Source: a virus | Strand: one strand, 5' to 3' | DNA length: 18,454 nt | UHGV virus genome: UHGV-0237303 | Shown here: in pieces, positions 1 to 18,454 of the stretch | Layout: each line of letters starts with the position of its first letter | How positions within the stretch are numbered: the stretch's first letter is position 1 | Notes under the pieces: model-generated | What the model was told of the DNA's origin: nothing | What the model saw: the letters and a program-made list of their open reading frames with translations, nothing else | Databases searched by the model: none | Made by a program: the position numbers and the translations under genes

Positions 1-66
1 GTGTTCCGGTTTGACTCCGTGACCGTTTACATCGCGCACCCACCGCCCGATTTTTTTCAGGAGTGA
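1..66 (+). CDS. 3' end of upstream late gene, possibly terminase small/endonuclease subunit (gpM-like); partial
   Basis: Frame 1 is open from position 1 to TGA at 64-66 and overlaps the GTG start of the next gene; position matches gene M upstream of L in the P2 order. No sequence-level recognition possible from 21 codons. Confidence 0.3.
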   Translation: MFRFDSVTVYIAHPPPDFFQE

Positions 67-566
67 ACCCCATGAGTATGGTTGCCAGAACTGAACCCAG
101 ACCCGCAGAGGACGACATCACCGATACCGATGATGGTGATACCCGTATTTCAGCGGGTGCATTCTGGCCGGATATTGTGCTGCGTGAACTGCGTCTGGCG
201 GTACGACTGCCGGGGCGCGTGACCACCTCCCGCCTGCTGCATACCGCCACCGGAGCTGTGGCACACGTTACCCGCGAGCTGGAAGCATGGCAGAAGGAAC
301 AGCAGGCGGCTGGCCATCAGACGCTGGCCGATGTTCCGGCACCCGTAATTAACGGAGAAAGCGTCAATCTCTGGCACTGGCGCAATGCGGTTTACACCGC
401 CACACGCGCCCTGATTCTGGAGCGTTACCGCGATGCGGACACAACGGACAAGGGCGACCGCCGGGCGGACGCACTGGATATACAGACATCGGATTTGTGG
501 CGCGATGTGAGCTGGGCCATCTCTGACATTCTGTGCCGCCCGCGAATCTTTGCGGAGTTGTGCTGA
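63..566 (+). CDS. Head completion/stabilization protein (P2 gpL-like)
   Basis: 167-aa ORF directly upstream of gpX, size and position as P2 L (about 169 aa from memory); GTG start overlapping upstream stop; stop overlaps the X start. Confidence 0.55.
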   Translation: MNPMSMVARTEPRPAEDDITDTDDGDTRISAGAFWPDIVLRELRLAVRLPGRVTTSRLLHTATGAVAHVTRELEAWQKEQQAAGHQTLADVPAPVINGESVNLWHWRNAVYTATRALILERYRDADTTDKGDRRADALDIQTSDLWRDVSWAISDILCRPRIFAELC

Positions 567-766
567 TGAAAGTGAAGGCACTGGAAGGCGACACCGTGGA
601 TTCGCTCTGTTTCCGGTACTACGGCACGACGCAGGGCGTCACCGAAAAGGTGCTGGATGCCAACCCCGGACTCTGTCAGCAGGTATTTCTGGACGCCGGG
701 CAGGAAGTGGAGATGCCGGAGCCGGAGAAGAAGAAACGAGAAATGATTCAGTTGTGGGGGGAGTAG
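566..766 (+). CDS. X: Tail protein X (P2 gpX-like, LysM-like)
   Basis: ATG at 566 (internal Met of track ORF 533..766) gives 66 aa MKVKALEGDTVDSLCFRYYGTTQGV...LWGE, matching the remembered P2 gpX pattern (about 67 aa, ...RYYG...NPGL...LWE). Confidence 0.7.
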   Translation: MKVKALEGDTVDSLCFRYYGTTQGVTEKVLDANPGLCQQVFLDAGQEVEMPEPEKKKREMIQLWGE

Positions 767-768
767 CA

Positions 769-1092
769 GTGAGCACCATTCAAACAGGGATCACAGAGCA
801 GGTTATTGCGTGGCTCTTTGACCACCTGCCAACGGTGTATGCAGTAGGCGCGGCGGTCAGCATTTCCGCGCTGATGAGTCTTTATGACGGACGAACACTG
901 GTTCAGACCGTAACGGGATCGCTGGCGTGCGGCGTTCTTGCCATGGCCGTGGCCGGGTCGTTGCGCTTCTTCGGTTTTCCTGAAGATGCCGTGACGTTTA
1001 TCGGCGCATCAATCGGTTTTATGGGCGCAGAGAAAGCACGCGACAAGGTTATTGCAGCCTTTAATCGCAGGGTGAAGGAGAAGGACGAATGA
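769..1092 (+). CDS. Holin (class I/II-like, multi-TMD)
   Basis: GTG at 769 with GGGGGAG Shine-Dalgarno about 7 nt upstream, in frame with track ORF 550..1092; 107 aa with hydrophobic helices (AVGAAVSISALM, LACGVLAMAVAGSL, FIGASIGFMG) and charged C-terminus; position corresponds to P2 Y. Confidence 0.55.
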   Translation: MSTIQTGITEQVIAWLFDHLPTVYAVGAAVSISALMSLYDGRTLVQTVTGSLACGVLAMAVAGSLRFFGFPEDAVTFIGASIGFMGAEKARDKVIAAFNRRVKEKDE

Positions 1093-1481
1093 GCAACACA
1101 TTTAAATTCAGCAGCCGGAGCGAAAAGAATTTGCAGGGCGTAAATCCTGATCTGGTGAAAGTGACCCGACGGGCACTGGAAATTTCGGAAGTGGATTTTG
1201 GTATCACCGAAGGGTTGCGCAGCCGTTACCGCCAGAAGCAACTTGTGGCCACAGGTAAGAGCCAGACCATGAACAGCCGCCACCTTACGGGACATGCCGT
1301 GGATGTTGTGGCTTATATCGGCAGCCAGGTGTCATGGGAGTGGCCGCTGTACGAAAAAATCGCAGCAGCATTCAGACAGGCCAGCCGGGAACTGAATATT
1401 CCGGTGGAATGGGGCGGCGACTGGAAGACCCTGAAAGACGGACCGCATTTTCAGTTACCACACGGAGCCTATCCGGCATGA
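1089..1481 (+). CDS. Endolysin, peptidase M15-type (L-alanyl-D-glutamate / D-Ala-D-Ala carboxypeptidase-like zinc peptidase)
   Basis: 130 aa with zinc-ligand-like motifs SRHLTGHAVDV and DGPHFQL typical of M15 phage endopeptidases; ATGA start/stop overlap with holin; lies in the lysis cassette. Confidence 0.7.
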   Translation: MSNTFKFSSRSEKNLQGVNPDLVKVTRRALEISEVDFGITEGLRSRYRQKQLVATGKSQTMNSRHLTGHAVDVVAYIGSQVSWEWPLYEKIAAAFRQASRELNIPVEWGGDWKTLKDGPHFQLPHGAYPA

Positions 1482-1885
1482 AGCTCTGGCCCACGCTGGG
1501 CGTCGCTTTCCTTCTGATTGCCGCATGGGGAACATCCATGCGTCTGTCGTGGTCGCTGGGCCGGGAGAACGCCAGAAACGAAGCGCAGGCCAGCGCCCTG
1601 AAAAGCACCGTCGACAACCTGAATATCATCAGCACCGGGGTACAGGATATGCAGCAGGTGCTGGCGCAACTCCGCGTGGAAAATCAACAGCGAAATCAGG
1701 ACGGAGAGGCCAGACGTGAACAGCTACGCAACGATATTGCAAAAGATGAATGCGCCCACGCTTTGCCTGACGCTCGTTTTACTGACAGGTTGCGCAGGCA
1801 CGCAGAACGCGCCACGGCCAGCGCCGTCAGTCCGGCTTATACCGCAGACGCTGACCATACCGGTAACACCTCCCCCCTTCCCTGA
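1478..1885 (+). CDS. i-spanin (Rz / LysB-like)
   Basis: ATG at 1478 overlapping endolysin stop (ATGA); N-terminal TM helix (LWPTLGVAFLLIAAWG) followed by charged, coiled-coil-like periplasmic part; the o-spanin frame overlaps its 3' half. Confidence 0.65.
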   Translation: MKLWPTLGVAFLLIAAWGTSMRLSWSLGRENARNEAQASALKSTVDNLNIISTGVQDMQQVLAQLRVENQQRNQDGEARREQLRNDIAKDECAHALPDARFTDRLRRHAERATASAVSPAYTADADHTGNTSPLP

Positions 1886-2036
1886 CACTCCCACATGGGG
1901 AAATCTCGGTATATGGGGCGACCGCCTTCTGGATGCACTGGAAACCTGTAACGCGGATAAACGGGCCATTGAATTACTGGAACAGCGCAGACTGCAACGA
2001 CTGAACAACGAGGACAACAACCATGCTGAAAACTGA
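1716..2036 (+). CDS. o-spanin (Rz1 / LysC-like outer-membrane lipoprotein), overlapped with Rz in the +1 frame
   Basis: Signal peptide with lipobox LLTGC (Cys becomes mature N-terminus), proline-rich body (PVTPPPFPDTPTW); starts inside Rz and extends past its stop. True start may be the internal Met at 1746. Confidence 0.6.
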   Translation: MNSYATILQKMNAPTLCLTLVLLTGCAGTQNAPRPAPSVRLIPQTLTIPVTPPPFPDTPTWGNLGIWGDRLLDALETCNADKRAIELLEQRRLQRLNNEDNNHAEN

Positions 2037-2490
2037 TTCCCTGCGTGAAGCCATGACCCGTTCATGCCGATGGTGTCAGGCCAACCCGGAAAAATTCACC
2101 ATTTTCGTGGAGAGCGGCAACATTGAAACGACAGGAGAAACCCCATCGTTTGTTTACCGCTATCAGATGGTGATGTTTGTCATGGATTACGCCGGGGAGC
2201 TGGACGACCTCACGCTGCCGCTGCTGGCGTGGTTATCCGAAAATCAGCCACAGTTGTTGCTCAACCCTGAGCGTAATCAGGACATCAAATTTTCCGCCGT
2301 TGTCAATGACGATGACAGCGCCGATCTCCTGTTTACGCTCCCCCTGCGGGAACGCGTTCGCATCACGCGCAGCAGTCAGGGCACACCGCAGGCAGAACAC
2401 CTGTCGGAGCCAAAACCCCGCCTGCCATCTTCCGAAGGCGACTGGTCGCATGTATTCCAGGATGTGACGTGGGGTGAAAGCGATGGATAA
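2023..2490 (+). CDS. R: Tail completion protein (P2 gpR-like)
   Basis: 155 aa, same length and position as P2 R; stop overlaps the start of the following S-like gene. Confidence 0.65.
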   Translation: MLKTDSLREAMTRSCRWCQANPEKFTIFVESGNIETTGETPSFVYRYQMVMFVMDYAGELDDLTLPLLAWLSENQPQLLLNPERNQDIKFSAVVNDDDSADLLFTLPLRERVRITRSSQGTPQAEHLSEPKPRLPSSEGDWSHVFQDVTWGESDG

Positions 2491-3118
2491 GGCATTCACC
2501 CGCGTGGATGAAACCTTTGAGGCCATCCGCGACAGCCTGAATCAGCAGGCCATCAATAACATCGCCAGAAAGCTGGCACAGGATTTACGCCGCGCCCAGC
2601 AGGCGCGCATCCGGTCACAGAAAGCGCCAGACGGGACCGCATGGACACCACGCAGACGCCGCGTAACCCGGATACAGGAGCGCATTCGCTTTATCTGGAA
2701 TAACGAAGCACGCACGCTGAAAAACTGGCATCACGACACGGGGAAATACGGGCGAACCATTACCGGGTGGGATGAGGATAAAAACAATATCCGCACGTTT
2801 TACCGGGATGACATCGACCGTTTTCTGGAAATACGCACCCGGCGCATCAACCAGGACAGCGCAAAGCGCGTCCCCATGTTCGTAAAACTGCGCACCGCCC
2901 GCTACCTGAAAGCCCGTGCAGATGCTTCCGGTGTGACGGTGGGTTACAGCGGCGTGGCCGCACGTATTGCCCGCGTTCATCAGTTCGGTGAGCGCGATCA
3001 GGTTGCGCCGGGCATTTTCACCGATTACCCGGTACGTGAGCTGCTGGGTATCAGCCAGGCAGATGAGCGCCTGATTTATAACACGGTGCTGGGCCGGATT
3101 GCGGAGGCTGTACAGTGA
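2483..3118 (+). CDS. Tail completion / virion morphogenesis protein (P2 gpS-like), extended
   Basis: ATG at 2483 overlaps the R stop (ATGGATAA); 211 aa; position between R and V. Longer than P2 S as I remember it (about 150 aa). Confidence 0.55.
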   Translation: MDKAFTRVDETFEAIRDSLNQQAINNIARKLAQDLRRAQQARIRSQKAPDGTAWTPRRRRVTRIQERIRFIWNNEARTLKNWHHDTGKYGRTITGWDEDKNNIRTFYRDDIDRFLEIRTRRINQDSAKRVPMFVKLRTARYLKARADASGVTVGYSGVAARIARVHQFGERDQVAPGIFTDYPVRELLGISQADERLIYNTVLGRIAEAVQ

Positions 3119-3696
3119 GCGCAGAACTCATGCGACTGCTGAGCAATATCATCCGCACCGGGATCATCTCTGAAGTTGATGAGAAGTCCTGGCGCGTGCG
3201 CGTTCGCAGCGGCGAACTGGAAACAGGCTGGTTGCGCTGGAACACCACGCGCGCGGGAGCCTTCAATGTGTGGCTGCCACCATCACCAGGCGAACAGGTG
3301 GTAATTGCCTGCATTGGCGGCAACCCGGAAACCGCCATGATAATTGGCAGCCTGTGGAGTGATGCCAATCCGGCCCCCGGCAAAAGCCTGAAAGAAATCG
3401 TGATCAGCGCGCCGGACGGCGCGGTGTTCCGCTACGACGCGGACGCAGGCGCACTGAGCGCCAGCGGCATGAAAACGGCCACTTTACAGGCATCCGTCAG
3501 CGTGAAACTGGACACGCCCGTCGTGGAATGCACAAACCTTCTGAGAACGGCGACGCTTGACGTCACAAAAGGGGGAAAGATGAGCGGCAATATCACGCAC
3601 AGCGGCGGCGATTTCACCTCAAACGGCATCACAGTGCATACGCATAAGCACGGTGGCGTTAAAGGTGGCAGCGATTCGACAGGAGGCCCGCAGTGA
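3115..3696 (+). CDS. V: Baseplate spike/assembly protein (P2 gpV-like)
   Basis: 193 aa; GTG start overlapping S stop; Gly/Ser/Thr-rich C-terminus ending HTHKHGGVKGGSDSTGGP, typical of V/gp5-like spikes; followed by W, J, I. Confidence 0.75.
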   Translation: MSAELMRLLSNIIRTGIISEVDEKSWRVRVRSGELETGWLRWNTTRAGAFNVWLPPSPGEQVVIACIGGNPETAMIIGSLWSDANPAPGKSLKEIVISAPDGAVFRYDADAGALSASGMKTATLQASVSVKLDTPVVECTNLLRTATLDVTKGGKMSGNITHSGGDFTSNGITVHTHKHGGVKGGSDSTGGPQ

Positions 3697-4043
3697 CAAC
3701 CCGCTACACAGGAATGAATCCGGACGGGACGGGAAACCTGAACGATATGGAGCACCTGAAACAGTCAGTCAGGGACATCCTGATCACCCCGCTGGCAAGC
3801 CGGGTTATGCGACGGGAATATGGCAGCCTTGTGCCTGATTTGATTGACGAACCCATGAATAACACAACTCGTCTGCAATGCATGAGTGCTGCCGTGATTG
3901 CGCTGACACGATGGGAACCCCGTATTGCCCTGGACGCCATCGACGTTGTCTGGAAGGCAGGAGGCCGCGCCGGGGTGACGCTGTCGGGCACTGTCATGCA
4001 GACCATGCAGAATGTTGAATTAACCATCACGCTGAGAGAGTAA
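3693..4043 (+). CDS. W: Baseplate protein (P2 gpW-like, gp25 family)
   Basis: 116 aa (P2 W about 115 aa); start overlaps V stop; canonical position between V and J. Confidence 0.75.
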   Translation: MTTRYTGMNPDGTGNLNDMEHLKQSVRDILITPLASRVMRREYGSLVPDLIDEPMNNTTRLQCMSAAVIALTRWEPRIALDAIDVVWKAGGRAGVTLSGTVMQTMQNVELTITLRE

Positions 4044-4046
4044 ATC

Positions 4047-4943
4047 ATGCCTGCTGTTGACCTTTCCCAGTTACCGGAACCCGCCATCATCGCGGAGCCT
4101 GATTTTGAGGCAATTCTGGCTGACACAAAGGCCATGATGATTGCGTCCTATCCTGCCGAACAGCGTGAAGCCGTCTCCGCCGCGCTGGAGCTGGAATCGG
4201 AACCCCTGAACGTTATCGCTCAAACCATGTCTTTTCGTGAAATGCTGTTACGTCAGCGGGTTAACGAGGGCGCACGCGCCTGCATGTTAAGCCACGGTTC
4301 AGGGACAAACCTGGACAACCTCGCGGGCAATATGAACACAAAGCGCCTGGTTATCACTCCGGCAACGGATACCACCGACGCGGTGATGGAGAGCGACACC
4401 TCGCTGAGATTGCGGGCGCAACGGGCGTATGACGGCCTGAGTGTTGCTGGCCCGTCAGGTGCATACGAGTATTTTGCACGCAGCGCCAGCGGTCTGGTGC
4501 GTGATGCGCGGGCCATCAGCCCGTCTCCGGCCTGTGTGACGGTTTCCATCCTGTCCACTGAAGGCGACGGCACAGCAACGGAGGCGTTGCTTAATACCGT
4601 TCGCGCCGTTCTGAATGCAGAGGATACCCGCCCGGTGGCCGACCGCCTGACCGTACAGAGCGCCAGAATCGTGACATGGCGGCTGAATGCAAAACTGTAC
4701 TTTTACCCCGGCCCGGAATCCGAACCTATTCTGGCCGCGGCTGAATCGTCGTTCAGGAAGTGGCTGGCTGAGCAGGGGCTTATCGGTCAGGACGTGGCGT
4801 TGTCCGCCATTGCTGCCGCACTGCATGTGCACGGTGTGCAACGCGTGGAGATAATCGAACCCACACAGAATATGGCCATCAGCGACATACAGGCGGCGCG
4901 CTGTGAGTCATTCACCATCAGCGAAGGTGGACGCAATGAGTAA
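4047..4943 (+). CDS. J: Baseplate protein (P2 gpJ-like, gp6 family)
   Basis: 298 aa (P2 J about 302 aa); canonical V-W-J-I order. Confidence 0.75.
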   Translation: MPAVDLSQLPEPAIIAEPDFEAILADTKAMMIASYPAEQREAVSAALELESEPLNVIAQTMSFREMLLRQRVNEGARACMLSHGSGTNLDNLAGNMNTKRLVITPATDTTDAVMESDTSLRLRAQRAYDGLSVAGPSGAYEYFARSASGLVRDARAISPSPACVTVSILSTEGDGTATEALLNTVRAVLNAEDTRPVADRLTVQSARIVTWRLNAKLYFYPGPESEPILAAAESSFRKWLAEQGLIGQDVALSAIAAALHVHGVQRVEIIEPTQNMAISDIQAARCESFTISEGGRNE

Positions 4944-5544
4944 TTCGTTGTTACCACCATCAGCCAGCAATTTCATGCGTTGTGCCGAAGCCGTCGGAAC
5001 ACGCATTACAGACATTCCGGTAGACCTCAACACGCTGTGGTCGCCGGACACCTGCCCGGTGCATCTGCTGCCTTATCTCGCCTGGGCGTTTTCCGTTGAC
5101 CGCTGGGATCGCAACTGGCCGGAAGAGACAAAGCGACAGGTGATTCGTGATGCATGGCTGATACACCGACACAAAGGGACCATCAGCGCACTGCGAAGAG
5201 CCGTGGAGCCTCTCGGCTACCTGATTGAAGTAAAGGAGTGGTGGCAACTCAACGAGGAGCCGGGAACATTTCGCATTGTTGTCGGAGTACTTGATCAGGG
5301 CATCACCGATGAAATGTATCAGGAACTTGAGCGCCTTATTGCGGATGCAAAACCAGTAAGTCGCCATCTGACGGGGCTGGCGATCAGCCTGAGTGTGAAC
5401 GGAAAGATTTTCGTTGGTACGGGATGCTATCACGGCGATGCCCTGACGGTTTATCCCTACACCCCGGAGTCCATTATTGTCGAAGGGGATTATTTCCCTG
5501 CCCCAGCCATTCATTTAATTGATAATCTGAGAGTAAACGCATGA
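4936..5544 (+). CDS. I: Baseplate/tail protein (P2 gpI-like)
   Basis: ATG at 4936 overlaps the J stop (ATGAGTAA); 202 aa; stop overlaps the H start. Confidence 0.7.
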   Translation: MSNSLLPPSASNFMRCAEAVGTRITDIPVDLNTLWSPDTCPVHLLPYLAWAFSVDRWDRNWPEETKRQVIRDAWLIHRHKGTISALRRAVEPLGYLIEVKEWWQLNEEPGTFRIVVGVLDQGITDEMYQELERLIADAKPVSRHLTGLAISLSVNGKIFVGTGCYHGDALTVYPYTPESIIVEGDYFPAPAIHLIDNLRVNA

Positions 5545-7034
5545 CAGTGAAATACTACGCCATTCTGACTAATCAGGGCGCGGCACGACTGGCTAACGCG
5601 ACGATGCTCGGCAGTAAGCTGAATCTGACGCAAATGGCCGTTGGTGATGCAAATGGTGTGTTACCAACACCAGACCCTGCACAAACAAAACTGATTAACC
5701 AGAAACGCATTGCACCGCTGAATCTTCTGAGTGTTGACCCTAACAATCAGAGCCAGATTATTGCGGAGCAAATCATCCCTGAAAACGAGGGAGGATTCTG
5801 GATCCGTGAGATTGGTCTTTATGATGATGAAGGTGTACTCATTGCGGTGGCAAACTGCCCGGAAACGTACAAACCGCAGTTGCAGGAAGGCAGTGGACGC
5901 ACCCAGACTATCCGCATGATTCTGGTTGTCACGAACACCGAAGCTATCACGCTGAAAATCGACCCGTCTGTGGTTCTGGCAACCCGCAAATATGTGGATG
6001 ATAAAATCTCAGAGCACGAACAGTCACGACGTCACCCGGACGCCTCGCTGACCGCAAAAGGTTTTACTCAGTTAAGCAGTGCAATTAACAGTGAATCAGA
6101 AACACTGGCCGCAACACCGAAAGCGGTTAAGGCTGCATATGACCTGGCTAACGGGAAATATACCGCCCAGAACGCCACCACTATACAAAAAGGGATTGTT
6201 CAGCTCAGTAGCGCCACGAACAGCAAGTCTGAAACGCTGGCAGCGACACCAAAAGCTGTTAAGGCGGTAATGGATGAAACGAACAAGAAAGCACCATTAA
6301 ACAGCCCGGCACTGACCGGAACGCCAACAACACCAACAGCGCCACAGGGGACTAATAGTACCCAGATCGCAAGCACGGCTTTCGTTATGGCCGCGATTGC
6401 CGCACTTGTAGATTCGTCACCTGATGCACTGAACACGCTGAACGAACTGGCTGCGGCGCTGGGCAATGACCCGAATTTTGCGACCACCATGACTAACGCG
6501 CTTGCGGGTAAGCAACCGAAGGATGCCACCCTGACGGCGCTGGCGGAGCTTGCTACATCAGCAGATAAACTCCCATATTTTACAGGGGCAGATCGTGCCG
6601 CGTTAACCGCGTTGACAAGTGTTGGACGTGCCATTCTTGGTAAAACCAGCACTCAGGGAGTTCTTGATTACCTTGGTTTGGGAGAAGCGGCGAAAAGGGA
6701 TGTGGGTACAGGAGAAAATCAGATACCGGATATGTCAGCCTGGAAAAGAAATCCGAGTTCTAATCGCTGGAGAAAATTGCCTGATGGAACCATCATTCAA
6801 ATGGGAATATCAGCATCAGGGCCATTAGGCTCACCTGTAAATATCACCCTGCCGATATCTTTCAGCAATACCAATTATTGTGTTGTTGCATCGTACGATA
6901 ATGCACGGTCAGGTGTGTCAACAATGGTTAGTTTTGCAGCATTACCTGTTTCACCATCGCAATTTTCCCTGATGTCATCTGTGACTGAGCAAGGAATAAA
7001 TCCTTTTGCTTACTGGATTGCTTTTGGAGATTGA
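5541..7034 (+). CDS. H: Tail fiber protein (P2 gpH-like); the last ~120 codons lie inside the invertible segment
   Basis: 497 aa; conserved N-terminus MTVKYYAILTNQGAARLANA...; duplicated fiber motif SETLAATPKAVKA; the crossover site is embedded at codons 374-382 (VLDYLGLGE). Confidence 0.8.
   Translation: MTVKYYAILTNQGAARLANATMLGSKLNLTQMAVGDANGVLPTPDPAQTKLINQKRIAPLNLLSVDPNNQSQIIAEQIIPENEGGFWIREIGLYDDEGVLIAVANCPETYKPQLQEGSGRTQTIRMILVVTNTEAITLKIDPSVVLATRKYVDDKISEHEQSRRHPDASLTAKGFTQLSSAINSESETLAATPKAVKAAYDLANGKYTAQNATTIQKGIVQLSSATNSKSETLAATPKAVKAVMDETNKKAPLNSPALTGTPTTPTAPQGTNSTQIASTAFVMAAIAALVDSSPDALNTLNELAAALGNDPNFATTMTNALAGKQPKDATLTALAELATSADKLPYFTGADRAALTALTSVGRAILGKTSTQGVLDYLGLGEAAKRDVGTGENQIPDMSAWKRNPSSNRWRKLPDGTIIQMGISASGPLGSPVNITLPISFSNTNYCVVASYDNARSGVSTMVSFAALPVSPSQFSLMSSVTEQGINPFAYWIAFGD
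6661..6686. repeat. Left 26-bp invertase crossover site (hix/gix/cix-like), inside H
   Basis: TTCTTGATTACC-TT-GGTTTGGGAGAA: two imperfect 12-bp inverted half-sites around a 2-bp core; inner arm plus core (TTGGTTTGGGAGAA) is identical to the reverse complement of 8466..8479; closely resembles the remembered hixL sequence TTCTTGAAAACCAAGGTTTTTGATAA. Confidence 0.65.
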
Positions 7035-7037
7035 TAA

Positions 7038-7457
7038 ATGGACAGATACTTCTATTCACAAAAAGAAAATGGTTTTTTTACCGATTTAAATAAAGCACCT
7101 TCAGATGCTGTTGAGATAACCACGGATGAATGGCTGTCACTACTGGATGGTCAGGATAATGGCATGAAAATAGTCAGCAATCAGGAGGGATATCCGGTTT
7201 TGACAGAGCAACCACCTTTATCAAAAGAAAACCTTATTGCATTAGCAGAGTTGAAAAAAGGAAAACTTATTAATGAAGCCAACGAGCACATGAACAGCAG
7301 GCAATGGCCTGGTAAAGCGGCTATTGGTCGTCTGAAAGGTGAGGAACTGGCGCAATATAATTTGTGGCTGGATTATCTGGACGCACTGGAGCTGGTCGAT
7401 ACTTCCAGTGCGCCAGATATTGAATGGCCTACGCCTCCGGCAGTTCAGGCCAGATGA
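7038..7457 (+). CDS. Tail fiber assembly protein (P2 gpG/Tfa-like), cassette currently in the expressed orientation
   Basis: 139 aa, 3 nt downstream of the H stop; C-terminus ...LDYLDALELVDTSSAPDIEWP is shared with the opposite-strand Tfa (...LDYIDAVTVTDTSTAPDIIWP). Confidence 0.75.
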   Translation: MDRYFYSQKENGFFTDLNKAPSDAVEITTDEWLSLLDGQDNGMKIVSNQEGYPVLTEQPPLSKENLIALAELKKGKLINEANEHMNSRQWPGKAAIGRLKGEELAQYNLWLDYLDALELVDTSSAPDIEWPTPPAVQAR

Positions 7458-8022
7458 TATCCGGCGCGGTGCTGGTATCTGTTACCGTCACCGCGTCAAT
7501 GTAATCCAGCACGGCGTTAAGTCGGGTTGTTTCTGCCTGCGCCAACTTCCGTCCGGCCTGCAATTTCAGTTGAATCAGACTAATGGAAGCCATTGCAGTA
7601 TCAATCAGTGACTGACGTTGTGCTTCTGCCGCGTCTACTGCGGCGCTATGCTGTGCCTCGGTATCCGTCACCCATTTCTCACCATCCCATTTATCGTATG
7701 GCGTTAACGGTGAAAGCGTGACATAACCGTCTTTGATGGCACCGATATAATCCACTGTAACAGCTGCGCCATTTTCTGTTGAGTAAACAGTCTCATTGCG
7801 ATGGTCTTCTTCATGGCTCCATCCCTTACCCGTAAATACTGCCACTTTTCCCGGAATGTTTTCGCCAGGGTCAATACCAGTGGAACAGGCGGGCATACTT
7901 ACGCCAGTATTAATATATTCATCAGACCAGCCCGTATACTCAGATGTTTCAGCATCATAATAAAAACAACGCATATCGCCCGGCACTGTAGCCAGCCCAT
8001 TTTCATCAAAAACAGGTTTCAT
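7429..8022 (-). CDS. Alternative tail fiber assembly protein (Tfa'), silent orientation
   Basis: 197 aa on the minus strand; conserved Tfa C-terminus; converges on and overlaps the + strand tfa by about 29 nt; start overlaps the stop of the alternative fiber cassette (TAATG). Confidence 0.7.
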   Translation of the reverse strand: MKPVFDENGLATVPGDMRCFYYDAETSEYTGWSDEYINTGVSMPACSTGIDPGENIPGKVAVFTGKGWSHEEDHRNETVYSTENGAAVTVDYIGAIKDGYVTLSPLTPYDKWDGEKWVTDTEAQHSAAVDAAEAQRQSLIDTAMASISLIQLKLQAGRKLAQAETTRLNAVLDYIDAVTVTDTSTAPDIIWPELPEA

Positions 8023-8477
8023 TATTTAGCCCTCACCAGAAAGTTAAATGCAATATTTCGCGGTCTGACAGCAACAAAATTCACACCATCACCCACAGAG
8101 TTACTGGTGAAATTAAATCGTGAAAATCCTGGCTGATTTCCGGCGATGCCATCATGAAAGTTAATTGCGTGTCCCGCACCTTCGCCTATATTCCCGGCAA
8201 ACTGAGAAAAGTTTGTAGCTGCCTGCCAGCTTAATAATTCACGACCACCGTCTGCACCTCGCCCGTCATCCCAGATACGAATGAAATCACCGCGGGCTTC
8301 AGGTAATACCAGCGAAGGAAACACTTTCGCCAGCACAGGATAATCAGTGGCAGAGAATTTCGCGCCGTTGAACTTCAAAAACACCATACTGGACCAGCTG
8401 TCGATTACAGTATTTGGCATTGCAGCGGACGGCCAGAAGAACGGAACGCCAATAGCTGGAGAACCTTCTCCCAAACC
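8022..8477 (-). CDS. Alternative tail fiber C-terminal cassette (H'), no start codon of its own; expressed only after inversion fuses it to the constant part of H
   Basis: Minus-strand frame reads GLGEGSPAIGVPFFWPSAAM... from the crossover core at 8478/8479, with the same GLGE junction as the current H; the track ORF 8022..8519 extends further 5' only because the frame stays open across the site. Confidence 0.65.
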   Translation of the reverse strand, partial: GLGEGSPAIGVPFFWPSAAMPNTVIDSWSSMVFLKFNGAKFSATDYPVLAKVFPSLVLPEARGDFIRIWDDGRGADGGRELLSWQAATNFSQFAGNIGEGAGHAINFHDGIAGNQPGFSRFNFTSNSVGDGVNFVAVRPRNIAFNFLVRAK

Positions 8478-8491
8478 AACGTTTAAGAAAA
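8466..8491. repeat. Right 26-bp invertase crossover site, inverted relative to the left site
   Basis: + strand TTCTCCCAAACC-AA-CGTTTAAGAAAA; reverse complement TTTTCTTAAACG-TT-GGTTTGGGAGAA has inner arm and core identical to the left site; lies about 55 nt upstream of the invertase start. Confidence 0.65.
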
Positions 8492-8546
8492 TGCAGAGAT
8501 TACGGCTAACTGGCATCATCCCCGGTTTTTATTCAGGGGATCCATC

Positions 8547-9146
8547 ATGCTTATTGGCTATGTCCGCGTATCAACAAATGACCAGAATACAGAATTGCAG
8601 CGTAACGCGCTGGAGTGCGCAGGATGTGAACTGATTTTTGAAGATAAAATCAGCGGAACGAAATCAGCCAGACCGGGATTGAAAAAACTGCTCAGAACGC
8701 TATCAGAAGGAGATACGCTGGTTGTCTGGAAGCTGGACAGACTGGGCAGAAGTATGAAACACCTGATCACGCTTATTGAGGAATTGCGGGAAAAAGGTGT
8801 TAATTTCCGTAGTCTGACGGACAGCATTGACACATCAACACCCATGGGGCGTTTCTTTTTTCACGTCATGGGAGCTTTAGCCGAAATGGAACGTGAATTA
8901 ATTGTAGAGCGTACACTGGCCGGGCTGGCAGCAGCACGCGCACAAGGACGCATTGGCGGACGTCGCCCGAAGTTGACAAAAGAACAACACGAGCAAATAG
9001 CGAGGCTGATTAAAAACGGTCATGACAGGAAACAACTGGCGATCATTTACGACATCGGCATATCGACGATTTATCGTTATCACCCTGTAGGCGATATACA
9101 GGCTGAAGAAACAACTAGGCAGACTCAGGAAAATGAAAACCGCTAA
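8547..9146 (+). CDS. Serine recombinase, DNA invertase (Gin/Hin/Pin/Cin family)
   Basis: 199 aa; N-terminal catalytic motif MLIGYVRVSTNDQ with the active-site serine, resolvase/invertase core (GDTLVVWKLDRLGRS), C-terminal helix-turn-helix; adjacent to the invertible segment. Confidence 0.85.
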   Translation: MLIGYVRVSTNDQNTELQRNALECAGCELIFEDKISGTKSARPGLKKLLRTLSEGDTLVVWKLDRLGRSMKHLITLIEELREKGVNFRSLTDSIDTSTPMGRFFFHVMGALAEMERELIVERTLAGLAAARAQGRIGGRRPKLTKEQHEQIARLIKNGHDRKQLAIIYDIGISTIYRYHPVGDIQAEETTRQTQENENR

Positions 9147-9165
9147 TCTGACCATTAGCGGTTTT
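9135..9165. terminator. Bidirectional rho-independent terminator between convergent invertase and U
   Basis: Perfect 12-bp stem AAAACCGCTAAT / ATTAGCGGTTTT with 6-nt loop CTGACC; A/T runs on both sides so it can serve both strands; overlaps the invertase stop codon. Confidence 0.55.
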
Positions 9166-9172
9166 GCGTTAA

Positions 9173-9667
9173 TCAAAACAGCCCTTTAACGGAGCTGGCC
9201 GCGCTGTTAAGGGATGATGTGACCTTATCTTTGAAGCCGGACAGCATATCACTGAACGATGAGGATTGCAGGCGCTCCCGCAAATCCTCATCACAGCGTT
9301 CAAGAGTCAGTGAAAATTCTATCTTTTTCGCCTTACCGTAGCGATCAAACTCGGAGCGGGTCGTATTCGTTCCGGTCAGGACATACATGCCGTAAATCTG
9401 CCCGACACCATCAATCAGAGGCCAGGGGCGTCCTGTATATGCCTGCGTGGTCAGCAACGAAAGCGATACTTCGCCACCTGTAATTTCAGGATAAAGCACA
9501 CCAGAAAGAACGATGCGATCATCGCCTGCCCCGATATACTGCCAGCTTGCTGAACGGTTAACGCGTTCATTTTTCACATGCCGCCAGCTTTTGTTTTGCT
9601 GTAACTGCTGATGCGGCAGCGTGCGCAGCTCAAAAACAAACATGCCGTAGATCATCATCATGGCCAT
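9173..9667 (-). CDS. U: Tail protein (P2 gpU-like)
   Basis: 164 aa (P2 U about 159 aa) immediately downstream of the tape measure gene on the minus strand. Confidence 0.65.
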   Translation of the reverse strand: MAMMMIYGMFVFELRTLPHQQLQQNKSWRHVKNERVNRSASWQYIGAGDDRIVLSGVLYPEITGGEVSLSLLTTQAYTGRPWPLIDGVGQIYGMYVLTGTNTTRSEFDRYGKAKKIEFSLTLERCDEDLRERLQSSSFSDMLSGFKDKVTSSLNSAASSVKGLF

Positions 9668-9673
9668 GACTCC

Positions 9674-12517
9674 TCAATCTTTATCGTAAAAACTGCCACG
9701 CCCGGCACGGGCGCGCCGTTCCATTTCTGCCCTGACCATTTCACCGACCAGTTTCGCCAGTTCGCGGGGATTCTGTGTAACAACGTTATGCAGATGAACA
9801 TGAATTTCACCGCCAAATCCGGAAGCAACAGGCTCCCGGTTACGGGAAGTTGCAGGAACTGATGCCACTGGCGATCGTATGGCCTCTGCCACCGGGCGGG
9901 AGCTGGCCGCAACAACAGGGACCAGCGCCGGAGGCAGCGGAGCCGGAACCACAGGTGTGATATTAATTGCGGGGGCAGGCTTACTGACCTGCGCAATCTT
10001 CCGCTCCTGCCACTCCCCACGAACAGCAAGTGCGCGGGGCAGGTTCTTAAAGACAATATCGCCGGGGCCAATACGTTTTTTCGTCTCATCAACCAGCTTA
10101 CCTGTGTTATCAGCAATTTTGCTGAGTCTGCGTAGCGTACCGGTATTGCTGTCTGTGAGCGGTTTGTTGTCTTTGGGTTTATCACCTCCGGTGCCATTGC
10201 CATTTTCCACAGGCTTCGGCGGATTGATTTTCGCCAGGTCCCCCTGAAGCAAGGCAACCTTGTCCTGAAGAATGGCCGCACGCTGTGCGTCTTCGATTTT
10301 CTTGCGCGCCCTTTCCGCTTCATCCGGAAGCACACCGAGCTTTTCAAGTATCCACGCTAGCGTATCCAGCAACATTTTTGCAGGTGTCAGAACAAGTTGT
10401 AACGCACCGCCAAGAACGTTACCGAATGTCTCGCCAGCACTGGTACATTTATCCAGCGTTTCCTTGCTGGACTCCATCGGTGACAGCAGCGATTTAAACC
10501 AGTTAAACACCTGGCTGATCCCACTCCCGATTGCGTCAAAAACAGGACCAAACCGTTCAAAGGTTTCGCGCAACGGGGTCAGCCTTTCCATAATCCCGCT
10601 GAACACCCCGGCAAAAAATGCCCTGATGGGATCCCAGTATTTCCAGATAAGGACGGCAGCTCCGGCAAGCGCAGCCACGATAAGACCAACCGGACTGAAC
10701 AGCGCCCCGATAGCGCCTCCCAGTAAAGAAACGGAACCCGTCACCATTCCCCACAGTGCTGGCAGGACCCTGACAGCATTCATTGATCCGGTCAGGAGAG
10801 AAAAACCAAGGCGCAGTTTTGCCAGCGGACCAGCAAGCACACCAATAGCCAGCGACAACGAGCCAACCGTTGCAGTCATTGCCAGCAACGCACCGCCTGC
10901 TATCAGTAGCTGGCGCGTCAGTGCCGGATGGGCCTGCGCCAGCGCCGTCACCCTTGATACCACCCGCGTGAGCCACTGCGTGACAGAACGCAGCGGACCG
11001 TCAATCAGATCTGCAATGCGGATGCGCAACCCTTCCCATGCACTGCCGAGTGATTTCAGATCGCCGTCAAGGTTGTTGGCCATGACCTTTGCTGTGCGTT
11101 CAGCCTCACCGCGCGCGCCTTCAAGTTCTTTTCTCAGTTTAGGTAAGGAACCGTCACCCGCTGCATCAACGAGCGCCATAAACGATGTGAAAGCCTCTTC
11201 TCCGGCAATGTCCTTAAAGAACGATACCCGGTCAACTTCCCCGTATTTGCGGGTGGCTTTATAAAGGTCGGCCAGCACATCCTCCATCGGGCGCATTTTG
11301 CCGTTCGCGTCAGAGACTGCCACACCAAGCTCTTTCAGCGCCTCTGCTGCTGCCTTTGGCGGTGATGCCAGACGAGCCAGGCTGGCACGCATTGCCGTCC
11401 CAGCATCACTCCCTCTGATACCCATATTCGCCAGCACGCCCGCCATCGCTGCGGCCTGCTCCAGCGATATTCCCAGCTTACCCGCCACCGGACCTGCATA
11501 TTTCATGGTTTCGCCCAGTGCGCGAAGGTCAGTGTTGGTACGGGTAAATGCTGCGGTGAGCGTGTCGCCAACCCGGTCCATCTGGTCAGCAGAAAGGCCG
11601 AACTGCGTCAGGATATTTGAGCCAATATCCGCCGTCTCGCCGAGATCCATGCCGCCAGCCGTTGCCATGCTCAGCACGCCCGGAAGCGCAGCCTGAATGG
11701 CCTGCGGAGTGAAGCCAGCCATTGCAAGAAATGCCTGCCCACTGGCGGCATCGCCTGCGGTGAACTGCGTTTCAGAGCCAAGTTTTAACGCCTGCTCACG
11801 CAGCGCCTTAAACTGCGGGCTGTTCTGGTCGATTCGCGTCAGTGCCTGAACGCGGGACATCTCTTTGCCGAACCCGATCGCAGGCTGCAAAAAACGCCCG
11901 GCAGCATAGCCGCCAGCCGCTGCCGCACCAATTGCCAGCGCACCACCTGTTTTCAGTTTTCCCGCGGTTTCCTGCACGCGCGAATACCGCTCACGCGCCC
12001 GCGTTACACGCGCAAGCGCCTGCCGTTCGCGTTCAAGCTGGTTGTTGTACTGTTCGGTGCGTCTGATGGCCTGCTGGATGGTGTTATCGCTGCCTGTCAG
12101 GGAAATGCCGTGGCGTTTCAGCTCTCCGCCAAGCTCCCGCATTTTCTGAATTTCCCGTGTGCGCGATTCATTCAGGCGTTCAAGCCGGGTGCTTAACTGC
12201 TGCATCAGCTTTTGTTGTTTTTCGCTGAGCACTGTACCCGTGCGTTGTAACTGATTAAGGGCGTTAAGCTGGCGTCGCGCTTTCACGATACCCGCATCCG
12301 CTTTACTGACAGCGTCGCGGGCGCGCTCAAATGAACGCGCCTGACGCTCGAGATTTTTGATCGCCCCCTGCGTTCGCTGGATGGAGTCACCAAACTGCCC
12401 CATCAGGCGGCGGGCGTTTTCGGCAGGTCGGGTCAGCCTGTCAACGGCGCTGAAAGCGACCCGGATATCAAGAGTCTTCATTGTCTGCATTCCCGCTGCG
12501 AAGTGCCGCCCGCTCAC
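9674..12517 (-). CDS. T: Tail tape measure protein (P2 gpT-like)
   Basis: 947 aa, largest ORF; Ala/Gly/Gln-rich, long helical N-terminal part, hydrophobic Gly/Ala-rich central stretch; GTG start; position after E/E'. Confidence 0.8.
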   Translation of the reverse strand: MSGRHFAAGMQTMKTLDIRVAFSAVDRLTRPAENARRLMGQFGDSIQRTQGAIKNLERQARSFERARDAVSKADAGIVKARRQLNALNQLQRTGTVLSEKQQKLMQQLSTRLERLNESRTREIQKMRELGGELKRHGISLTGSDNTIQQAIRRTEQYNNQLERERQALARVTRARERYSRVQETAGKLKTGGALAIGAAAAGGYAAGRFLQPAIGFGKEMSRVQALTRIDQNSPQFKALREQALKLGSETQFTAGDAASGQAFLAMAGFTPQAIQAALPGVLSMATAGGMDLGETADIGSNILTQFGLSADQMDRVGDTLTAAFTRTNTDLRALGETMKYAGPVAGKLGISLEQAAAMAGVLANMGIRGSDAGTAMRASLARLASPPKAAAEALKELGVAVSDANGKMRPMEDVLADLYKATRKYGEVDRVSFFKDIAGEEAFTSFMALVDAAGDGSLPKLRKELEGARGEAERTAKVMANNLDGDLKSLGSAWEGLRIRIADLIDGPLRSVTQWLTRVVSRVTALAQAHPALTRQLLIAGGALLAMTATVGSLSLAIGVLAGPLAKLRLGFSLLTGSMNAVRVLPALWGMVTGSVSLLGGAIGALFSPVGLIVAALAGAAVLIWKYWDPIRAFFAGVFSGIMERLTPLRETFERFGPVFDAIGSGISQVFNWFKSLLSPMESSKETLDKCTSAGETFGNVLGGALQLVLTPAKMLLDTLAWILEKLGVLPDEAERARKKIEDAQRAAILQDKVALLQGDLAKINPPKPVENGNGTGGDKPKDNKPLTDSNTGTLRRLSKIADNTGKLVDETKKRIGPGDIVFKNLPRALAVRGEWQERKIAQVSKPAPAINITPVVPAPLPPALVPVVAASSRPVAEAIRSPVASVPATSRNREPVASGFGGEIHVHLHNVVTQNPRELAKLVGEMVRAEMERRARAGRGSFYDKD

Positions 12518-12997
12518 GCCAGCTAACCACTTCGCCGGGCGTCATCATGAAGATTTCGGCGGGCGACCAGTTAAAAATAACGGCAATATCTGCCACAAAG
12601 TCTTCTATGTGCTCAAAGCACACAACCGTGATCAGGCTTCCGTCGCCTGTTCGTTCTTCCCGCCAGAGTCCGCACCGCTCAAAAAATTTACGGCAACCAC
12701 ACATAACTGAATAAAGTCACGGGATGCCATTTTTTTGATCGTCACTTCATCCAGTCGCGGTGATGTCACGCGTGACAACAGCGTAAACATGGATTCCGCT
12801 TTCAGATTCAGCACATCAGACAGCGACAAATCTCGCAGAGATCCAGCCTGCTCAATAGCCCCGGTGATCTCCACATACGTGATTTTTTCGCCGCCTCGCT
12901 CAATGGATTGGGTAAGTTTTACGCCACGCTCACTGGTTTCTTTCACAGTGTCAGCAACTACCGTGTTTTCGGTATCGATGTTTTTCGTCTCTTTCAT
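12468..12997 (-). CDS. E+E' fusion product made by programmed -1 ribosomal frameshift
   Basis: Zero frame reads ...AAT TTT TTG (N104 F105 L106); the -1 frame ORF 12468..12704 reads straight through the same heptamer (...KFFERCGLW...); predicted fusion about 170 aa. Confidence 0.6.
12632..12997 (-). CDS. E: Tail assembly chaperone (P2 gpE-like), zero-frame product
   Basis: 121 aa between tail tube and tape measure genes; contains a TTTTTTG slippery heptamer near its 3' end with a -1 frame ORF running on past it. Confidence 0.7.
   Translation of the reverse strand: MKETKNIDTENTVVADTVKETSERGVKLTQSIERGGEKITYVEITGAIEQAGSLRDLSLSDVLNLKAESMFTLLSRVTSPRLDEVTIKKMASRDFIQLCVVAVNFLSGADSGGKNEQATEA
12680..12686 (-). 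other. Slippery heptamer T TTT TTG for the E/E' -1 frameshift
   Basis: Located by codon position from the ORF track (E codons 104-106); same heptamer as reported for P2 E/E+E' (recalled from memory). Confidence 0.6.
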
Positions 12998-13051
12998 CAG
13001 GAAACTCCTTTCAGTCAGAGGCGACGCACTGCGCCGCCTGCATATTACTTA

Positions 13052-13564
13052 TCAGCCAAGCCCAAGCGCGGAACGGATGCGATCGGGCACAATGTCCTTG
13101 CCGTCCTTCCGGTAAATGAAGTTCAGCAGGTCAATCTCCCACAACGGACGATCGTTAACACTCAGCTTGTAGTAGGTGTTTTTAATGGCGTAAGTGTGTG
13201 ATGTGGCTTCGCCCTGTTTGGCTTCCCCCATATCAATTTCCGTCACACGTCCGCGCATTTCGACTTCATACAGGTCGCTTTCTGCATCGGTGTAGTATTC
13301 ACCCGCAAAACGCAGCAGCGTGCCGTCAATCGTGCCGCCATACTTAAGGAACAGCTCACGAACTGCGCCCCCCATGACAAAGCTCGCATCAAGCGCGGAG
13401 TCGTCCAGACCGAGATCAATACTTACCGCCCCCATCATGCCACCACCCCGGTAGCTGTCGGTTTTGCGCGTCAGCTTAGGCAAAGTGACGGACGTCACCT
13501 TACCCACTTCGTTTTCACCATCCACAAACAGCGTAAAAAAGCGAAGATGTTTTGGCACAGCCAT
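13052..13564 (-). CDS. FII: Tail tube protein (P2 gpFII-like)
   Basis: 170 aa (P2 FII about 172 aa) directly downstream of the sheath gene; start overlaps the sheath stop. Confidence 0.8.
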   Translation of the reverse strand: MAVPKHLRFFTLFVDGENEVGKVTSVTLPKLTRKTDSYRGGGMMGAVSIDLGLDDSALDASFVMGGAVRELFLKYGGTIDGTLLRFAGEYYTDAESDLYEVEMRGRVTEIDMGEAKQGEATSHTYAIKNTYYKLSVNDRPLWEIDLLNFIYRKDGKDIVPDRIRSALGLG

Positions 13565-14748
13565 CAGGCACCTCCCAGCACCGCAAATGCGGGTTCAAAG
13601 TATTCATCAGTAAACGTCTGGTAAAGCTCCATGTCTTCCAGTGGCGGAACGGGCGTATATTTGTAGCGAATACGCACACGCCCCTGACGTAAATCCGTGG
13701 TGCTGTTATCCACCACGTCATACCAGCACTCCGCGCCAATCAGTTTCCCGGCAGTCACCAGTGAATCCAGTTTTGCCCTGATGGCACTGATAACATCCTT
13801 CACGTTCGCAGGCGTCAGTGGACTGTCGATGGTTTCAAACTGCGCTTCCGCAATTGAATCAGCCAGCACCTGTGCGGTTCGGGTATACACCTCAAAAATG
13901 TAGGCGTTCGTTTCCGGTGTGCGGTTGCCCCAGAAGCGGAACCCGTTGCGACGAATAATGGTCGTGATTTCTTTGTTGTTGAGGCTGTTGGCATCGCTGT
14001 CTTCGGCCTGCAACGACCAGAACACATGCCTCGACATCCCCAGCACATTTTTAACCGGAACGTTGGACAGCGATTTGTGCCAGCCCTGCTCATGGTCAAT
14101 GTACGCACGAAGGCCGCACGCATAAGCAGGCGCGGGGAACGTTTCGTTTTCGCCACTTTTCGGGTTGTAGGCGATGAAGTCCGGCCATAAGAGCATCACT
14201 TCACGTTCGTTGAATTTCTGGCGGTAGGTAATCGCTTCAGCCATCGTGTTACAGCCGTGACATGAGGCATACACAAATGCGCGCAGTTTACCCGCAATCA
14301 CGCACAGGGATTTTGTCACCGCCTCCGTGTCCAGCTCCGGCGCGGCCAGAATACGCGGACGGTATCCGATGCTTTCATCCTGCTCTGCAACAAGCAGCGC
14401 ATACATCCCCGTATAGCTGCCGTCATCCTCAGAACCACCGATAACCAGTTGATCCTGCGTCTTTTCGTCTTCTTCTTTGTGTTCAGCCACGCGAACGACG
14501 ATCACCTTTGTGCTCACCTGGTCTGCGATGGCCTTAAGCGCACGATAAAGCGTCCCCGTTGTTCCGCATTTTCCCAGCACGTCATTGACGCGGGTCAGCA
14601 GTGTGGGCTTGTTCAGCGGGAACAGCTTCGCGTCCGCATCATCCGCCGTTGCCACGATACCGATAACGCTGGAATCAACATCGTTAATCGCTGTTACCAG
14701 GTCGGTATTTTCCGTAACACGGGCACCATGAAAACGAGTTTCACTCAT
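13564..14748 (-). CDS. FI: Contractile tail sheath protein (P2 gpFI-like)
   Basis: 394 aa (P2 FI about 396 aa); AAGGGG Shine-Dalgarno upstream of the ATG; first gene of the minus-strand FI-FII-E-T-U block. Confidence 0.85.
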   Translation of the reverse strand: MSETRFHGARVTENTDLVTAINDVDSSVIGIVATADDADAKLFPLNKPTLLTRVNDVLGKCGTTGTLYRALKAIADQVSTKVIVVRVAEHKEEDEKTQDQLVIGGSEDDGSYTGMYALLVAEQDESIGYRPRILAAPELDTEAVTKSLCVIAGKLRAFVYASCHGCNTMAEAITYRQKFNEREVMLLWPDFIAYNPKSGENETFPAPAYACGLRAYIDHEQGWHKSLSNVPVKNVLGMSRHVFWSLQAEDSDANSLNNKEITTIIRRNGFRFWGNRTPETNAYIFEVYTRTAQVLADSIAEAQFETIDSPLTPANVKDVISAIRAKLDSLVTAGKLIGAECWYDVVDNSTTDLRQGRVRIRYKYTPVPPLEDMELYQTFTDEYFEPAFAVLGGA

Positions 14749-14904
14749 AGCTTCAGCCCCTTGTATCCGTTAAATGATTCGGCAACAATCATCACCCACC
14801 ACGCGCGTAATCTCACCCCTGCGCCGTTCTCCCGCCACGGCGACAACAAAAAGCAGTAACCCCCTCCGCACGCACATGCGACCATGCCACACAGGGAGGG
14901 AGCA

Positions 14905-16015
14905 GATGACCGACACCACCATGCAATTGCTCAGTCAGGGCACAGACCCCGTGAAAATGCCGGATTTTGATATTCTCGCGGAGGGTAAAACGCTGTCAGG
15001 CGTGGCAGAGCGCCTGATGAGCCTGTCACTGACCGACAACCGGGGATTTGAAGCGGACCAGCTCACCATCACGCTGGATGATGCGGATGGTCAGTTGCAG
15101 CTACCGCCACGGGGCGCGCGCCTGACGGTTCTCATTGGCTGGAAAGGAGAACCGCTGACAGAAAAAGGCACTTACATTGTTGATGAAATCGCTCACGAAG
15201 GACCGCCGGACAGGCTGACTGTTTCAGCCAGAAGCGCAGATTTTCGGGATGAATTTAACGTTAAACGTGAGGTGTCCTGGCATGATGTGACCGTTGAGCG
15301 TGTGGTATCCGCCATCGCTCATCGGTACGGTCTGAAACCGCAAATCAGCGAAATGCTGATGGATATCGAAATCGACCACGCCGACCAGACCGAAGAAAGC
15401 GACATGTCCTTCCTTACGCGCATGGCGGAAATGCTGGGCGCAATCACCACGGTAAAAAGCGGCAATCTGTTATTCATCATGCCAGGTGGTGGCGTGAACG
15501 CACAGGGCCAGCCGTTGCCCTCGTTCGCCATTACACGCAGCAGTGGCGATCGCCATCAGTTCCGCATTGCTGACCGCGAGGCGTATACGGGTGTACGCGC
15601 CTACTGGCTTGATCTTAATTACGGGAAAAAGAAAAAAGTCAGCGTGAAACGCCGCAAACCGCCAAAACCCAAAAAGGAGAAAAGCAGCAGCCGTGAAGGT
15701 GATTATATGGAAGGCGCGGAAGGCAATGTGTTTGTGTTACGCAAGACTTATCAGAACGAGCAGGCAGCAAGACGCGCAGCGGCGGCAAAGTGGCAGCAGC
15801 TACAACGCGGAGCCGCATCATTCTCCATCATGCTGGCACGCGGACGCGCAGAACTCTACCCCGAAATGCATGGCACGGTAACAGGCTTTAAAAGCGAGAT
15901 TGATAATCAGGACTGGATTATTGCAAAAGCCGAGCACACCATTGATAACAGCGGCTTTACCACACAGCTTGAGCTTGAGGCAAAAATCCCGGAATGGATA
16001 GCAGAAACAGAGTGA
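14905..16015 (+). CDS. D: Late control / tail protein D (P2 gpD-like)
   Basis: ATG at 14905 with GGGAGGG Shine-Dalgarno (internal Met of track ORF 14774..16015); 370 aa (P2 D about 387 aa); lysine-rich central linker (KKKKVSVKRRKPPKPKKEK). Confidence 0.7.
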
Positions 16016-16083
16016 GCAACTTAGACATATTAGCTCAGACTTAAACTGGCAAGTTTACAGTATAGAATTAAACATAAACGACG

Positions 16084-16107
16084 GTCCGCTCCGTGTCAGA
16101 AGCGGAC
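16084..16107. terminator. Candidate hairpin terminator between convergent D and the 340-aa orphan gene
   Basis: 7-bp GC-rich stem GTCCGCT / AGCGGAC with a 10-nt loop; T-rich tract follows on the minus strand. Weak (large loop). Confidence 0.3.
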
Positions 16108-16135
16108 TTTGTCATCCCTATGTAAGGTTGATTGC

Positions 16136-17158
16136 TTAATACGCATTTAATTTAAATTTGTATTTGCCTTCTATGTAATGGATAAATTCAATTATGCTTT
16201 TTTCTATCGCATCTAATATATGAATATATCCATCCCGATTTAAGGTCCTATCCAACTCAAAGTGATGAACTATCCCATGTCTATATTGTATGATTTCAGA
16301 AATTCGATTCTCAAGAAAATCAACTGATTTTCCAATTCTTTTTTTCTTATAAAGAATCGCTCTCACATCTATATCCAGCCACTCTTTATATGCTTTGTTT
16401 AGGTGAGTTAAGTTTTGAAAAGTGTAATTTCTTGCAATAACACTTTCTATTGAAATATTTCCTTTCTCTATCTCAAGCAGAATATCAAAATCAACTTTTT
16501 GCTTATACGATGTTCTTTTTGCTATTGCGAAAGGATCGTACTTTATAAGTATTTGAAAAGCTCTAGAGAAAAAATATTCAAACATAGCAACCGCAAAAGG
16601 TACTAATCCATTATATATAACTCTACTGGGATCCATACATTGCATGTAATCAAAGTATTCGGATAAGCCGCCATCTTCCGGTAGGTTTAATTTAATAGAA
16701 GGTTCAGGTAAGGCATGTTTAACAGCGGAAATCTCATGATGGACATGATTAAATATTGAAGAAATGCCGCGACTGATCGGACTACTAGAATCCTTCCATA
16801 GAGGAGCGTACCTATTTTTCCCATAATCACCTATAAGTGTTCCACCAAAAAGACTCCTTGCGCCTTTTAGAACATCATTAAGCATTTTTACATCATGCCA
16901 ACTAGCGCTATATAAATTACGCACATGCAATGCCCATTTATTACCAGATATGTGTAGTTCGTCATTTGAAACAGGATATATATCAGCCGAAACTCCATCT
17001 GTAGATTTGAAGTCCGTATCATCAAACCAAGAGTAATTCAACGTTCCTTGGGGCCATTCCCACAAATGTTTACACCTTTTAAAACCTAAATTTTCAAGGT
17101 AATTTTTAAGTTCGTTTCTAGTTGCTTTTTTAGGGTACAGCGTTATATCTCTTCCCAT
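16136..17158 (-). CDS. Hypothetical 340-aa protein on AT-rich acquired DNA; candidate accessory/defence protein (possible HEPN-like R-x4-H motif)
   Basis: Single long minus-strand ORF with AT-rich, Ile/Lys/Asn/Tyr-rich codon usage unlike the flanking phage genes; AGGTGA Shine-Dalgarno about 8 nt upstream of the ATG; no resemblance to any P2 structural protein I can recognise; C-terminal YRHGIVHH. Confidence 0.6.
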   Translation of the reverse strand: MGRDITLYPKKATRNELKNYLENLGFKRCKHLWEWPQGTLNYSWFDDTDFKSTDGVSADIYPVSNDELHISGNKWALHVRNLYSASWHDVKMLNDVLKGARSLFGGTLIGDYGKNRYAPLWKDSSSPISRGISSIFNHVHHEISAVKHALPEPSIKLNLPEDGGLSEYFDYMQCMDPSRVIYNGLVPFAVAMFEYFFSRAFQILIKYDPFAIAKRTSYKQKVDFDILLEIEKGNISIESVIARNYTFQNLTHLNKAYKEWLDIDVRAILYKKKRIGKSVDFLENRISEIIQYRHGIVHHFELDRTLNRDGYIHILDAIEKSIIEFIHYIEGKYKFKLNAY

Positions 17159-17349
17159 GCTTTATTCACCTGATATACAATATTTTAAATTTTAACTATT
17201 ATGAACGTATGAATTTTCACATTGGATGTATGGAAGTTCAACAACTATTGAAAGTTCAATTTTCACTCTTCGCACAGAGCGAGCTGTTAGTTGGAATTAG
17301 GGATCGTACAATCTAGAATAGCGGCAACACCACGTTAAGGGAGGTCGCT

Positions 17350-17610
17350 ATGTTCCGTTGTCCGCTTTGTGGCGCATCTGCCCGTATCCGCACAAGTCGT
17401 CCGGAAAATGATTCAAACACCGTGCGGCAAAAGTATTACCAGTGTAACAATCTGGAATGCGGCATATGCTTCTCAACACTGGAAGCTTTCCATAAATTCA
17501 CATCGAAACACGCCTCCGGCGTTCACTCTTCAGAAGGTATCCCGTGGCATGAGCTACCAGCTTCACACAGGGGAAACAATCAGATGAGTTTGCCTTTACC
17601 TCAGAATTAA
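17350..17610 (+). CDS. ogr: Ogr/Delta-family zinc-finger late transcription activator
   Basis: MFRCPLCGASARIRTSR...KYYQCNNLECGICF matches the remembered P2 Ogr pattern MFHCPLC...ARTSR...YHQCQNVNCSATF (C-x2-C...C-x4-C); strong AAGGGAGG Shine-Dalgarno; 86 aa versus 72 aa in P2. Confidence 0.8.
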   Translation: MFRCPLCGASARIRTSRPENDSNTVRQKYYQCNNLECGICFSTLEAFHKFTSKHASGVHSSEGIPWHELPASHRGNNQMSLPLPQN

Positions 17611-17800
17611 CAAGCAGAATTGCCGGAGTAACAAAAAAGCGATAGATTACGCGCGGGTGCCTTTCGGCTGATGGTCGGAGGGAATACCCGAAGGCCAGAT
17701 GTGGAAAGGCCCCGGAAAACACTTTTGTTTAACCGAGGCCCTAACCATCTACCCTAAGCAAGTGAAAGGTTAGCGCCTCTCCGGAAAAGGAGCAAGTGCT

Positions 17801-17941
17801 ATGTCGCAAAAATCGCTTACAGCCATCACGTTCTGCGTGACGGTAATCCTCATCATCTGGATGTTGCACGGTTCGCTGTGCGAAATACGGATGAGTTTCT
17901 GGGGAGCGGAGTTTGCGGCGTTCTTACAGTGTAAGCAGTAA
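17801..17941 (+). CDS. Hok/Gef-family type I toxin (small membrane peptide), 46 aa
   Basis: MSQKSLTAITFCVTVILIIWMLHGSLCEIRMSFWGAEFAAFLQCKQ: single TM helix with C-x-T and the family-typical SLCEIR motif; AAGGAG Shine-Dalgarno 8 nt upstream; below the 60-aa cutoff of the ORF track. Confidence 0.65.
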   Translation: MSQKSLTAITFCVTVILIIWMLHGSLCEIRMSFWGAEFAAFLQCKQ

Positions 17942-17950
17942 GGAAACCGC

Positions 17951-17972
17951 GACGGGGGAGTAATCCCCCGTC
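17951..17972 (+). ncRNA. Stable 3' stem-loop directly after the hok-like ORF (candidate mRNA 3' structural element / terminator)
   Basis: Perfect 9-bp stem GACGGGGGA / TCCCCCGTC with GTAA loop starting about 10 nt after the stop codon; not followed by a clear U-tract. Confidence 0.4.
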
Positions 17973-18202
17973 AATCGGTTGCCAGGGTAAGGTCGATAAG
18001 GCACCCTATCTCACGGCTCTAAATGCAAAAATTCCATGAAACTGTGGGATTTTTGCATCACTACTGATACAGATCTGACCTTCTTTATGTCTCACTCTAT
18101 ACCAGCTAATCAATTGACACTTATCAATAAAAAAAAATCTGATAAAATCAAAATGTTTTGTAACAAATATCAACTCGTATTGATCCAAAGGAGGCGGATT
18201 AC

Positions 18203-18454
18203 ATGGCATTAATCAAATGTCCTGAATGCCAGAAAGAGGTGAGCGATTCAGCATTGTATTGCCCTGCTTGCGGTAAACAAATAAAAAAACTTAAGCGTTC
18301 ATTTTTTGGAAAGCTCATTAAGTGGATTTTTATATTATTTAATATTTTTATGATCTATACGCTTTTAGTTGGACTGGGAGGCACTAGTGAAATAATAAAT
18401 AATGCTACATCCGATGCCGAAAAAACCGGTGCAGTTATTGGTACAGGCTTAGGT
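18203..18454 (+). CDS. Zinc-ribbon membrane protein of unknown function, 5' part only (open to the window end)
   Basis: ATG at 18203 with AAGGAGG Shine-Dalgarno about 8 nt upstream; 84 codons without a stop to the window edge; N-terminal CPEC-x10-CPAC zinc ribbon, then a TM helix (LIKWIFILFNIFMIYTLLVGLGG); AT-rich; absent from the track because it has no stop in the window. Confidence 0.5.
   Translation, partial: MALIKCPECQKEVSDSALYCPACGKQIKKLKRSFFGKLIKWIFILFNIFMIYTLLVGLGGTSEIINNATSDAEKTGAVIGTGLG

Follow-up and report, generated by a model that had tools for sequence, protein, structure and literature searches.

Gene order and crossover sites at the fibre locus

The window, the whole 18,454-nt stretch of virus genome UHGV-0237303 analysed here, carries the tail fibre gene H (5541-7034, plus strand), which in its current state encodes 497 aa and consists of a constant part (5541-6672) fused to C-terminus A (6675-7034). 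In Pfam searches the H protein shows an N-terminal Phage_tail_fib domain, Phage_fiber_2 repeats, and a Gp53-like_C domain at residues 412-496. Two genes follow which overlap tail to tail by 29 nt, and both encode Caudo_TAP tail fibre assembly proteins: Tfa-A (7038-7457, plus strand, 139 aa, E = 2e-26), the cognate chaperone of C-terminus A, and Tfa-B (7429-8022, minus strand, 197 aa, E = 1e-26), the cognate chaperone of a silent fibre C-terminus B (8022-8477, minus strand). The latter runs from GSPAIGVPFFWPSAAM to NIAFNFLVRAK, comprises 147 aa after the GLGE motif, and lacks an upstream fibre body in the current orientation. An earlier, sequence-only reading of this DNA held that the two C-termini are unrelated and that each has its own assembly gene, and both claims are borne out here (BLASTP of A against B, E = 0.47). 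The similarity between Tfa-A and Tfa-B is confined to the C-terminal 65 aa of Tfa-A (38% identity), and their N-terminal halves are divergent.

Two 26-bp sites bound these genes. The left site, TTCTTGATTACC-TT-GGTTTGGGAGAA (6661-6686, plus strand), has its TT core at 6673-6674 and lies within H at codons 374-382 (VLDYLGLGE), and the right site, TTCTCCCAAACC-AA-CGTTTAAGAAAA (8466-8491, plus strand), has its AA core at 8478-8479. As had been noticed from the sequence, the left inner arm together with the core, TTGGTTTGGGAGAA, has one further exact copy, inverted, at 8466-8479, where 0.14 matches within two mismatches would be expected by chance. A repeat finder extended the inverted repeat to 18 nt with 17 of 18 positions complementary (6670-6687 and 8465-8482). 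Furthermore, a loose scan of the 18.4 kb for the 26-bp architecture TT..AAACC-NN-GGTTT..AA returned exactly these two sites against 0.14 expected, with two or more found in 4 of 300 simulations, and the same scan, used as a control, recovered the known pair of sites, and no others, in phage Mu and likewise in e14. Like the sites of other invertase systems, the two sites have a 12-2-12 architecture with imperfectly symmetric half-sites, inverted orientation, and matching asymmetric cores, and the left outer arm TTCTTGATTACC is two positions off the AAACC motif. The 14-bp identity of the sites, along with their diverged outer arms, resembles the design of Salmonella hixL and hixR, which have exactly 14 bp in common (inner half-site and core) and also diverge in their outer half-sites. 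The identity itself stood, but the accompanying hint that it says something about site polarity yielded nothing new. In serine invertase systems polarity is set by the asymmetric 2-bp core, and in the window it is given by the core dinucleotide, TT on the left and AA on the right.

Between the cores lies a segment of 1803 bp (6675-8477) that holds the two C-terminus and chaperone cassettes tail to tail. When its inversion at the cores was simulated, the result was a 529-aa H protein reading ...GLGE-GSPAIGVPFFWPSAAM..., compared with 497 aa at present, so that the fusion is in frame both ways, as predicted, and the 3' end of H is exchanged together with its cognate chaperone gene. Annotated H genes of 1590 nt in two related loci (L002 and L003) imply the same length of 529 aa, and C-terminus B is the expressed H end in L002-L005. 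All open reading frames of the module are intact in the window, including the silent 151-aa C-terminus and Tfa-B. C-terminus B is 93% identical to the side-tail-fibre ends of phages mEp213 and mEp043 and shows a weak match to the tip collar region of T4 gp37 (PDB 2xgf, E = 0.022), and no significant match to a solved structure was found for C-terminus A. These comparisons assign domain types, Gp53-like_C for A and a weak T4 gp37-like collar motif for B, and the solved-structure searches assigned no receptor class to either. Fibre tips form intertwined trimers.

The invertase and a candidate Fis enhancer

Outside the segment, a gene for a 199-aa serine DNA invertase of the Gin/Hin/Cin/Pin family (8547-9146, plus strand) starts 55 nt beyond the right site, where a Gin/Hin-family gene had been proposed. 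The product, a small serine recombinase, combines a catalytic domain at the N-terminus (Pfam Resolvase, E = 6e-52) with a C-terminal helix-turn-helix domain (HTH_7), has the catalytic serine, and matches the Gin structures 4m6f and 3uj3 with E = 1e-91. In the alignment to Gin 4m6f, Ser9, Arg7, and D64-R65-x-x-R68 are identical, as is the KLDRLGRS motif, so the catalytic residues are intact, and the position of Gin M114 is occupied by the wild-type Met. The protein has 141 residues identical to those of Gin (~73%), 151 identical to those of PinE, and 194 of 199 (97%) identical to those of a prophage invertase from EPEC E2348/69. A simple sigma-70 scan reported no promoter in the interval from the right site to the ATG of the invertase, and PADLOC gave no matches for the invertase and the 340-aa cargo ORF. 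A hairpin with a perfect 12-bp stem, resembling an intrinsic terminator, lies at 9136-9165 between the convergent invertase and gpU genes.

A Fis-bound enhancer acting in cis is normally found in the 5' part of an invertase gene, ~100 bp from a site. In the window the region 8568-8631 is plausibly a Hin-like Fis enhancer, with two putative Fis-site cores at 8568-8582 and 8617-8631. This region aligns at 47 of 64 positions with the stretch of hin enclosing ATTTA/TAATG, a sequence that the Hin enhancer paper locates between the Fis sites. At the ends of both putative cores, the G and the C do not vary among 56 distinct invertase genes, and synonymous diversity along the invertase gene reaches its two deepest minima within 8568-8631 (0.22-0.27 compared with a mean of 0.37), although constraint on translation initiation could be an alternative cause of a dip at the 5' end. 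The centre of the predicted Fis-I site is 96.5 bp from the centre of the right site, compared with 105.5 bp in Hin. In their centres the putative cores are a poor match to the degenerate Fis consensus, and a scan with that consensus missed them. That scan, with GNNYRWWWWWYRNNC over the initial 260 nt of the invertase gene, returned candidates at gene nucleotides 94-108 and 131-145, 37 bp apart, which were dropped as an enhancer once the search was anchored on the actual hin sequence and on the geometry published for the Hin enhancer.

Segment orientation among relatives and known inversion systems

Orientation was compared between genomes, and in this comparison natural loci carry the segment either way round, with the crossover at the sites. 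The predicted flipped junction is present in four complete E. coli genomes, with 97-98.5% identity over the full 401 nt, and the current junction in two. In the near-isogenic L002, whose flanks are 99.9% and 99.7% identical to those of the window and colinear with them, 7255-8482 is inverted, and the breakpoints fall at 6670-6687 and 8465-8482. In L015, also near-isogenic, with flanks 100% and 99.4% identical, the cassette expressed in the window (6670-7710) occupies the silent position. In L063, which has an e14-like lambdoid background, the entire 1815-nt segment is inverted at 96.5% identity, and homology ends at both sites. Among the two-site relatives there are six flip-flop pairs with identical segment lengths, and one Tfa protein (WP_041124215.1) is encoded identically on opposite strands in E. 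coli 1303 and strain CFIAFB20190157. Cassettes are also reassorted between loci. The left 26-mer has an identical site in 13 related loci, the right 26-mer is found in 17 loci including the window, and the start of a site always lies 80-81 nt 5' of the invertase ATG in the related loci. The outer arm TTCTTGATTACC is likewise present in relatives found in both orientations. Ends of IMG/VR contigs near the segment were considered as a sign of mixed orientation and dropped, since such ends are also common just 3' of the invertase.

Judged by sequence similarity, the closest relative of the locus is the e14 P region with Pin, and not the Mu G segment. Like the window, e14 P of E. coli K-12 (pinE, stfP/tfaP, tfaE/stfE) has a two-site segment of ~1.8 kb with the invertase outside, a GLGE fusion junction, and two tail-to-tail Tfa genes overlapping by 29 nt. 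Its pinE-proximal site is identical to the right site of the window at 25 of 26 positions, and the site inside stfP is identical in inner arm and core to that of the window, whereas the left outer arm and the cassette pair differ. In e14, a defective lambdoid element, the switched gene is a truncated side-tail-fibre remnant and stfE is annotated as a pseudogene, whereas the switch of the window lies in H, within a P2-family myovirus prophage that appears complete. The Mu G/Gin and P1 C/Cin systems, compared here on Mu, are organised alike: the N-terminal part of the fibre is constant, each of two alternative C-termini has its cognate chaperone (in Mu, S with U and S' with U'), and the invertase lies beyond the second site, immediately outside the segment. 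However, Mu has a ~3-kb segment, a GA/TC core, a GLQE junction, and the same 26-mer at both sites, in contrast to the TT/AA cores and diverged outer arms of the window. The Salmonella Hin H-segment, like the window, has 26-bp sites with only the 14-bp inner arm and core in common. Its enhancer occupies the 5' end of hin, ~100 bp away from the site closest to it. Unlike in the window, hin lies inside the segment, and inversion moves a promoter of flagellin genes rather than swapping a coding C-terminus.

Among P2-like prophages, phase variation of tail fibres has been shown by sequencing in EPEC E2348/69 (Goldberg et al. 2014, PMC4272514), where a locus with three inverted repeats has three C-termini and all four variants occur together in culture (PMC4272514). 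The E2348/69 prophage locus L093, which is the source of the 97% identical invertase, has flanks 98.7% and 96.7% identical to those of the window and a left site that differs by 1 nt, and from its three sites it appears to be that published locus. The window has the two-site, two-variant form, and a shufflon-like multiple inversion involving three or more sites does not describe it. Relatives of the locus with three to eight crossover sites do exist.

The locus sits in a P2-family genome of the P88-like (Xuanwuvirus) type. Escherichia phage P88 (Xuanwuvirus, Peduoviridae) has the gene order of the window: lysis genes, R, S, V, W, J, I, and H, followed by tfa, a reversed tfa, a reversed fibre end, the invertase, U-T-E-FII-FI on the opposite strand, and D. 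By Pfam assignment, V-W-J-I-H and the FI-FII-E-T-U block of the window are on different strands, with the invertase between H and U. The invertase/gpU DNA of P88 is ~81% identical to that of the window, whereas P88 has a longer fibre gene (2295 nt) and other cassettes; Peduovirus pro483, unlike the window, has the P2 order. A secondary invertase-mediated inversion was considered for the reversed FI-U tail block (9173-14748) and rejected, as P88 has the same layout as its standard one, and no site-like or significant inverted repeats were found at the block borders.

A probable two-state fibre switch and its alternatives

The sequence-only reading had proposed a complete fibre switch of the Mu G, P1 C, and e14 P type; all of its coordinates and sequence statements were reproduced, and relatives carry both orientations with breakpoints at the two sites it had proposed. 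Taken together, our results indicate that the locus is very probably a complete two-state tail-fibre host-range switch of the Hin/Gin/Cin/Pin family in a P88-like P2-family prophage. Dimers of the invertase (8547-9146) would bind the two inverted 26-bp sites (6661-6686 and 8466-8491) and most likely come together with Fis at an enhancer within the opening ~85 nt of their own gene. Both sites would then be cut at the 2-bp core (TT/AA), and one half would be rotated by 180 degrees and religated, which inverts 1.8 kb. In this way the 377 constant codons of H, expressed from the phage late operon, would be joined in frame through the common GLGE codons to one of two tips, namely the gp53-like C-terminus A with Tfa-A in the present state (497 aa) or the collar-type C-terminus B with Tfa-B in the flipped state (529 aa), and a lysogen population would give rise to virions with two receptor specificities. 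Inversion by the window copy, its dependence on Fis, and the difference in receptor between the states are what we infer.

The flipped segment of L063, 96.5% identical in an e14-like background with homology ending at the sites, points to the possibility that the segment is a portable unit bounded by its crossover sites, which we regard as unlikely. If true, this would agree with exchange by invertases among prophages that share a host, or with invertases acting in trans to rewire each other's fibres, and flipping in a lysogen could also aid host defence through adsorption-blocking fibre chimeras such as that reported for PinQ and StfE2 (PMC12529663). This extension may hold, and the window copy itself lends it no specific support.

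A related reading, that the switch serves at least in part to defend the lysogen, with one fusion product blocking the adsorption of other phages, is improbable. The e14 chimera StfE2 is reported to do so after PinQ-mediated inversion (PMC12529663). The sites of the window are near-identical to those of e14, and the segment is also found in the e14-like background of L063. However, H is part of a complete cluster of late genes in a prophage that appears intact, and no separate promoter was detected before the variable part of H in a sigma-70 scan. The late genes of P2-type phages are silent in lysogens, which counts against a defensive role, and no sequence feature demands one.

We also think it improbable that the locus is a frozen relic with intact anatomy, in which inversion has been lost, for example because the invertase is unexpressed or the degenerate left outer arm is unbound, and in which the silent cassette is decaying. 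The left outer arm is indeed off AAACC and no promoter-like site was found 5' of the invertase; moreover, some relatives have decaying silent cassettes (annotation marks a frameshift in that of E. coli 504838), and in L063 the right site has a mutated inner arm, AAATC. Against this, the module reading frames and catalytic residues of the window are intact, both of its sites are identical to those of relatives seen in both orientations, and a 97% identical invertase resides in an EPEC prophage that is apparently variable in experiment. In addition, invertases of this family can act in trans, as PinQ inverts the e14 segment (PMC12529663).

Finally, it is highly improbable that orientation differences between genomes arose by horizontal exchange or homologous recombination of cassettes rather than by site-specific inversion: cassettes are clearly reassorted between loci and the conserved centre at 7255-7710 (the C-terminal halves of both Tfa genes) is a possible substrate for homologous recombination, but in every comparison the breakpoints lie within a few nt of the 26-bp sites, segment lengths are identical within flip-flop pairs, homologous recombination across an 18-nt repeat is very inefficient whereas an intact dedicated invertase lies 55 nt away, and in related loci both variants occur together in single cultures (PMC4272514).

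The two-state host-range switch is a device of a textbook type which is already known; the present copy is ordinary and apparently intact, and the finding opens no new question. Its main value is for annotation: the coding sequence beside the invertase that pipelines call a partial tail protein or a gp53-like domain protein is a silent alternative end of H. Assemblies of such prophages capture one of the two states, and induced lysates are predicted to have two receptor specificities. The reassortment of cassettes is wide among P2-like and lambdoid prophages and is useful for predicting or engineering host range.

The switch module and its crossover sites

On its plus strand, the window carries the P2-type late genes L (head completion), X, holin, M15 endolysin, LysC, R, S, V, W, J, and I, in this order, followed by the tail-fibre gene H (5541-7034, plus strand) with a Phage_tail_fib N-terminal domain, fibre repeats, and a Gp53-like C-terminal domain. 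The present C-terminus of H lies between two crossover sites, together with the tail fibre assembly genes Tfa-A (7038-7457, plus strand) and Tfa-B (7429-8022, minus strand) and a C-terminus-only reading frame (8022-8477, minus strand), the silent alternative end of H. A serine recombinase (invertase) gene of 199 aa starts at 8547, 55 nt past the right site. A sequence-only reading had proposed an invertase-driven tail-fibre host-range switch here, with two unrelated C-termini each served by its own Tfa gene. All the elements it described were confirmed. The two C-termini are unrelated to each other, and both Tfa proteins belong to the Caudo_TAP family, with likeness confined to their last 65 residues (38% identity). 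The convergent Tfa genes overlap at their 3' ends by 29 nt (7429-7457), as they do in e14 (tfaP/tfaE) and in seven related loci (L001-L007). Ahead of the silent C-terminus lies an in-frame ATG (8517-8519, minus strand; ORF 8022-8519), positioned beyond the segment in the spacer that leads up to the invertase gene; for this reason, ORF finders and RefSeq annotation report the silent end in relatives as a small CDS of its own, labelled 'phage tail protein' or 'gp53-like domain'.

The left site (6661-6686; TTCTTGATTACC-TT-GGTTTGGGAGAA) lies within codons 374-382 of H (VLDYLGLGE), and the right site (8466-8491), read as a 26-mer, is TTCTCCCAAACC-AA-CGTTTAAGAAAA; their 2-bp cores are TT at 6673-6674 and AA at 8478-8479. 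The last 14 nt of the left site have exactly one further copy, inverted at 8466-8479, as the earlier reading had placed it, against 0.14 matches expected by chance, and a repeat finder returned an 18-nt inverted repeat (6670-6687/8465-8482, 17/18 complementary). A loose scan of the 18.4 kb for the 12-2-12 architecture found only these two sites versus 0.14 expected; applied to phage Mu and to e14, it picks out precisely the two known sites of each. In a comparison of 87 related loci, conservation covers the inner half-site and the five innermost positions of the outer half-site, whereas the distal outer bases vary. Since Salmonella hixL and hixR have in common exactly the same 14 bp (inner half-site and core) with differing outer half-sites, this design is the family norm, and the suggestion that the 14-bp identity bears on site polarity yields nothing new. 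In serine invertases, polarity is set by the asymmetric core. Because the two inner arms are identical, inversion leaves both site sequences as they were. The window has the simple two-site form. Many invertase relatives contain 3 to 8 sites about 440-600 nt apart (L047, L036, L045, L049, L046, L038, and L034), forming shufflon-like arrays of short C-terminal cassettes.

The invertase and its predicted enhancer

The invertase matches the Gin crystal-structure sequences across 185 residues (E = 1e-91), with conserved Ser9 and DRLGR motif, and has the wild-type Met where the crystallised Gin sequences have Val. It shares 141 identical residues with Gin of Mu and 151 with PinE of e14.

Inversion by Hin depends on an enhancer of 65 bp that lies roughly 100 bp away from a hix site, is bounded by two Fis sites, and holds the motifs ATTTA and TAATG between them (PMC3798978). 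In a real Salmonella hin locus, these motifs are bracketed by hin nt 25-88, which start GTGTCAACAATTGAC and end GTGCAAATTGTGACC. Window 8568-8631, starting GTATCAACAAATGAC and ending GCGCAGGATGTGAAC, is identical to this stretch at 47/64 positions, and the right-site centre is 96.5 bp from the centre of the first putative Fis core versus 105.5 bp in Hin. Both putative cores keep their terminal G and C without exception in 56 distinct invertase genes of related loci, and the two windows of lowest synonymous diversity in the gene are nt 1-48 and 64-102 (0.22-0.27 versus a mean of 0.37), albeit such constraint at gene 5' ends can also have other causes. The search for a Fis enhancer in the 5' part of the gene, proposed earlier, yielded a predicted candidate at 8568-8631, whose conservation is supported, though short of proof.

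Both orientations among relatives

Simulated recombination at the 2-bp cores produces an in-frame H of 529 aa (...GLGE-GSPAIGVPFFWPSAAM...NIAFNFLVRAK), in agreement with the fusion across GLGE foreseen from the sequence. The predicted flipped junction (401 nt) is present at full length in four complete E. coli genomes with 97-98.5% identity, and the current junction in two. In three relatives, cassettes of the window itself occupy the opposite position. In L002, with colinear flanks (99.9% and 99.7% identity), window 7255-8482 is inverted and the breakpoints, 6670-6687 and 8465-8482, are the two crossover sites. L015 (flanks 100% and 99.4% identical) has the currently expressed cassette (6670-7710) in the silent position, and in L063, of e14-like background, the entire 1815-nt segment (96.5% identity) is inverted relative to the invertase. 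Furthermore, six flip-flop pairs with equal segment lengths (1805, 1840, 1865, 1885, 1611, and 1746 nt) were found among two-site relatives, and E. coli 1303 and strain CFIAFB20190157 encode an identical Tfa protein on opposite strands. Comparison of these genomes argues strongly for inversion at these sites in the family, and indirectly for inversion of this particular copy; the tail-fibre switch reading holds.

A defence role is possible, considering that inversion by PinQ in e14 yields a chimera, StfE2, that blocks adsorption of T2 (PMC12529663), but it is unsupported for the window because H sits in the late operon of an apparently complete prophage. That the switch is a frozen relic is improbable, as every component is intact and has an identical counterpart in relatives that occur in both states. 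Homologous recombination would account for cassette reassortment through the central region 7255-7710 that the cassettes have in common, but it leaves the site-precise breakpoints unexplained and is a most improbable source of the orientation differences compared with site-specific inversion. This region, comprising the C-terminal halves of both Tfa genes, is the sole part of the segment common to most cassette combinations (91-96% identity), and looks like a hinge for reassortment.

Nearest known systems and prophage background

Of the named systems, the e14 P region with Pin comes nearest. The right site matches the pinE-proximal site of e14 at 25/26 positions, the e14 site within stfP has the same inner arm and core, and the GLGE junction and tail-to-tail Tfa overlap are shared. 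The Mu G segment is alike in layout but differs in length (~3 kb) and cores (GA/TC). A prophage of EPEC E2348/69 (L093) has flanks 98.7% and 96.7% identical to the window and an invertase identical at 194/199 residues but, unlike the window, contains three sites (5187/6748/7187). Goldberg et al. described three inverted repeats and four coexisting variants at one locus, and also reported on e14 and on a simpler P2-like locus with two variants (PMC4272514); L093 is presumably this three-repeat locus, as the site number fits. The switch is of a well-described kind, and its parts recur in near-identical form in many E. coli genome sequences.

Signs of switch decay were seen in two relatives: the silent cassette of E. 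coli 504838 (L006 6057-6559) is annotated as frameshifted, and the invertase-proximal site of L063 (3920-3945) has AAATC in place of AAACC in its inner arm, changing GLGE to DLGE.

The minus strand encodes the tail genes U, T (947 aa), E, FII, and FI (9173-14748), which run against V-W-J-I-H and against the P2 order, and the plus strand resumes with gpD (14774-16015) and ogr (17350-17610). A local rearrangement was rejected, since phage P88 (Xuanwuvirus), which the genomic background matches, and E. coli 1303 have this layout as standard; in P88, too, U to FI come after the invertase in opposite orientation, ahead of D. No site-like repeats flanking the block were found. Peduovirus pro483, unlike the window and P88, keeps the P2 order. 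Where the invertase and gpU genes converge, a perfect 12-bp-stem hairpin (9136-9165; AAAACCGCTAAT...ATTAGCGGTTTT) between their stop codons looks like an intrinsic terminator. A 340-aa ORF between gpD and ogr (16136-17158, minus strand) has no PADLOC match, and its sole match is a sub-threshold Pfam HEPN_RiboL-PSP hit (E = 1.2e-4, 22.5 bits versus a cut-off of 28.4); this ORF could represent cargo or a defence gene sitting at a variable site of the prophage. As listed, the gpD ORF (413 aa) begins just 25 nt from the divergent sheath gene, whereas its P88 homologue (366 aa) starts ~158 nt from the P88 sheath gene, and the true start is probably an internal codon near 14915.

Follow-up and report, generated by a model that had tools for sequence, protein, structure and literature searches.

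The window analysed here is a stretch of 18,454 nucleotides from a virus (UHGV virus genome UHGV-0237303). It carries a P2-like (Peduoviridae) contractile tail gene set, with homologues of FI, FII, the chaperone E/E' (including the -1 frameshift), T, U and D, and the proteins of this tail module are about 30-49% identical to those of P2 by tblastn. The minus strand carries the genes U, T, E/E', FII and FI, which are flanked by a plus-strand invertase gene and by a plus-strand D gene. The genes of this region, the hairpin at its left end and the activator gene downstream are the following:

8547-9146, plus strand: serine DNA invertase of the Hin/Gin type (Pfam Resolvase 6e-52, with HTH_7)
9136-9165, both strands: predicted two-way intrinsic terminator hairpin (terminator scan and RNA folds)
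9173-9667, minus strand: gpU tail protein (Pfam Phage_P2_GpU 1.5e-38; 46% identity to P2 U)
9674-12481, minus strand: gpT tape measure (Pfam PhageMin_Tail 2e-58; 33% identity to P2 T)
12468-12997, minus strand: E+E' product of a -1 frameshift (slippery heptamer and open -1 frame)
12632-12997, minus strand: gpE (tblastn match to P2 E)
13052-13564, minus strand: gpFII tail tube (Pfam Phage_tube 7.5e-47; 42% identity to P2 FII)
13564-14748, minus strand: gpFI tail sheath (Pfam sheath domains; 46% identity to P2 FI)
14906-16015, plus strand: gpD, baseplate hub, 'late control D' (Pfam Phage_GPD; 48% identity to P2 D)
17350-17610, plus strand: Ogr/Delta-type zinc-finger late activator (Pfam Ogr_Delta 3e-14)

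When the P2 proteins were compared with the window by tblastn, FI, FII, E, T and U matched the minus strand and D, ogr, V, W, J, I and H the plus strand; measured against the P2 annotation, only FI to U are flipped, with D, ogr and V to G retaining the P2 orientation. The canonical single-strand FI-FII-E-T-U-D operon is absent from the window, where the gene content is the same and the arrangement differs. An inversion of the sheath-to-U block relative to P2, and with it the uncoupling of D from the F operon, had been described previously for this DNA; the former was confirmed by Pfam, tblastn and the P2 annotation, and the latter by the strands themselves (FI to U minus, D plus). Within the block, a slippery TTTTTTG lies near 12686-12680 on the minus strand, and the -1 frame is open as far as 12468, the end of E'. 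The gpT reading frame reaches a GTG at 12517 (9674-12517), its true start probably being 12481, as indicated by the P88 coding sequence mapped by offset. To the right of the block, the mechanically called D reading frame (14774-16015, plus strand) opens at an ATG at 14774, but D was not taken to begin there, since this extension is unconserved and carries stop codons in relatives; the start codon is the ATG at 14906, as in the P88 annotation, with a Shine-Dalgarno sequence (GGGAGGGAG) at 14894-14902. The spacer between the divergent FI and D genes therefore covers 14749-14905, so that the divergence noted in the preliminary description stands and the length given there, 156 bp, is corrected to 157 bp.

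At the left end of the block, the hairpin has a 12-bp stem (AAAACCGCTAAT...ATTAGCGGTTTT) flanked by an A-run and a T-run, and folds at -16.9 kcal/mol (z = -3.4) and -18.1 kcal/mol (z = -2.8) on the two strands. It overlaps the stop codon of the invertase gene, and 8 nt separate its end from the U stop codon. By these stable folds, which corroborate an earlier proposal of a hairpin terminator common to the two genes, it is a predicted bidirectional terminator shared by the converging invertase and U genes and constitutes the left junction of the block. The hix-like crossover motif occurs in the window only at 6670-6686 and 8466-8482 (0.06 expected by chance), a pair that forms an 18-nt inverted repeat flanking the alternative tail-fibre ends (6670-8482), and the invertase serves this tail-fibre invertible segment and not the FI-U block. 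An inverted-repeat search linking the two junctions, at ~9150 and ~14850, found no pair, and agrees with the motif search that the junctions lack a second pair of hix-like sites, as had been remarked on first reading. No invertase lies next to U in SEN5, which is devoid of one altogether, or in most of the inverted prophage loci described below, and these have the same order regardless; together with the restriction of hix-like sites to the fibre segment, this upholds the earlier opinion that the invertase was not responsible. On the other side of D, ogr follows at 40-110 nt in 60 of 65 inverted loci, and in the window a cargo insertion intervenes. PADLOC and NCBIfam gave no result for its HEPN-like cargo gene, and scanning the window for Rfam families and tRNAs yielded no match.

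The window is collinear with phage P88 (Xuanwuvirus) and 12 other phage records at 96% identity (96.2% to P88 across 97% of a 7.7-kb query), and at the protein level the identity is 97-100% for R through FI, for D and for ogr, with the exceptions of I and H. The comparison, which covered the 18-kb window, identifies it as a P88-like (Xuanwuvirus) prophage of the P2 family. The inverted order is present in phages of the genera Xuanwuvirus, Senquatrovirus, Reginaelenavirus and Reipivirus; it is found in the annotated genomes of P88 and Citrobacter PhiSM, both functional phages (PMC5285337, PMC6456863), and also in SEN5, Kp4871-3 and Kp4847-1. These relatives made it possible to examine the FI/D spacer, in which three elements were predicted:

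14788-14793, minus strand: predicted -10-like hexamer of FI (PF), GATGAT, with a predicted start at ~14781
14828-14845, both strands: putative Ogr-type activator dyad, TCT-N12-ACA, at a fixed position in relatives
14880-14885, plus strand: predicted -10-like hexamer of D (PD), GACCAT, with a predicted start at ~14892

A P2-type late promoter is characterised by a partial dyad TGT-N12-ACA with its centre ~55 nt upstream of the start, and by dependence on Ogr, Delta or B and on the alpha subunit of RNA polymerase. The dyad of the window is central between FI and D, is the only such dyad in the spacer, and keeps a fixed position 66-79 nt from the FI ATG in 60 or more loci. A perfect TGT-N12-ACA stands at the equivalent position in 24 of 35 relatives, whereas the window copy carries TCT, one mismatch, and a search of the whole window for the exact TGT-N12-ACA gave 0 matches. 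The Ogr-dependent site that the preliminary description had proposed to look for in this spacer is thus present as a dyad, in the imperfect TCT form and not the exact one. A scan of the window alone for a dyad plus hexamer returned 4 matches against 2.7 +/- 1.7 in shuffled sequences, which is not above chance, and the case for the promoters is therefore built on the relatives and not on the window sequence alone. Among non-redundant relatives, nAnnAT lies 35-40 nt from the dyad edge on the D side in 30 of 35 and on the FI side in 33 of 35, with D-side nAnnAT at any other offset in at most 6 of 35, while among canonical relatives 13 of 16 carry it on the FI side and 1 of 16 on the opposite side; these are counts from phylogenetically related genomes, and the conservation may partly reflect inheritance rather than selection. 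The hexamer sequences nevertheless vary among relatives, with A2 and T6 retained, which speaks against inheritance alone. In P2, the rule that transcription starts 47 nt beyond the dyad edge gives 17625, 3127 and 3016, as compared with annotated starts at 17626-8 (PF), 3127 and 3016. The P/O spacers of four genera share the architecture seen at FI/D, the D side being like the P side (CGCGCG, then a hexamer at 35-40); the element GTTCT-N12-ACAACAAAA is also found in the P88 P/O spacer, and the half-site type, TCT or TGT, matches between P/O and FI/D of the same genome in 4/4 genomes.

Together, the dyad and the D-side hexamer geometry across relatives support the earlier suggestion that D would need its own promoter in this spacer, and D most likely has a late promoter of its own, served jointly with FI by the former PF activator site in the manner of P2 PP/PO. 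From the sequence comparisons we infer activator binding, start sites at ~14781 (minus strand) and ~14892 (plus strand), and Ogr dependence; a different function of the conserved block on the D side (CGCGCGC...AAnnAT), for instance within the mRNA leader, is conceivable. An ancient inversion followed by a D promoter that is activator-independent, or governed by a separate unrecognised regulator site and not by the PF dyad, is unlikely. Such a promoter would be in keeping with the imperfect TCT dyad of the window, with the constitutive-type promoter of its own that is annotated for P2 ogr, and with a partial -35-like GTT/TTG that many relatives carry 17-18 bp ahead of the D-side hexamer, making some basal sigma-70 activity conceivable. 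The exact hexamer-dyad distance kept in those 30 of 35 relatives would, however, be needless for an independent promoter, the D side looks like its P counterpart in the P/O spacer, and a generic sigma-70 scan of the plus strand of 14749-14905 gave no useful match. The sole generic sigma-70 match near the spacer is weak and lies on the minus strand within D (14999-14972). As regards other late promoters, a window-wide scan found no PV-like site, and upstream of R and V the sole candidate, from P88, ends 3 nt before the R ATG and was considered unconvincing.

Prophage loci were compared across ~27 Enterobacterales genera. Among the best 80 of 423 D-encoding loci, 61 are inverted and 18 canonical; within these 80, all loci with a D at least 61% identical to that of the window are inverted, and all those at or below 53% are canonical. 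Of 5426 complete E. coli genomes, 1355 (about a quarter) have a contiguous FI/D junction and 621 a contiguous invertase/U junction. In neighbour-joining trees of D and of FI, the inverted loci are monophyletic in each, and the pairwise identities of FI and D are correlated (Spearman 0.91). The canonical order is found in the outgroups P2, Kapieceevirus, Mannheimia PHL101, Ralstonia RsoM1USA, Burkholderia KS14 and Shewanella M16-3, the trees having been rooted on P2 by choice and the polarity, with canonical as ancestral, leaning on this handful of outgroups. Since the inverted loci form one clade and the outgroups are canonical, the pattern points to one ancient inversion and not to misassembly or an invertase flip, and on the genomes compared the flipped block represents an ancient order that is the norm in a large P2-like prophage clade. 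The preliminary description had treated the order as an unusual event, with misassembly or population heterogeneity to be excluded; this is contradicted by the same orientation in related phages and in more than 1300 complete E. coli genomes. Its fallback of a lineage-specific arrangement was correct: the alignment to P2-like genomes that it had recommended found the orientation to be normal for, and typical of, the whole clade. In literature searches the inversion was undescribed, the papers on P88, PhiSM and SEN4/5 being silent on it. A text on the Xenorhabdus xnp1 tailocin hints at the canonical orientation.

The same comparisons bear on whether the FI-U module was instead swapped in from another phage lineage in the opposite orientation, which we regard as very improbable. 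Phage genomes are mosaic, and the tape measure is the most diverged gene, at 33% identity to P2, as might be expected of a replaced module. Protein identity to P2 is nevertheless similar within the block (FI 46%, FII 42%, U 46%) and in its flanks (D 48%, V 47%, W 44%), FI, FII and U having diverged as much as the flanking V, W, J and D, and this equal divergence argues against a swap. Moreover, the FI and D trees recover the same clade with co-varying identities, and the distance from the PF dyad centre to the FI ATG is 83 nt in P2 and about 81-88 nt here. That the inversion is recent, arose in assembly or is still being flipped by the neighbouring Hin/Gin-type invertase, with an orientation peculiar to this genome or variable in the population, might be suggested by the invertase gene abutting the block and by the departure from the textbook P2 map, but has a negligible probability and is for practical purposes refuted by the recurrence of the junctions in 13 phage records, four ICTV genera and 61 prophage loci of many genera, by the contiguity of FI/D in the E. 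coli genomes counted above, by a crossover motif confined to the fibre segment with no inverted repeat joining the junctions, by the lack of an invertase beside U in SEN5 and most inverted loci, and by the adapted promoter and Shine-Dalgarno elements of the spacer.

A single ancient inversion, together with a D late promoter sharing the PF dyad, is the best explanation and one that we hold to be probable. One event would have flipped the segment from the PF promoter to gene U, leaving D-ogr and the baseplate and fibre genes unmoved, in the common ancestor of an Enterobacterales clade that would include at least Xuanwuvirus, Senquatrovirus, Reginaelenavirus and Reipivirus. Both junction elements would be independent of orientation, the left being a palindromic terminator, which would now end the upstream operon and the U transcript alike, and the right a dyad-symmetric PF site. 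Given the dyad symmetry of the Ogr site and its action from about -56, a flip of PF together with FI to U would have placed this site beside D, between FI and D. A second core promoter, PD, would lie on the D side with mirror spacing and the dyad centre at ~ -56, so that a single bound activator may drive FI-FII-E/E'-T-U leftward and D (normally D-ogr) rightward, D having presumably acquired its own Shine-Dalgarno sequence. We lean, by a little, towards the further proposal that the inversion made a one-way activator-dependent promoter two-way, that the mirror core promoter then evolved, and that a new D-ogr late unit with positive feedback arose. If so, the activator gene would lie downstream of a promoter that it activates, a feedback that P2 obtains only through read-through of the F operon, and the locus would represent a clear example from nature of a split operon rescued by the symmetry of a regulatory site.

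As a gene order it is unremarkable: annotated public genomes, among them P88, PhiSM and SEN5, already contain it, as do about a quarter of the complete E. coli genomes, and it should therefore not be flagged by annotators as a rearrangement or an assembly error. The arrangement provides a single-event marker by which a large P2-like phage clade can be recognised, and predicts a second two-way late promoter in the style of PP/PO with specific start sites. It also suggests that an operon-breaking inversion can become tolerable through orientation-independent elements, here a terminator that is palindromic and an activator site that is a dyad.

Among known systems, Escherichia phage P88 and Citrobacter phage PhiSM, both of the genus Xuanwuvirus, are the closest, with 95-96% nucleotide identity to the window over 97% of 8400-16100 and the same order and strands from R to ogr, including invertase (plus), U to FI (minus) and D (plus). 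They differ from the window in the C-terminal parts of the tail fibre, with H 63-70% identical, and in being without its ~1.3-kb low-GC cargo insertion between D and ogr. The Hin/Gin/Cin segments (Mu G, P1 C and Salmonella H) have a counterpart in the window at the tail-fibre ends, whereas the FI-U block is without bounding sites and has one fixed orientation across the clade. P2 has four late promoters with TGT-N12-ACA, and D is the last gene of its F operon (PMC3931495). That operon (PF: FI FII E E' T U D, with ogr downstream) comprises the same genes with the same TTTTTTG frameshift in E/E', and PF has its dyad centre ~83 nt from the FI ATG and a -10-like hexamer ~35-41 nt from the dyad, a geometry like that of the window; in P2, however, the seven genes share a strand, with an overlap between D and the end of U, whereas in the window D is separate, with its own Shine-Dalgarno sequence and predicted promoter. 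In Smp131, one site is common to PP' and PO' (PMC3931495). P2 PP/PO, like Smp131 PP'/PO', has one dyad between divergent late units, as predicted for FI/D, and in P2 the site at 3063-3080 has the annotated starts 3016 and 3127 on its two sides, each 47 nt away from a dyad edge, the distance also predicted here; the spacers are also of similar length, 157 bp for FI/D in the window and 154 bp for P/O in P88. The P2 pair is located at terminase and scaffold, whereas the pair predicted in the window is located at sheath and D, where it would have arisen secondarily through rearrangement.

The window is a P88-like prophage. Its part 8400-16100 is collinear with Escherichia phage P88 (96% identity) and matches Citrobacter phage Shae_phiSM (PhiSM), Xuanwuvirus P884B11 and others at 94-95% identity, with 13 records covering it by at least 80%. 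The order annotated in the records of these relatives is invertase (+), then U, T, E', E, FII and FI (all -), then D (+). P88 and PhiSM can be induced or become active spontaneously (PMC5285337; PMC6456863), so the inverted arrangement, with U to FI opposite to D, is functional. The following genes were assigned with Pfam:

8547-9146, + strand, serine invertase (Resolvase and HTH_7)
9173-9667, - strand, P2 GpU
9674-12517, - strand, tape measure protein
13052-13564, - strand, FII tail tube
13564-14748, - strand, tail sheath (FI)
ORF ending at 16015, + strand, Phage_GPD (D)
17350-17610, + strand, Ogr/Delta zinc finger

Using tblastn with the P2 reference record, minus-strand matches were obtained for FI, FII, E, T and U (46%, 42%, 31%, 33% and 46% identity, respectively) and plus-strand matches for R, S, V, W, J, I, H, D (48% identity) and ogr. 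As the preliminary description had it, FI to U is flipped relative to the P2 map, and only FI to U; V to G, D and ogr keep the P2 orientation. E carries a TTTTTTG slippery heptamer of P2 type near 12686-12680, and E and E' are intact since the -1 frame after it is open as far as 12468. D starts at ATG 14906, downstream of GGGAGGGAG, so that the divergent FI/D spacer described earlier does exist but spans 14749-14905, that is 157 bp and not 156. A longer D ORF from 14774 was rejected as the start, the extension not being conserved among relatives.

The D-protein matches in the 60-80% identity band, namely Salmonella SEN5 (Senquatrovirus), Klebsiella Kp4871-3 (Reginaelenavirus) and Kp4847-1 (Reipivirus), all have U to FI opposite to D, whereas P2 and a Kapieceevirus (D 52% identical) have the canonical order, with all these genes on one strand. 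Species-representative bacterial genomes were then scanned with a D alignment. Among the best 80 of 423 D loci, 61 were inverted, 18 canonical and 1 uninformative, and D identity to the window separated the two orders perfectly (at least 61%, all inverted; at most 53%, all canonical). The inverted loci among these 80 belong to about 27 genera, including Salmonella, Citrobacter, Klebsiella, Enterobacter, Kosakonia, Pantoea, Erwinia, Serratia, Brenneria, Pectobacterium, Symbiopectobacterium, Edwardsiella, Xenorhabdus, Photorhabdus, Providencia, Morganella, Yersinia and Hafnia. The alignment to related phages called for in the preliminary description gave the same orientation in P88, PhiSM, SEN5, Kp4871-3 and Kp4847-1, which refutes its reading of the order as an anomaly: the arrangement is the norm of the clade and is already present in public annotated genomes. 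A P88-like prophage (96-99% protein identity) was also seen on a Firmicute-labelled contig (NZ_JBQPOM010000071.1, 'Vagococcus sp. WN89Y'), probably through contamination or mislabelling of the assembly.

NJ trees of 84 D and of 79 FI sequences, both rooted on P2, unite the inverted loci in one clade; this phylogeny points to a single inversion event. Distant Peduoviridae (Mannheimia PHL101, Ralstonia RsoM1USA, Burkholderia KS14, Shewanella M16-3) are all canonical, so the canonical order is ancestral and the flip derived. The tail block might instead have been imported as a foreign module; against this, the block and its flanks have diverged from P2 to an equal extent, and the tight correlation of FI and D pairwise identities (Spearman 0.91) indicates that block and D travelled together. 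The invertase had already been thought probably not responsible for the flip, and this holds: neither a crossover pair nor an inverted repeat linking the two block junctions was found, and in SEN5 and at most inverted loci no invertase lies beside U. Misassembly of the junctions is ruled out by their contiguity in complete E. coli genomes (FI/D in 1355 of 5426, invertase/U in 621 of 5426).

The only crossover-like pair in the window consists of TTCTCCCAAACCAAGGT at 6670-6686, inside H, and a near-copy at 8466-8482 (0.06 expected by chance). These 17-18 nt inverted sites flank alternative tail-fibre ends, as in the usual host-range switch of Hin/Gin type; the invertible segment 6670-8482 holds genes for alternative fibre C-terminus and for assembly, which lie on opposite strands (7038-7457 +, 7429-8022 -, 8022-8519 -). 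The hairpin reported between invertase and U was confirmed at 9136-9165, with a 12-bp stem, an A-run on one flank and a T-run on the other, and on either strand its fold is significantly more stable than that of shuffled sequence.

As anticipated, D needs a promoter in the 157-bp spacer, because neither PF (the late promoter of FI) nor the upstream operon can reach it. This spacer is similar to the 154-bp one between the divergent terminase and scaffold genes (P/O) of P88: each contains GTTCT-N12-ACAACAAAA(A)GC. The search for a site of the late activator Ogr thus yielded a candidate dyad, albeit with one mismatch to the P2 late-promoter dyad TGT-N12-ACA (as given in passages of PMC3931495 citing Christie & Calendar 1985 and Julien & Calendar 1995). 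Across inverted loci, T(G/C)T-N12-ACA lies at a nearly constant distance from the FI start codon (66-79 nt). When 35 non-redundant inverted spacers were anchored on the dyad, it was a perfect TGT-N12-ACA in 24 and had TCT in 9, and a -10-like hexamer (A at position 2, T at position 6) occurred exactly 35-40 nt from the dyad edge in 30/35 on the D side and 33/35 on the FI side, compared with at most 6/35 at any other offset. The hexamers vary by lineage (AATCAT, AACTAT, GACCAT, GACGAT; GATTAT, GAATAT, GATGAT) with A2 and T6 constant. Placing start sites 47 nt from the dyad edge (dyad centre about -56) predicted PF at 17625, PO at 3127 and PP at 3016 in the P2 control, annotated at 17626-17628, 3127 and 3016. 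Canonical relatives have the PF dyad and FI-side hexamer in 13/16 cases and a far-side hexamer in only 1/16, often with a terminator there instead, so that the D-side core element is confined to the inverted clade. The P/O spacers of P88, SEN5, Kp4871-3 and Kp4847-1 have the same two-sided architecture, and the half-site type (TCT or TGT) agrees between the P/O and FI/D sites within each genome (4/4). The dyad pattern is not statistically distinctive within this single window, so the case for the promoter rests on conservation among related sequences. The elements predicted by comparison with relatives, PD being the D-specific late promoter, are:

14828-14845, dyad
14880-14885, + strand, PD -10 hexamer GACCAT (start site about 14892; SD 14894-14902; ATG 14906)
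14788-14793, - strand, PF -10 hexamer GATGAT (start site about 14781; FI ATG 14748)

At a distance of 22-30 nt from the dyad (about -25 to -17), both the D side and, in the P/O spacer, the P side keep a GC-rich CGCGCG(C) run (about 14180-14190 in P88). It is weaker in the window (CGCACGCAC, 14867-14875) and may act as a spacer or discriminator-like element in these late promoters. Elsewhere, S (2474-3118) overlaps V (3115-3696) at 3115-3118, leaving no room for P2's orf30 or PV promoter, and the regions upstream of R and V (1886-2022; S/V overlap) yielded no convincing dyad. In the P88-like genus the O operon may include R-S-V-W-J-I-H-G, and late promoters could still number four (PP, PO, PF and PD).

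The present order most likely arose by a single inversion that had one endpoint upstream of the PF activator site and the other at the U/D boundary. Both junction elements are symmetric, a predicted palindromic terminator on the left and a predicted dyad activator site on the right, which probably made the inversion tolerable; all that D would then have lacked was a core promoter and an SD, to be gained on the dyad's free side. Since 60/65 inverted loci have ogr 40-110 nt downstream of D on the same strand, the new unit is normally D-ogr.

More than 1 kb separates D and ogr in only 3/65 inverted loci. An insertion of about 1.3 kb (16026-17317; low GC, 0.35-0.43; boundaries ...CTTAGA/.../TCTAGA/ATAGCG), missing from P88 and PhiSM, is placed precisely between the stop codon of D and the SD of ogr. 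It includes a strong hairpin (16084-16107) and a gene (16136-17158, -) for a 340-aa protein that matches HEPN_RiboL-PSP only below threshold (E 1.2e-4) and gives nothing in PADLOC or NCBIfam. The gene may have an anti-phage or accessory function, with the D-ogr interval as a possible hotspot; in the Vagococcus-labelled contig the insertion at this place is a different one, of about 1.5 kb. A 46-aa ORF (17801-17941, +; MSQKSLTAITFCVTVILIIWMLHGSLCEIR...) resembles a Hok/Gef-type membrane toxin and matches in position the MokW/hok-family gene annotated after ogr in P88; Rfam hok/sok gave no match to it at gathering score.

A literature search found no paper on the block inversion or on a shared FI/D late promoter. 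The arrangement offers an annotation aid, a clade marker and a tidy, testable case of operon splitting. What is new is the regulatory reading, all of whose binding and transcription steps we infer from sequence: the divergent late promoters PP and PO of P2 have one central dyad (3063-3080) in common, with a geometry exactly as in the FI/D spacer, which would accordingly carry a two-way Ogr promoter of the PP/PO type at a new place.

Follow-up and report, generated by a model that had tools for sequence, protein, structure and literature searches.

A predicted one-gene HEPN nuclease at the D-ogr junction of a P2-like prophage has an unusually conserved N-terminal domain

The viral genome UHGV-0237303, a stretch of 18,454 nucleotides that is referred to in its entirety as the window, carries a low-GC cassette at the junction between its P2 gene D homologue and ogr. 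Its sequence and structural model predict that the single gene of this cassette, which a prophage carries at a little-described cargo site, encodes a HEPN nuclease made up of one protein, the N-terminal domain of which is undescribed and unusually conserved. The evidence supports the view that the cassette is a moron with one gene, which a P2-like E. coli prophage acquired horizontally at a variable D-ogr site. Our preferred reading of the product, to which we assign a probability of roughly 0.55, is a sensor-plus-HEPN abortive-infection RNase that would remain latent until triggered. If the gene is protective, it would represent a compact module (1.3 kb, one gene, its own promoter) whose sensor domain is of a new kind, its conservation across phyla would render the trigger amenable to study and perhaps general, and P2-like prophages would be shown to trade cargo at the D-ogr junction, within the candidate ogr promoter. 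If it is not, it would be one more uncharacterised HEPN protein on a prophage.

Results and discussion

A low-GC cassette inserted between D and ogr

The cassette is flanked on the left by a homologue of the P2 gene D (late control D or tail protein; 14906..16015, plus strand; RefSeq and the ORF list) and on the right by an ogr/Delta-like zinc-finger late activator (17350..17610, plus strand; RefSeq annotation). On identical flank sequence, RefSeq labels these two genes as 'phage late control D family protein' and 'ogr/Delta-like zinc finger family protein'. The window composition shifts from a GC of 0.50-0.59 in D to 0.29-0.40 over approximately 16000-17300, and then returns to 0.45-0.51 in ogr, in agreement with the abrupt switch to AT-rich DNA after D and back before ogr that a first-pass annotation of the window had pointed out. 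Alignment of the window to an unoccupied D-ogr junction (L007) shows that identity is lost after 16021 and regained at 17314. The inserted low-GC cassette is therefore 1,292 bp in length (16022..17313, no strand assigned), with its ends situated 6 bp past the D stop codon and 36 bp before the ogr ATG. The sole phage record with the cargo gene is Escherichia phage 500465-2, a member of the Peduoviridae.

The D-ogr flanks were recovered in approximately 1,200 complete E. coli genomes, in 720 of which they form a contiguous, empty junction with the two genes 42 bp apart, and the cassette is present in 65 of the 5,426 complete E. coli genomes. Accordingly, the comparison of the D-ogr interval across related prophages, which had been proposed along with the first-pass annotation, reveals variable cargo (720 empty junctions versus 65 with the cassette), and the gene is far from being a fixture of this position in essentially all P2-like phages (65 of approximately 1,200), being missing from more than 90% of the related prophages. 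A spread sample of the D-ogr matches contains alternative cargo, all of it inserted within about 4 bp of one and the same point, namely a ComF-like phosphoribosyltransferase together with a 185-aa protein, a DUF3800 protein and several hypothetical proteins. Inclusive of both its non-coding ends, the cassette is 97.9-99.8% identical among E. coli genomes, and in one locus (L021) it adjoins a divergent ogr allele (81% at the nucleotide level); because of this identity through the ends and the divergent neighbour, the cassette is concluded to move as a unit between P2-like backbones. Presence or absence between conserved genes, alternative cargo at the same site and expression signals of its own are the features of a prophage moron at a cargo hotspot. 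The initial proposal of a moron at a variable site thus holds, now with empty and occupied junctions, alternative cargo and mapped insert ends behind it.

Published analyses of P2 hotspots (PMC9122126, PMC13586616) describe the A-Q locus (tin/old), the Z/fun locus and a broad 'downstream of GpL' class, and do not separately resolve the D-ogr junction. The site described here resembles tin/old (A-Q) and Z/fun (tail genes) in being a small locus with conserved phage genes on both sides and a high turnover of cargo, and the content of those loci is likewise of the defence type (PMC9122126, PMC13586616). It differs from them in that the cassette is placed at the D-ogr junction.

The cargo gene and its expression signals

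The only substantial ORF in the island (16136..17158, minus strand; ORF list and RefSeq) encodes a two-domain protein of 340 aa, which is recorded as WP_000532200.1 with the label 'hypothetical protein'. A Shine-Dalgarno sequence, AGGTGA, can be read from the sequence 7 nt before the ATG (17166..17171, minus strand), and upstream of it lies a promoter-like element of the form TTGAAC-17 nt-(TG)GAAAAT (17213..17241, minus strand; similarly read from the sequence), which is a candidate promoter of the cargo gene, with a score under the threshold of the promoter scan. A leader of about 100 nt that includes this element has been kept in E. coli, Pantoea, Hafnia and Mixta amid unrelated flanks, and this supports the cassette being a self-contained expression unit. 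Past the stop codon, a terminator scan recovers a terminator-like hairpin of 9 bp, six of which are G-C (16084..16107, minus strand). Thus, the opposite-strand 340-aa gene, the Shine-Dalgarno sequence, the AT-rich upstream region shared divergently with ogr and the downstream hairpin of the first-pass annotation could all be located. The hairpin is also readable on the plus strand, after D.

The same stretch bears on the idea that the gene is a toxin-type addiction or stabilisation module, wherein a HEPN toxin would be kept in check either in cis by the N-terminal domain or through an RNA antitoxin of the AbiF type that has escaped recognition, and whose main role would be the stability of the prophage or island as opposed to the blocking of other phages. 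We consider such a module unlikely: there is no second ORF in the cassette, the leader is devoid of tandem repeats (an 11-nt repeat in two copies is all that it contains), a search of the island against Rfam gave no match, and no partner gene is conserved in any of the contexts in which relatives occur. Since many toxin-antitoxin modules also act in abortive infection, this reading overlaps with the preferred one of an abortive-infection RNase and does not exclude it.

On the side of ogr, the cargo gene is separated from the divergent ogr ATG (17350) by 191 bp of AT-rich DNA. The promoter scan identifies a candidate ogr promoter in this region, a match to the consensus only, with TTGGAA (17291-17296) located 17 nt upstream of TAGAAT (17314-17319). 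As the candidate -10, TAGAAT, belongs to the conserved flank and the candidate -35, TTGGAA, to the cassette, the cargo may sit inside the candidate ogr promoter. A search of the whole window for the Ogr-type consensus TGT-N12-ACA returned no matches and is uninformative.

That the right end of the cassette supplies the candidate -35 of the ogr promoter, and that the cassette adjoins the very late-gene activator that P4 exploits, could be taken in favour of an RNase that benefits the P2-like phage itself. It might act in the phage's own cycle, for example by degrading host or competitor transcripts in lytic growth, or be directed against a P4-like satellite or host defences, and cargo of prophages is indeed not always defensive (PMC9122126). 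Nevertheless, we regard this as very unlikely, as the great majority of related prophages lack the gene, the same gene is found in non-phage chromosomal islets and in phyla without P2-like phages, and it is oriented away from the late genes and has a conserved promoter-like leader of its own.

The cargo gene is under strong purifying selection: the dN/dS is 0.12 in comparison with a 98%-identical E. coli allele and 0.07 with the copy from Pantoea, and relative to the allele of IHE3034 there are three synonymous and no non-synonymous differences. A selfish or decaying passenger without a current function has nothing specific in its favour other than the RefSeq label 'hypothetical' throughout, and is extremely improbable in the face of a dN/dS of about 0.1, an ORF that is intact in every copy examined and invariant catalytic residues.

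A C-terminal HEPN domain coupled to a conserved N-terminal domain

The AF2 model of the protein, computed with a 63-sequence alignment (pLDDT 94.3, pTM 0.87), is composed of an alpha/beta domain (residues 1-125), a long helix (127-149) that leads into a short variable linker, and a helical domain (166-333). The N-terminal alpha/beta domain with the long helix (residues 1-150), which we propose to be a sensor or regulatory region, is encoded by 16709..17158 (minus strand), and the predicted C-terminal HEPN domain of the RiboL-PSP-HEPN type (residues ~166-333) by 16160..16663 (minus strand). The string YRHGIVHH corresponds to residues 292-299 and R293-x4-H298 hence lies 42 residues from the C-terminus, as against the approximately 40 residues estimated in the first-pass annotation. 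The codons of the predicted Rx4H catalytic motif, R293-H294-G-I-V-H298, occupy 16265..16282 (minus strand). Across the 63 sequences, which extend down to 19% identity, R293 and H298 are invariant and H294 is near-invariant; elsewhere in the domain E194 and F247 are invariant, and N183 and Q248 near-invariant.

The Pfam profile PF18735 (HEPN_RiboL-PSP) matches the query at an E-value of 1.2e-4 over profile positions 29-189 of 191, with a score of 22.5 bits that is under the gathering score of 28.4. At E<=0.01, 47 of the 63 relatives match the same profile (best E-value 4.3e-10), and most of the database homologues carry a precomputed PF18735 call. Membership in PF18735 is thus indicated by profile matches at the level of the family and is sub-threshold for the query sequence. 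Foldseek searches against the PDB and BFVD gave no match at E<=1e-3. Judged by its motif of the Rx4-6H type (the invariant R293-x4-H298), the agreeing Pfam profile and a predicted all-alpha helical-bundle fold, the C-terminal domain is a HEPN domain, and the HEPN signature surmised from the motif at the outset is sustained. An L-PSP fusion or a ParB operon context was also looked for, and there is neither a PF01042 nor a ParB match in the protein, nor a conserved neighbour; this context gave the family its name and is not a requirement of the PF18735 domain.

The N-terminal domain has no sequence match in Pfam, NCBIfam, PHROGs or the PDB. Its fold neighbours are generic, namely the ZipA C-terminal domain, Med20, KA1, SirA, BamC and the spermine synthase N-terminal domain, and the fold matches are not RidA/YjgF-like. 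Invariant or near-invariant positions in it include G55, S86, D89, N94, FGG104-106 and G113. In the close set of relatives the column conservation is 0.85 for the N-terminal domain versus 0.79 for the HEPN domain, with the former being the better conserved of the two in 13 of 14 sequences; the N-terminal domain is therefore at least as conserved as the HEPN domain.

A widespread family across bacterial phyla

The first-pass annotation had described the product as an orphan of unknown family, and in this it has to be corrected: the protein is a member of a widespread and highly conserved family, the C-terminal domain of which appears to be of a catalogued type, RiboL-PSP-HEPN (PF18735; PMC3710099). 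In one database 295 clusters match, and the best 120 of these are all full-length, with identities of 64-99%, and come from Pantoea, Proteus, Shewanella, Aeromonas, Pseudomonas, Halochromatium and Methylococcaceae. An exhaustive phmmer search yields 284 clusters at the 50%-identity level, with full-length relatives of 320-365 aa down to approximately 22% identity. Consequently, the AT-rich single-gene moron between D and ogr of the original title stands, and its 'orphan' falls. The distribution was scanned in species-representative genomes with the closer alignment of the family. Copies with 57-88% identity occur in Gamma- and Betaproteobacteria, Desulfobacterota, Bacteroidota, Gemmatimonadota, Acidobacteriota, Patescibacteria and Latescibacterota; identity drops to 51% in a copy from a cyanobacterium and to 37% in one from a spirochaete.

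The 340-aa protein has no match in NCBIfam and only insignificant ones in PHROGs (E-values of 0.09 and 0.74), and a profile search of the PDB with the family alignment recovered nothing meaningful. The query has no matches at E<=10 in PADLOC-DB v2.0.0, the models of which include PD-T4-2, PD-T4-5, PD-T7-3, ApeA and AbiD/F/J/U/V, and searches with the 63 relatives yielded only two marginal, unrelated matches; the PADLOC comparison that had been suggested for the protein hence connects it to no catalogued anti-phage system. Neither the literature that could be searched nor the portions of the DefensePredictor supplements covered contained the accession WP_000532200 or peptide strings of the protein, and searches on PF18735 likewise yielded no study of it.

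Genomic contexts of the relatives

All-against-all BLAST of the neighbouring genes at approximately 35 loci found no neighbour gene that is common to them, and a partner gene was rejected on these grounds. The GC content of the gene is lower than that of its flanks in every locus examined. Several contexts are those of mobile elements or are rich in defence genes. The Pantoea copy is present in a lambdoid prophage along with a SIR2 PDC-S25 gene, that of Pseudomonas is part of an integrase-AlpA-DUF927 element and lies beside a UvrD-like helicase gene, and the Hafnia copy has a type VI retron RT and PDC-S08 alongside. Likewise, SIR2 genes are immediately upstream in contigs of Proteiniphilum and Halovibrio (L024, L041), and ThsA is 1.3 kb away in Ulvibacter (L034). 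IS3-type transposases are adjacent in two loci, with transposases or integrases being nearby in several, and the neighbours in some loci include a stand-alone RiboL-PSP-HEPN gene or a CBS-HEPN-like gene combining CBS and Rx4H. There are also copies, such as that at L015, that are found amid housekeeping genes without a mobile or defence neighbour. Taken together, a patchy distribution combined with placement in mobile elements or near defence genes was observed, with the defence neighbours being raw counts.

These contexts also allow one to weigh a cellular RNase of RNA processing or stress response, which would have no role in conflict and would merely have been spread by horizontal transfer. 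The very high conservation of both domains across phyla, the loci with housekeeping neighbours only and the naming of the Pfam family after fusions to the L-PSP endoribonuclease are in line with such a function. It is quite unlikely in light of the strain-specific distribution (as few as the above 65 of the complete E. coli genomes), the consistently foreign GC, the recurrence in prophages, in integrative elements and in the vicinity of SIR2, retron and HEPN genes, and the lack of a conserved operon partner.

A possible sensor-effector mechanism

On the basis of context, we infer that defence by abortive infection is the best-supported function of the gene, which is also the role that the first-pass annotation had proposed. 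Under the preferred reading of a latent abortive-infection RNase, the RiboL-PSP-type HEPN domain with R293-x4-H298 would be the cutting effector, and the N-terminal alpha/beta domain and the connecting helix would hold the enzyme back until a cue of infection is sensed. In the lysogen, the gene's own promoter would drive its transcription, with the late genes lying on the other strand. Upon infection by an unrelated phage, the cue would activate the HEPN site, probably through a rearrangement of a dimer or oligomer as in other HEPN nucleases, whereupon tRNA or another RNA might be cleaved, translation would stop and the infection would be aborted.

Several observations count against a defence role. 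For a defence gene, the degree of conservation is unusually high (57-73% identity across phyla, N-terminal domain included); no PADLOC model corresponds to the protein, its Pfam score is sub-threshold and Foldseek is without a match at the above cut-off; and there are the copies with housekeeping neighbours only (L015). The tight conservation of the N-terminal domain argues for a conserved cue as opposed to a variable phage protein. We tentatively entertain, at somewhat less than even odds, a more specific proposal: the protein could be the founder of an uncharacterised single-gene defence family, in which an N-terminal sensor without recognisable relatives reads a conserved cue and switches on the HEPN RNase, with D-ogr being a further discrete cargo hotspot of P2-like phages. 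Candidates for such a cue would be a nucleic-acid species, a nucleotide or a host factor, in contrast to a fast-evolving phage protein. A sensor of this kind would account both for the highly similar copies across many phyla and for the two domains being equally conserved.

Relationship to known HEPN defence systems

The RiboL-PSP-HEPN domain constitutes the Pfam family PF18735 (Anantharaman et al. 2013, PMC3710099), to which PD-T4-2_B of the validated PD-T4-2 system (PMC9519451) is assigned in the DefensePredictor supplement. The cassette protein resembles PD-T4-2_B in having what appears to be the same Pfam domain type, its C-terminal 160 residues matching nearly the whole profile together with the Rx4H motif. 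In place of the L-PSP fusion or ParB partner, about 150 aa at its N-terminus form a fixed and unrelated domain, and it is a one-gene module as opposed to the two components of PD-T4-2, with no PADLOC match at the permissive threshold used above. The clade of the Abi_2-type HEPN proteins such as AbiF and AbiD has been described as distantly related to RiboL-PSP-HEPN (Anantharaman et al., PMC3710099), and PD-T4-5, a distant relative of AbiF/D, is a validated single-protein HEPN defence (PMC9519451). These proteins and the cassette protein have in common that one gene of a mobile element encodes a HEPN effector, but the latter protein shows no sequence-level PADLOC match to them, has a different N-terminal domain and has no evident RNA antitoxin.

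HepS from the Gifsy-1 prophage of Salmonella (PMC13043305) senses a siphovirus tail-tip protein and cuts the anticodon loops of tRNAs. It is a single domain of 218 aa, in contrast to the 340 aa of the cassette protein with its separate, highly conserved N-terminal domain, and no sequence similarity between the two was detected. Identity of the cassette protein with DARNA/PD-T7-3, PD-T4-5, PD-T4-2_B, HepS or DS-11 was considered and ruled out by architecture and by the lack of a PADLOC match.

Parallels in organisation are offered by DARNA/PD-T7-3, which recognises ssDNA to which phage SSB is bound and cuts the anticodon loops of tRNAs, and DS-11, which has CBS and HEPN domains in one protein (PMC13092281). 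Like the predicted architecture of the cassette protein, both unite a HEPN RNase and a ligand-sensing domain in one polypeptide. In DARNA, however, the order of the domains is reversed, with the HEPN domain being N-terminal, and the sensor is an unrelated Pds5-like helical repeat, whereas the sensor of DS-11 has the unrelated CBS fold. Hence, beyond the HEPN fold, DARNA and DS-11 are analogues and not homologues of the cassette protein. Along with PD-T4-5 and HepS, they have been validated as defences that consist of one HEPN protein with a fused or intrinsic sensor.

Alternative cargo at the D-ogr junction and the candidate ogr promoter

The position occupied by the cassette, the 1,292-bp low-GC insert between the late control gene D and the late activator gene ogr, is also used by unrelated genes. 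Three E. coli junctions (L008, L009 and L010) carry cargo inserted within about 4 bp of the same point, namely a ComF-like PRTase with a weak match to the PsyrT C-terminus together with a 185-aa protein (L008, 1050-2197), a 389-aa DUF3800 protein (L009, 908-2077) and a 201-aa hypothetical protein in the O157:H7 strain FRIK2455 (L010, 969-1574). Each of these cargoes may itself have a role in defence. A promoter-like element directed into ogr, TTGGAA-17-TAGAAT (17291-17319), spans the edge of the insert, with its -10 hexamer contributed by the conserved flank and its -35 hexamer by the cassette; thus, any cargo at this point would swap the upstream half of the candidate ogr promoter. An exact match to TGT-N12-ACA, the Ogr-type activator consensus, was found nowhere in the 18.4-kb window, against 4.7 sites expected by chance. 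Either this form of the consensus is too strict or the lineage possesses a variant of it.

Defence-type neighbours of the HEPN gene

Homologues of the cassette's HEPN gene are accompanied by defence-type genes at several loci. In Aeromonas dhakensis (L003), the gene directly downstream of the homologue (9064-9957) encodes a 297-aa protein that combines a CBS domain with a C-terminal Rx4H motif (RNEIAH), an architecture shared with the validated single-protein CBS-HEPN defence system DS-11. In four taxa that are not related to one another, SIR2-family defence genes, either PDC-S25-like or ThsA, adjoin the HEPN gene or lie close to it (L024, 926-2227; L041, 4308-5900; L034, 3282-4721; L012, 449-1936). 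This proximity could reflect plain clustering in defence islands or a functional link.

Database records carrying the cassette

A 4.2-kb contig assigned to a 'Planococcaceae bacterium' MAG (L021, DEQA01000038.1) bears the cassette at 99.7% nucleotide identity, with a protein 100% identical to that of the window. The contig also has a D of P2 type and an ogr of divergent sequence. Its presence in a Firmicute bin is almost certainly due to contamination with enterobacterial DNA. The 'complete phage genome' of Escherichia phage 500465-2 (L001, NC_049343.1) runs on into host sequence with mnmC, fabB, an MFS transporter gene, flk and tagO. The record represents a prophage prediction with limits set too wide, not a genome as packaged in virions.

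Organization of the flanking genes

The tail genes FI-FII-E-E'-T-U (9173-14748) form a minus-strand block, and gene D (14906-16015) is encoded on the plus strand, indicating that the block is inverted relative to the canonical P2 order. Next to the block are an ORF for a DNA invertase (8547-9146) and tail-fibre segments in inverted orientation (7429-8519). Since D diverges from FI across a 157-bp spacer, it requires its own promoter. The start of D is annotated differently among records, yielding products of 413, 369 or 266 aa (window, 14774-16015; RefSeq, L007-L011), and several of these RefSeq genomes name it 'contractile injection system protein, VgrG/Pvc8 family' and place a short pseudo-CDS over its 5' end.

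Directly past ogr lies a hok/sok-like locus (17655-17941), comprising a plus-strand Hok/Gef-family ORF (17801-17941) and a match to sok RNA (Rfam RF01794; 17655-17814; 51.8 bits, E 4.9e-10) that falls under the gathering score of 59. It is present in every related locus examined, irrespective of the D-ogr cargo.

What the first reader, a model, noticed from the sequence alone, without database searches (positions are those of the whole stretch)
17611..18000. Unannotated Hok/Gef-family type I toxin locus immediately downstream of ogr
Seen in sequence: a 46-codon ORF with a good Shine-Dalgarno encodes a single-TM peptide with the family-typical SLCEIR motif; it is invisible to the 60-aa ORF track. 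It is followed by a perfect 9-bp GC stem-loop and preceded by about 190 nt of structured, GC-balanced leader that could hold a mok-like reading frame and an antisense sok-like RNA. Established knowledge: hok/sok-type loci use a cis-antisense RNA and mRNA fold-back control, and type I toxin-antitoxin loci occur on prophages where they can stabilise the element or contribute to phage exclusion. Its place between ogr and the next AT-rich cargo gene suggests it belongs to the accessory region rather than the P2 core.
Basis: partly seen in the sequence, partly recalled or inferred. Interest (0 to 1): 0.5.

Follow-up and report, generated by a model that had tools for sequence, protein, structure and literature searches.

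The report
Known hok/sok toxin cassette on prophage
This is a real but already catalogued hok/sok "host-killing" toxin–antisense RNA cassette sitting at the end of a P2-like prophage; its one unusual feature is that it lacks the usual helper reading frame (mok).

Summary
ORF 17801-17941 (+) encodes a 46-aa peptide that passes Pfam HOK_GEF (30.1 bits, cut-off 22). It has an AAGGAG Shine-Dalgarno and is followed by a perfect 9-bp GC hairpin.

The surrounding RNA has the hok/sok layout:
- a weak promoter and a 5' end at about 17655;
- an alternative tac/ucb pairing;
- a target hairpin with a hypervariable loop;
- a conserved antisense promoter (TTGCTC-17-TAACCT) for a Sok RNA of about 59 nt (about 17759 to 17701, minus strand).

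Fifty-eight distinct relatives keep these helices, with compensatory changes.

The locus is not new. RefSeq annotates this exact protein as "Hok/Gef family protein" in about 1,590 complete E. coli genomes. A 2026 preprint catalogues the peptide in its cluster 72. By that preprint's text, a one-residue variant was among the homologs that were toxic on overexpression.

It is accessory cargo. The conserved cassette (17620-18006) lies after ogr in 89 of 120 related viral loci, and in lambdoid phages elsewhere.

No mok frame overlaps hok here: stops fall at 17755 and 17771. Likewise 54 of 89 distinct relatives have no leader ORF reaching hok. So either control is mok-independent or many copies are translationally quiet. 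Interest is low.

The parts
17620..17648 (+). Predicted hok promoter: -35 TTGCCG (17620-25), 17-nt spacer, -10 TAGATT (17643-48)
   Evidence: Read from the sequence. Both hexamers are conserved in relatives, and conservation collapses upstream of 17620. At 8 of 12 matches it is below the scanner's threshold. Inferred, not mapped.
17655..18010 (+). Full-length hok mRNA (about 355 nt). The 5' end is inferred; the 3' end is not defined.
   Evidence: The Rfam RF01794 alignment starts at 17655. Homology with other phages' cassettes ends at 18006. MFE -160.5 kcal/mol, z = -7.3.
17655..17669 (+). tac element (5' end). It has three alternative partners: 17673-89 (nascent metastable hairpin), 17701-13 (ucb) and 17991-18006 (fbi).
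   Evidence: (I7, I8). It is among the least variable segments of the cassette (diversity 0.036 against a mean of 0.125).
17701..17713 (+). ucb (upstream complementary box). It pairs with the GAGG region in the full-length fold and with tac in the truncated fold.
   Evidence: The tac/ucb helix is 99.3% paired in 58 sequences. Diversity of 17704-13 is 0.01.
17735..17779 (+). Sok-target hairpin: GAGGCCCTAACC / GGTTAGCGCCTC stem with a loop at about 17747-17767. The hypervariable patch is 17745-56.
   Evidence: (I4). The helix is 99.5% paired. The loop's unpaired probability is 0.18 in the full-length RNA and 0.78 in the truncated RNA. Diversity peaks here at 0.40.
17767..17795 (-). Predicted Sok promoter: -35 TTGCTC (17795-90), 17-nt spacer, -10 TAACCT (17772-67)
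   Evidence: Read from the minus strand. AGGTTAGCGCCTC 17767-79 is unchanged in nearly all relatives, and the TTG of the -35 and the 17-nt spacing are kept. Inferred by position from K-12 sokC. Not mapped.
17701..17759 (-). Predicted Sok antisense RNA, about 59 nt: a 5' single-stranded tail complementary to the variable loop, then a hairpin and a short U tract
   Evidence: K-12 sokC covers -49 to -107 relative to the hokC ATG on the opposite strand, which transfers to about 17694-17752 here. The minus strand folds at -34.6 kcal/mol, z = -5.5. The ends are inferred.
17671..17773 (+). Two short leader ORFs (17671-17757, 28 aa; 17699-17773, 24 aa). Neither reaches hok and neither is conserved.
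   Evidence: The frame that corresponds to R1 mok is closed by TAA 17755-57. The hok frame is closed by TAG 17771-73, which is part of the Sok -10 on the other strand.
17771..17801 (+). hok translation-initiation region: anti-SD strand 17771-82 pairs with the SD and spacer 17789-17801 in the full-length fold. The SD is AAGGAG, 17787-92.
   Evidence: Helix 7 is 93.9% paired. Coordinates.
17801..17941 (+). hok coding sequence, 46 aa
   Evidence: The ORF is intact in 62 of 62 and 25 of 27 distinct relatives. Diversity by codon position is 0.069 / 0.038 / 0.123.
17905..17921 (+). Internal partner of the hok start region: 17801-17 pairs with 17905-21
   Evidence: Fifteen pairs, 14 of them invariant across 58 sequences, including sites that would be synonymous (helix 10).
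17951..17972 (+). 9-bp GC stem-loop, most likely the 3' protective hairpin of the processed (truncated) mRNA
   Evidence: I9. 100% paired in 58 sequences, with compensatory GC<->AU (21 sequences) and AU<->CG/GC (17 sequences) changes (helix 15). The role is inferred from R1 (PMC9841398).
17975..17989 (+). 3'-UTR segments that pair with the Sok-target loop (17750-55, 17758-65) in the full-length fold
   Evidence: helices 5 and 6. Helix 6 has compensatory changes in 13 sequences. Coordinates.
17991..18006 (+). fbi (fold-back inhibition) element, complementary to tac
   Evidence: I7: 9 nt, 100%.. Helix 1 has 15 pairs, is 95.8% paired, and shows only one-sided GC/GU and UA/UG changes.

Best explanation

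Proposed sequence of events:
1. A weak promoter makes a stable hok mRNA of about 355 nt.
2. While the RNA is being made, its 5' tac element is held in a local hairpin.
3. In the finished RNA, tac pairs with fbi at the 3' end. That closes the molecule, hides the Sok-target loop against the 3' UTR, and pairs the hok Shine-Dalgarno with an upstream anti-SD strand.
4. Slow 3' trimming back to the 9-bp GC hairpin removes fbi. Tac then switches to ucb, and the target hairpin forms and exposes its loop.
5. A short, unstable antisense Sok RNA (about 17759 to 17701, minus strand) binds that loop with its 5' tail, and the duplex is destroyed.
6. When Sok supply stops (prophage loss, transcription shut-off on phage infection, or prophage induction), the stored truncated mRNA is translated. 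The 46-aa Hok peptide then depolarises the inner membrane.

What is shown here: the peptide's family membership, all the alternative pairings and their conservation, and the cassette's borders and spread. By a preprint's account, a one-residue variant of the peptide was toxic on overexpression.

What is inferred by homology: the transcript ends, the processing, Sok itself, RNase III cleavage, and the biological role.

The weak step is translation. The usual mok coupling is not available in this copy.
For: - Protein: Pfam HOK_GEF above threshold; PHROG 251; 43% identical to K-12 HokA with both cysteines.
- Leader: the Rfam hok-leader model matches the sense strand, E 2.7e-10. The model's strand was checked on K-12 hokC/sokC.
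- Folds: nascent hairpin; full-length tac/fbi, z -7.3; truncated tac/ucb plus target hairpin, z -6.7.
- Conservation across 58 distinct cassettes: 94.5% and 95.7% of cells paired, against 39-44% when partners are slid. There are 14 and 9 pairs with changes on both sides.
- Loop exposure: unpaired probability rises from 0.18 to 0.78 on truncation.
- Sok: the -10 region is unchanged in nearly all relatives, and the most variable patch lies exactly at Sok's predicted 5' tail.
- Selection on Hok: the ORF is intact in 87 of 89 distinct relatives, and third codon positions are the most variable.
- Toxicity: construct 72_1621 (V15A relative to this peptide) and 72_1589 are in the preprint's table of test constructs, and neither is among the three homologs it names as non-toxic (10.1101/2025.08.07.668861).
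- A different, 51-aa prophage Hok, hokW/sokW, has been shown to be a working type I pair (PMC8621323).
Against: - No leader ORF reaches the hok SD. In R1, premature stops in mok before hok abolish Hok translation (PMC9841398).
- The hok AUG stays mostly paired (unpaired probability about 0.25) in every modelled state, and the SD opens only from 0.33 to 0.42.
- The predicted promoters are weak matches and were not picked up by the consensus scan.
- The Rfam score (51.8) is below the gathering score of 59.
- No clear terminator follows fbi.
- Wild-type chromosomal hokA, hokB and hokC loci were reported not to mediate post-segregational killing (cited in 10.1101/2025.08.07.668861).
- Nothing here shows that Sok or the hok mRNA is actually made.
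Confidence: 0.8

Rival explanations
1. The cassette is structurally intact but translationally silent: a mok-null hok locus. The RNAs are made and Sok still pairs, but Hok is essentially never produced because no ribosome travels through the leader to open the hok start region. On this view the copy persists by hitch-hiking on the prophage and does not kill.
For: - Stops at 17755-57, 17763-65 and 17771-73 close all three frames before the hok SD.
- In R1, translation of mok up to the hok SD is mandatory (PMC9841398).
- The hok AUG lies in a 15-17 bp helix that is nearly invariant and stays paired in all modelled states.
- Chromosomal hok loci have been reported inactive in killing assays.
Against: - The same mok-less state is found in 54 of 89 distinct cassettes, spread over several backbones, while the Hok ORF is intact in 87 of 89. 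Hok also shows a coding pattern of variation. That argues for continuing selection on the peptide.
- The regulatory helices and the Sok promoter are conserved too, which a dead locus would not need.
- The hypervariable loop carries indels that are not multiples of three, so a mok frame was probably never a conserved feature of this cluster.
Confidence: 0.3
2. The cassette is active and its role is phage-centred rather than maintenance. Either Hok helps lyse the cell when the P2-like prophage is induced (as shown for hokW/sokW of Sp5), or it kills cells infected by other phages once host transcription and Sok supply stop (abortive infection).
For: - hokW-sokW raises phage release about two-fold after mitomycin C (PMC8621323).
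- hok genes are about four-fold enriched in prophages (10.1101/2025.08.07.668861).
- This cassette lies after ogr in 89 of 120 related viral loci, with no terminator-like site between ogr's stop (17610) and the hok promoter. Late-gene read-through could therefore feed it.
Against: - Nothing in the sequence distinguishes these roles from plain stabilisation.
- No PADLOC model hits the peptide.
Confidence: 0.35
3. The ORF is a chance small ORF and the SLCEIR resemblance is coincidental.
For: Only its small size and its invisibility to a 60-aa ORF filter.
Against: - Family thresholds are passed.
- The exact peptide is seen on at least 1,000 contigs under the name Hok/Gef.
- Codon-position diversity follows a coding pattern.
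- A complete hok-type RNA architecture surrounds it.
Confidence: 0.01

Closest known systems
hok/mok/sok of plasmid R1 (the paradigm type I toxin-antitoxin)
   Same: - A small single-pass membrane toxin with the L-C-E core.
- A weak hok promoter.
- A 5' tac element with three alternative partners: a nascent hairpin, ucb and a 3' fbi.
- A GAGG-containing target hairpin.
- A cis-antisense RNA gene whose -35 and -10 lie opposite the hok SD and the hairpin's 3' arm. From memory of the R1 sequence, its spacing is also 17 nt.
- A stable 3' stem-loop upstream of fbi.
(R1 description in PMC9841398.)
   Different: - The peptide is 46 aa rather than 52.
- There is no AUG after the GAGG 'mok SD', and no leader ORF reaches hok.
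- The Sok -10 TAACCT itself places a TAG in the hok frame.
- It sits on a prophage rather than a plasmid. Only 35 of 72,556 plasmid records carry this cassette.
Chromosomal hokA/sokA of E. coli (and hokC/mokC/sokC of K-12)
   Same: - HokA is the nearest named homolog: 43% identity and the best NCBIfam model. Both cysteines are hard-coded, as in HokA.
- The leader aligns with the hokC leader, and the Sok position transfers from the annotated sokC.
   Different: - It scores far below the HokA equivalog cut-off (35.8 against 89 bits), so it is not hokA.
- In hokC, and probably hokA, mok is an in-frame N-terminal extension of hok (and by the shared stop codon). Here that frame is blocked by TAG 17771-73 in essentially every relative.
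Hok '60% identity cluster 72' in the catalogue of Escalera-Maurer et al. (bioRxiv 10.1101/2025.08.07.668861)
   Same: - The exact peptide is listed there as sequence 1628.
- Its one-residue variant 72_1621 and the lambdoid-phage variant 72_1589 were cloned for the toxicity assay. Neither is among the three homologs named as non-toxic.
   Different: That study deliberately analysed only the coding sequence. It states that Mok, Sok and the mRNA structure were not analysed. The RNA anatomy and the mok-less state described here are therefore not in it.
hokW/sokW of Stx2 prophage Sp5 (PMC8621323)
   Same: A prophage-borne hok/sok pair shown to be a working type I system, with a role in lysis on induction. 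Phage RefSeq records label this ORF 'MokW-like host killing'.
   Different: HokW is a different, 51-aa, HokC-like peptide (primer sequence MKQQKAM...). The Stx-phage locus that is 82.5% identical to this one is a separate 46-aa hok. The 'MokW-like' label is a transferred name, not evidence of a mok.

Membership tests
Hok/Gef toxin family (Pfam PF01848) | Sequence match to the family profile above the curated threshold | tested here: met
   30.1 bits against a gathering score of 22, E 3.7e-7, covering profile positions 5-42 of 42. PHROG 251 E 2.5e-23.
Hok/Gef toxin family (Pfam PF01848) | Family-conserved residues (M1, C16, T18, L30, C31, E32, E41 of the published logo) and a single N-terminal hydrophobic helix | tested here: met
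   M1, C12, T14, L26, C27, E28 and E37 are invariant in the alignment with HokA and HokC (logo). Residues 6-23 are hydrophobic (read from the sequence).
Hok/Gef toxin family (Pfam PF01848) | Toxicity on expression | not testable with these tools
   From the literature only: variant 72_1621 (V15A) is in the preprint's table of test constructs and is not among the three homologs named as non-toxic.
[quoted passage not shown] | 5' tac / 3' fbi long-range pairing that closes the full-length mRNA | tested here: met
   9 nt perfect, extended to 15 pairs. 95.8% paired in 58 relatives, with one-sided compatible changes only.
[quoted passage not shown] | Alternative tac/ucb pairing and target hairpin in the 3'-truncated mRNA, plus a nascent metastable 5' hairpin | tested here: met
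   The helices are 99.3% and 99.5% paired. These helices show only invariant or one-sided changes, so the support comes from conservation and energy, not from covariation.
[quoted passage not shown] | Cis-encoded antisense Sok RNA with its own promoter, overlapping the leader | tested here: inconclusive
   A conserved TTGNNN-17-TAACCT and a hairpin with a short U tract sit at the position homologous to annotated sokC. There is no transcript evidence, and the promoter is below the scanner's threshold.
[quoted passage not shown] | mok reading frame that starts in the Sok-target region and is translated at least up to the hok SD | tested here: not met
   No ATG, GTG or TTG follows the GAGG. All three frames stop at 17755-57, 17763-65 or 17771-73. 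The same holds in 54 of 89 distinct relatives.
[quoted passage not shown] | Match to the Rfam hok-leader/sok model RF01794 at the gathering score | tested here: not met
   51.8 bits against 59, although E is 2.7e-10 and the match is full length, 1-157. K-12 hokC scores 118.3.
HokA (NCBIfam NF007290 equivalog) | Score at or above the equivalog cut-off | tested here: not met
   35.8 bits against a cut-off of 89. 43% identity to K-12 HokA.

The most novel reading that the evidence does not exclude
The whole Hok 'cluster 72' lineage (46-aa Hok on P2-like and lambdoid prophages) works without mok.

On this reading, 3' processing flips tac from fbi to ucb. That lets the GAGG arm capture the strand that otherwise masks the hok Shine-Dalgarno. 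Sok then represses in one of three ways: by undoing that capture, by triggering RNase III decay, or by occupying a ribosome standby site in the loop. It does not act by blocking a leader peptide.

The hypervariable loop would then be the address label that keeps several co-resident cassettes from cross-neutralising one another (up to 9 matching places per genome).
Probability: 0.35. Interest if true: 0.4.

Novelty: already known. Interest (0 to 1): 0.18.

Why it matters
For genome annotation it matters little. The toxin gene is already called by standard pipelines, and the family is a textbook case.

Two practical points remain:
1. The RNA parts (Sok, tac, fbi, ucb) go unannotated, because the only Rfam model scores below its threshold here. 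That model also represents the sense strand despite being named 'sok'.
2. This abundant prophage-borne lineage lacks the mok coupling that is treated as essential in R1. It is therefore a convenient natural case for asking whether mok is really a general requirement of hok/sok control, or whether many prophage copies are silent passengers.

Tried and rejected
I used degenerate DNA patterns instead.
- The one genome-contig scan gave only two relevant Salmonella loci: one near-identical and one with a decayed leader. It added nothing on mok.
- I considered ATG 17699 ('MWKGP...', with a GAAGG 5 nt upstream) as a substitute leader peptide that Sok could block. I rejected it for three reasons. Its end point varies from -83 to +137 among relatives. 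It reads ATG-TGA or is absent in the sister branch. It is also paired in every predicted fold.
- I considered ATG 17671 in the same way and rejected it. Many relatives stop after 4-6 codons.
- I tested a mok-independent switch by computing accessibility. The change goes in the predicted direction but is small (SD 0.33 -> 0.42 -> 0.33), and the AUG stays paired. The model is therefore kept only as the 'novel case'.
- The identity 'hokW', suggested by phage annotations, was rejected. HokW is a different 51-aa peptide.
- The consensus promoter/terminator scan found none of the predicted signals on the relevant strands.
- K-12 hokA could not be used for a leader comparison, because IS150 cuts it off.

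Full report

Yes. The plus strand holds an ATG-initiated ORF at 17801-17941 that encodes MSQKSLTAITFCVTVILIIWMLHGSLCEIRMSFWGAEFAAFLQCKQ, 46 aa. AAGGAG lies 8 nt upstream of the ATG. The hairpin GACGGGGGA-GTAA-TCCCCCGTC at 17951-17972 is a perfect 9-bp stem.

The stretch 17300-18000 has 49-52% G+C. It is flanked by 29-38% G+C on both sides.

The peptide is not a chance look-alike:
- It passes the Pfam HOK_GEF gathering score: 30.1 against 22 bits, E 3.7e-7.
- It matches PHROG 251 at E 2.5e-23.
- It carries all seven residues reported as conserved in more than 80% of Hok peptides.

**2. What is around it?**

The only Rfam family that comes near is RF01794 'sok'. It matches the plus strand at 17655-17814 over its full length, with E 2.7e-10. 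The score is 51.8 bits, below the gathering score of 59.

I checked what that model represents using E. coli K-12. It hits the strand of hokC/mokC at 118 bits, whereas the annotated sokC RNA lies on the other strand. So the model describes the hok mRNA leader, from the mRNA 5' end to the hok ATG. The hit therefore places the 5' end of the hok mRNA at about 17655.

The first nine bases, GGGTGCCTT (17655-63), are perfectly complementary to AAGGCACCC at 17998-18006. In the minimum-energy fold of 17655-18012, fifteen 5' bases pair with 17991-18006 (-160.5 kcal/mol, z = -7.3). This is the tac/fbi fold-back of the R1 paradigm.

The other two conformations of the paradigm (as summarised in PMC9841398) also come out of the sequence:
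- The nascent 5' part folds tac into a local hairpin with 17673-89.
- An RNA truncated after the GC hairpin (17655-17975) pairs tac with 17701-13 (ucb). It also forms a hairpin GAGGCCCTAACC/GGTTAGCGCCTC (17735-46/17768-79) with a large loop (z = -6.7).

The computed unpaired probability of that loop rises from 0.18 in the full-length RNA to 0.78 in the truncated RNA. In the full-length fold the loop is held by 3'-UTR segments at 17975-89.

**3. The antisense gene**

On the minus strand, TTGCTC (17795-90), a 17-nt spacer and TAACCT (17772-67) precede a start near 17759. The RNA from there would run to about 17701. It would have a free 5' tail complementary to the loop, followed by a strong hairpin and a short U tract (-34.6 kcal/mol, z = -5.5).

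This is where K-12 sokC lies relative to hokC: -49 to -107 from the ATG, on the opposite strand.

No transcript data were available, so Sok and both promoters are inferred. The consensus scanner did not report them, because they match only 7-8 of 12 positions.

**4. Comparative evidence**

A degenerate pattern for the Hok C-terminus pulled 120 loci from IMG/VR, which gave 62 distinct 450-nt cassettes.

Borders and coding:
- Conservation is high from about 17620 to 18006 and collapses on both sides, so the cassette has sharp borders: the -35 of the hok promoter and the end of fbi.
- The Hok ORF is intact in 62 of 62.
- Diversity by codon position is 0.069 / 0.038 / 0.123, a coding pattern.

Structure, tested on an alignment of 58 distinct sequences:
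- The full-length structure has 94.5% of cells paired, against 39-44% when partners are slid. Fourteen pairs have changes on both sides.
- The truncated structure has 95.7% paired, with 9 such pairs.
- The 9-bp hairpin is 100% paired, with GC<->AU changes (21 sequences) and AU<->CG/GC changes (17 sequences).
- The helix 17758-65/17975-82 has compensatory changes in 13 sequences.
- The tac/fbi and tac/ucb helices are almost invariant, so they are supported by conservation rather than covariation.
- These structures were derived from the window sequence itself, which inflates the comparison with slid partners.

Variation:
- The most variable patch of the whole cassette is 17745-56 (0.40 against a mean of 0.125). 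This is the target loop, which is also Sok's 5' tail.
- AGGTTAGCGCCTC (17767-79, the Sok -10 region) is unchanged in nearly all relatives.
- Up to nine matching places occur per E. coli genome. A variable recognition loop is therefore what one would expect if co-resident cassettes must avoid cross-talk. This last point is inference.

**5. The mok question**

In R1, mok starts 8 nt after a GAGG in the target hairpin. It must be translated at least to the hok SD, and premature stops abolish Hok translation (PMC9841398).

Here the GAGG is present (17735-38), but no ATG, GTG or TTG follows it. All three frames are closed before the hok SD:
- TAA 17755-57, in the frame that corresponds to R1 mok;
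- TGA 17763-65;
- TAG 17771-73, in the hok frame, which is the frame used by mokC.

That TAG is part of the Sok -10, and it is present in essentially every relative.

Two short leader ORFs exist (17671-17757 and 17699-17773), but they are not conserved. Their end points scatter among relatives. In a sister branch (Hok ...AEIAAFLQCK) the second one reads ATG-TGA or is absent.

Altogether, 34 of 62 and 20 of 27 distinct cassettes have no leader ORF that reaches hok. The variable loop also carries indels that are not multiples of three.

Two readings follow:
- The lineage may control hok without mok.
- Many copies may be translationally quiet.

The accessibility calculation gives only weak support to a purely structural switch. 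The SD goes 0.33 -> 0.42 -> 0.33 with the Sok region blocked. The AUG stays at about 0.25 throughout, held in a nearly invariant helix with 17905-21.

**6. Is it new?**

No.
- The 390-nt region is found in 1,586 of 5,426 complete E. coli genomes. The ORF is annotated 'Hok/Gef family protein' (WP_000078920.1) at exactly these borders.
- P2-like phage records label it 'MokW-like host killing'.
- The exact peptide is on at least 1,000 contigs.
- A 2026 preprint that catalogues Hok diversity lists this very peptide as sequence 1628, in cluster 72.
- That preprint cloned its V15A variant (72_1621) and the lambdoid-phage variant (72_1589) for a toxicity assay. It names only three other homologs as non-toxic.
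- The same preprint reports a four-fold enrichment of hok in prophages. It says it did not analyse Mok, Sok or the mRNA structure.
- hokW/sokW of prophage Sp5, a working type I pair that aids lysis on induction (PMC8621323), is a different, 51-aa Hok. The 'MokW-like' name is only a transferred label.
- The nearest named homolog is HokA: 43% identity, and far below the HokA equivalog cut-off.

What remains unannotated is the RNA part. Nothing in the window reaches an Rfam gathering score.

**7. Context**

The window is a P2-like (Peduoviridae) prophage with baseplate, tail fibre, invertase, tape measure, sheath, gpD-like and ogr genes.
- The cassette follows ogr directly, with 10 nt between the ogr stop and the hok -35.
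- Of 120 related viral loci, 89 have ogr just upstream. In 46 of those the viral contig ends within 700 nt after hok, which places it at the prophage end.
- 28 loci sit in other backbones, such as Stx and lambdoid phages, with the same cassette borders.
- Downstream neighbours vary. The zinc-ribbon gene seen here follows in only 7 of the 120.
- Only 35 plasmid records carry the cassette.

**8. Verdict**

This is a correct identification of an ordinary, already catalogued element. The mechanism follows the R1 paradigm in every RNA feature that could be tested by sequence, with one exception: mok coupling fails the test. That exception is the only point of specialist interest, and it needs experiments to resolve.

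Noticed in passing
window 16136-17158 (-): An AT-rich (about 30% GC) 340-aa ORF is wedged between the gpD-like tail gene and ogr. Its only match is a sub-threshold Pfam HEPN_RiboL-PSP hit (22.5 against 28.4 bits). It has no PHROG, PADLOC or PDB sequence hit. It looks like a second cargo gene, possibly for defence, in this prophage arm.
   Followed up: partly
window 5541-9146: A DNA invertase (8547-9146, phrog_125, E 1.8e-99) sits beside tail-fibre and fibre-assembly ORFs on opposite strands (5541-7034 +, 7038-7457 +, 7429-8022 -, 8022-8519 -). This suggests a Gin/Cin-type invertible host-range segment. No inverted repeat of 20 nt or more was found in 6500-8700.
   Followed up: partly
window 18203-18454 (+) and L001 3593-4823: An AT-rich zinc-ribbon membrane protein gene (phrog_6586) lies downstream of hok. 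In strain 503025 it is followed by a gene annotated 'TagO' and then the host gene flk. Only 7 of 120 related hok loci have this neighbour, so it is a separate variable module or flanking islet.
   Followed up: partly
window 18023-18058: A 14-bp AT-rich inverted repeat (ATGCAAAAATTCCA / TGGGATTTTTGCAT) lies just outside the conserved cassette. It could be a terminator for hok read-through or belong to the next gene's control region. It is not conserved with the cassette.
   Followed up: no
Rfam RF01794, seen on window 17655-17814 (+) and L003 502-654 (-): The Rfam family named 'sok antitoxin' models the sense strand of the hok mRNA leader, up to the hok ATG. In K-12 it hits the hokC strand, while sokC is annotated on the other strand. 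Hits to it should not be read as giving the Sok strand.
   Followed up: yes
window 17801-17817 with 17905-17921: The hok start codon region pairs with codons 36-41 of hok. The helix has 15 pairs, 14 of them invariant across 58 sequences, including positions that could change synonymously. This points to a constraint beyond coding.
   Followed up: partly
L127 (Salmonella enterica subsp. diarizonae, NZ_VXJV01000002.1): A related copy has an intact 46-aa ORF but a deletion in the leader and a damaged Shine-Dalgarno (AACGAG). It looks like a decaying cassette.
   Followed up: no

Follow-up and report, generated by a model that had tools for sequence, protein, structure and literature searches.

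Cargo hotspots of P2-like phages include old/tin and Z/fun. DrpB (YedR), a small inner-membrane division protein of E. coli, adopts an N-in/C-in topology with a loop of ~20 amino acids (PMC7648144). It localises to the septum, suppresses delta-ftsEX and activates Rcs in an RcsC-dependent manner (PMC7648144, PMC11709261), and mutation of the single residue T89 abolishes this Rcs activation (PMC11709261). The phenotypes described for DrpB arise in multicopy, and what the protein does physiologically is unclear (PMC11709261). The protein has been reported to have neither homologues outside close enteric relatives nor a conserved domain. The function of T6SS TagO/VasI is likewise listed as unknown in a 2026 review (PMC13584744), and Magaziner et al. 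list ORF1 of the Citrobacter rodentium phage phiSM as "T6SS VasI family protein, virulence" (PMC6456863).

The DNA analyzed here, which we refer to as the window, is an 18,454-nt stretch of the virus genome UHGV-0237303, and an ORF at its 3' end is cut off by the window boundary. Near-identical E. coli prophages complete the cut-off gene, with NZ_CP065607 being 99.8% identical over window positions 17600-18454. The ORF opens a cargo ("moron") cassette of two genes, which sits between ogr/hok and attR, at that end of a P2-like (Peduoviridae) prophage which lies next to att. In NZ_CP065607 the 20-bp direct repeat TTTTCATCAACAAGGATTTT brackets the prophage (int...ogr-hok-ZnR-VasI, where ZnR is the zinc-ribbon gene); attL adjoins the pdxB start and the integrase, while attR lies 1.38 kb 3' of the zinc-ribbon start codon, immediately 5' of flk. 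K-12 carries the empty pdxB|flk site. The original prediction, made from the window alone, that non-core DNA lies between ogr and the attachment site is borne out by the repeat and the empty K-12 site, and the region is part of the prophage, not host chromosome beyond its boundary. Past the cut-off gene (gene 1) follow a gene for a 297-aa secreted protein (gene 2), a hairpin, the 20-bp attR and host flk. The question that had been raised, whether the gene belongs to a multi-gene system, can thus be answered: the island holds exactly two genes, followed by the hairpin and attR, with no further partner downstream of the second gene before attR in the near-identical E. coli prophages.

The base composition of the region changes abruptly. 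As had been predicted, the DNA turns AT-rich after the hok locus, with a GC content of 0.354 over 18000-18454 as compared with 0.541 over window positions 1-16000; by region, the values are 0.357 for the island, 0.509 for the phage core and 0.545 for the host flank. A GC-rich hairpin forms the left edge of the island (Table 1), and across it GC drops from 0.53 to 0.32-0.40 downstream. The cassette shows hallmarks of a moron: a deviant base composition, presence/absence polymorphism among related phages, and a position inside the prophage between conserved phage genes and att.

Table 1. Features at the 3' end of the window (positions are those of the window; residues are those of the gene 1 product)
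Feature	Position	Strand	Remarks
GC-rich hairpin GACGGGGGAGTAATCCCCCGTC	17950..17973	.	terminator-like site; equivalent to L002 10351-10374; 3' of hok-like ORF
Promoter-like element	18121..18148	+	TTATCA 18121-18126, 16-nt A-rich spacer, extended -10 TG-n-TAAAAT 18140-18148
Shine-Dalgarno GGAGG	18190..18194	+	8 nt before ATG at 18203; read from sequence
Zinc-ribbon/2-TM inner-membrane protein gene (gene 1), first 84 of 110 codons	18203..18454	+	stop-free translation, cut by window end
C4 zinc ribbon C6-P-E-C9 ... C20-P-A-C23	18218..18271	+	Zn_Ribbon_1 match; predicted cytoplasmic
DrpB-like 2-TM hairpin module, residues 28-110 (28-84 in window)	18284..18454	+	AF2, NCBIfam DrpB, hairpin profile
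TM1, ~residues 36-58	18308-18376	+	
Periplasmic loop with SDAE(K/R)AGA motif, ~residues 59-77	18377-18433	+	
TM2, from ~residue 78	18434 onwards	+	

The 84 stop-free codons of gene 1 within the window translate to MALIKCPECQKEVSDSALYCPACGKQIKKLKRSFFGKLIKWIFILFNIFMIYTLLVGLGGTSEIINNATSDAEKTGAVIGTGLG. The complete gene encodes 110 amino acids (positions 12604-12936 of record L001 and 10604-10936 of L002) and would end 81 nt past the window. The 26 further codons in these near-identical records agree with the expectation that the gene runs off the window, and they dispose of the concern that a stop a few codons later would expose a spurious ORF. The CPEC-x10-CPAC zinc ribbon, TM helix and Gly-rich segment that had been described were all found, with a basic stretch, KQIKKLKRSFFGK, after the zinc ribbon and before the TM helix, in line with the positive-inside rule. 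Pfam PF13240 (Zn_Ribbon_1) matches at 1.8e-7 with 31.2 bits, above its gathering score of 25; C6, C20 and C23 are invariant in the family, with C9 conserved at >=90%. The predicted zinc ribbon is more than a chance pattern. The AF2 model of the protein consists of two long helices (residues 34-66 and 71-105), and positive charges precede TM1 and follow TM2.

The putative gene is real and conserved. Its product matches phrog_6586 at 7e-43 and has 69 homologues at E<=1e-3, with 345 cluster representatives at E<=1e-10 in a profile search. An alignment of 30 sequences whose identity to the reference is 40-87% shows 19 invariant residues and a further 18 conserved at >=90%. In the family, W92, G95, D96, G100, T106 and P108 show no or almost no variation, and the same is true of many TM residues. 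Some family members carry a precomputed match to Pfam PF28000. Sequence searches with profiles of both protein families against solved structures returned nothing below E 0.2, and the matches in a BFVD fold search were confined to uncharacterised phage proteins. The database names of the two genes are domain-level or misleading ("zinc ribbon domain-containing protein" and "T6SS-associated TagO").

On the evidence of reciprocal profile searches, the hairpin of gene 1 is a remote homologue of DrpB, a relationship newly recognised here. The NCBIfam DrpB model NF038392 matches residues 28-109, nearly the whole model, with 22.1 bits. Within the zinc-ribbon family, 27 of 30 sequences match this model at E<=0.01 (best E 5e-7), and none of the 30 exceeds the curated equivalog cutoff of 50 bits, the E. 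coli members scoring ~20-22 bits. Because the scores fall below this cutoff, gene 1 is to be regarded as a remote homologue and not as a DrpB equivalog. An hhalign comparison of the family with the single DrpB sequence gave a probability of only 15%, which led us to construct a deeper profile of the hairpin, controlled with decoys and shuffles. This profile of 154 sequences matches DrpB residues 12-92 with 24 bits (E 6.8e-6 in a proteome-sized search). DrpB was the sole non-family match among 3324 decoy ORFs, the next best reaching 9 bits, and the maximum over 2000 shuffles was 8 bits. In the alignment, the invariant T106 of the LT(K/R)PK motif falls on DrpB T89. The predicted architecture of gene 1 also has the features that characterize DrpB, namely two TM helices, an N-in/C-in orientation, a loop of ~20 amino acids and a conservation peak at the distal part of TM2.

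Gene 2 starts 4 nt past gene 1 and encodes, in the near-identical E. coli prophages, a protein with a Sec signal peptide. Its product comprises three Cys-stapled C-x11-C helical hairpins ending in RLxCYD and a C-terminal beta domain of the VasI/IalB fold. The VasI domain is present (Pfam PF11319, 2.6e-25, 89.6 bits against 26.5), whereas the IalB model PF06776 stays just under its gathering score (20.6 versus 22.1). The AF2 model is confident for the C-terminal domain (residues ~155-297), where pLDDT means of 10-residue blocks are ~81-95. VasI/IalB-fold proteins turn up frequently as uncharacterised cargo of temperate phages, and T4-like phages have them too.

The two genes travel together. 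We found the pair in P2-like prophages of six enterobacterial genera, always in the arrangement D-ogr-(hok)-ZnR-VasI-att. In E. coli, Citrobacter and Klebsiella phages the two proteins are 73% and 64% identical at the amino acid level, and in Pectobacterium 73% and 42%. The pair also occurs in Klebsiella sp. and Raoultella, and in Enterobacter asburiae its genes overlap by 4 nt. Among 5426 complete E. coli genomes, 240 (~4%) carry the pair, 237 of them at >=80% query length. In addition, natural fusions exist: P0280 joins the hairpin, a third TM segment and a VasI domain in one chain (Pfam VasI 1.4e-9; 108 bits with our own VasI profile), and P0303, with the same architecture, scores 40 bits with that profile. 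As all such fusions have three TM segments, their VasI domain would lie in the periplasm. The adjacency kept across six genera and the existence of fusions argue that the two modules are functionally linked. The partnership is not obligate, since each gene is found without the other: the zinc-ribbon gene stands alone in a Dickeya prophage and in Pantoea and Haemophilus chromosomes, and VasI-like genes occur without it in other phages. Hairpin proteins of gamma-, alpha- and beta-proteobacteria share 50-60% identity and often lie in non-phage chromosomal contexts; a Pfam scan of neighbouring proteins at non-enteric loci returned zinc ribbons and one DUF7424 only. Literature searches by protein accession and on zinc-ribbon exclusion proteins returned nothing relevant.

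Comparison of prophages supports the view, put forward in the original prediction, that ogr is flanked by two independent cargo islands. The interval between D and ogr holds a 340-aa AT-rich orphan here and an alpha/beta-hydrolase in another E. coli P2-like prophage, and it is gene-free in Dickeya, Pectobacterium and Enterobacter prophages and in E. coli E66. The interval between ogr and att varies independently, with or without hok, the zinc-ribbon protein and the VasI-like protein, or with a TM2-domain protein instead. For example, P88 and Chuche match the ogr/hok part only, the Dickeya prophage has the zinc-ribbon gene only, and in another E. coli P2-like prophage a 98-aa protein with a zinc ribbon and two TM helices (TM2 domain) occupies the same position beside a VasI-like gene.

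Upstream of gene 1, the A-tracts and TTGACA noted earlier are indeed present (TTGACA at 18114-18119, an A8 run at 18130-18137 and TGATAAAAT at 18140-18148), while the suggested pairing of TTGACA with GATAAAAT is unconvincing. We rejected this pair as one sigma-70 promoter because the 23 nt between TTGACA and the TAAAAT hexamer are too long a spacing. The promoter scan instead returned the element listed in Table 1 (L002 10522-10549), a consensus match only, with 9 of 12 positions plus the TG; promoter-like sites are not enriched in the region relative to shuffles (3 found, 6.5 expected). The Shine-Dalgarno site that had been described is present, with its coordinates shifted by one: AAGGAGG occupies 18188-18194 and not 18189..18195. 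Hairpins on both sides set the cassette apart from hok and from attR. From its position and the weak promoter match we infer that the cassette may be expressed in the lysogen.

We are highly confident in the descriptive claims taken jointly, that is, the place of the cassette, the anatomy of genes 1 and 2, the remote homology to DrpB and the functional linkage. As to function, the two cargo proteins probably act together on the cell envelope of the lysogen. In the topology that we infer, the cytoplasmic side would hold the zinc ribbon of gene 1 together with its LT(K/R)PK motif at the C-terminus, and the ~20-residue loop would face the periplasm. The VasI-like protein would be exported, probably disulfide-stapled, and would dock on or near the hairpin as its periplasmic arm; in the single-chain fusions, the third TM helix would tether the VasI domain to the hairpin. 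We hypothesize that the lysogen expresses the cassette from its prophage and that the hairpin, acting in a DrpB-like manner, engages a conserved inner-membrane envelope machine through its TM2/LT(K/R)PK face, candidates being the divisome or peptidoglycan synthesis and, in enterics, also the sensor kinase RcsC. Such action might alter the state of the lysogen's envelope (Rcs/capsule, septal peptidoglycan), and this would guard the cell against infecting phages or attack by a T6SS, or aid its fitness under envelope stress. On this reading the cassette is neither a nucleic-acid-targeting defence system nor a T6SS component. We advance this reading, a lysogen-expressed DrpB-like envelope module with a periplasmic arm that protects the lysogen or aids its fitness, tentatively, as a possible rather than a probable account. 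Counting against it, the hairpin family reaches far beyond Enterobacterales, into bacteria that lack Rcs, so that Rcs cannot be the general target of the family. The remoteness of the DrpB match, the multicopy nature of the DrpB phenotypes, the occurrence of each gene without the other and frameshifts in gene 2 of several E. coli records likewise speak against it. Should protection of lysogens act at the envelope level, the ogr-att slot would be an additional cargo hotspot of P2-like phages.

Several other explanations can be weighed against the same data. The cassette could exclude superinfecting phages directly in the manner of Imm and Sp, the hairpin blocking translocation of phage DNA at the inner membrane and the VasI-like protein blocking the tail tip or its peptidoglycan hydrolase, without host signalling. 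Its anatomy is typical of such systems, with a small membrane protein and a secreted protein in their own AT-rich island at the prophage end beside other cargo; VasI/IalB-fold proteins are, as noted, common in temperate and T4-like phages; and the D-ogr slot contains a weak HEPN-like candidate, so the region seems to gather host-protective cargo. On the other hand, PADLOC-DB v2 gave no match at E<=1 for either gene or for the 340-aa orphan, and no named family in Pfam, PHROGs or NCBIfam ties the cassette to a known exclusion protein. The conservation of the hairpin across three proteobacterial classes, often away from phages, is moreover easier to reconcile with a conserved host target than with phage targets that evolve fast, and we consider direct exclusion rather unlikely. 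The idea of a T6SS accessory, in which the "TagO/VasI" protein and its membrane partner would supplement or modulate a host T6SS, draws on the Pfam VasI match above the gathering score, the NCBI annotation of gene 2 as "TagO" and the listing of phiSM ORF1 as a virulence protein. It is highly improbable, given that the gene 2 product does not reach the TIGR03360 equivalog cutoff (75.9 versus 124.2 bits), is only 26% identical to ECs_0222, a genuine TagO of the T6SS cluster in E. coli Sakai, and is encoded next to ogr, hok, attR and flk, away from T6SS genes in every locus examined. The Sakai T6SS cluster, for its part, has no hairpin homologue, and TagO/VasI proteins of the T6SS are themselves, as noted above, listed without a known function.

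A role in the phage's own lytic cycle, in lysis timing or in the passage of progeny or incoming genomes across the envelope, instead of lysogenic conversion, would suit small two-TM and periplasmic proteins, which are typical of lysis cassettes, and late read-through transcription from D and ogr, just upstream on the same strand, is conceivable. The phage nevertheless has a separate and complete lysis cassette (holin, endolysin, LysB/LysC), the related viable phages P88 and Chuche do without the cassette, and the Dickeya prophage has half of it. No Ogr-type late-promoter dyad (TGT-N12-ACA) occurs in 17941-18210, the flanking hairpins isolate the cassette, and its base composition is foreign; we give a lytic role very little probability. 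The cassette might also simply hitch-hike or be in decay, serving no function in E. coli at present, and possibly stem from aberrant excision next to an attachment site. In keeping with this, gene 2 is frameshifted at poly-T tracts in three E. coli records (L001, L106 and L107), and a chromosomal zinc-ribbon gene in Pantoea directly adjoins a P2-like integration site, the geometry expected of capture by imprecise excision. However, sequencing errors in homopolymers or phase variation may account for the frameshifts, the zinc-ribbon ORF seemed intact in those E. coli and phage records that we examined, save for a split match in Pantoea stewartii (L049), the invariant and near-invariant residues indicate strong purifying selection, and the pair is kept across genera. 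We regard mere hitch-hiking as very unlikely.

The cassette links three poorly understood proteins, DrpB, T6SS VasI/TagO and Bartonella IalB. A bolder version of the preferred reading would hold that a DrpB-superfamily hairpin and a VasI/IalB-fold periplasmic domain form an unrecognised, widespread two-part envelope system, fused or encoded by two genes, that P2-like phages have mobilised to protect lysogens against envelope-puncturing devices, namely contractile phage tails and the T6SS. We think this bolder version unlikely to hold; if true, it would give a first molecular role to T6SS TagO/VasI, IalB and DrpB. The fusions and the aligned critical threonine (DrpB T89, T106 here) open the way to concrete and cheap experiments.

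Among known systems, T4 Imm and Sp, P22 SieA and HK97 gp15 share with the cassette a layout in which a small inner-membrane protein and a periplasmic protein, made by the phage, act on the envelope, and sieA and gp15 also resemble it in location, a cargo slot of a temperate phage. The comparison, made through family libraries only, gives no Pfam, PHROGs or NCBIfam link to any of them, and the hairpin family, unlike these exclusion proteins, also has many members at chromosomal sites outside phages. Zinc-ribbon proteins with a TM2 domain (PF05154) resemble gene 1 in their CxxC-x10-CxxC ribbon, two TM helices and size of ~100 amino acids, and in another E. coli P2-like prophage the gene for one of them likewise follows ogr-hok and adjoins a VasI-like gene; the gene 1 hairpin, however, has no significant match to the Pfam TM2 domain, and in that other prophage the TM2-domain gene is convergent with its VasI-like neighbour, whereas genes 1 and 2 are in tandem. 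T6SS VasI/TagO proteins (V. cholerae VCA0118, Sakai ECs_0222) have the signal peptide, C-x11-C/RLxCYD hairpin, beta domain and conserved Cys pair of gene 2. They carry one hairpin where the gene 2 product carries three repeats, and they are encoded in a T6SS cluster, whereas gene 2 is prophage-encoded with a zinc-ribbon membrane partner. Bartonella IalB (the invasion-associated locus B protein; PDB 3dtd), unlike the gene 2 product, has no Cys-hairpin repeats and is not encoded by a phage. DrpB shares with gene 1 a hairpin module of ~80 amino acids, predicted N-in/C-in with a ~20-aa periplasmic loop, the motifs R-S-x-x-G-K-L-x-x-W-x-F before TM1 and T-R-P-(K/R) after TM2, and reciprocal profile matches. 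It differs in being chromosomal, without a zinc ribbon or a known periplasmic partner, and in lacking both the intramembrane polar pair N47/D96 and the loop motif SDAERAGA, which are conserved in the gene 1 family. Finally, whereas DrpB is by the published view limited to close enteric relatives, the hairpin family of gene 1 spans the proteobacteria.

The DNA 3' of the hok-like locus is AT-rich, as predicted, with a GC content of 0.32–0.40 in 300-nt windows and of 0.354 across 18000–18454, versus 0.541 for positions 1–16000 of the window. The strong Shine-Dalgarno sequence is also present, read here as AAGGAGG at 18188–18194, ahead of an ATG at 18203 from which the frame stays open to the window end over 84 stop-free codons (18203–18454, MALIKCPECQKEVSDSALYCPACGKQIKKLKRSFFGKLIKWIFILFNIFMIYTLLVGLGGTSEIINNATSDAEKTGAVIGTGLG). 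Its product, which we call ZnR, contains the CPEC-x10-CPAC zinc ribbon exactly as described, and Pfam Zn_Ribbon_1 scores 31.2 bits against a gathering score of 25. A TTGACA/TAAAAT promoter pairing did not hold up, its spacing being 23 nt. A consensus scan paired TTATCA (18121–18126) with TG-n-TAAAAT, an extended -10 element separated from it by 16 nt; promoter-like consensus matches were no more frequent than in shuffles. Overall, the observation behind the original prediction was confirmed and its interpretation is supported.

Coordinates of features in the window, in ZnR and in comparison loci
Feature	Location	Strand	Remark
340-aa orphan ORF	window 16136–17158	-	GC 0.336; between D and ogr
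hok-like ORF	window 17801–17941		
GC-rich hairpin	window 17950–17973		AT-rich DNA begins 3' of the hok-like ORF and this hairpin
TTGACA	window 18114–18119		
A8 run	window 18130–18137		
TGATAAAAT	window 18140–18148		
Zinc ribbon	ZnR residues 4–26		followed by a basic stretch
TM1	ZnR residues ~36–58		
Loop with SDAE(K/R)AGA motif	ZnR, between TM1 and TM2		
TM2	ZnR residues ~78–104		
LT(K/R)PK	ZnR, C-terminal		
Second zinc-ribbon gene before ZnR	L026 4477–4977; L031 4284–4991; L037 4265–4987; L038 4290–4988; L039 4290–4988; L056 4460–4975		

The sequence from 17600 to 18454 matches many E. coli chromosomes and "Escherichia phage 500465-2" at 99.4–99.8% identity. In these near-identical records no early stop follows: the ZnR gene comprises 110 codons (333 nt with the stop) and is annotated "zinc ribbon domain-containing protein". 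The island, which includes a gene for a secreted VasI-like protein annotated "TagO", ends there with a perfect hairpin, AACACAAAGCCCG-TGAAAA-CGGGCTTTGTGTT, followed by host flk. Alignment with K-12 places the start of host identity at TTTTCATCAACAAGG, right at the pdxB start codon, and the 20-bp TTTTCATCAACAAGGATTTT occurs again at the opposite prophage end, next to pdxB and the integrase. The att repeat, the K-12 alignment and the near-identical records therefore give the prophage layout pdxB; attL-int-C-cox-...-A-portal...tail-D-(340-aa orphan)-ogr-hok-ZnR-VasI-like-attR; flk. The island is a cassette of foreign composition inside the prophage, consists of exactly two genes and ends ~1.1 kb past the window. 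Its position between hok and attR agrees with the prediction of non-core DNA before the attachment site, and both genes precede attR and flk rather than belonging to the host chromosome. The RefSeq "complete genome" of phage 500465-2 (NC_049343.1, 11980–19196) continues ~7 kb beyond attR into flk, yfcJ, fabB, mnmC and a transposase; these host genes mark the record as a mis-trimmed prophage prediction, and flk, yfcJ, fabB and mnmC are not phage cargo.

Residues 181–329 of the orphan gave a weak, sub-threshold match to Pfam HEPN RiboL-PSP (E 1.2e-4, 22.5 vs 28.4 bits), and searches of PADLOC, NCBIfam and PHROG found no match; the protein is a possible abortive-infection candidate. In another P2-like prophage of E. 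coli, the D-ogr slot is occupied by an alpha/beta-hydrolase (L018 8204–8962); in E. coli E66 and in the prophages of Dickeya, Pectobacterium and Enterobacter it is empty. The hok/mok-like locus with its flanks (17635–18005) is ~84% identical in many Stx-converting lambdoid phages. It occurs in some, not all, ZnR-carrying P2-like prophages, and hok/mok is therefore a separate mobile module.

The prediction for ZnR is a hairpin in the inner membrane whose zinc ribbon faces the cytoplasm. AlphaFold models it as a small ribbon and two long helices (residues 34–66 and 71–105; mean pLDDT 76). Conservation is high: three of the four cysteines, N47 (in TM1), W92, G95, G100, T106 and P108 are among the positions that do not vary in 30 homologues sharing 40–87% identity with the reference, and D96 is conserved in at least 90%. 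Several ZnR/hairpin relatives (P0013, P0016, P0018, P0034 and P0050) carry the precomputed Pfam accession PF28000.1, and a curated family covering this protein may already exist.

Profile comparisons in both directions indicate that the ZnR hairpin is likely a remote homologue of DrpB (YedR), an E. coli division protein. The NCBIfam DrpB model covers ZnR residues 28–109 over nearly the full model length (E 1.4e-4) and matches 27 of the 30 family members (best E 5e-7), all under the curated cutoff; ZnR was accordingly rejected as a member of the DrpB family proper. In the reverse test, a profile built from 154 hairpin modules aligned end to end with DrpB 12–92 at 24 bits (E 6.8e-6 in a proteome-sized search). 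DrpB was the sole non-family match among 3324 decoy ORFs, the runner-up reaching 9 bits, and 2000 shuffled versions of DrpB scored at most 8 bits. Both proteins have RSxxGKLxxWxF before TM1 and TRP(K/R) after TM2. DrpB, a septally localised protein of 100 aa and two helices (N-in/C-in) that suppresses delta-ftsEX in multicopy, was reported to have neither a conserved domain nor homologues past close enteric relatives (PMC7648144). Activation of the Rcs phosphorelay, another multicopy effect of DrpB, does not depend on RcsF but requires the RcsC periplasmic domain, and T89A alone of four point mutants abolished it (PMC11709261). T89 is the Thr of YTRPR and aligns with invariant T106 of ZnR.

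The 297-aa VasI-like protein has a Sec signal peptide (…VLPVHA/ATEH) and is predicted to be periplasmic. A C-x11-C motif that ends in RLxCYD occurs in it three times, each copy being modelled as a helix-turn-helix hairpin (relatives have one, two or three), and a C-terminal beta domain follows at ~155–297 (pLDDT ~81–95, 10-residue block means). Pfam VasI matches at 2.6e-25; the NCBIfam VasI equivalog scores 75.9 bits, under its cutoff of 124.2, and Pfam IalB falls slightly under its cutoff. Both cassette proteins belong to PHROGs families of unknown function, and a PADLOC search of the two gave no match. In L001 (12941–13833), L106 (7382–8292) and L107 (6382–7292), the reading frame of the VasI-like gene shifts at poly-T tracts, with ZnR intact. 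The tract is T7, at codons 5–6, in FDAARGOS_946; in strain E66 and in an ETEC plasmid it is T8–9, at ...DRFFSPTF.... Slipped-strand phase variation, decay of the gene or errors in sequencing may be responsible. A solitary VasI-like gene of Photobacterium phosphoreum (L103 7001–8513) has no T6SS cluster around it, and an LprI-domain gene (lysozyme inhibitor, PF07007) lies ~500 bp downstream. By eye, the C-terminus of hairpin fusion protein P0252 has an LprI-like Cys motif; Pfam at E<=0.001 made no LprI call. The C-x11-C spacing is similar to that of the RLxCYD hairpin. The resemblance hints at a possible peptidoglycan-hydrolase connection.

ZnR and the VasI-like protein are linked through conserved synteny and fusions. 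Their genes are always adjacent, with order and slot kept (D-ogr-(hok)-ZnR-VasI-att), in all pair loci listed here: E. coli phages 500465-2 and PhiR44_2, Citrobacter phage phiSM, Xuanwuvirus P884B11, Klebsiella phages (73%/64% amino acid identity for ZnR/VasI-like), Pectobacterium aroidearum (73%/42%), Klebsiella sp., Raoultella terrigena and Enterobacter asburiae, where they overlap by 4 nt. The pair is carried by 240 of 5426 complete E. coli genomes, and 9 of its 242 places in E. coli are on plasmids. On the 142-kb ETEC-2265 plasmid (L106, NZ_CP023347.1, 5829–8292), a partial ORF, ogr, hok, ZnR and a split VasI-like gene form a P2-like right-end fragment, with an integrase and a group II intron next to it; movement of the cassette is therefore not confined to intact prophages. 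Natural fusions, from a profile search over 1.84 billion representatives, are the strongest evidence tying the hairpin to the VasI-like protein. They consist of a 2-TM hairpin lacking the zinc ribbon, a third TM helix and then a VasI domain; P0280 matches Pfam VasI at 1.4e-9 and a custom VasI profile at 108 bits, and P0303 scores 40 bits. Given three TM segments, the fused VasI domain would be periplasmic, in agreement with the signal peptide that the phage protein bears when encoded separately. Further hairpin fusions bear other periplasmic domains.

Neither gene requires the other as a neighbour. ZnR lacks a VasI-like partner gene in P2-like prophages of Dickeya and is chromosomal in Pantoea and Haemophilus, and temperate phages, lambdoid ones among them, have solitary VasI-like domains of ~165 aa. 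The lone Pantoea gene (L010–L013 6001–6333) lies between cueR and copA, and in one strain (L012 6824–7846) a P2-like prophage, integrase first, is found ~500 bp downstream, as expected if a P2-like phage captured ZnR by imprecise excision beside attB. At tamB/ytfP, a second kind of E. coli P2-like prophage (L018 6001–7126) encodes a 98-aa protein 3' of ogr and hok in which a CxxC-x10-CxxC zinc ribbon is joined to a two-helix domain of the Pfam TM2 family. Its neighbour is a convergent VasI-like gene (250 aa, 43% identity to that of the present cassette); architecture and slot are those of ZnR, whereas the hairpin family differs. In many non-enteric proteobacteria, ZnR is preceded by a second zinc-ribbon–TM–periplasmic protein gene or flanked by lipoproteins. 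A second gene lies 10–25 nt ahead of the 110-aa gene in Pseudoalteromonas, Photorhabdus, Ewingella, Brucella/Ochrobactrum and an Aeromonadaceae MAG; in its product, a zinc ribbon and a single TM helix are combined with 130–200 aa of extracytoplasmic domain, for which a Pfam search found no match. This arrangement may be a further version of the two-part system. Throughout, small hairpin proteins with a zinc ribbon recur in partnership with an extracytoplasmic protein.

We tentatively favour a DrpB-like envelope mechanism, which as a whole is a realistic possibility short of an even chance. The cassette would be expressed in the lysogen, the hairpin would, as DrpB does, engage conserved envelope machinery of the inner membrane (divisome or peptidoglycan synthesis, and RcsC in enterics), the VasI-like protein would serve as its periplasmic arm, and the altered envelope state would bring the lysogen protection or fitness. 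Against this mechanism stand the remoteness of the homology, the multicopy nature of the DrpB phenotypes, the reach of the ZnR family into bacteria without Rcs, and the poly-T frameshifts of the VasI-like gene in several E. coli records. Decay is one reading of those frameshifts, and that the entire cassette is a decaying hitch-hiker seems to us highly improbable. Imm/Sp-like direct exclusion of incoming phage is unlikely.

An accessory role in the T6SS, which the "TagO" annotation and the Pfam VasI match would suggest, has a very slight chance of being correct: no T6SS genes lie close to the cassette in the loci examined, and no hairpin homologue was found in the E. coli Sakai T6SS cluster. 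The cassette was rejected as a usual T6SS component, the genuine TagO of that cluster (ECs_0222) being just 26% identical to the VasI-like protein. The role of TagO/VasI in the T6SS itself is listed as unknown (PMC13584744). A published table lists phiSM ORF1 as "T6SS VasI family protein, virulence", without experiments (PMC6456863); beyond this we found no literature mention of the phage VasI-like gene. Service in the phage's own lytic cycle is just as improbable as a T6SS role. Assignment as a late gene was rejected by the Ogr-dyad criterion, and assignment to the lysis cassette because the phage lysis genes sit elsewhere. The boldest reading, that the cassette belongs to a widely distributed envelope system directed against puncturing devices, is quite improbable. 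The two new connections, probable DrpB superfamily membership and the hairpin–VasI fusions, make the cassette experimentally tractable. It is an uncharacterised prophage moron, of a general kind that is known and a composition that is unusual.
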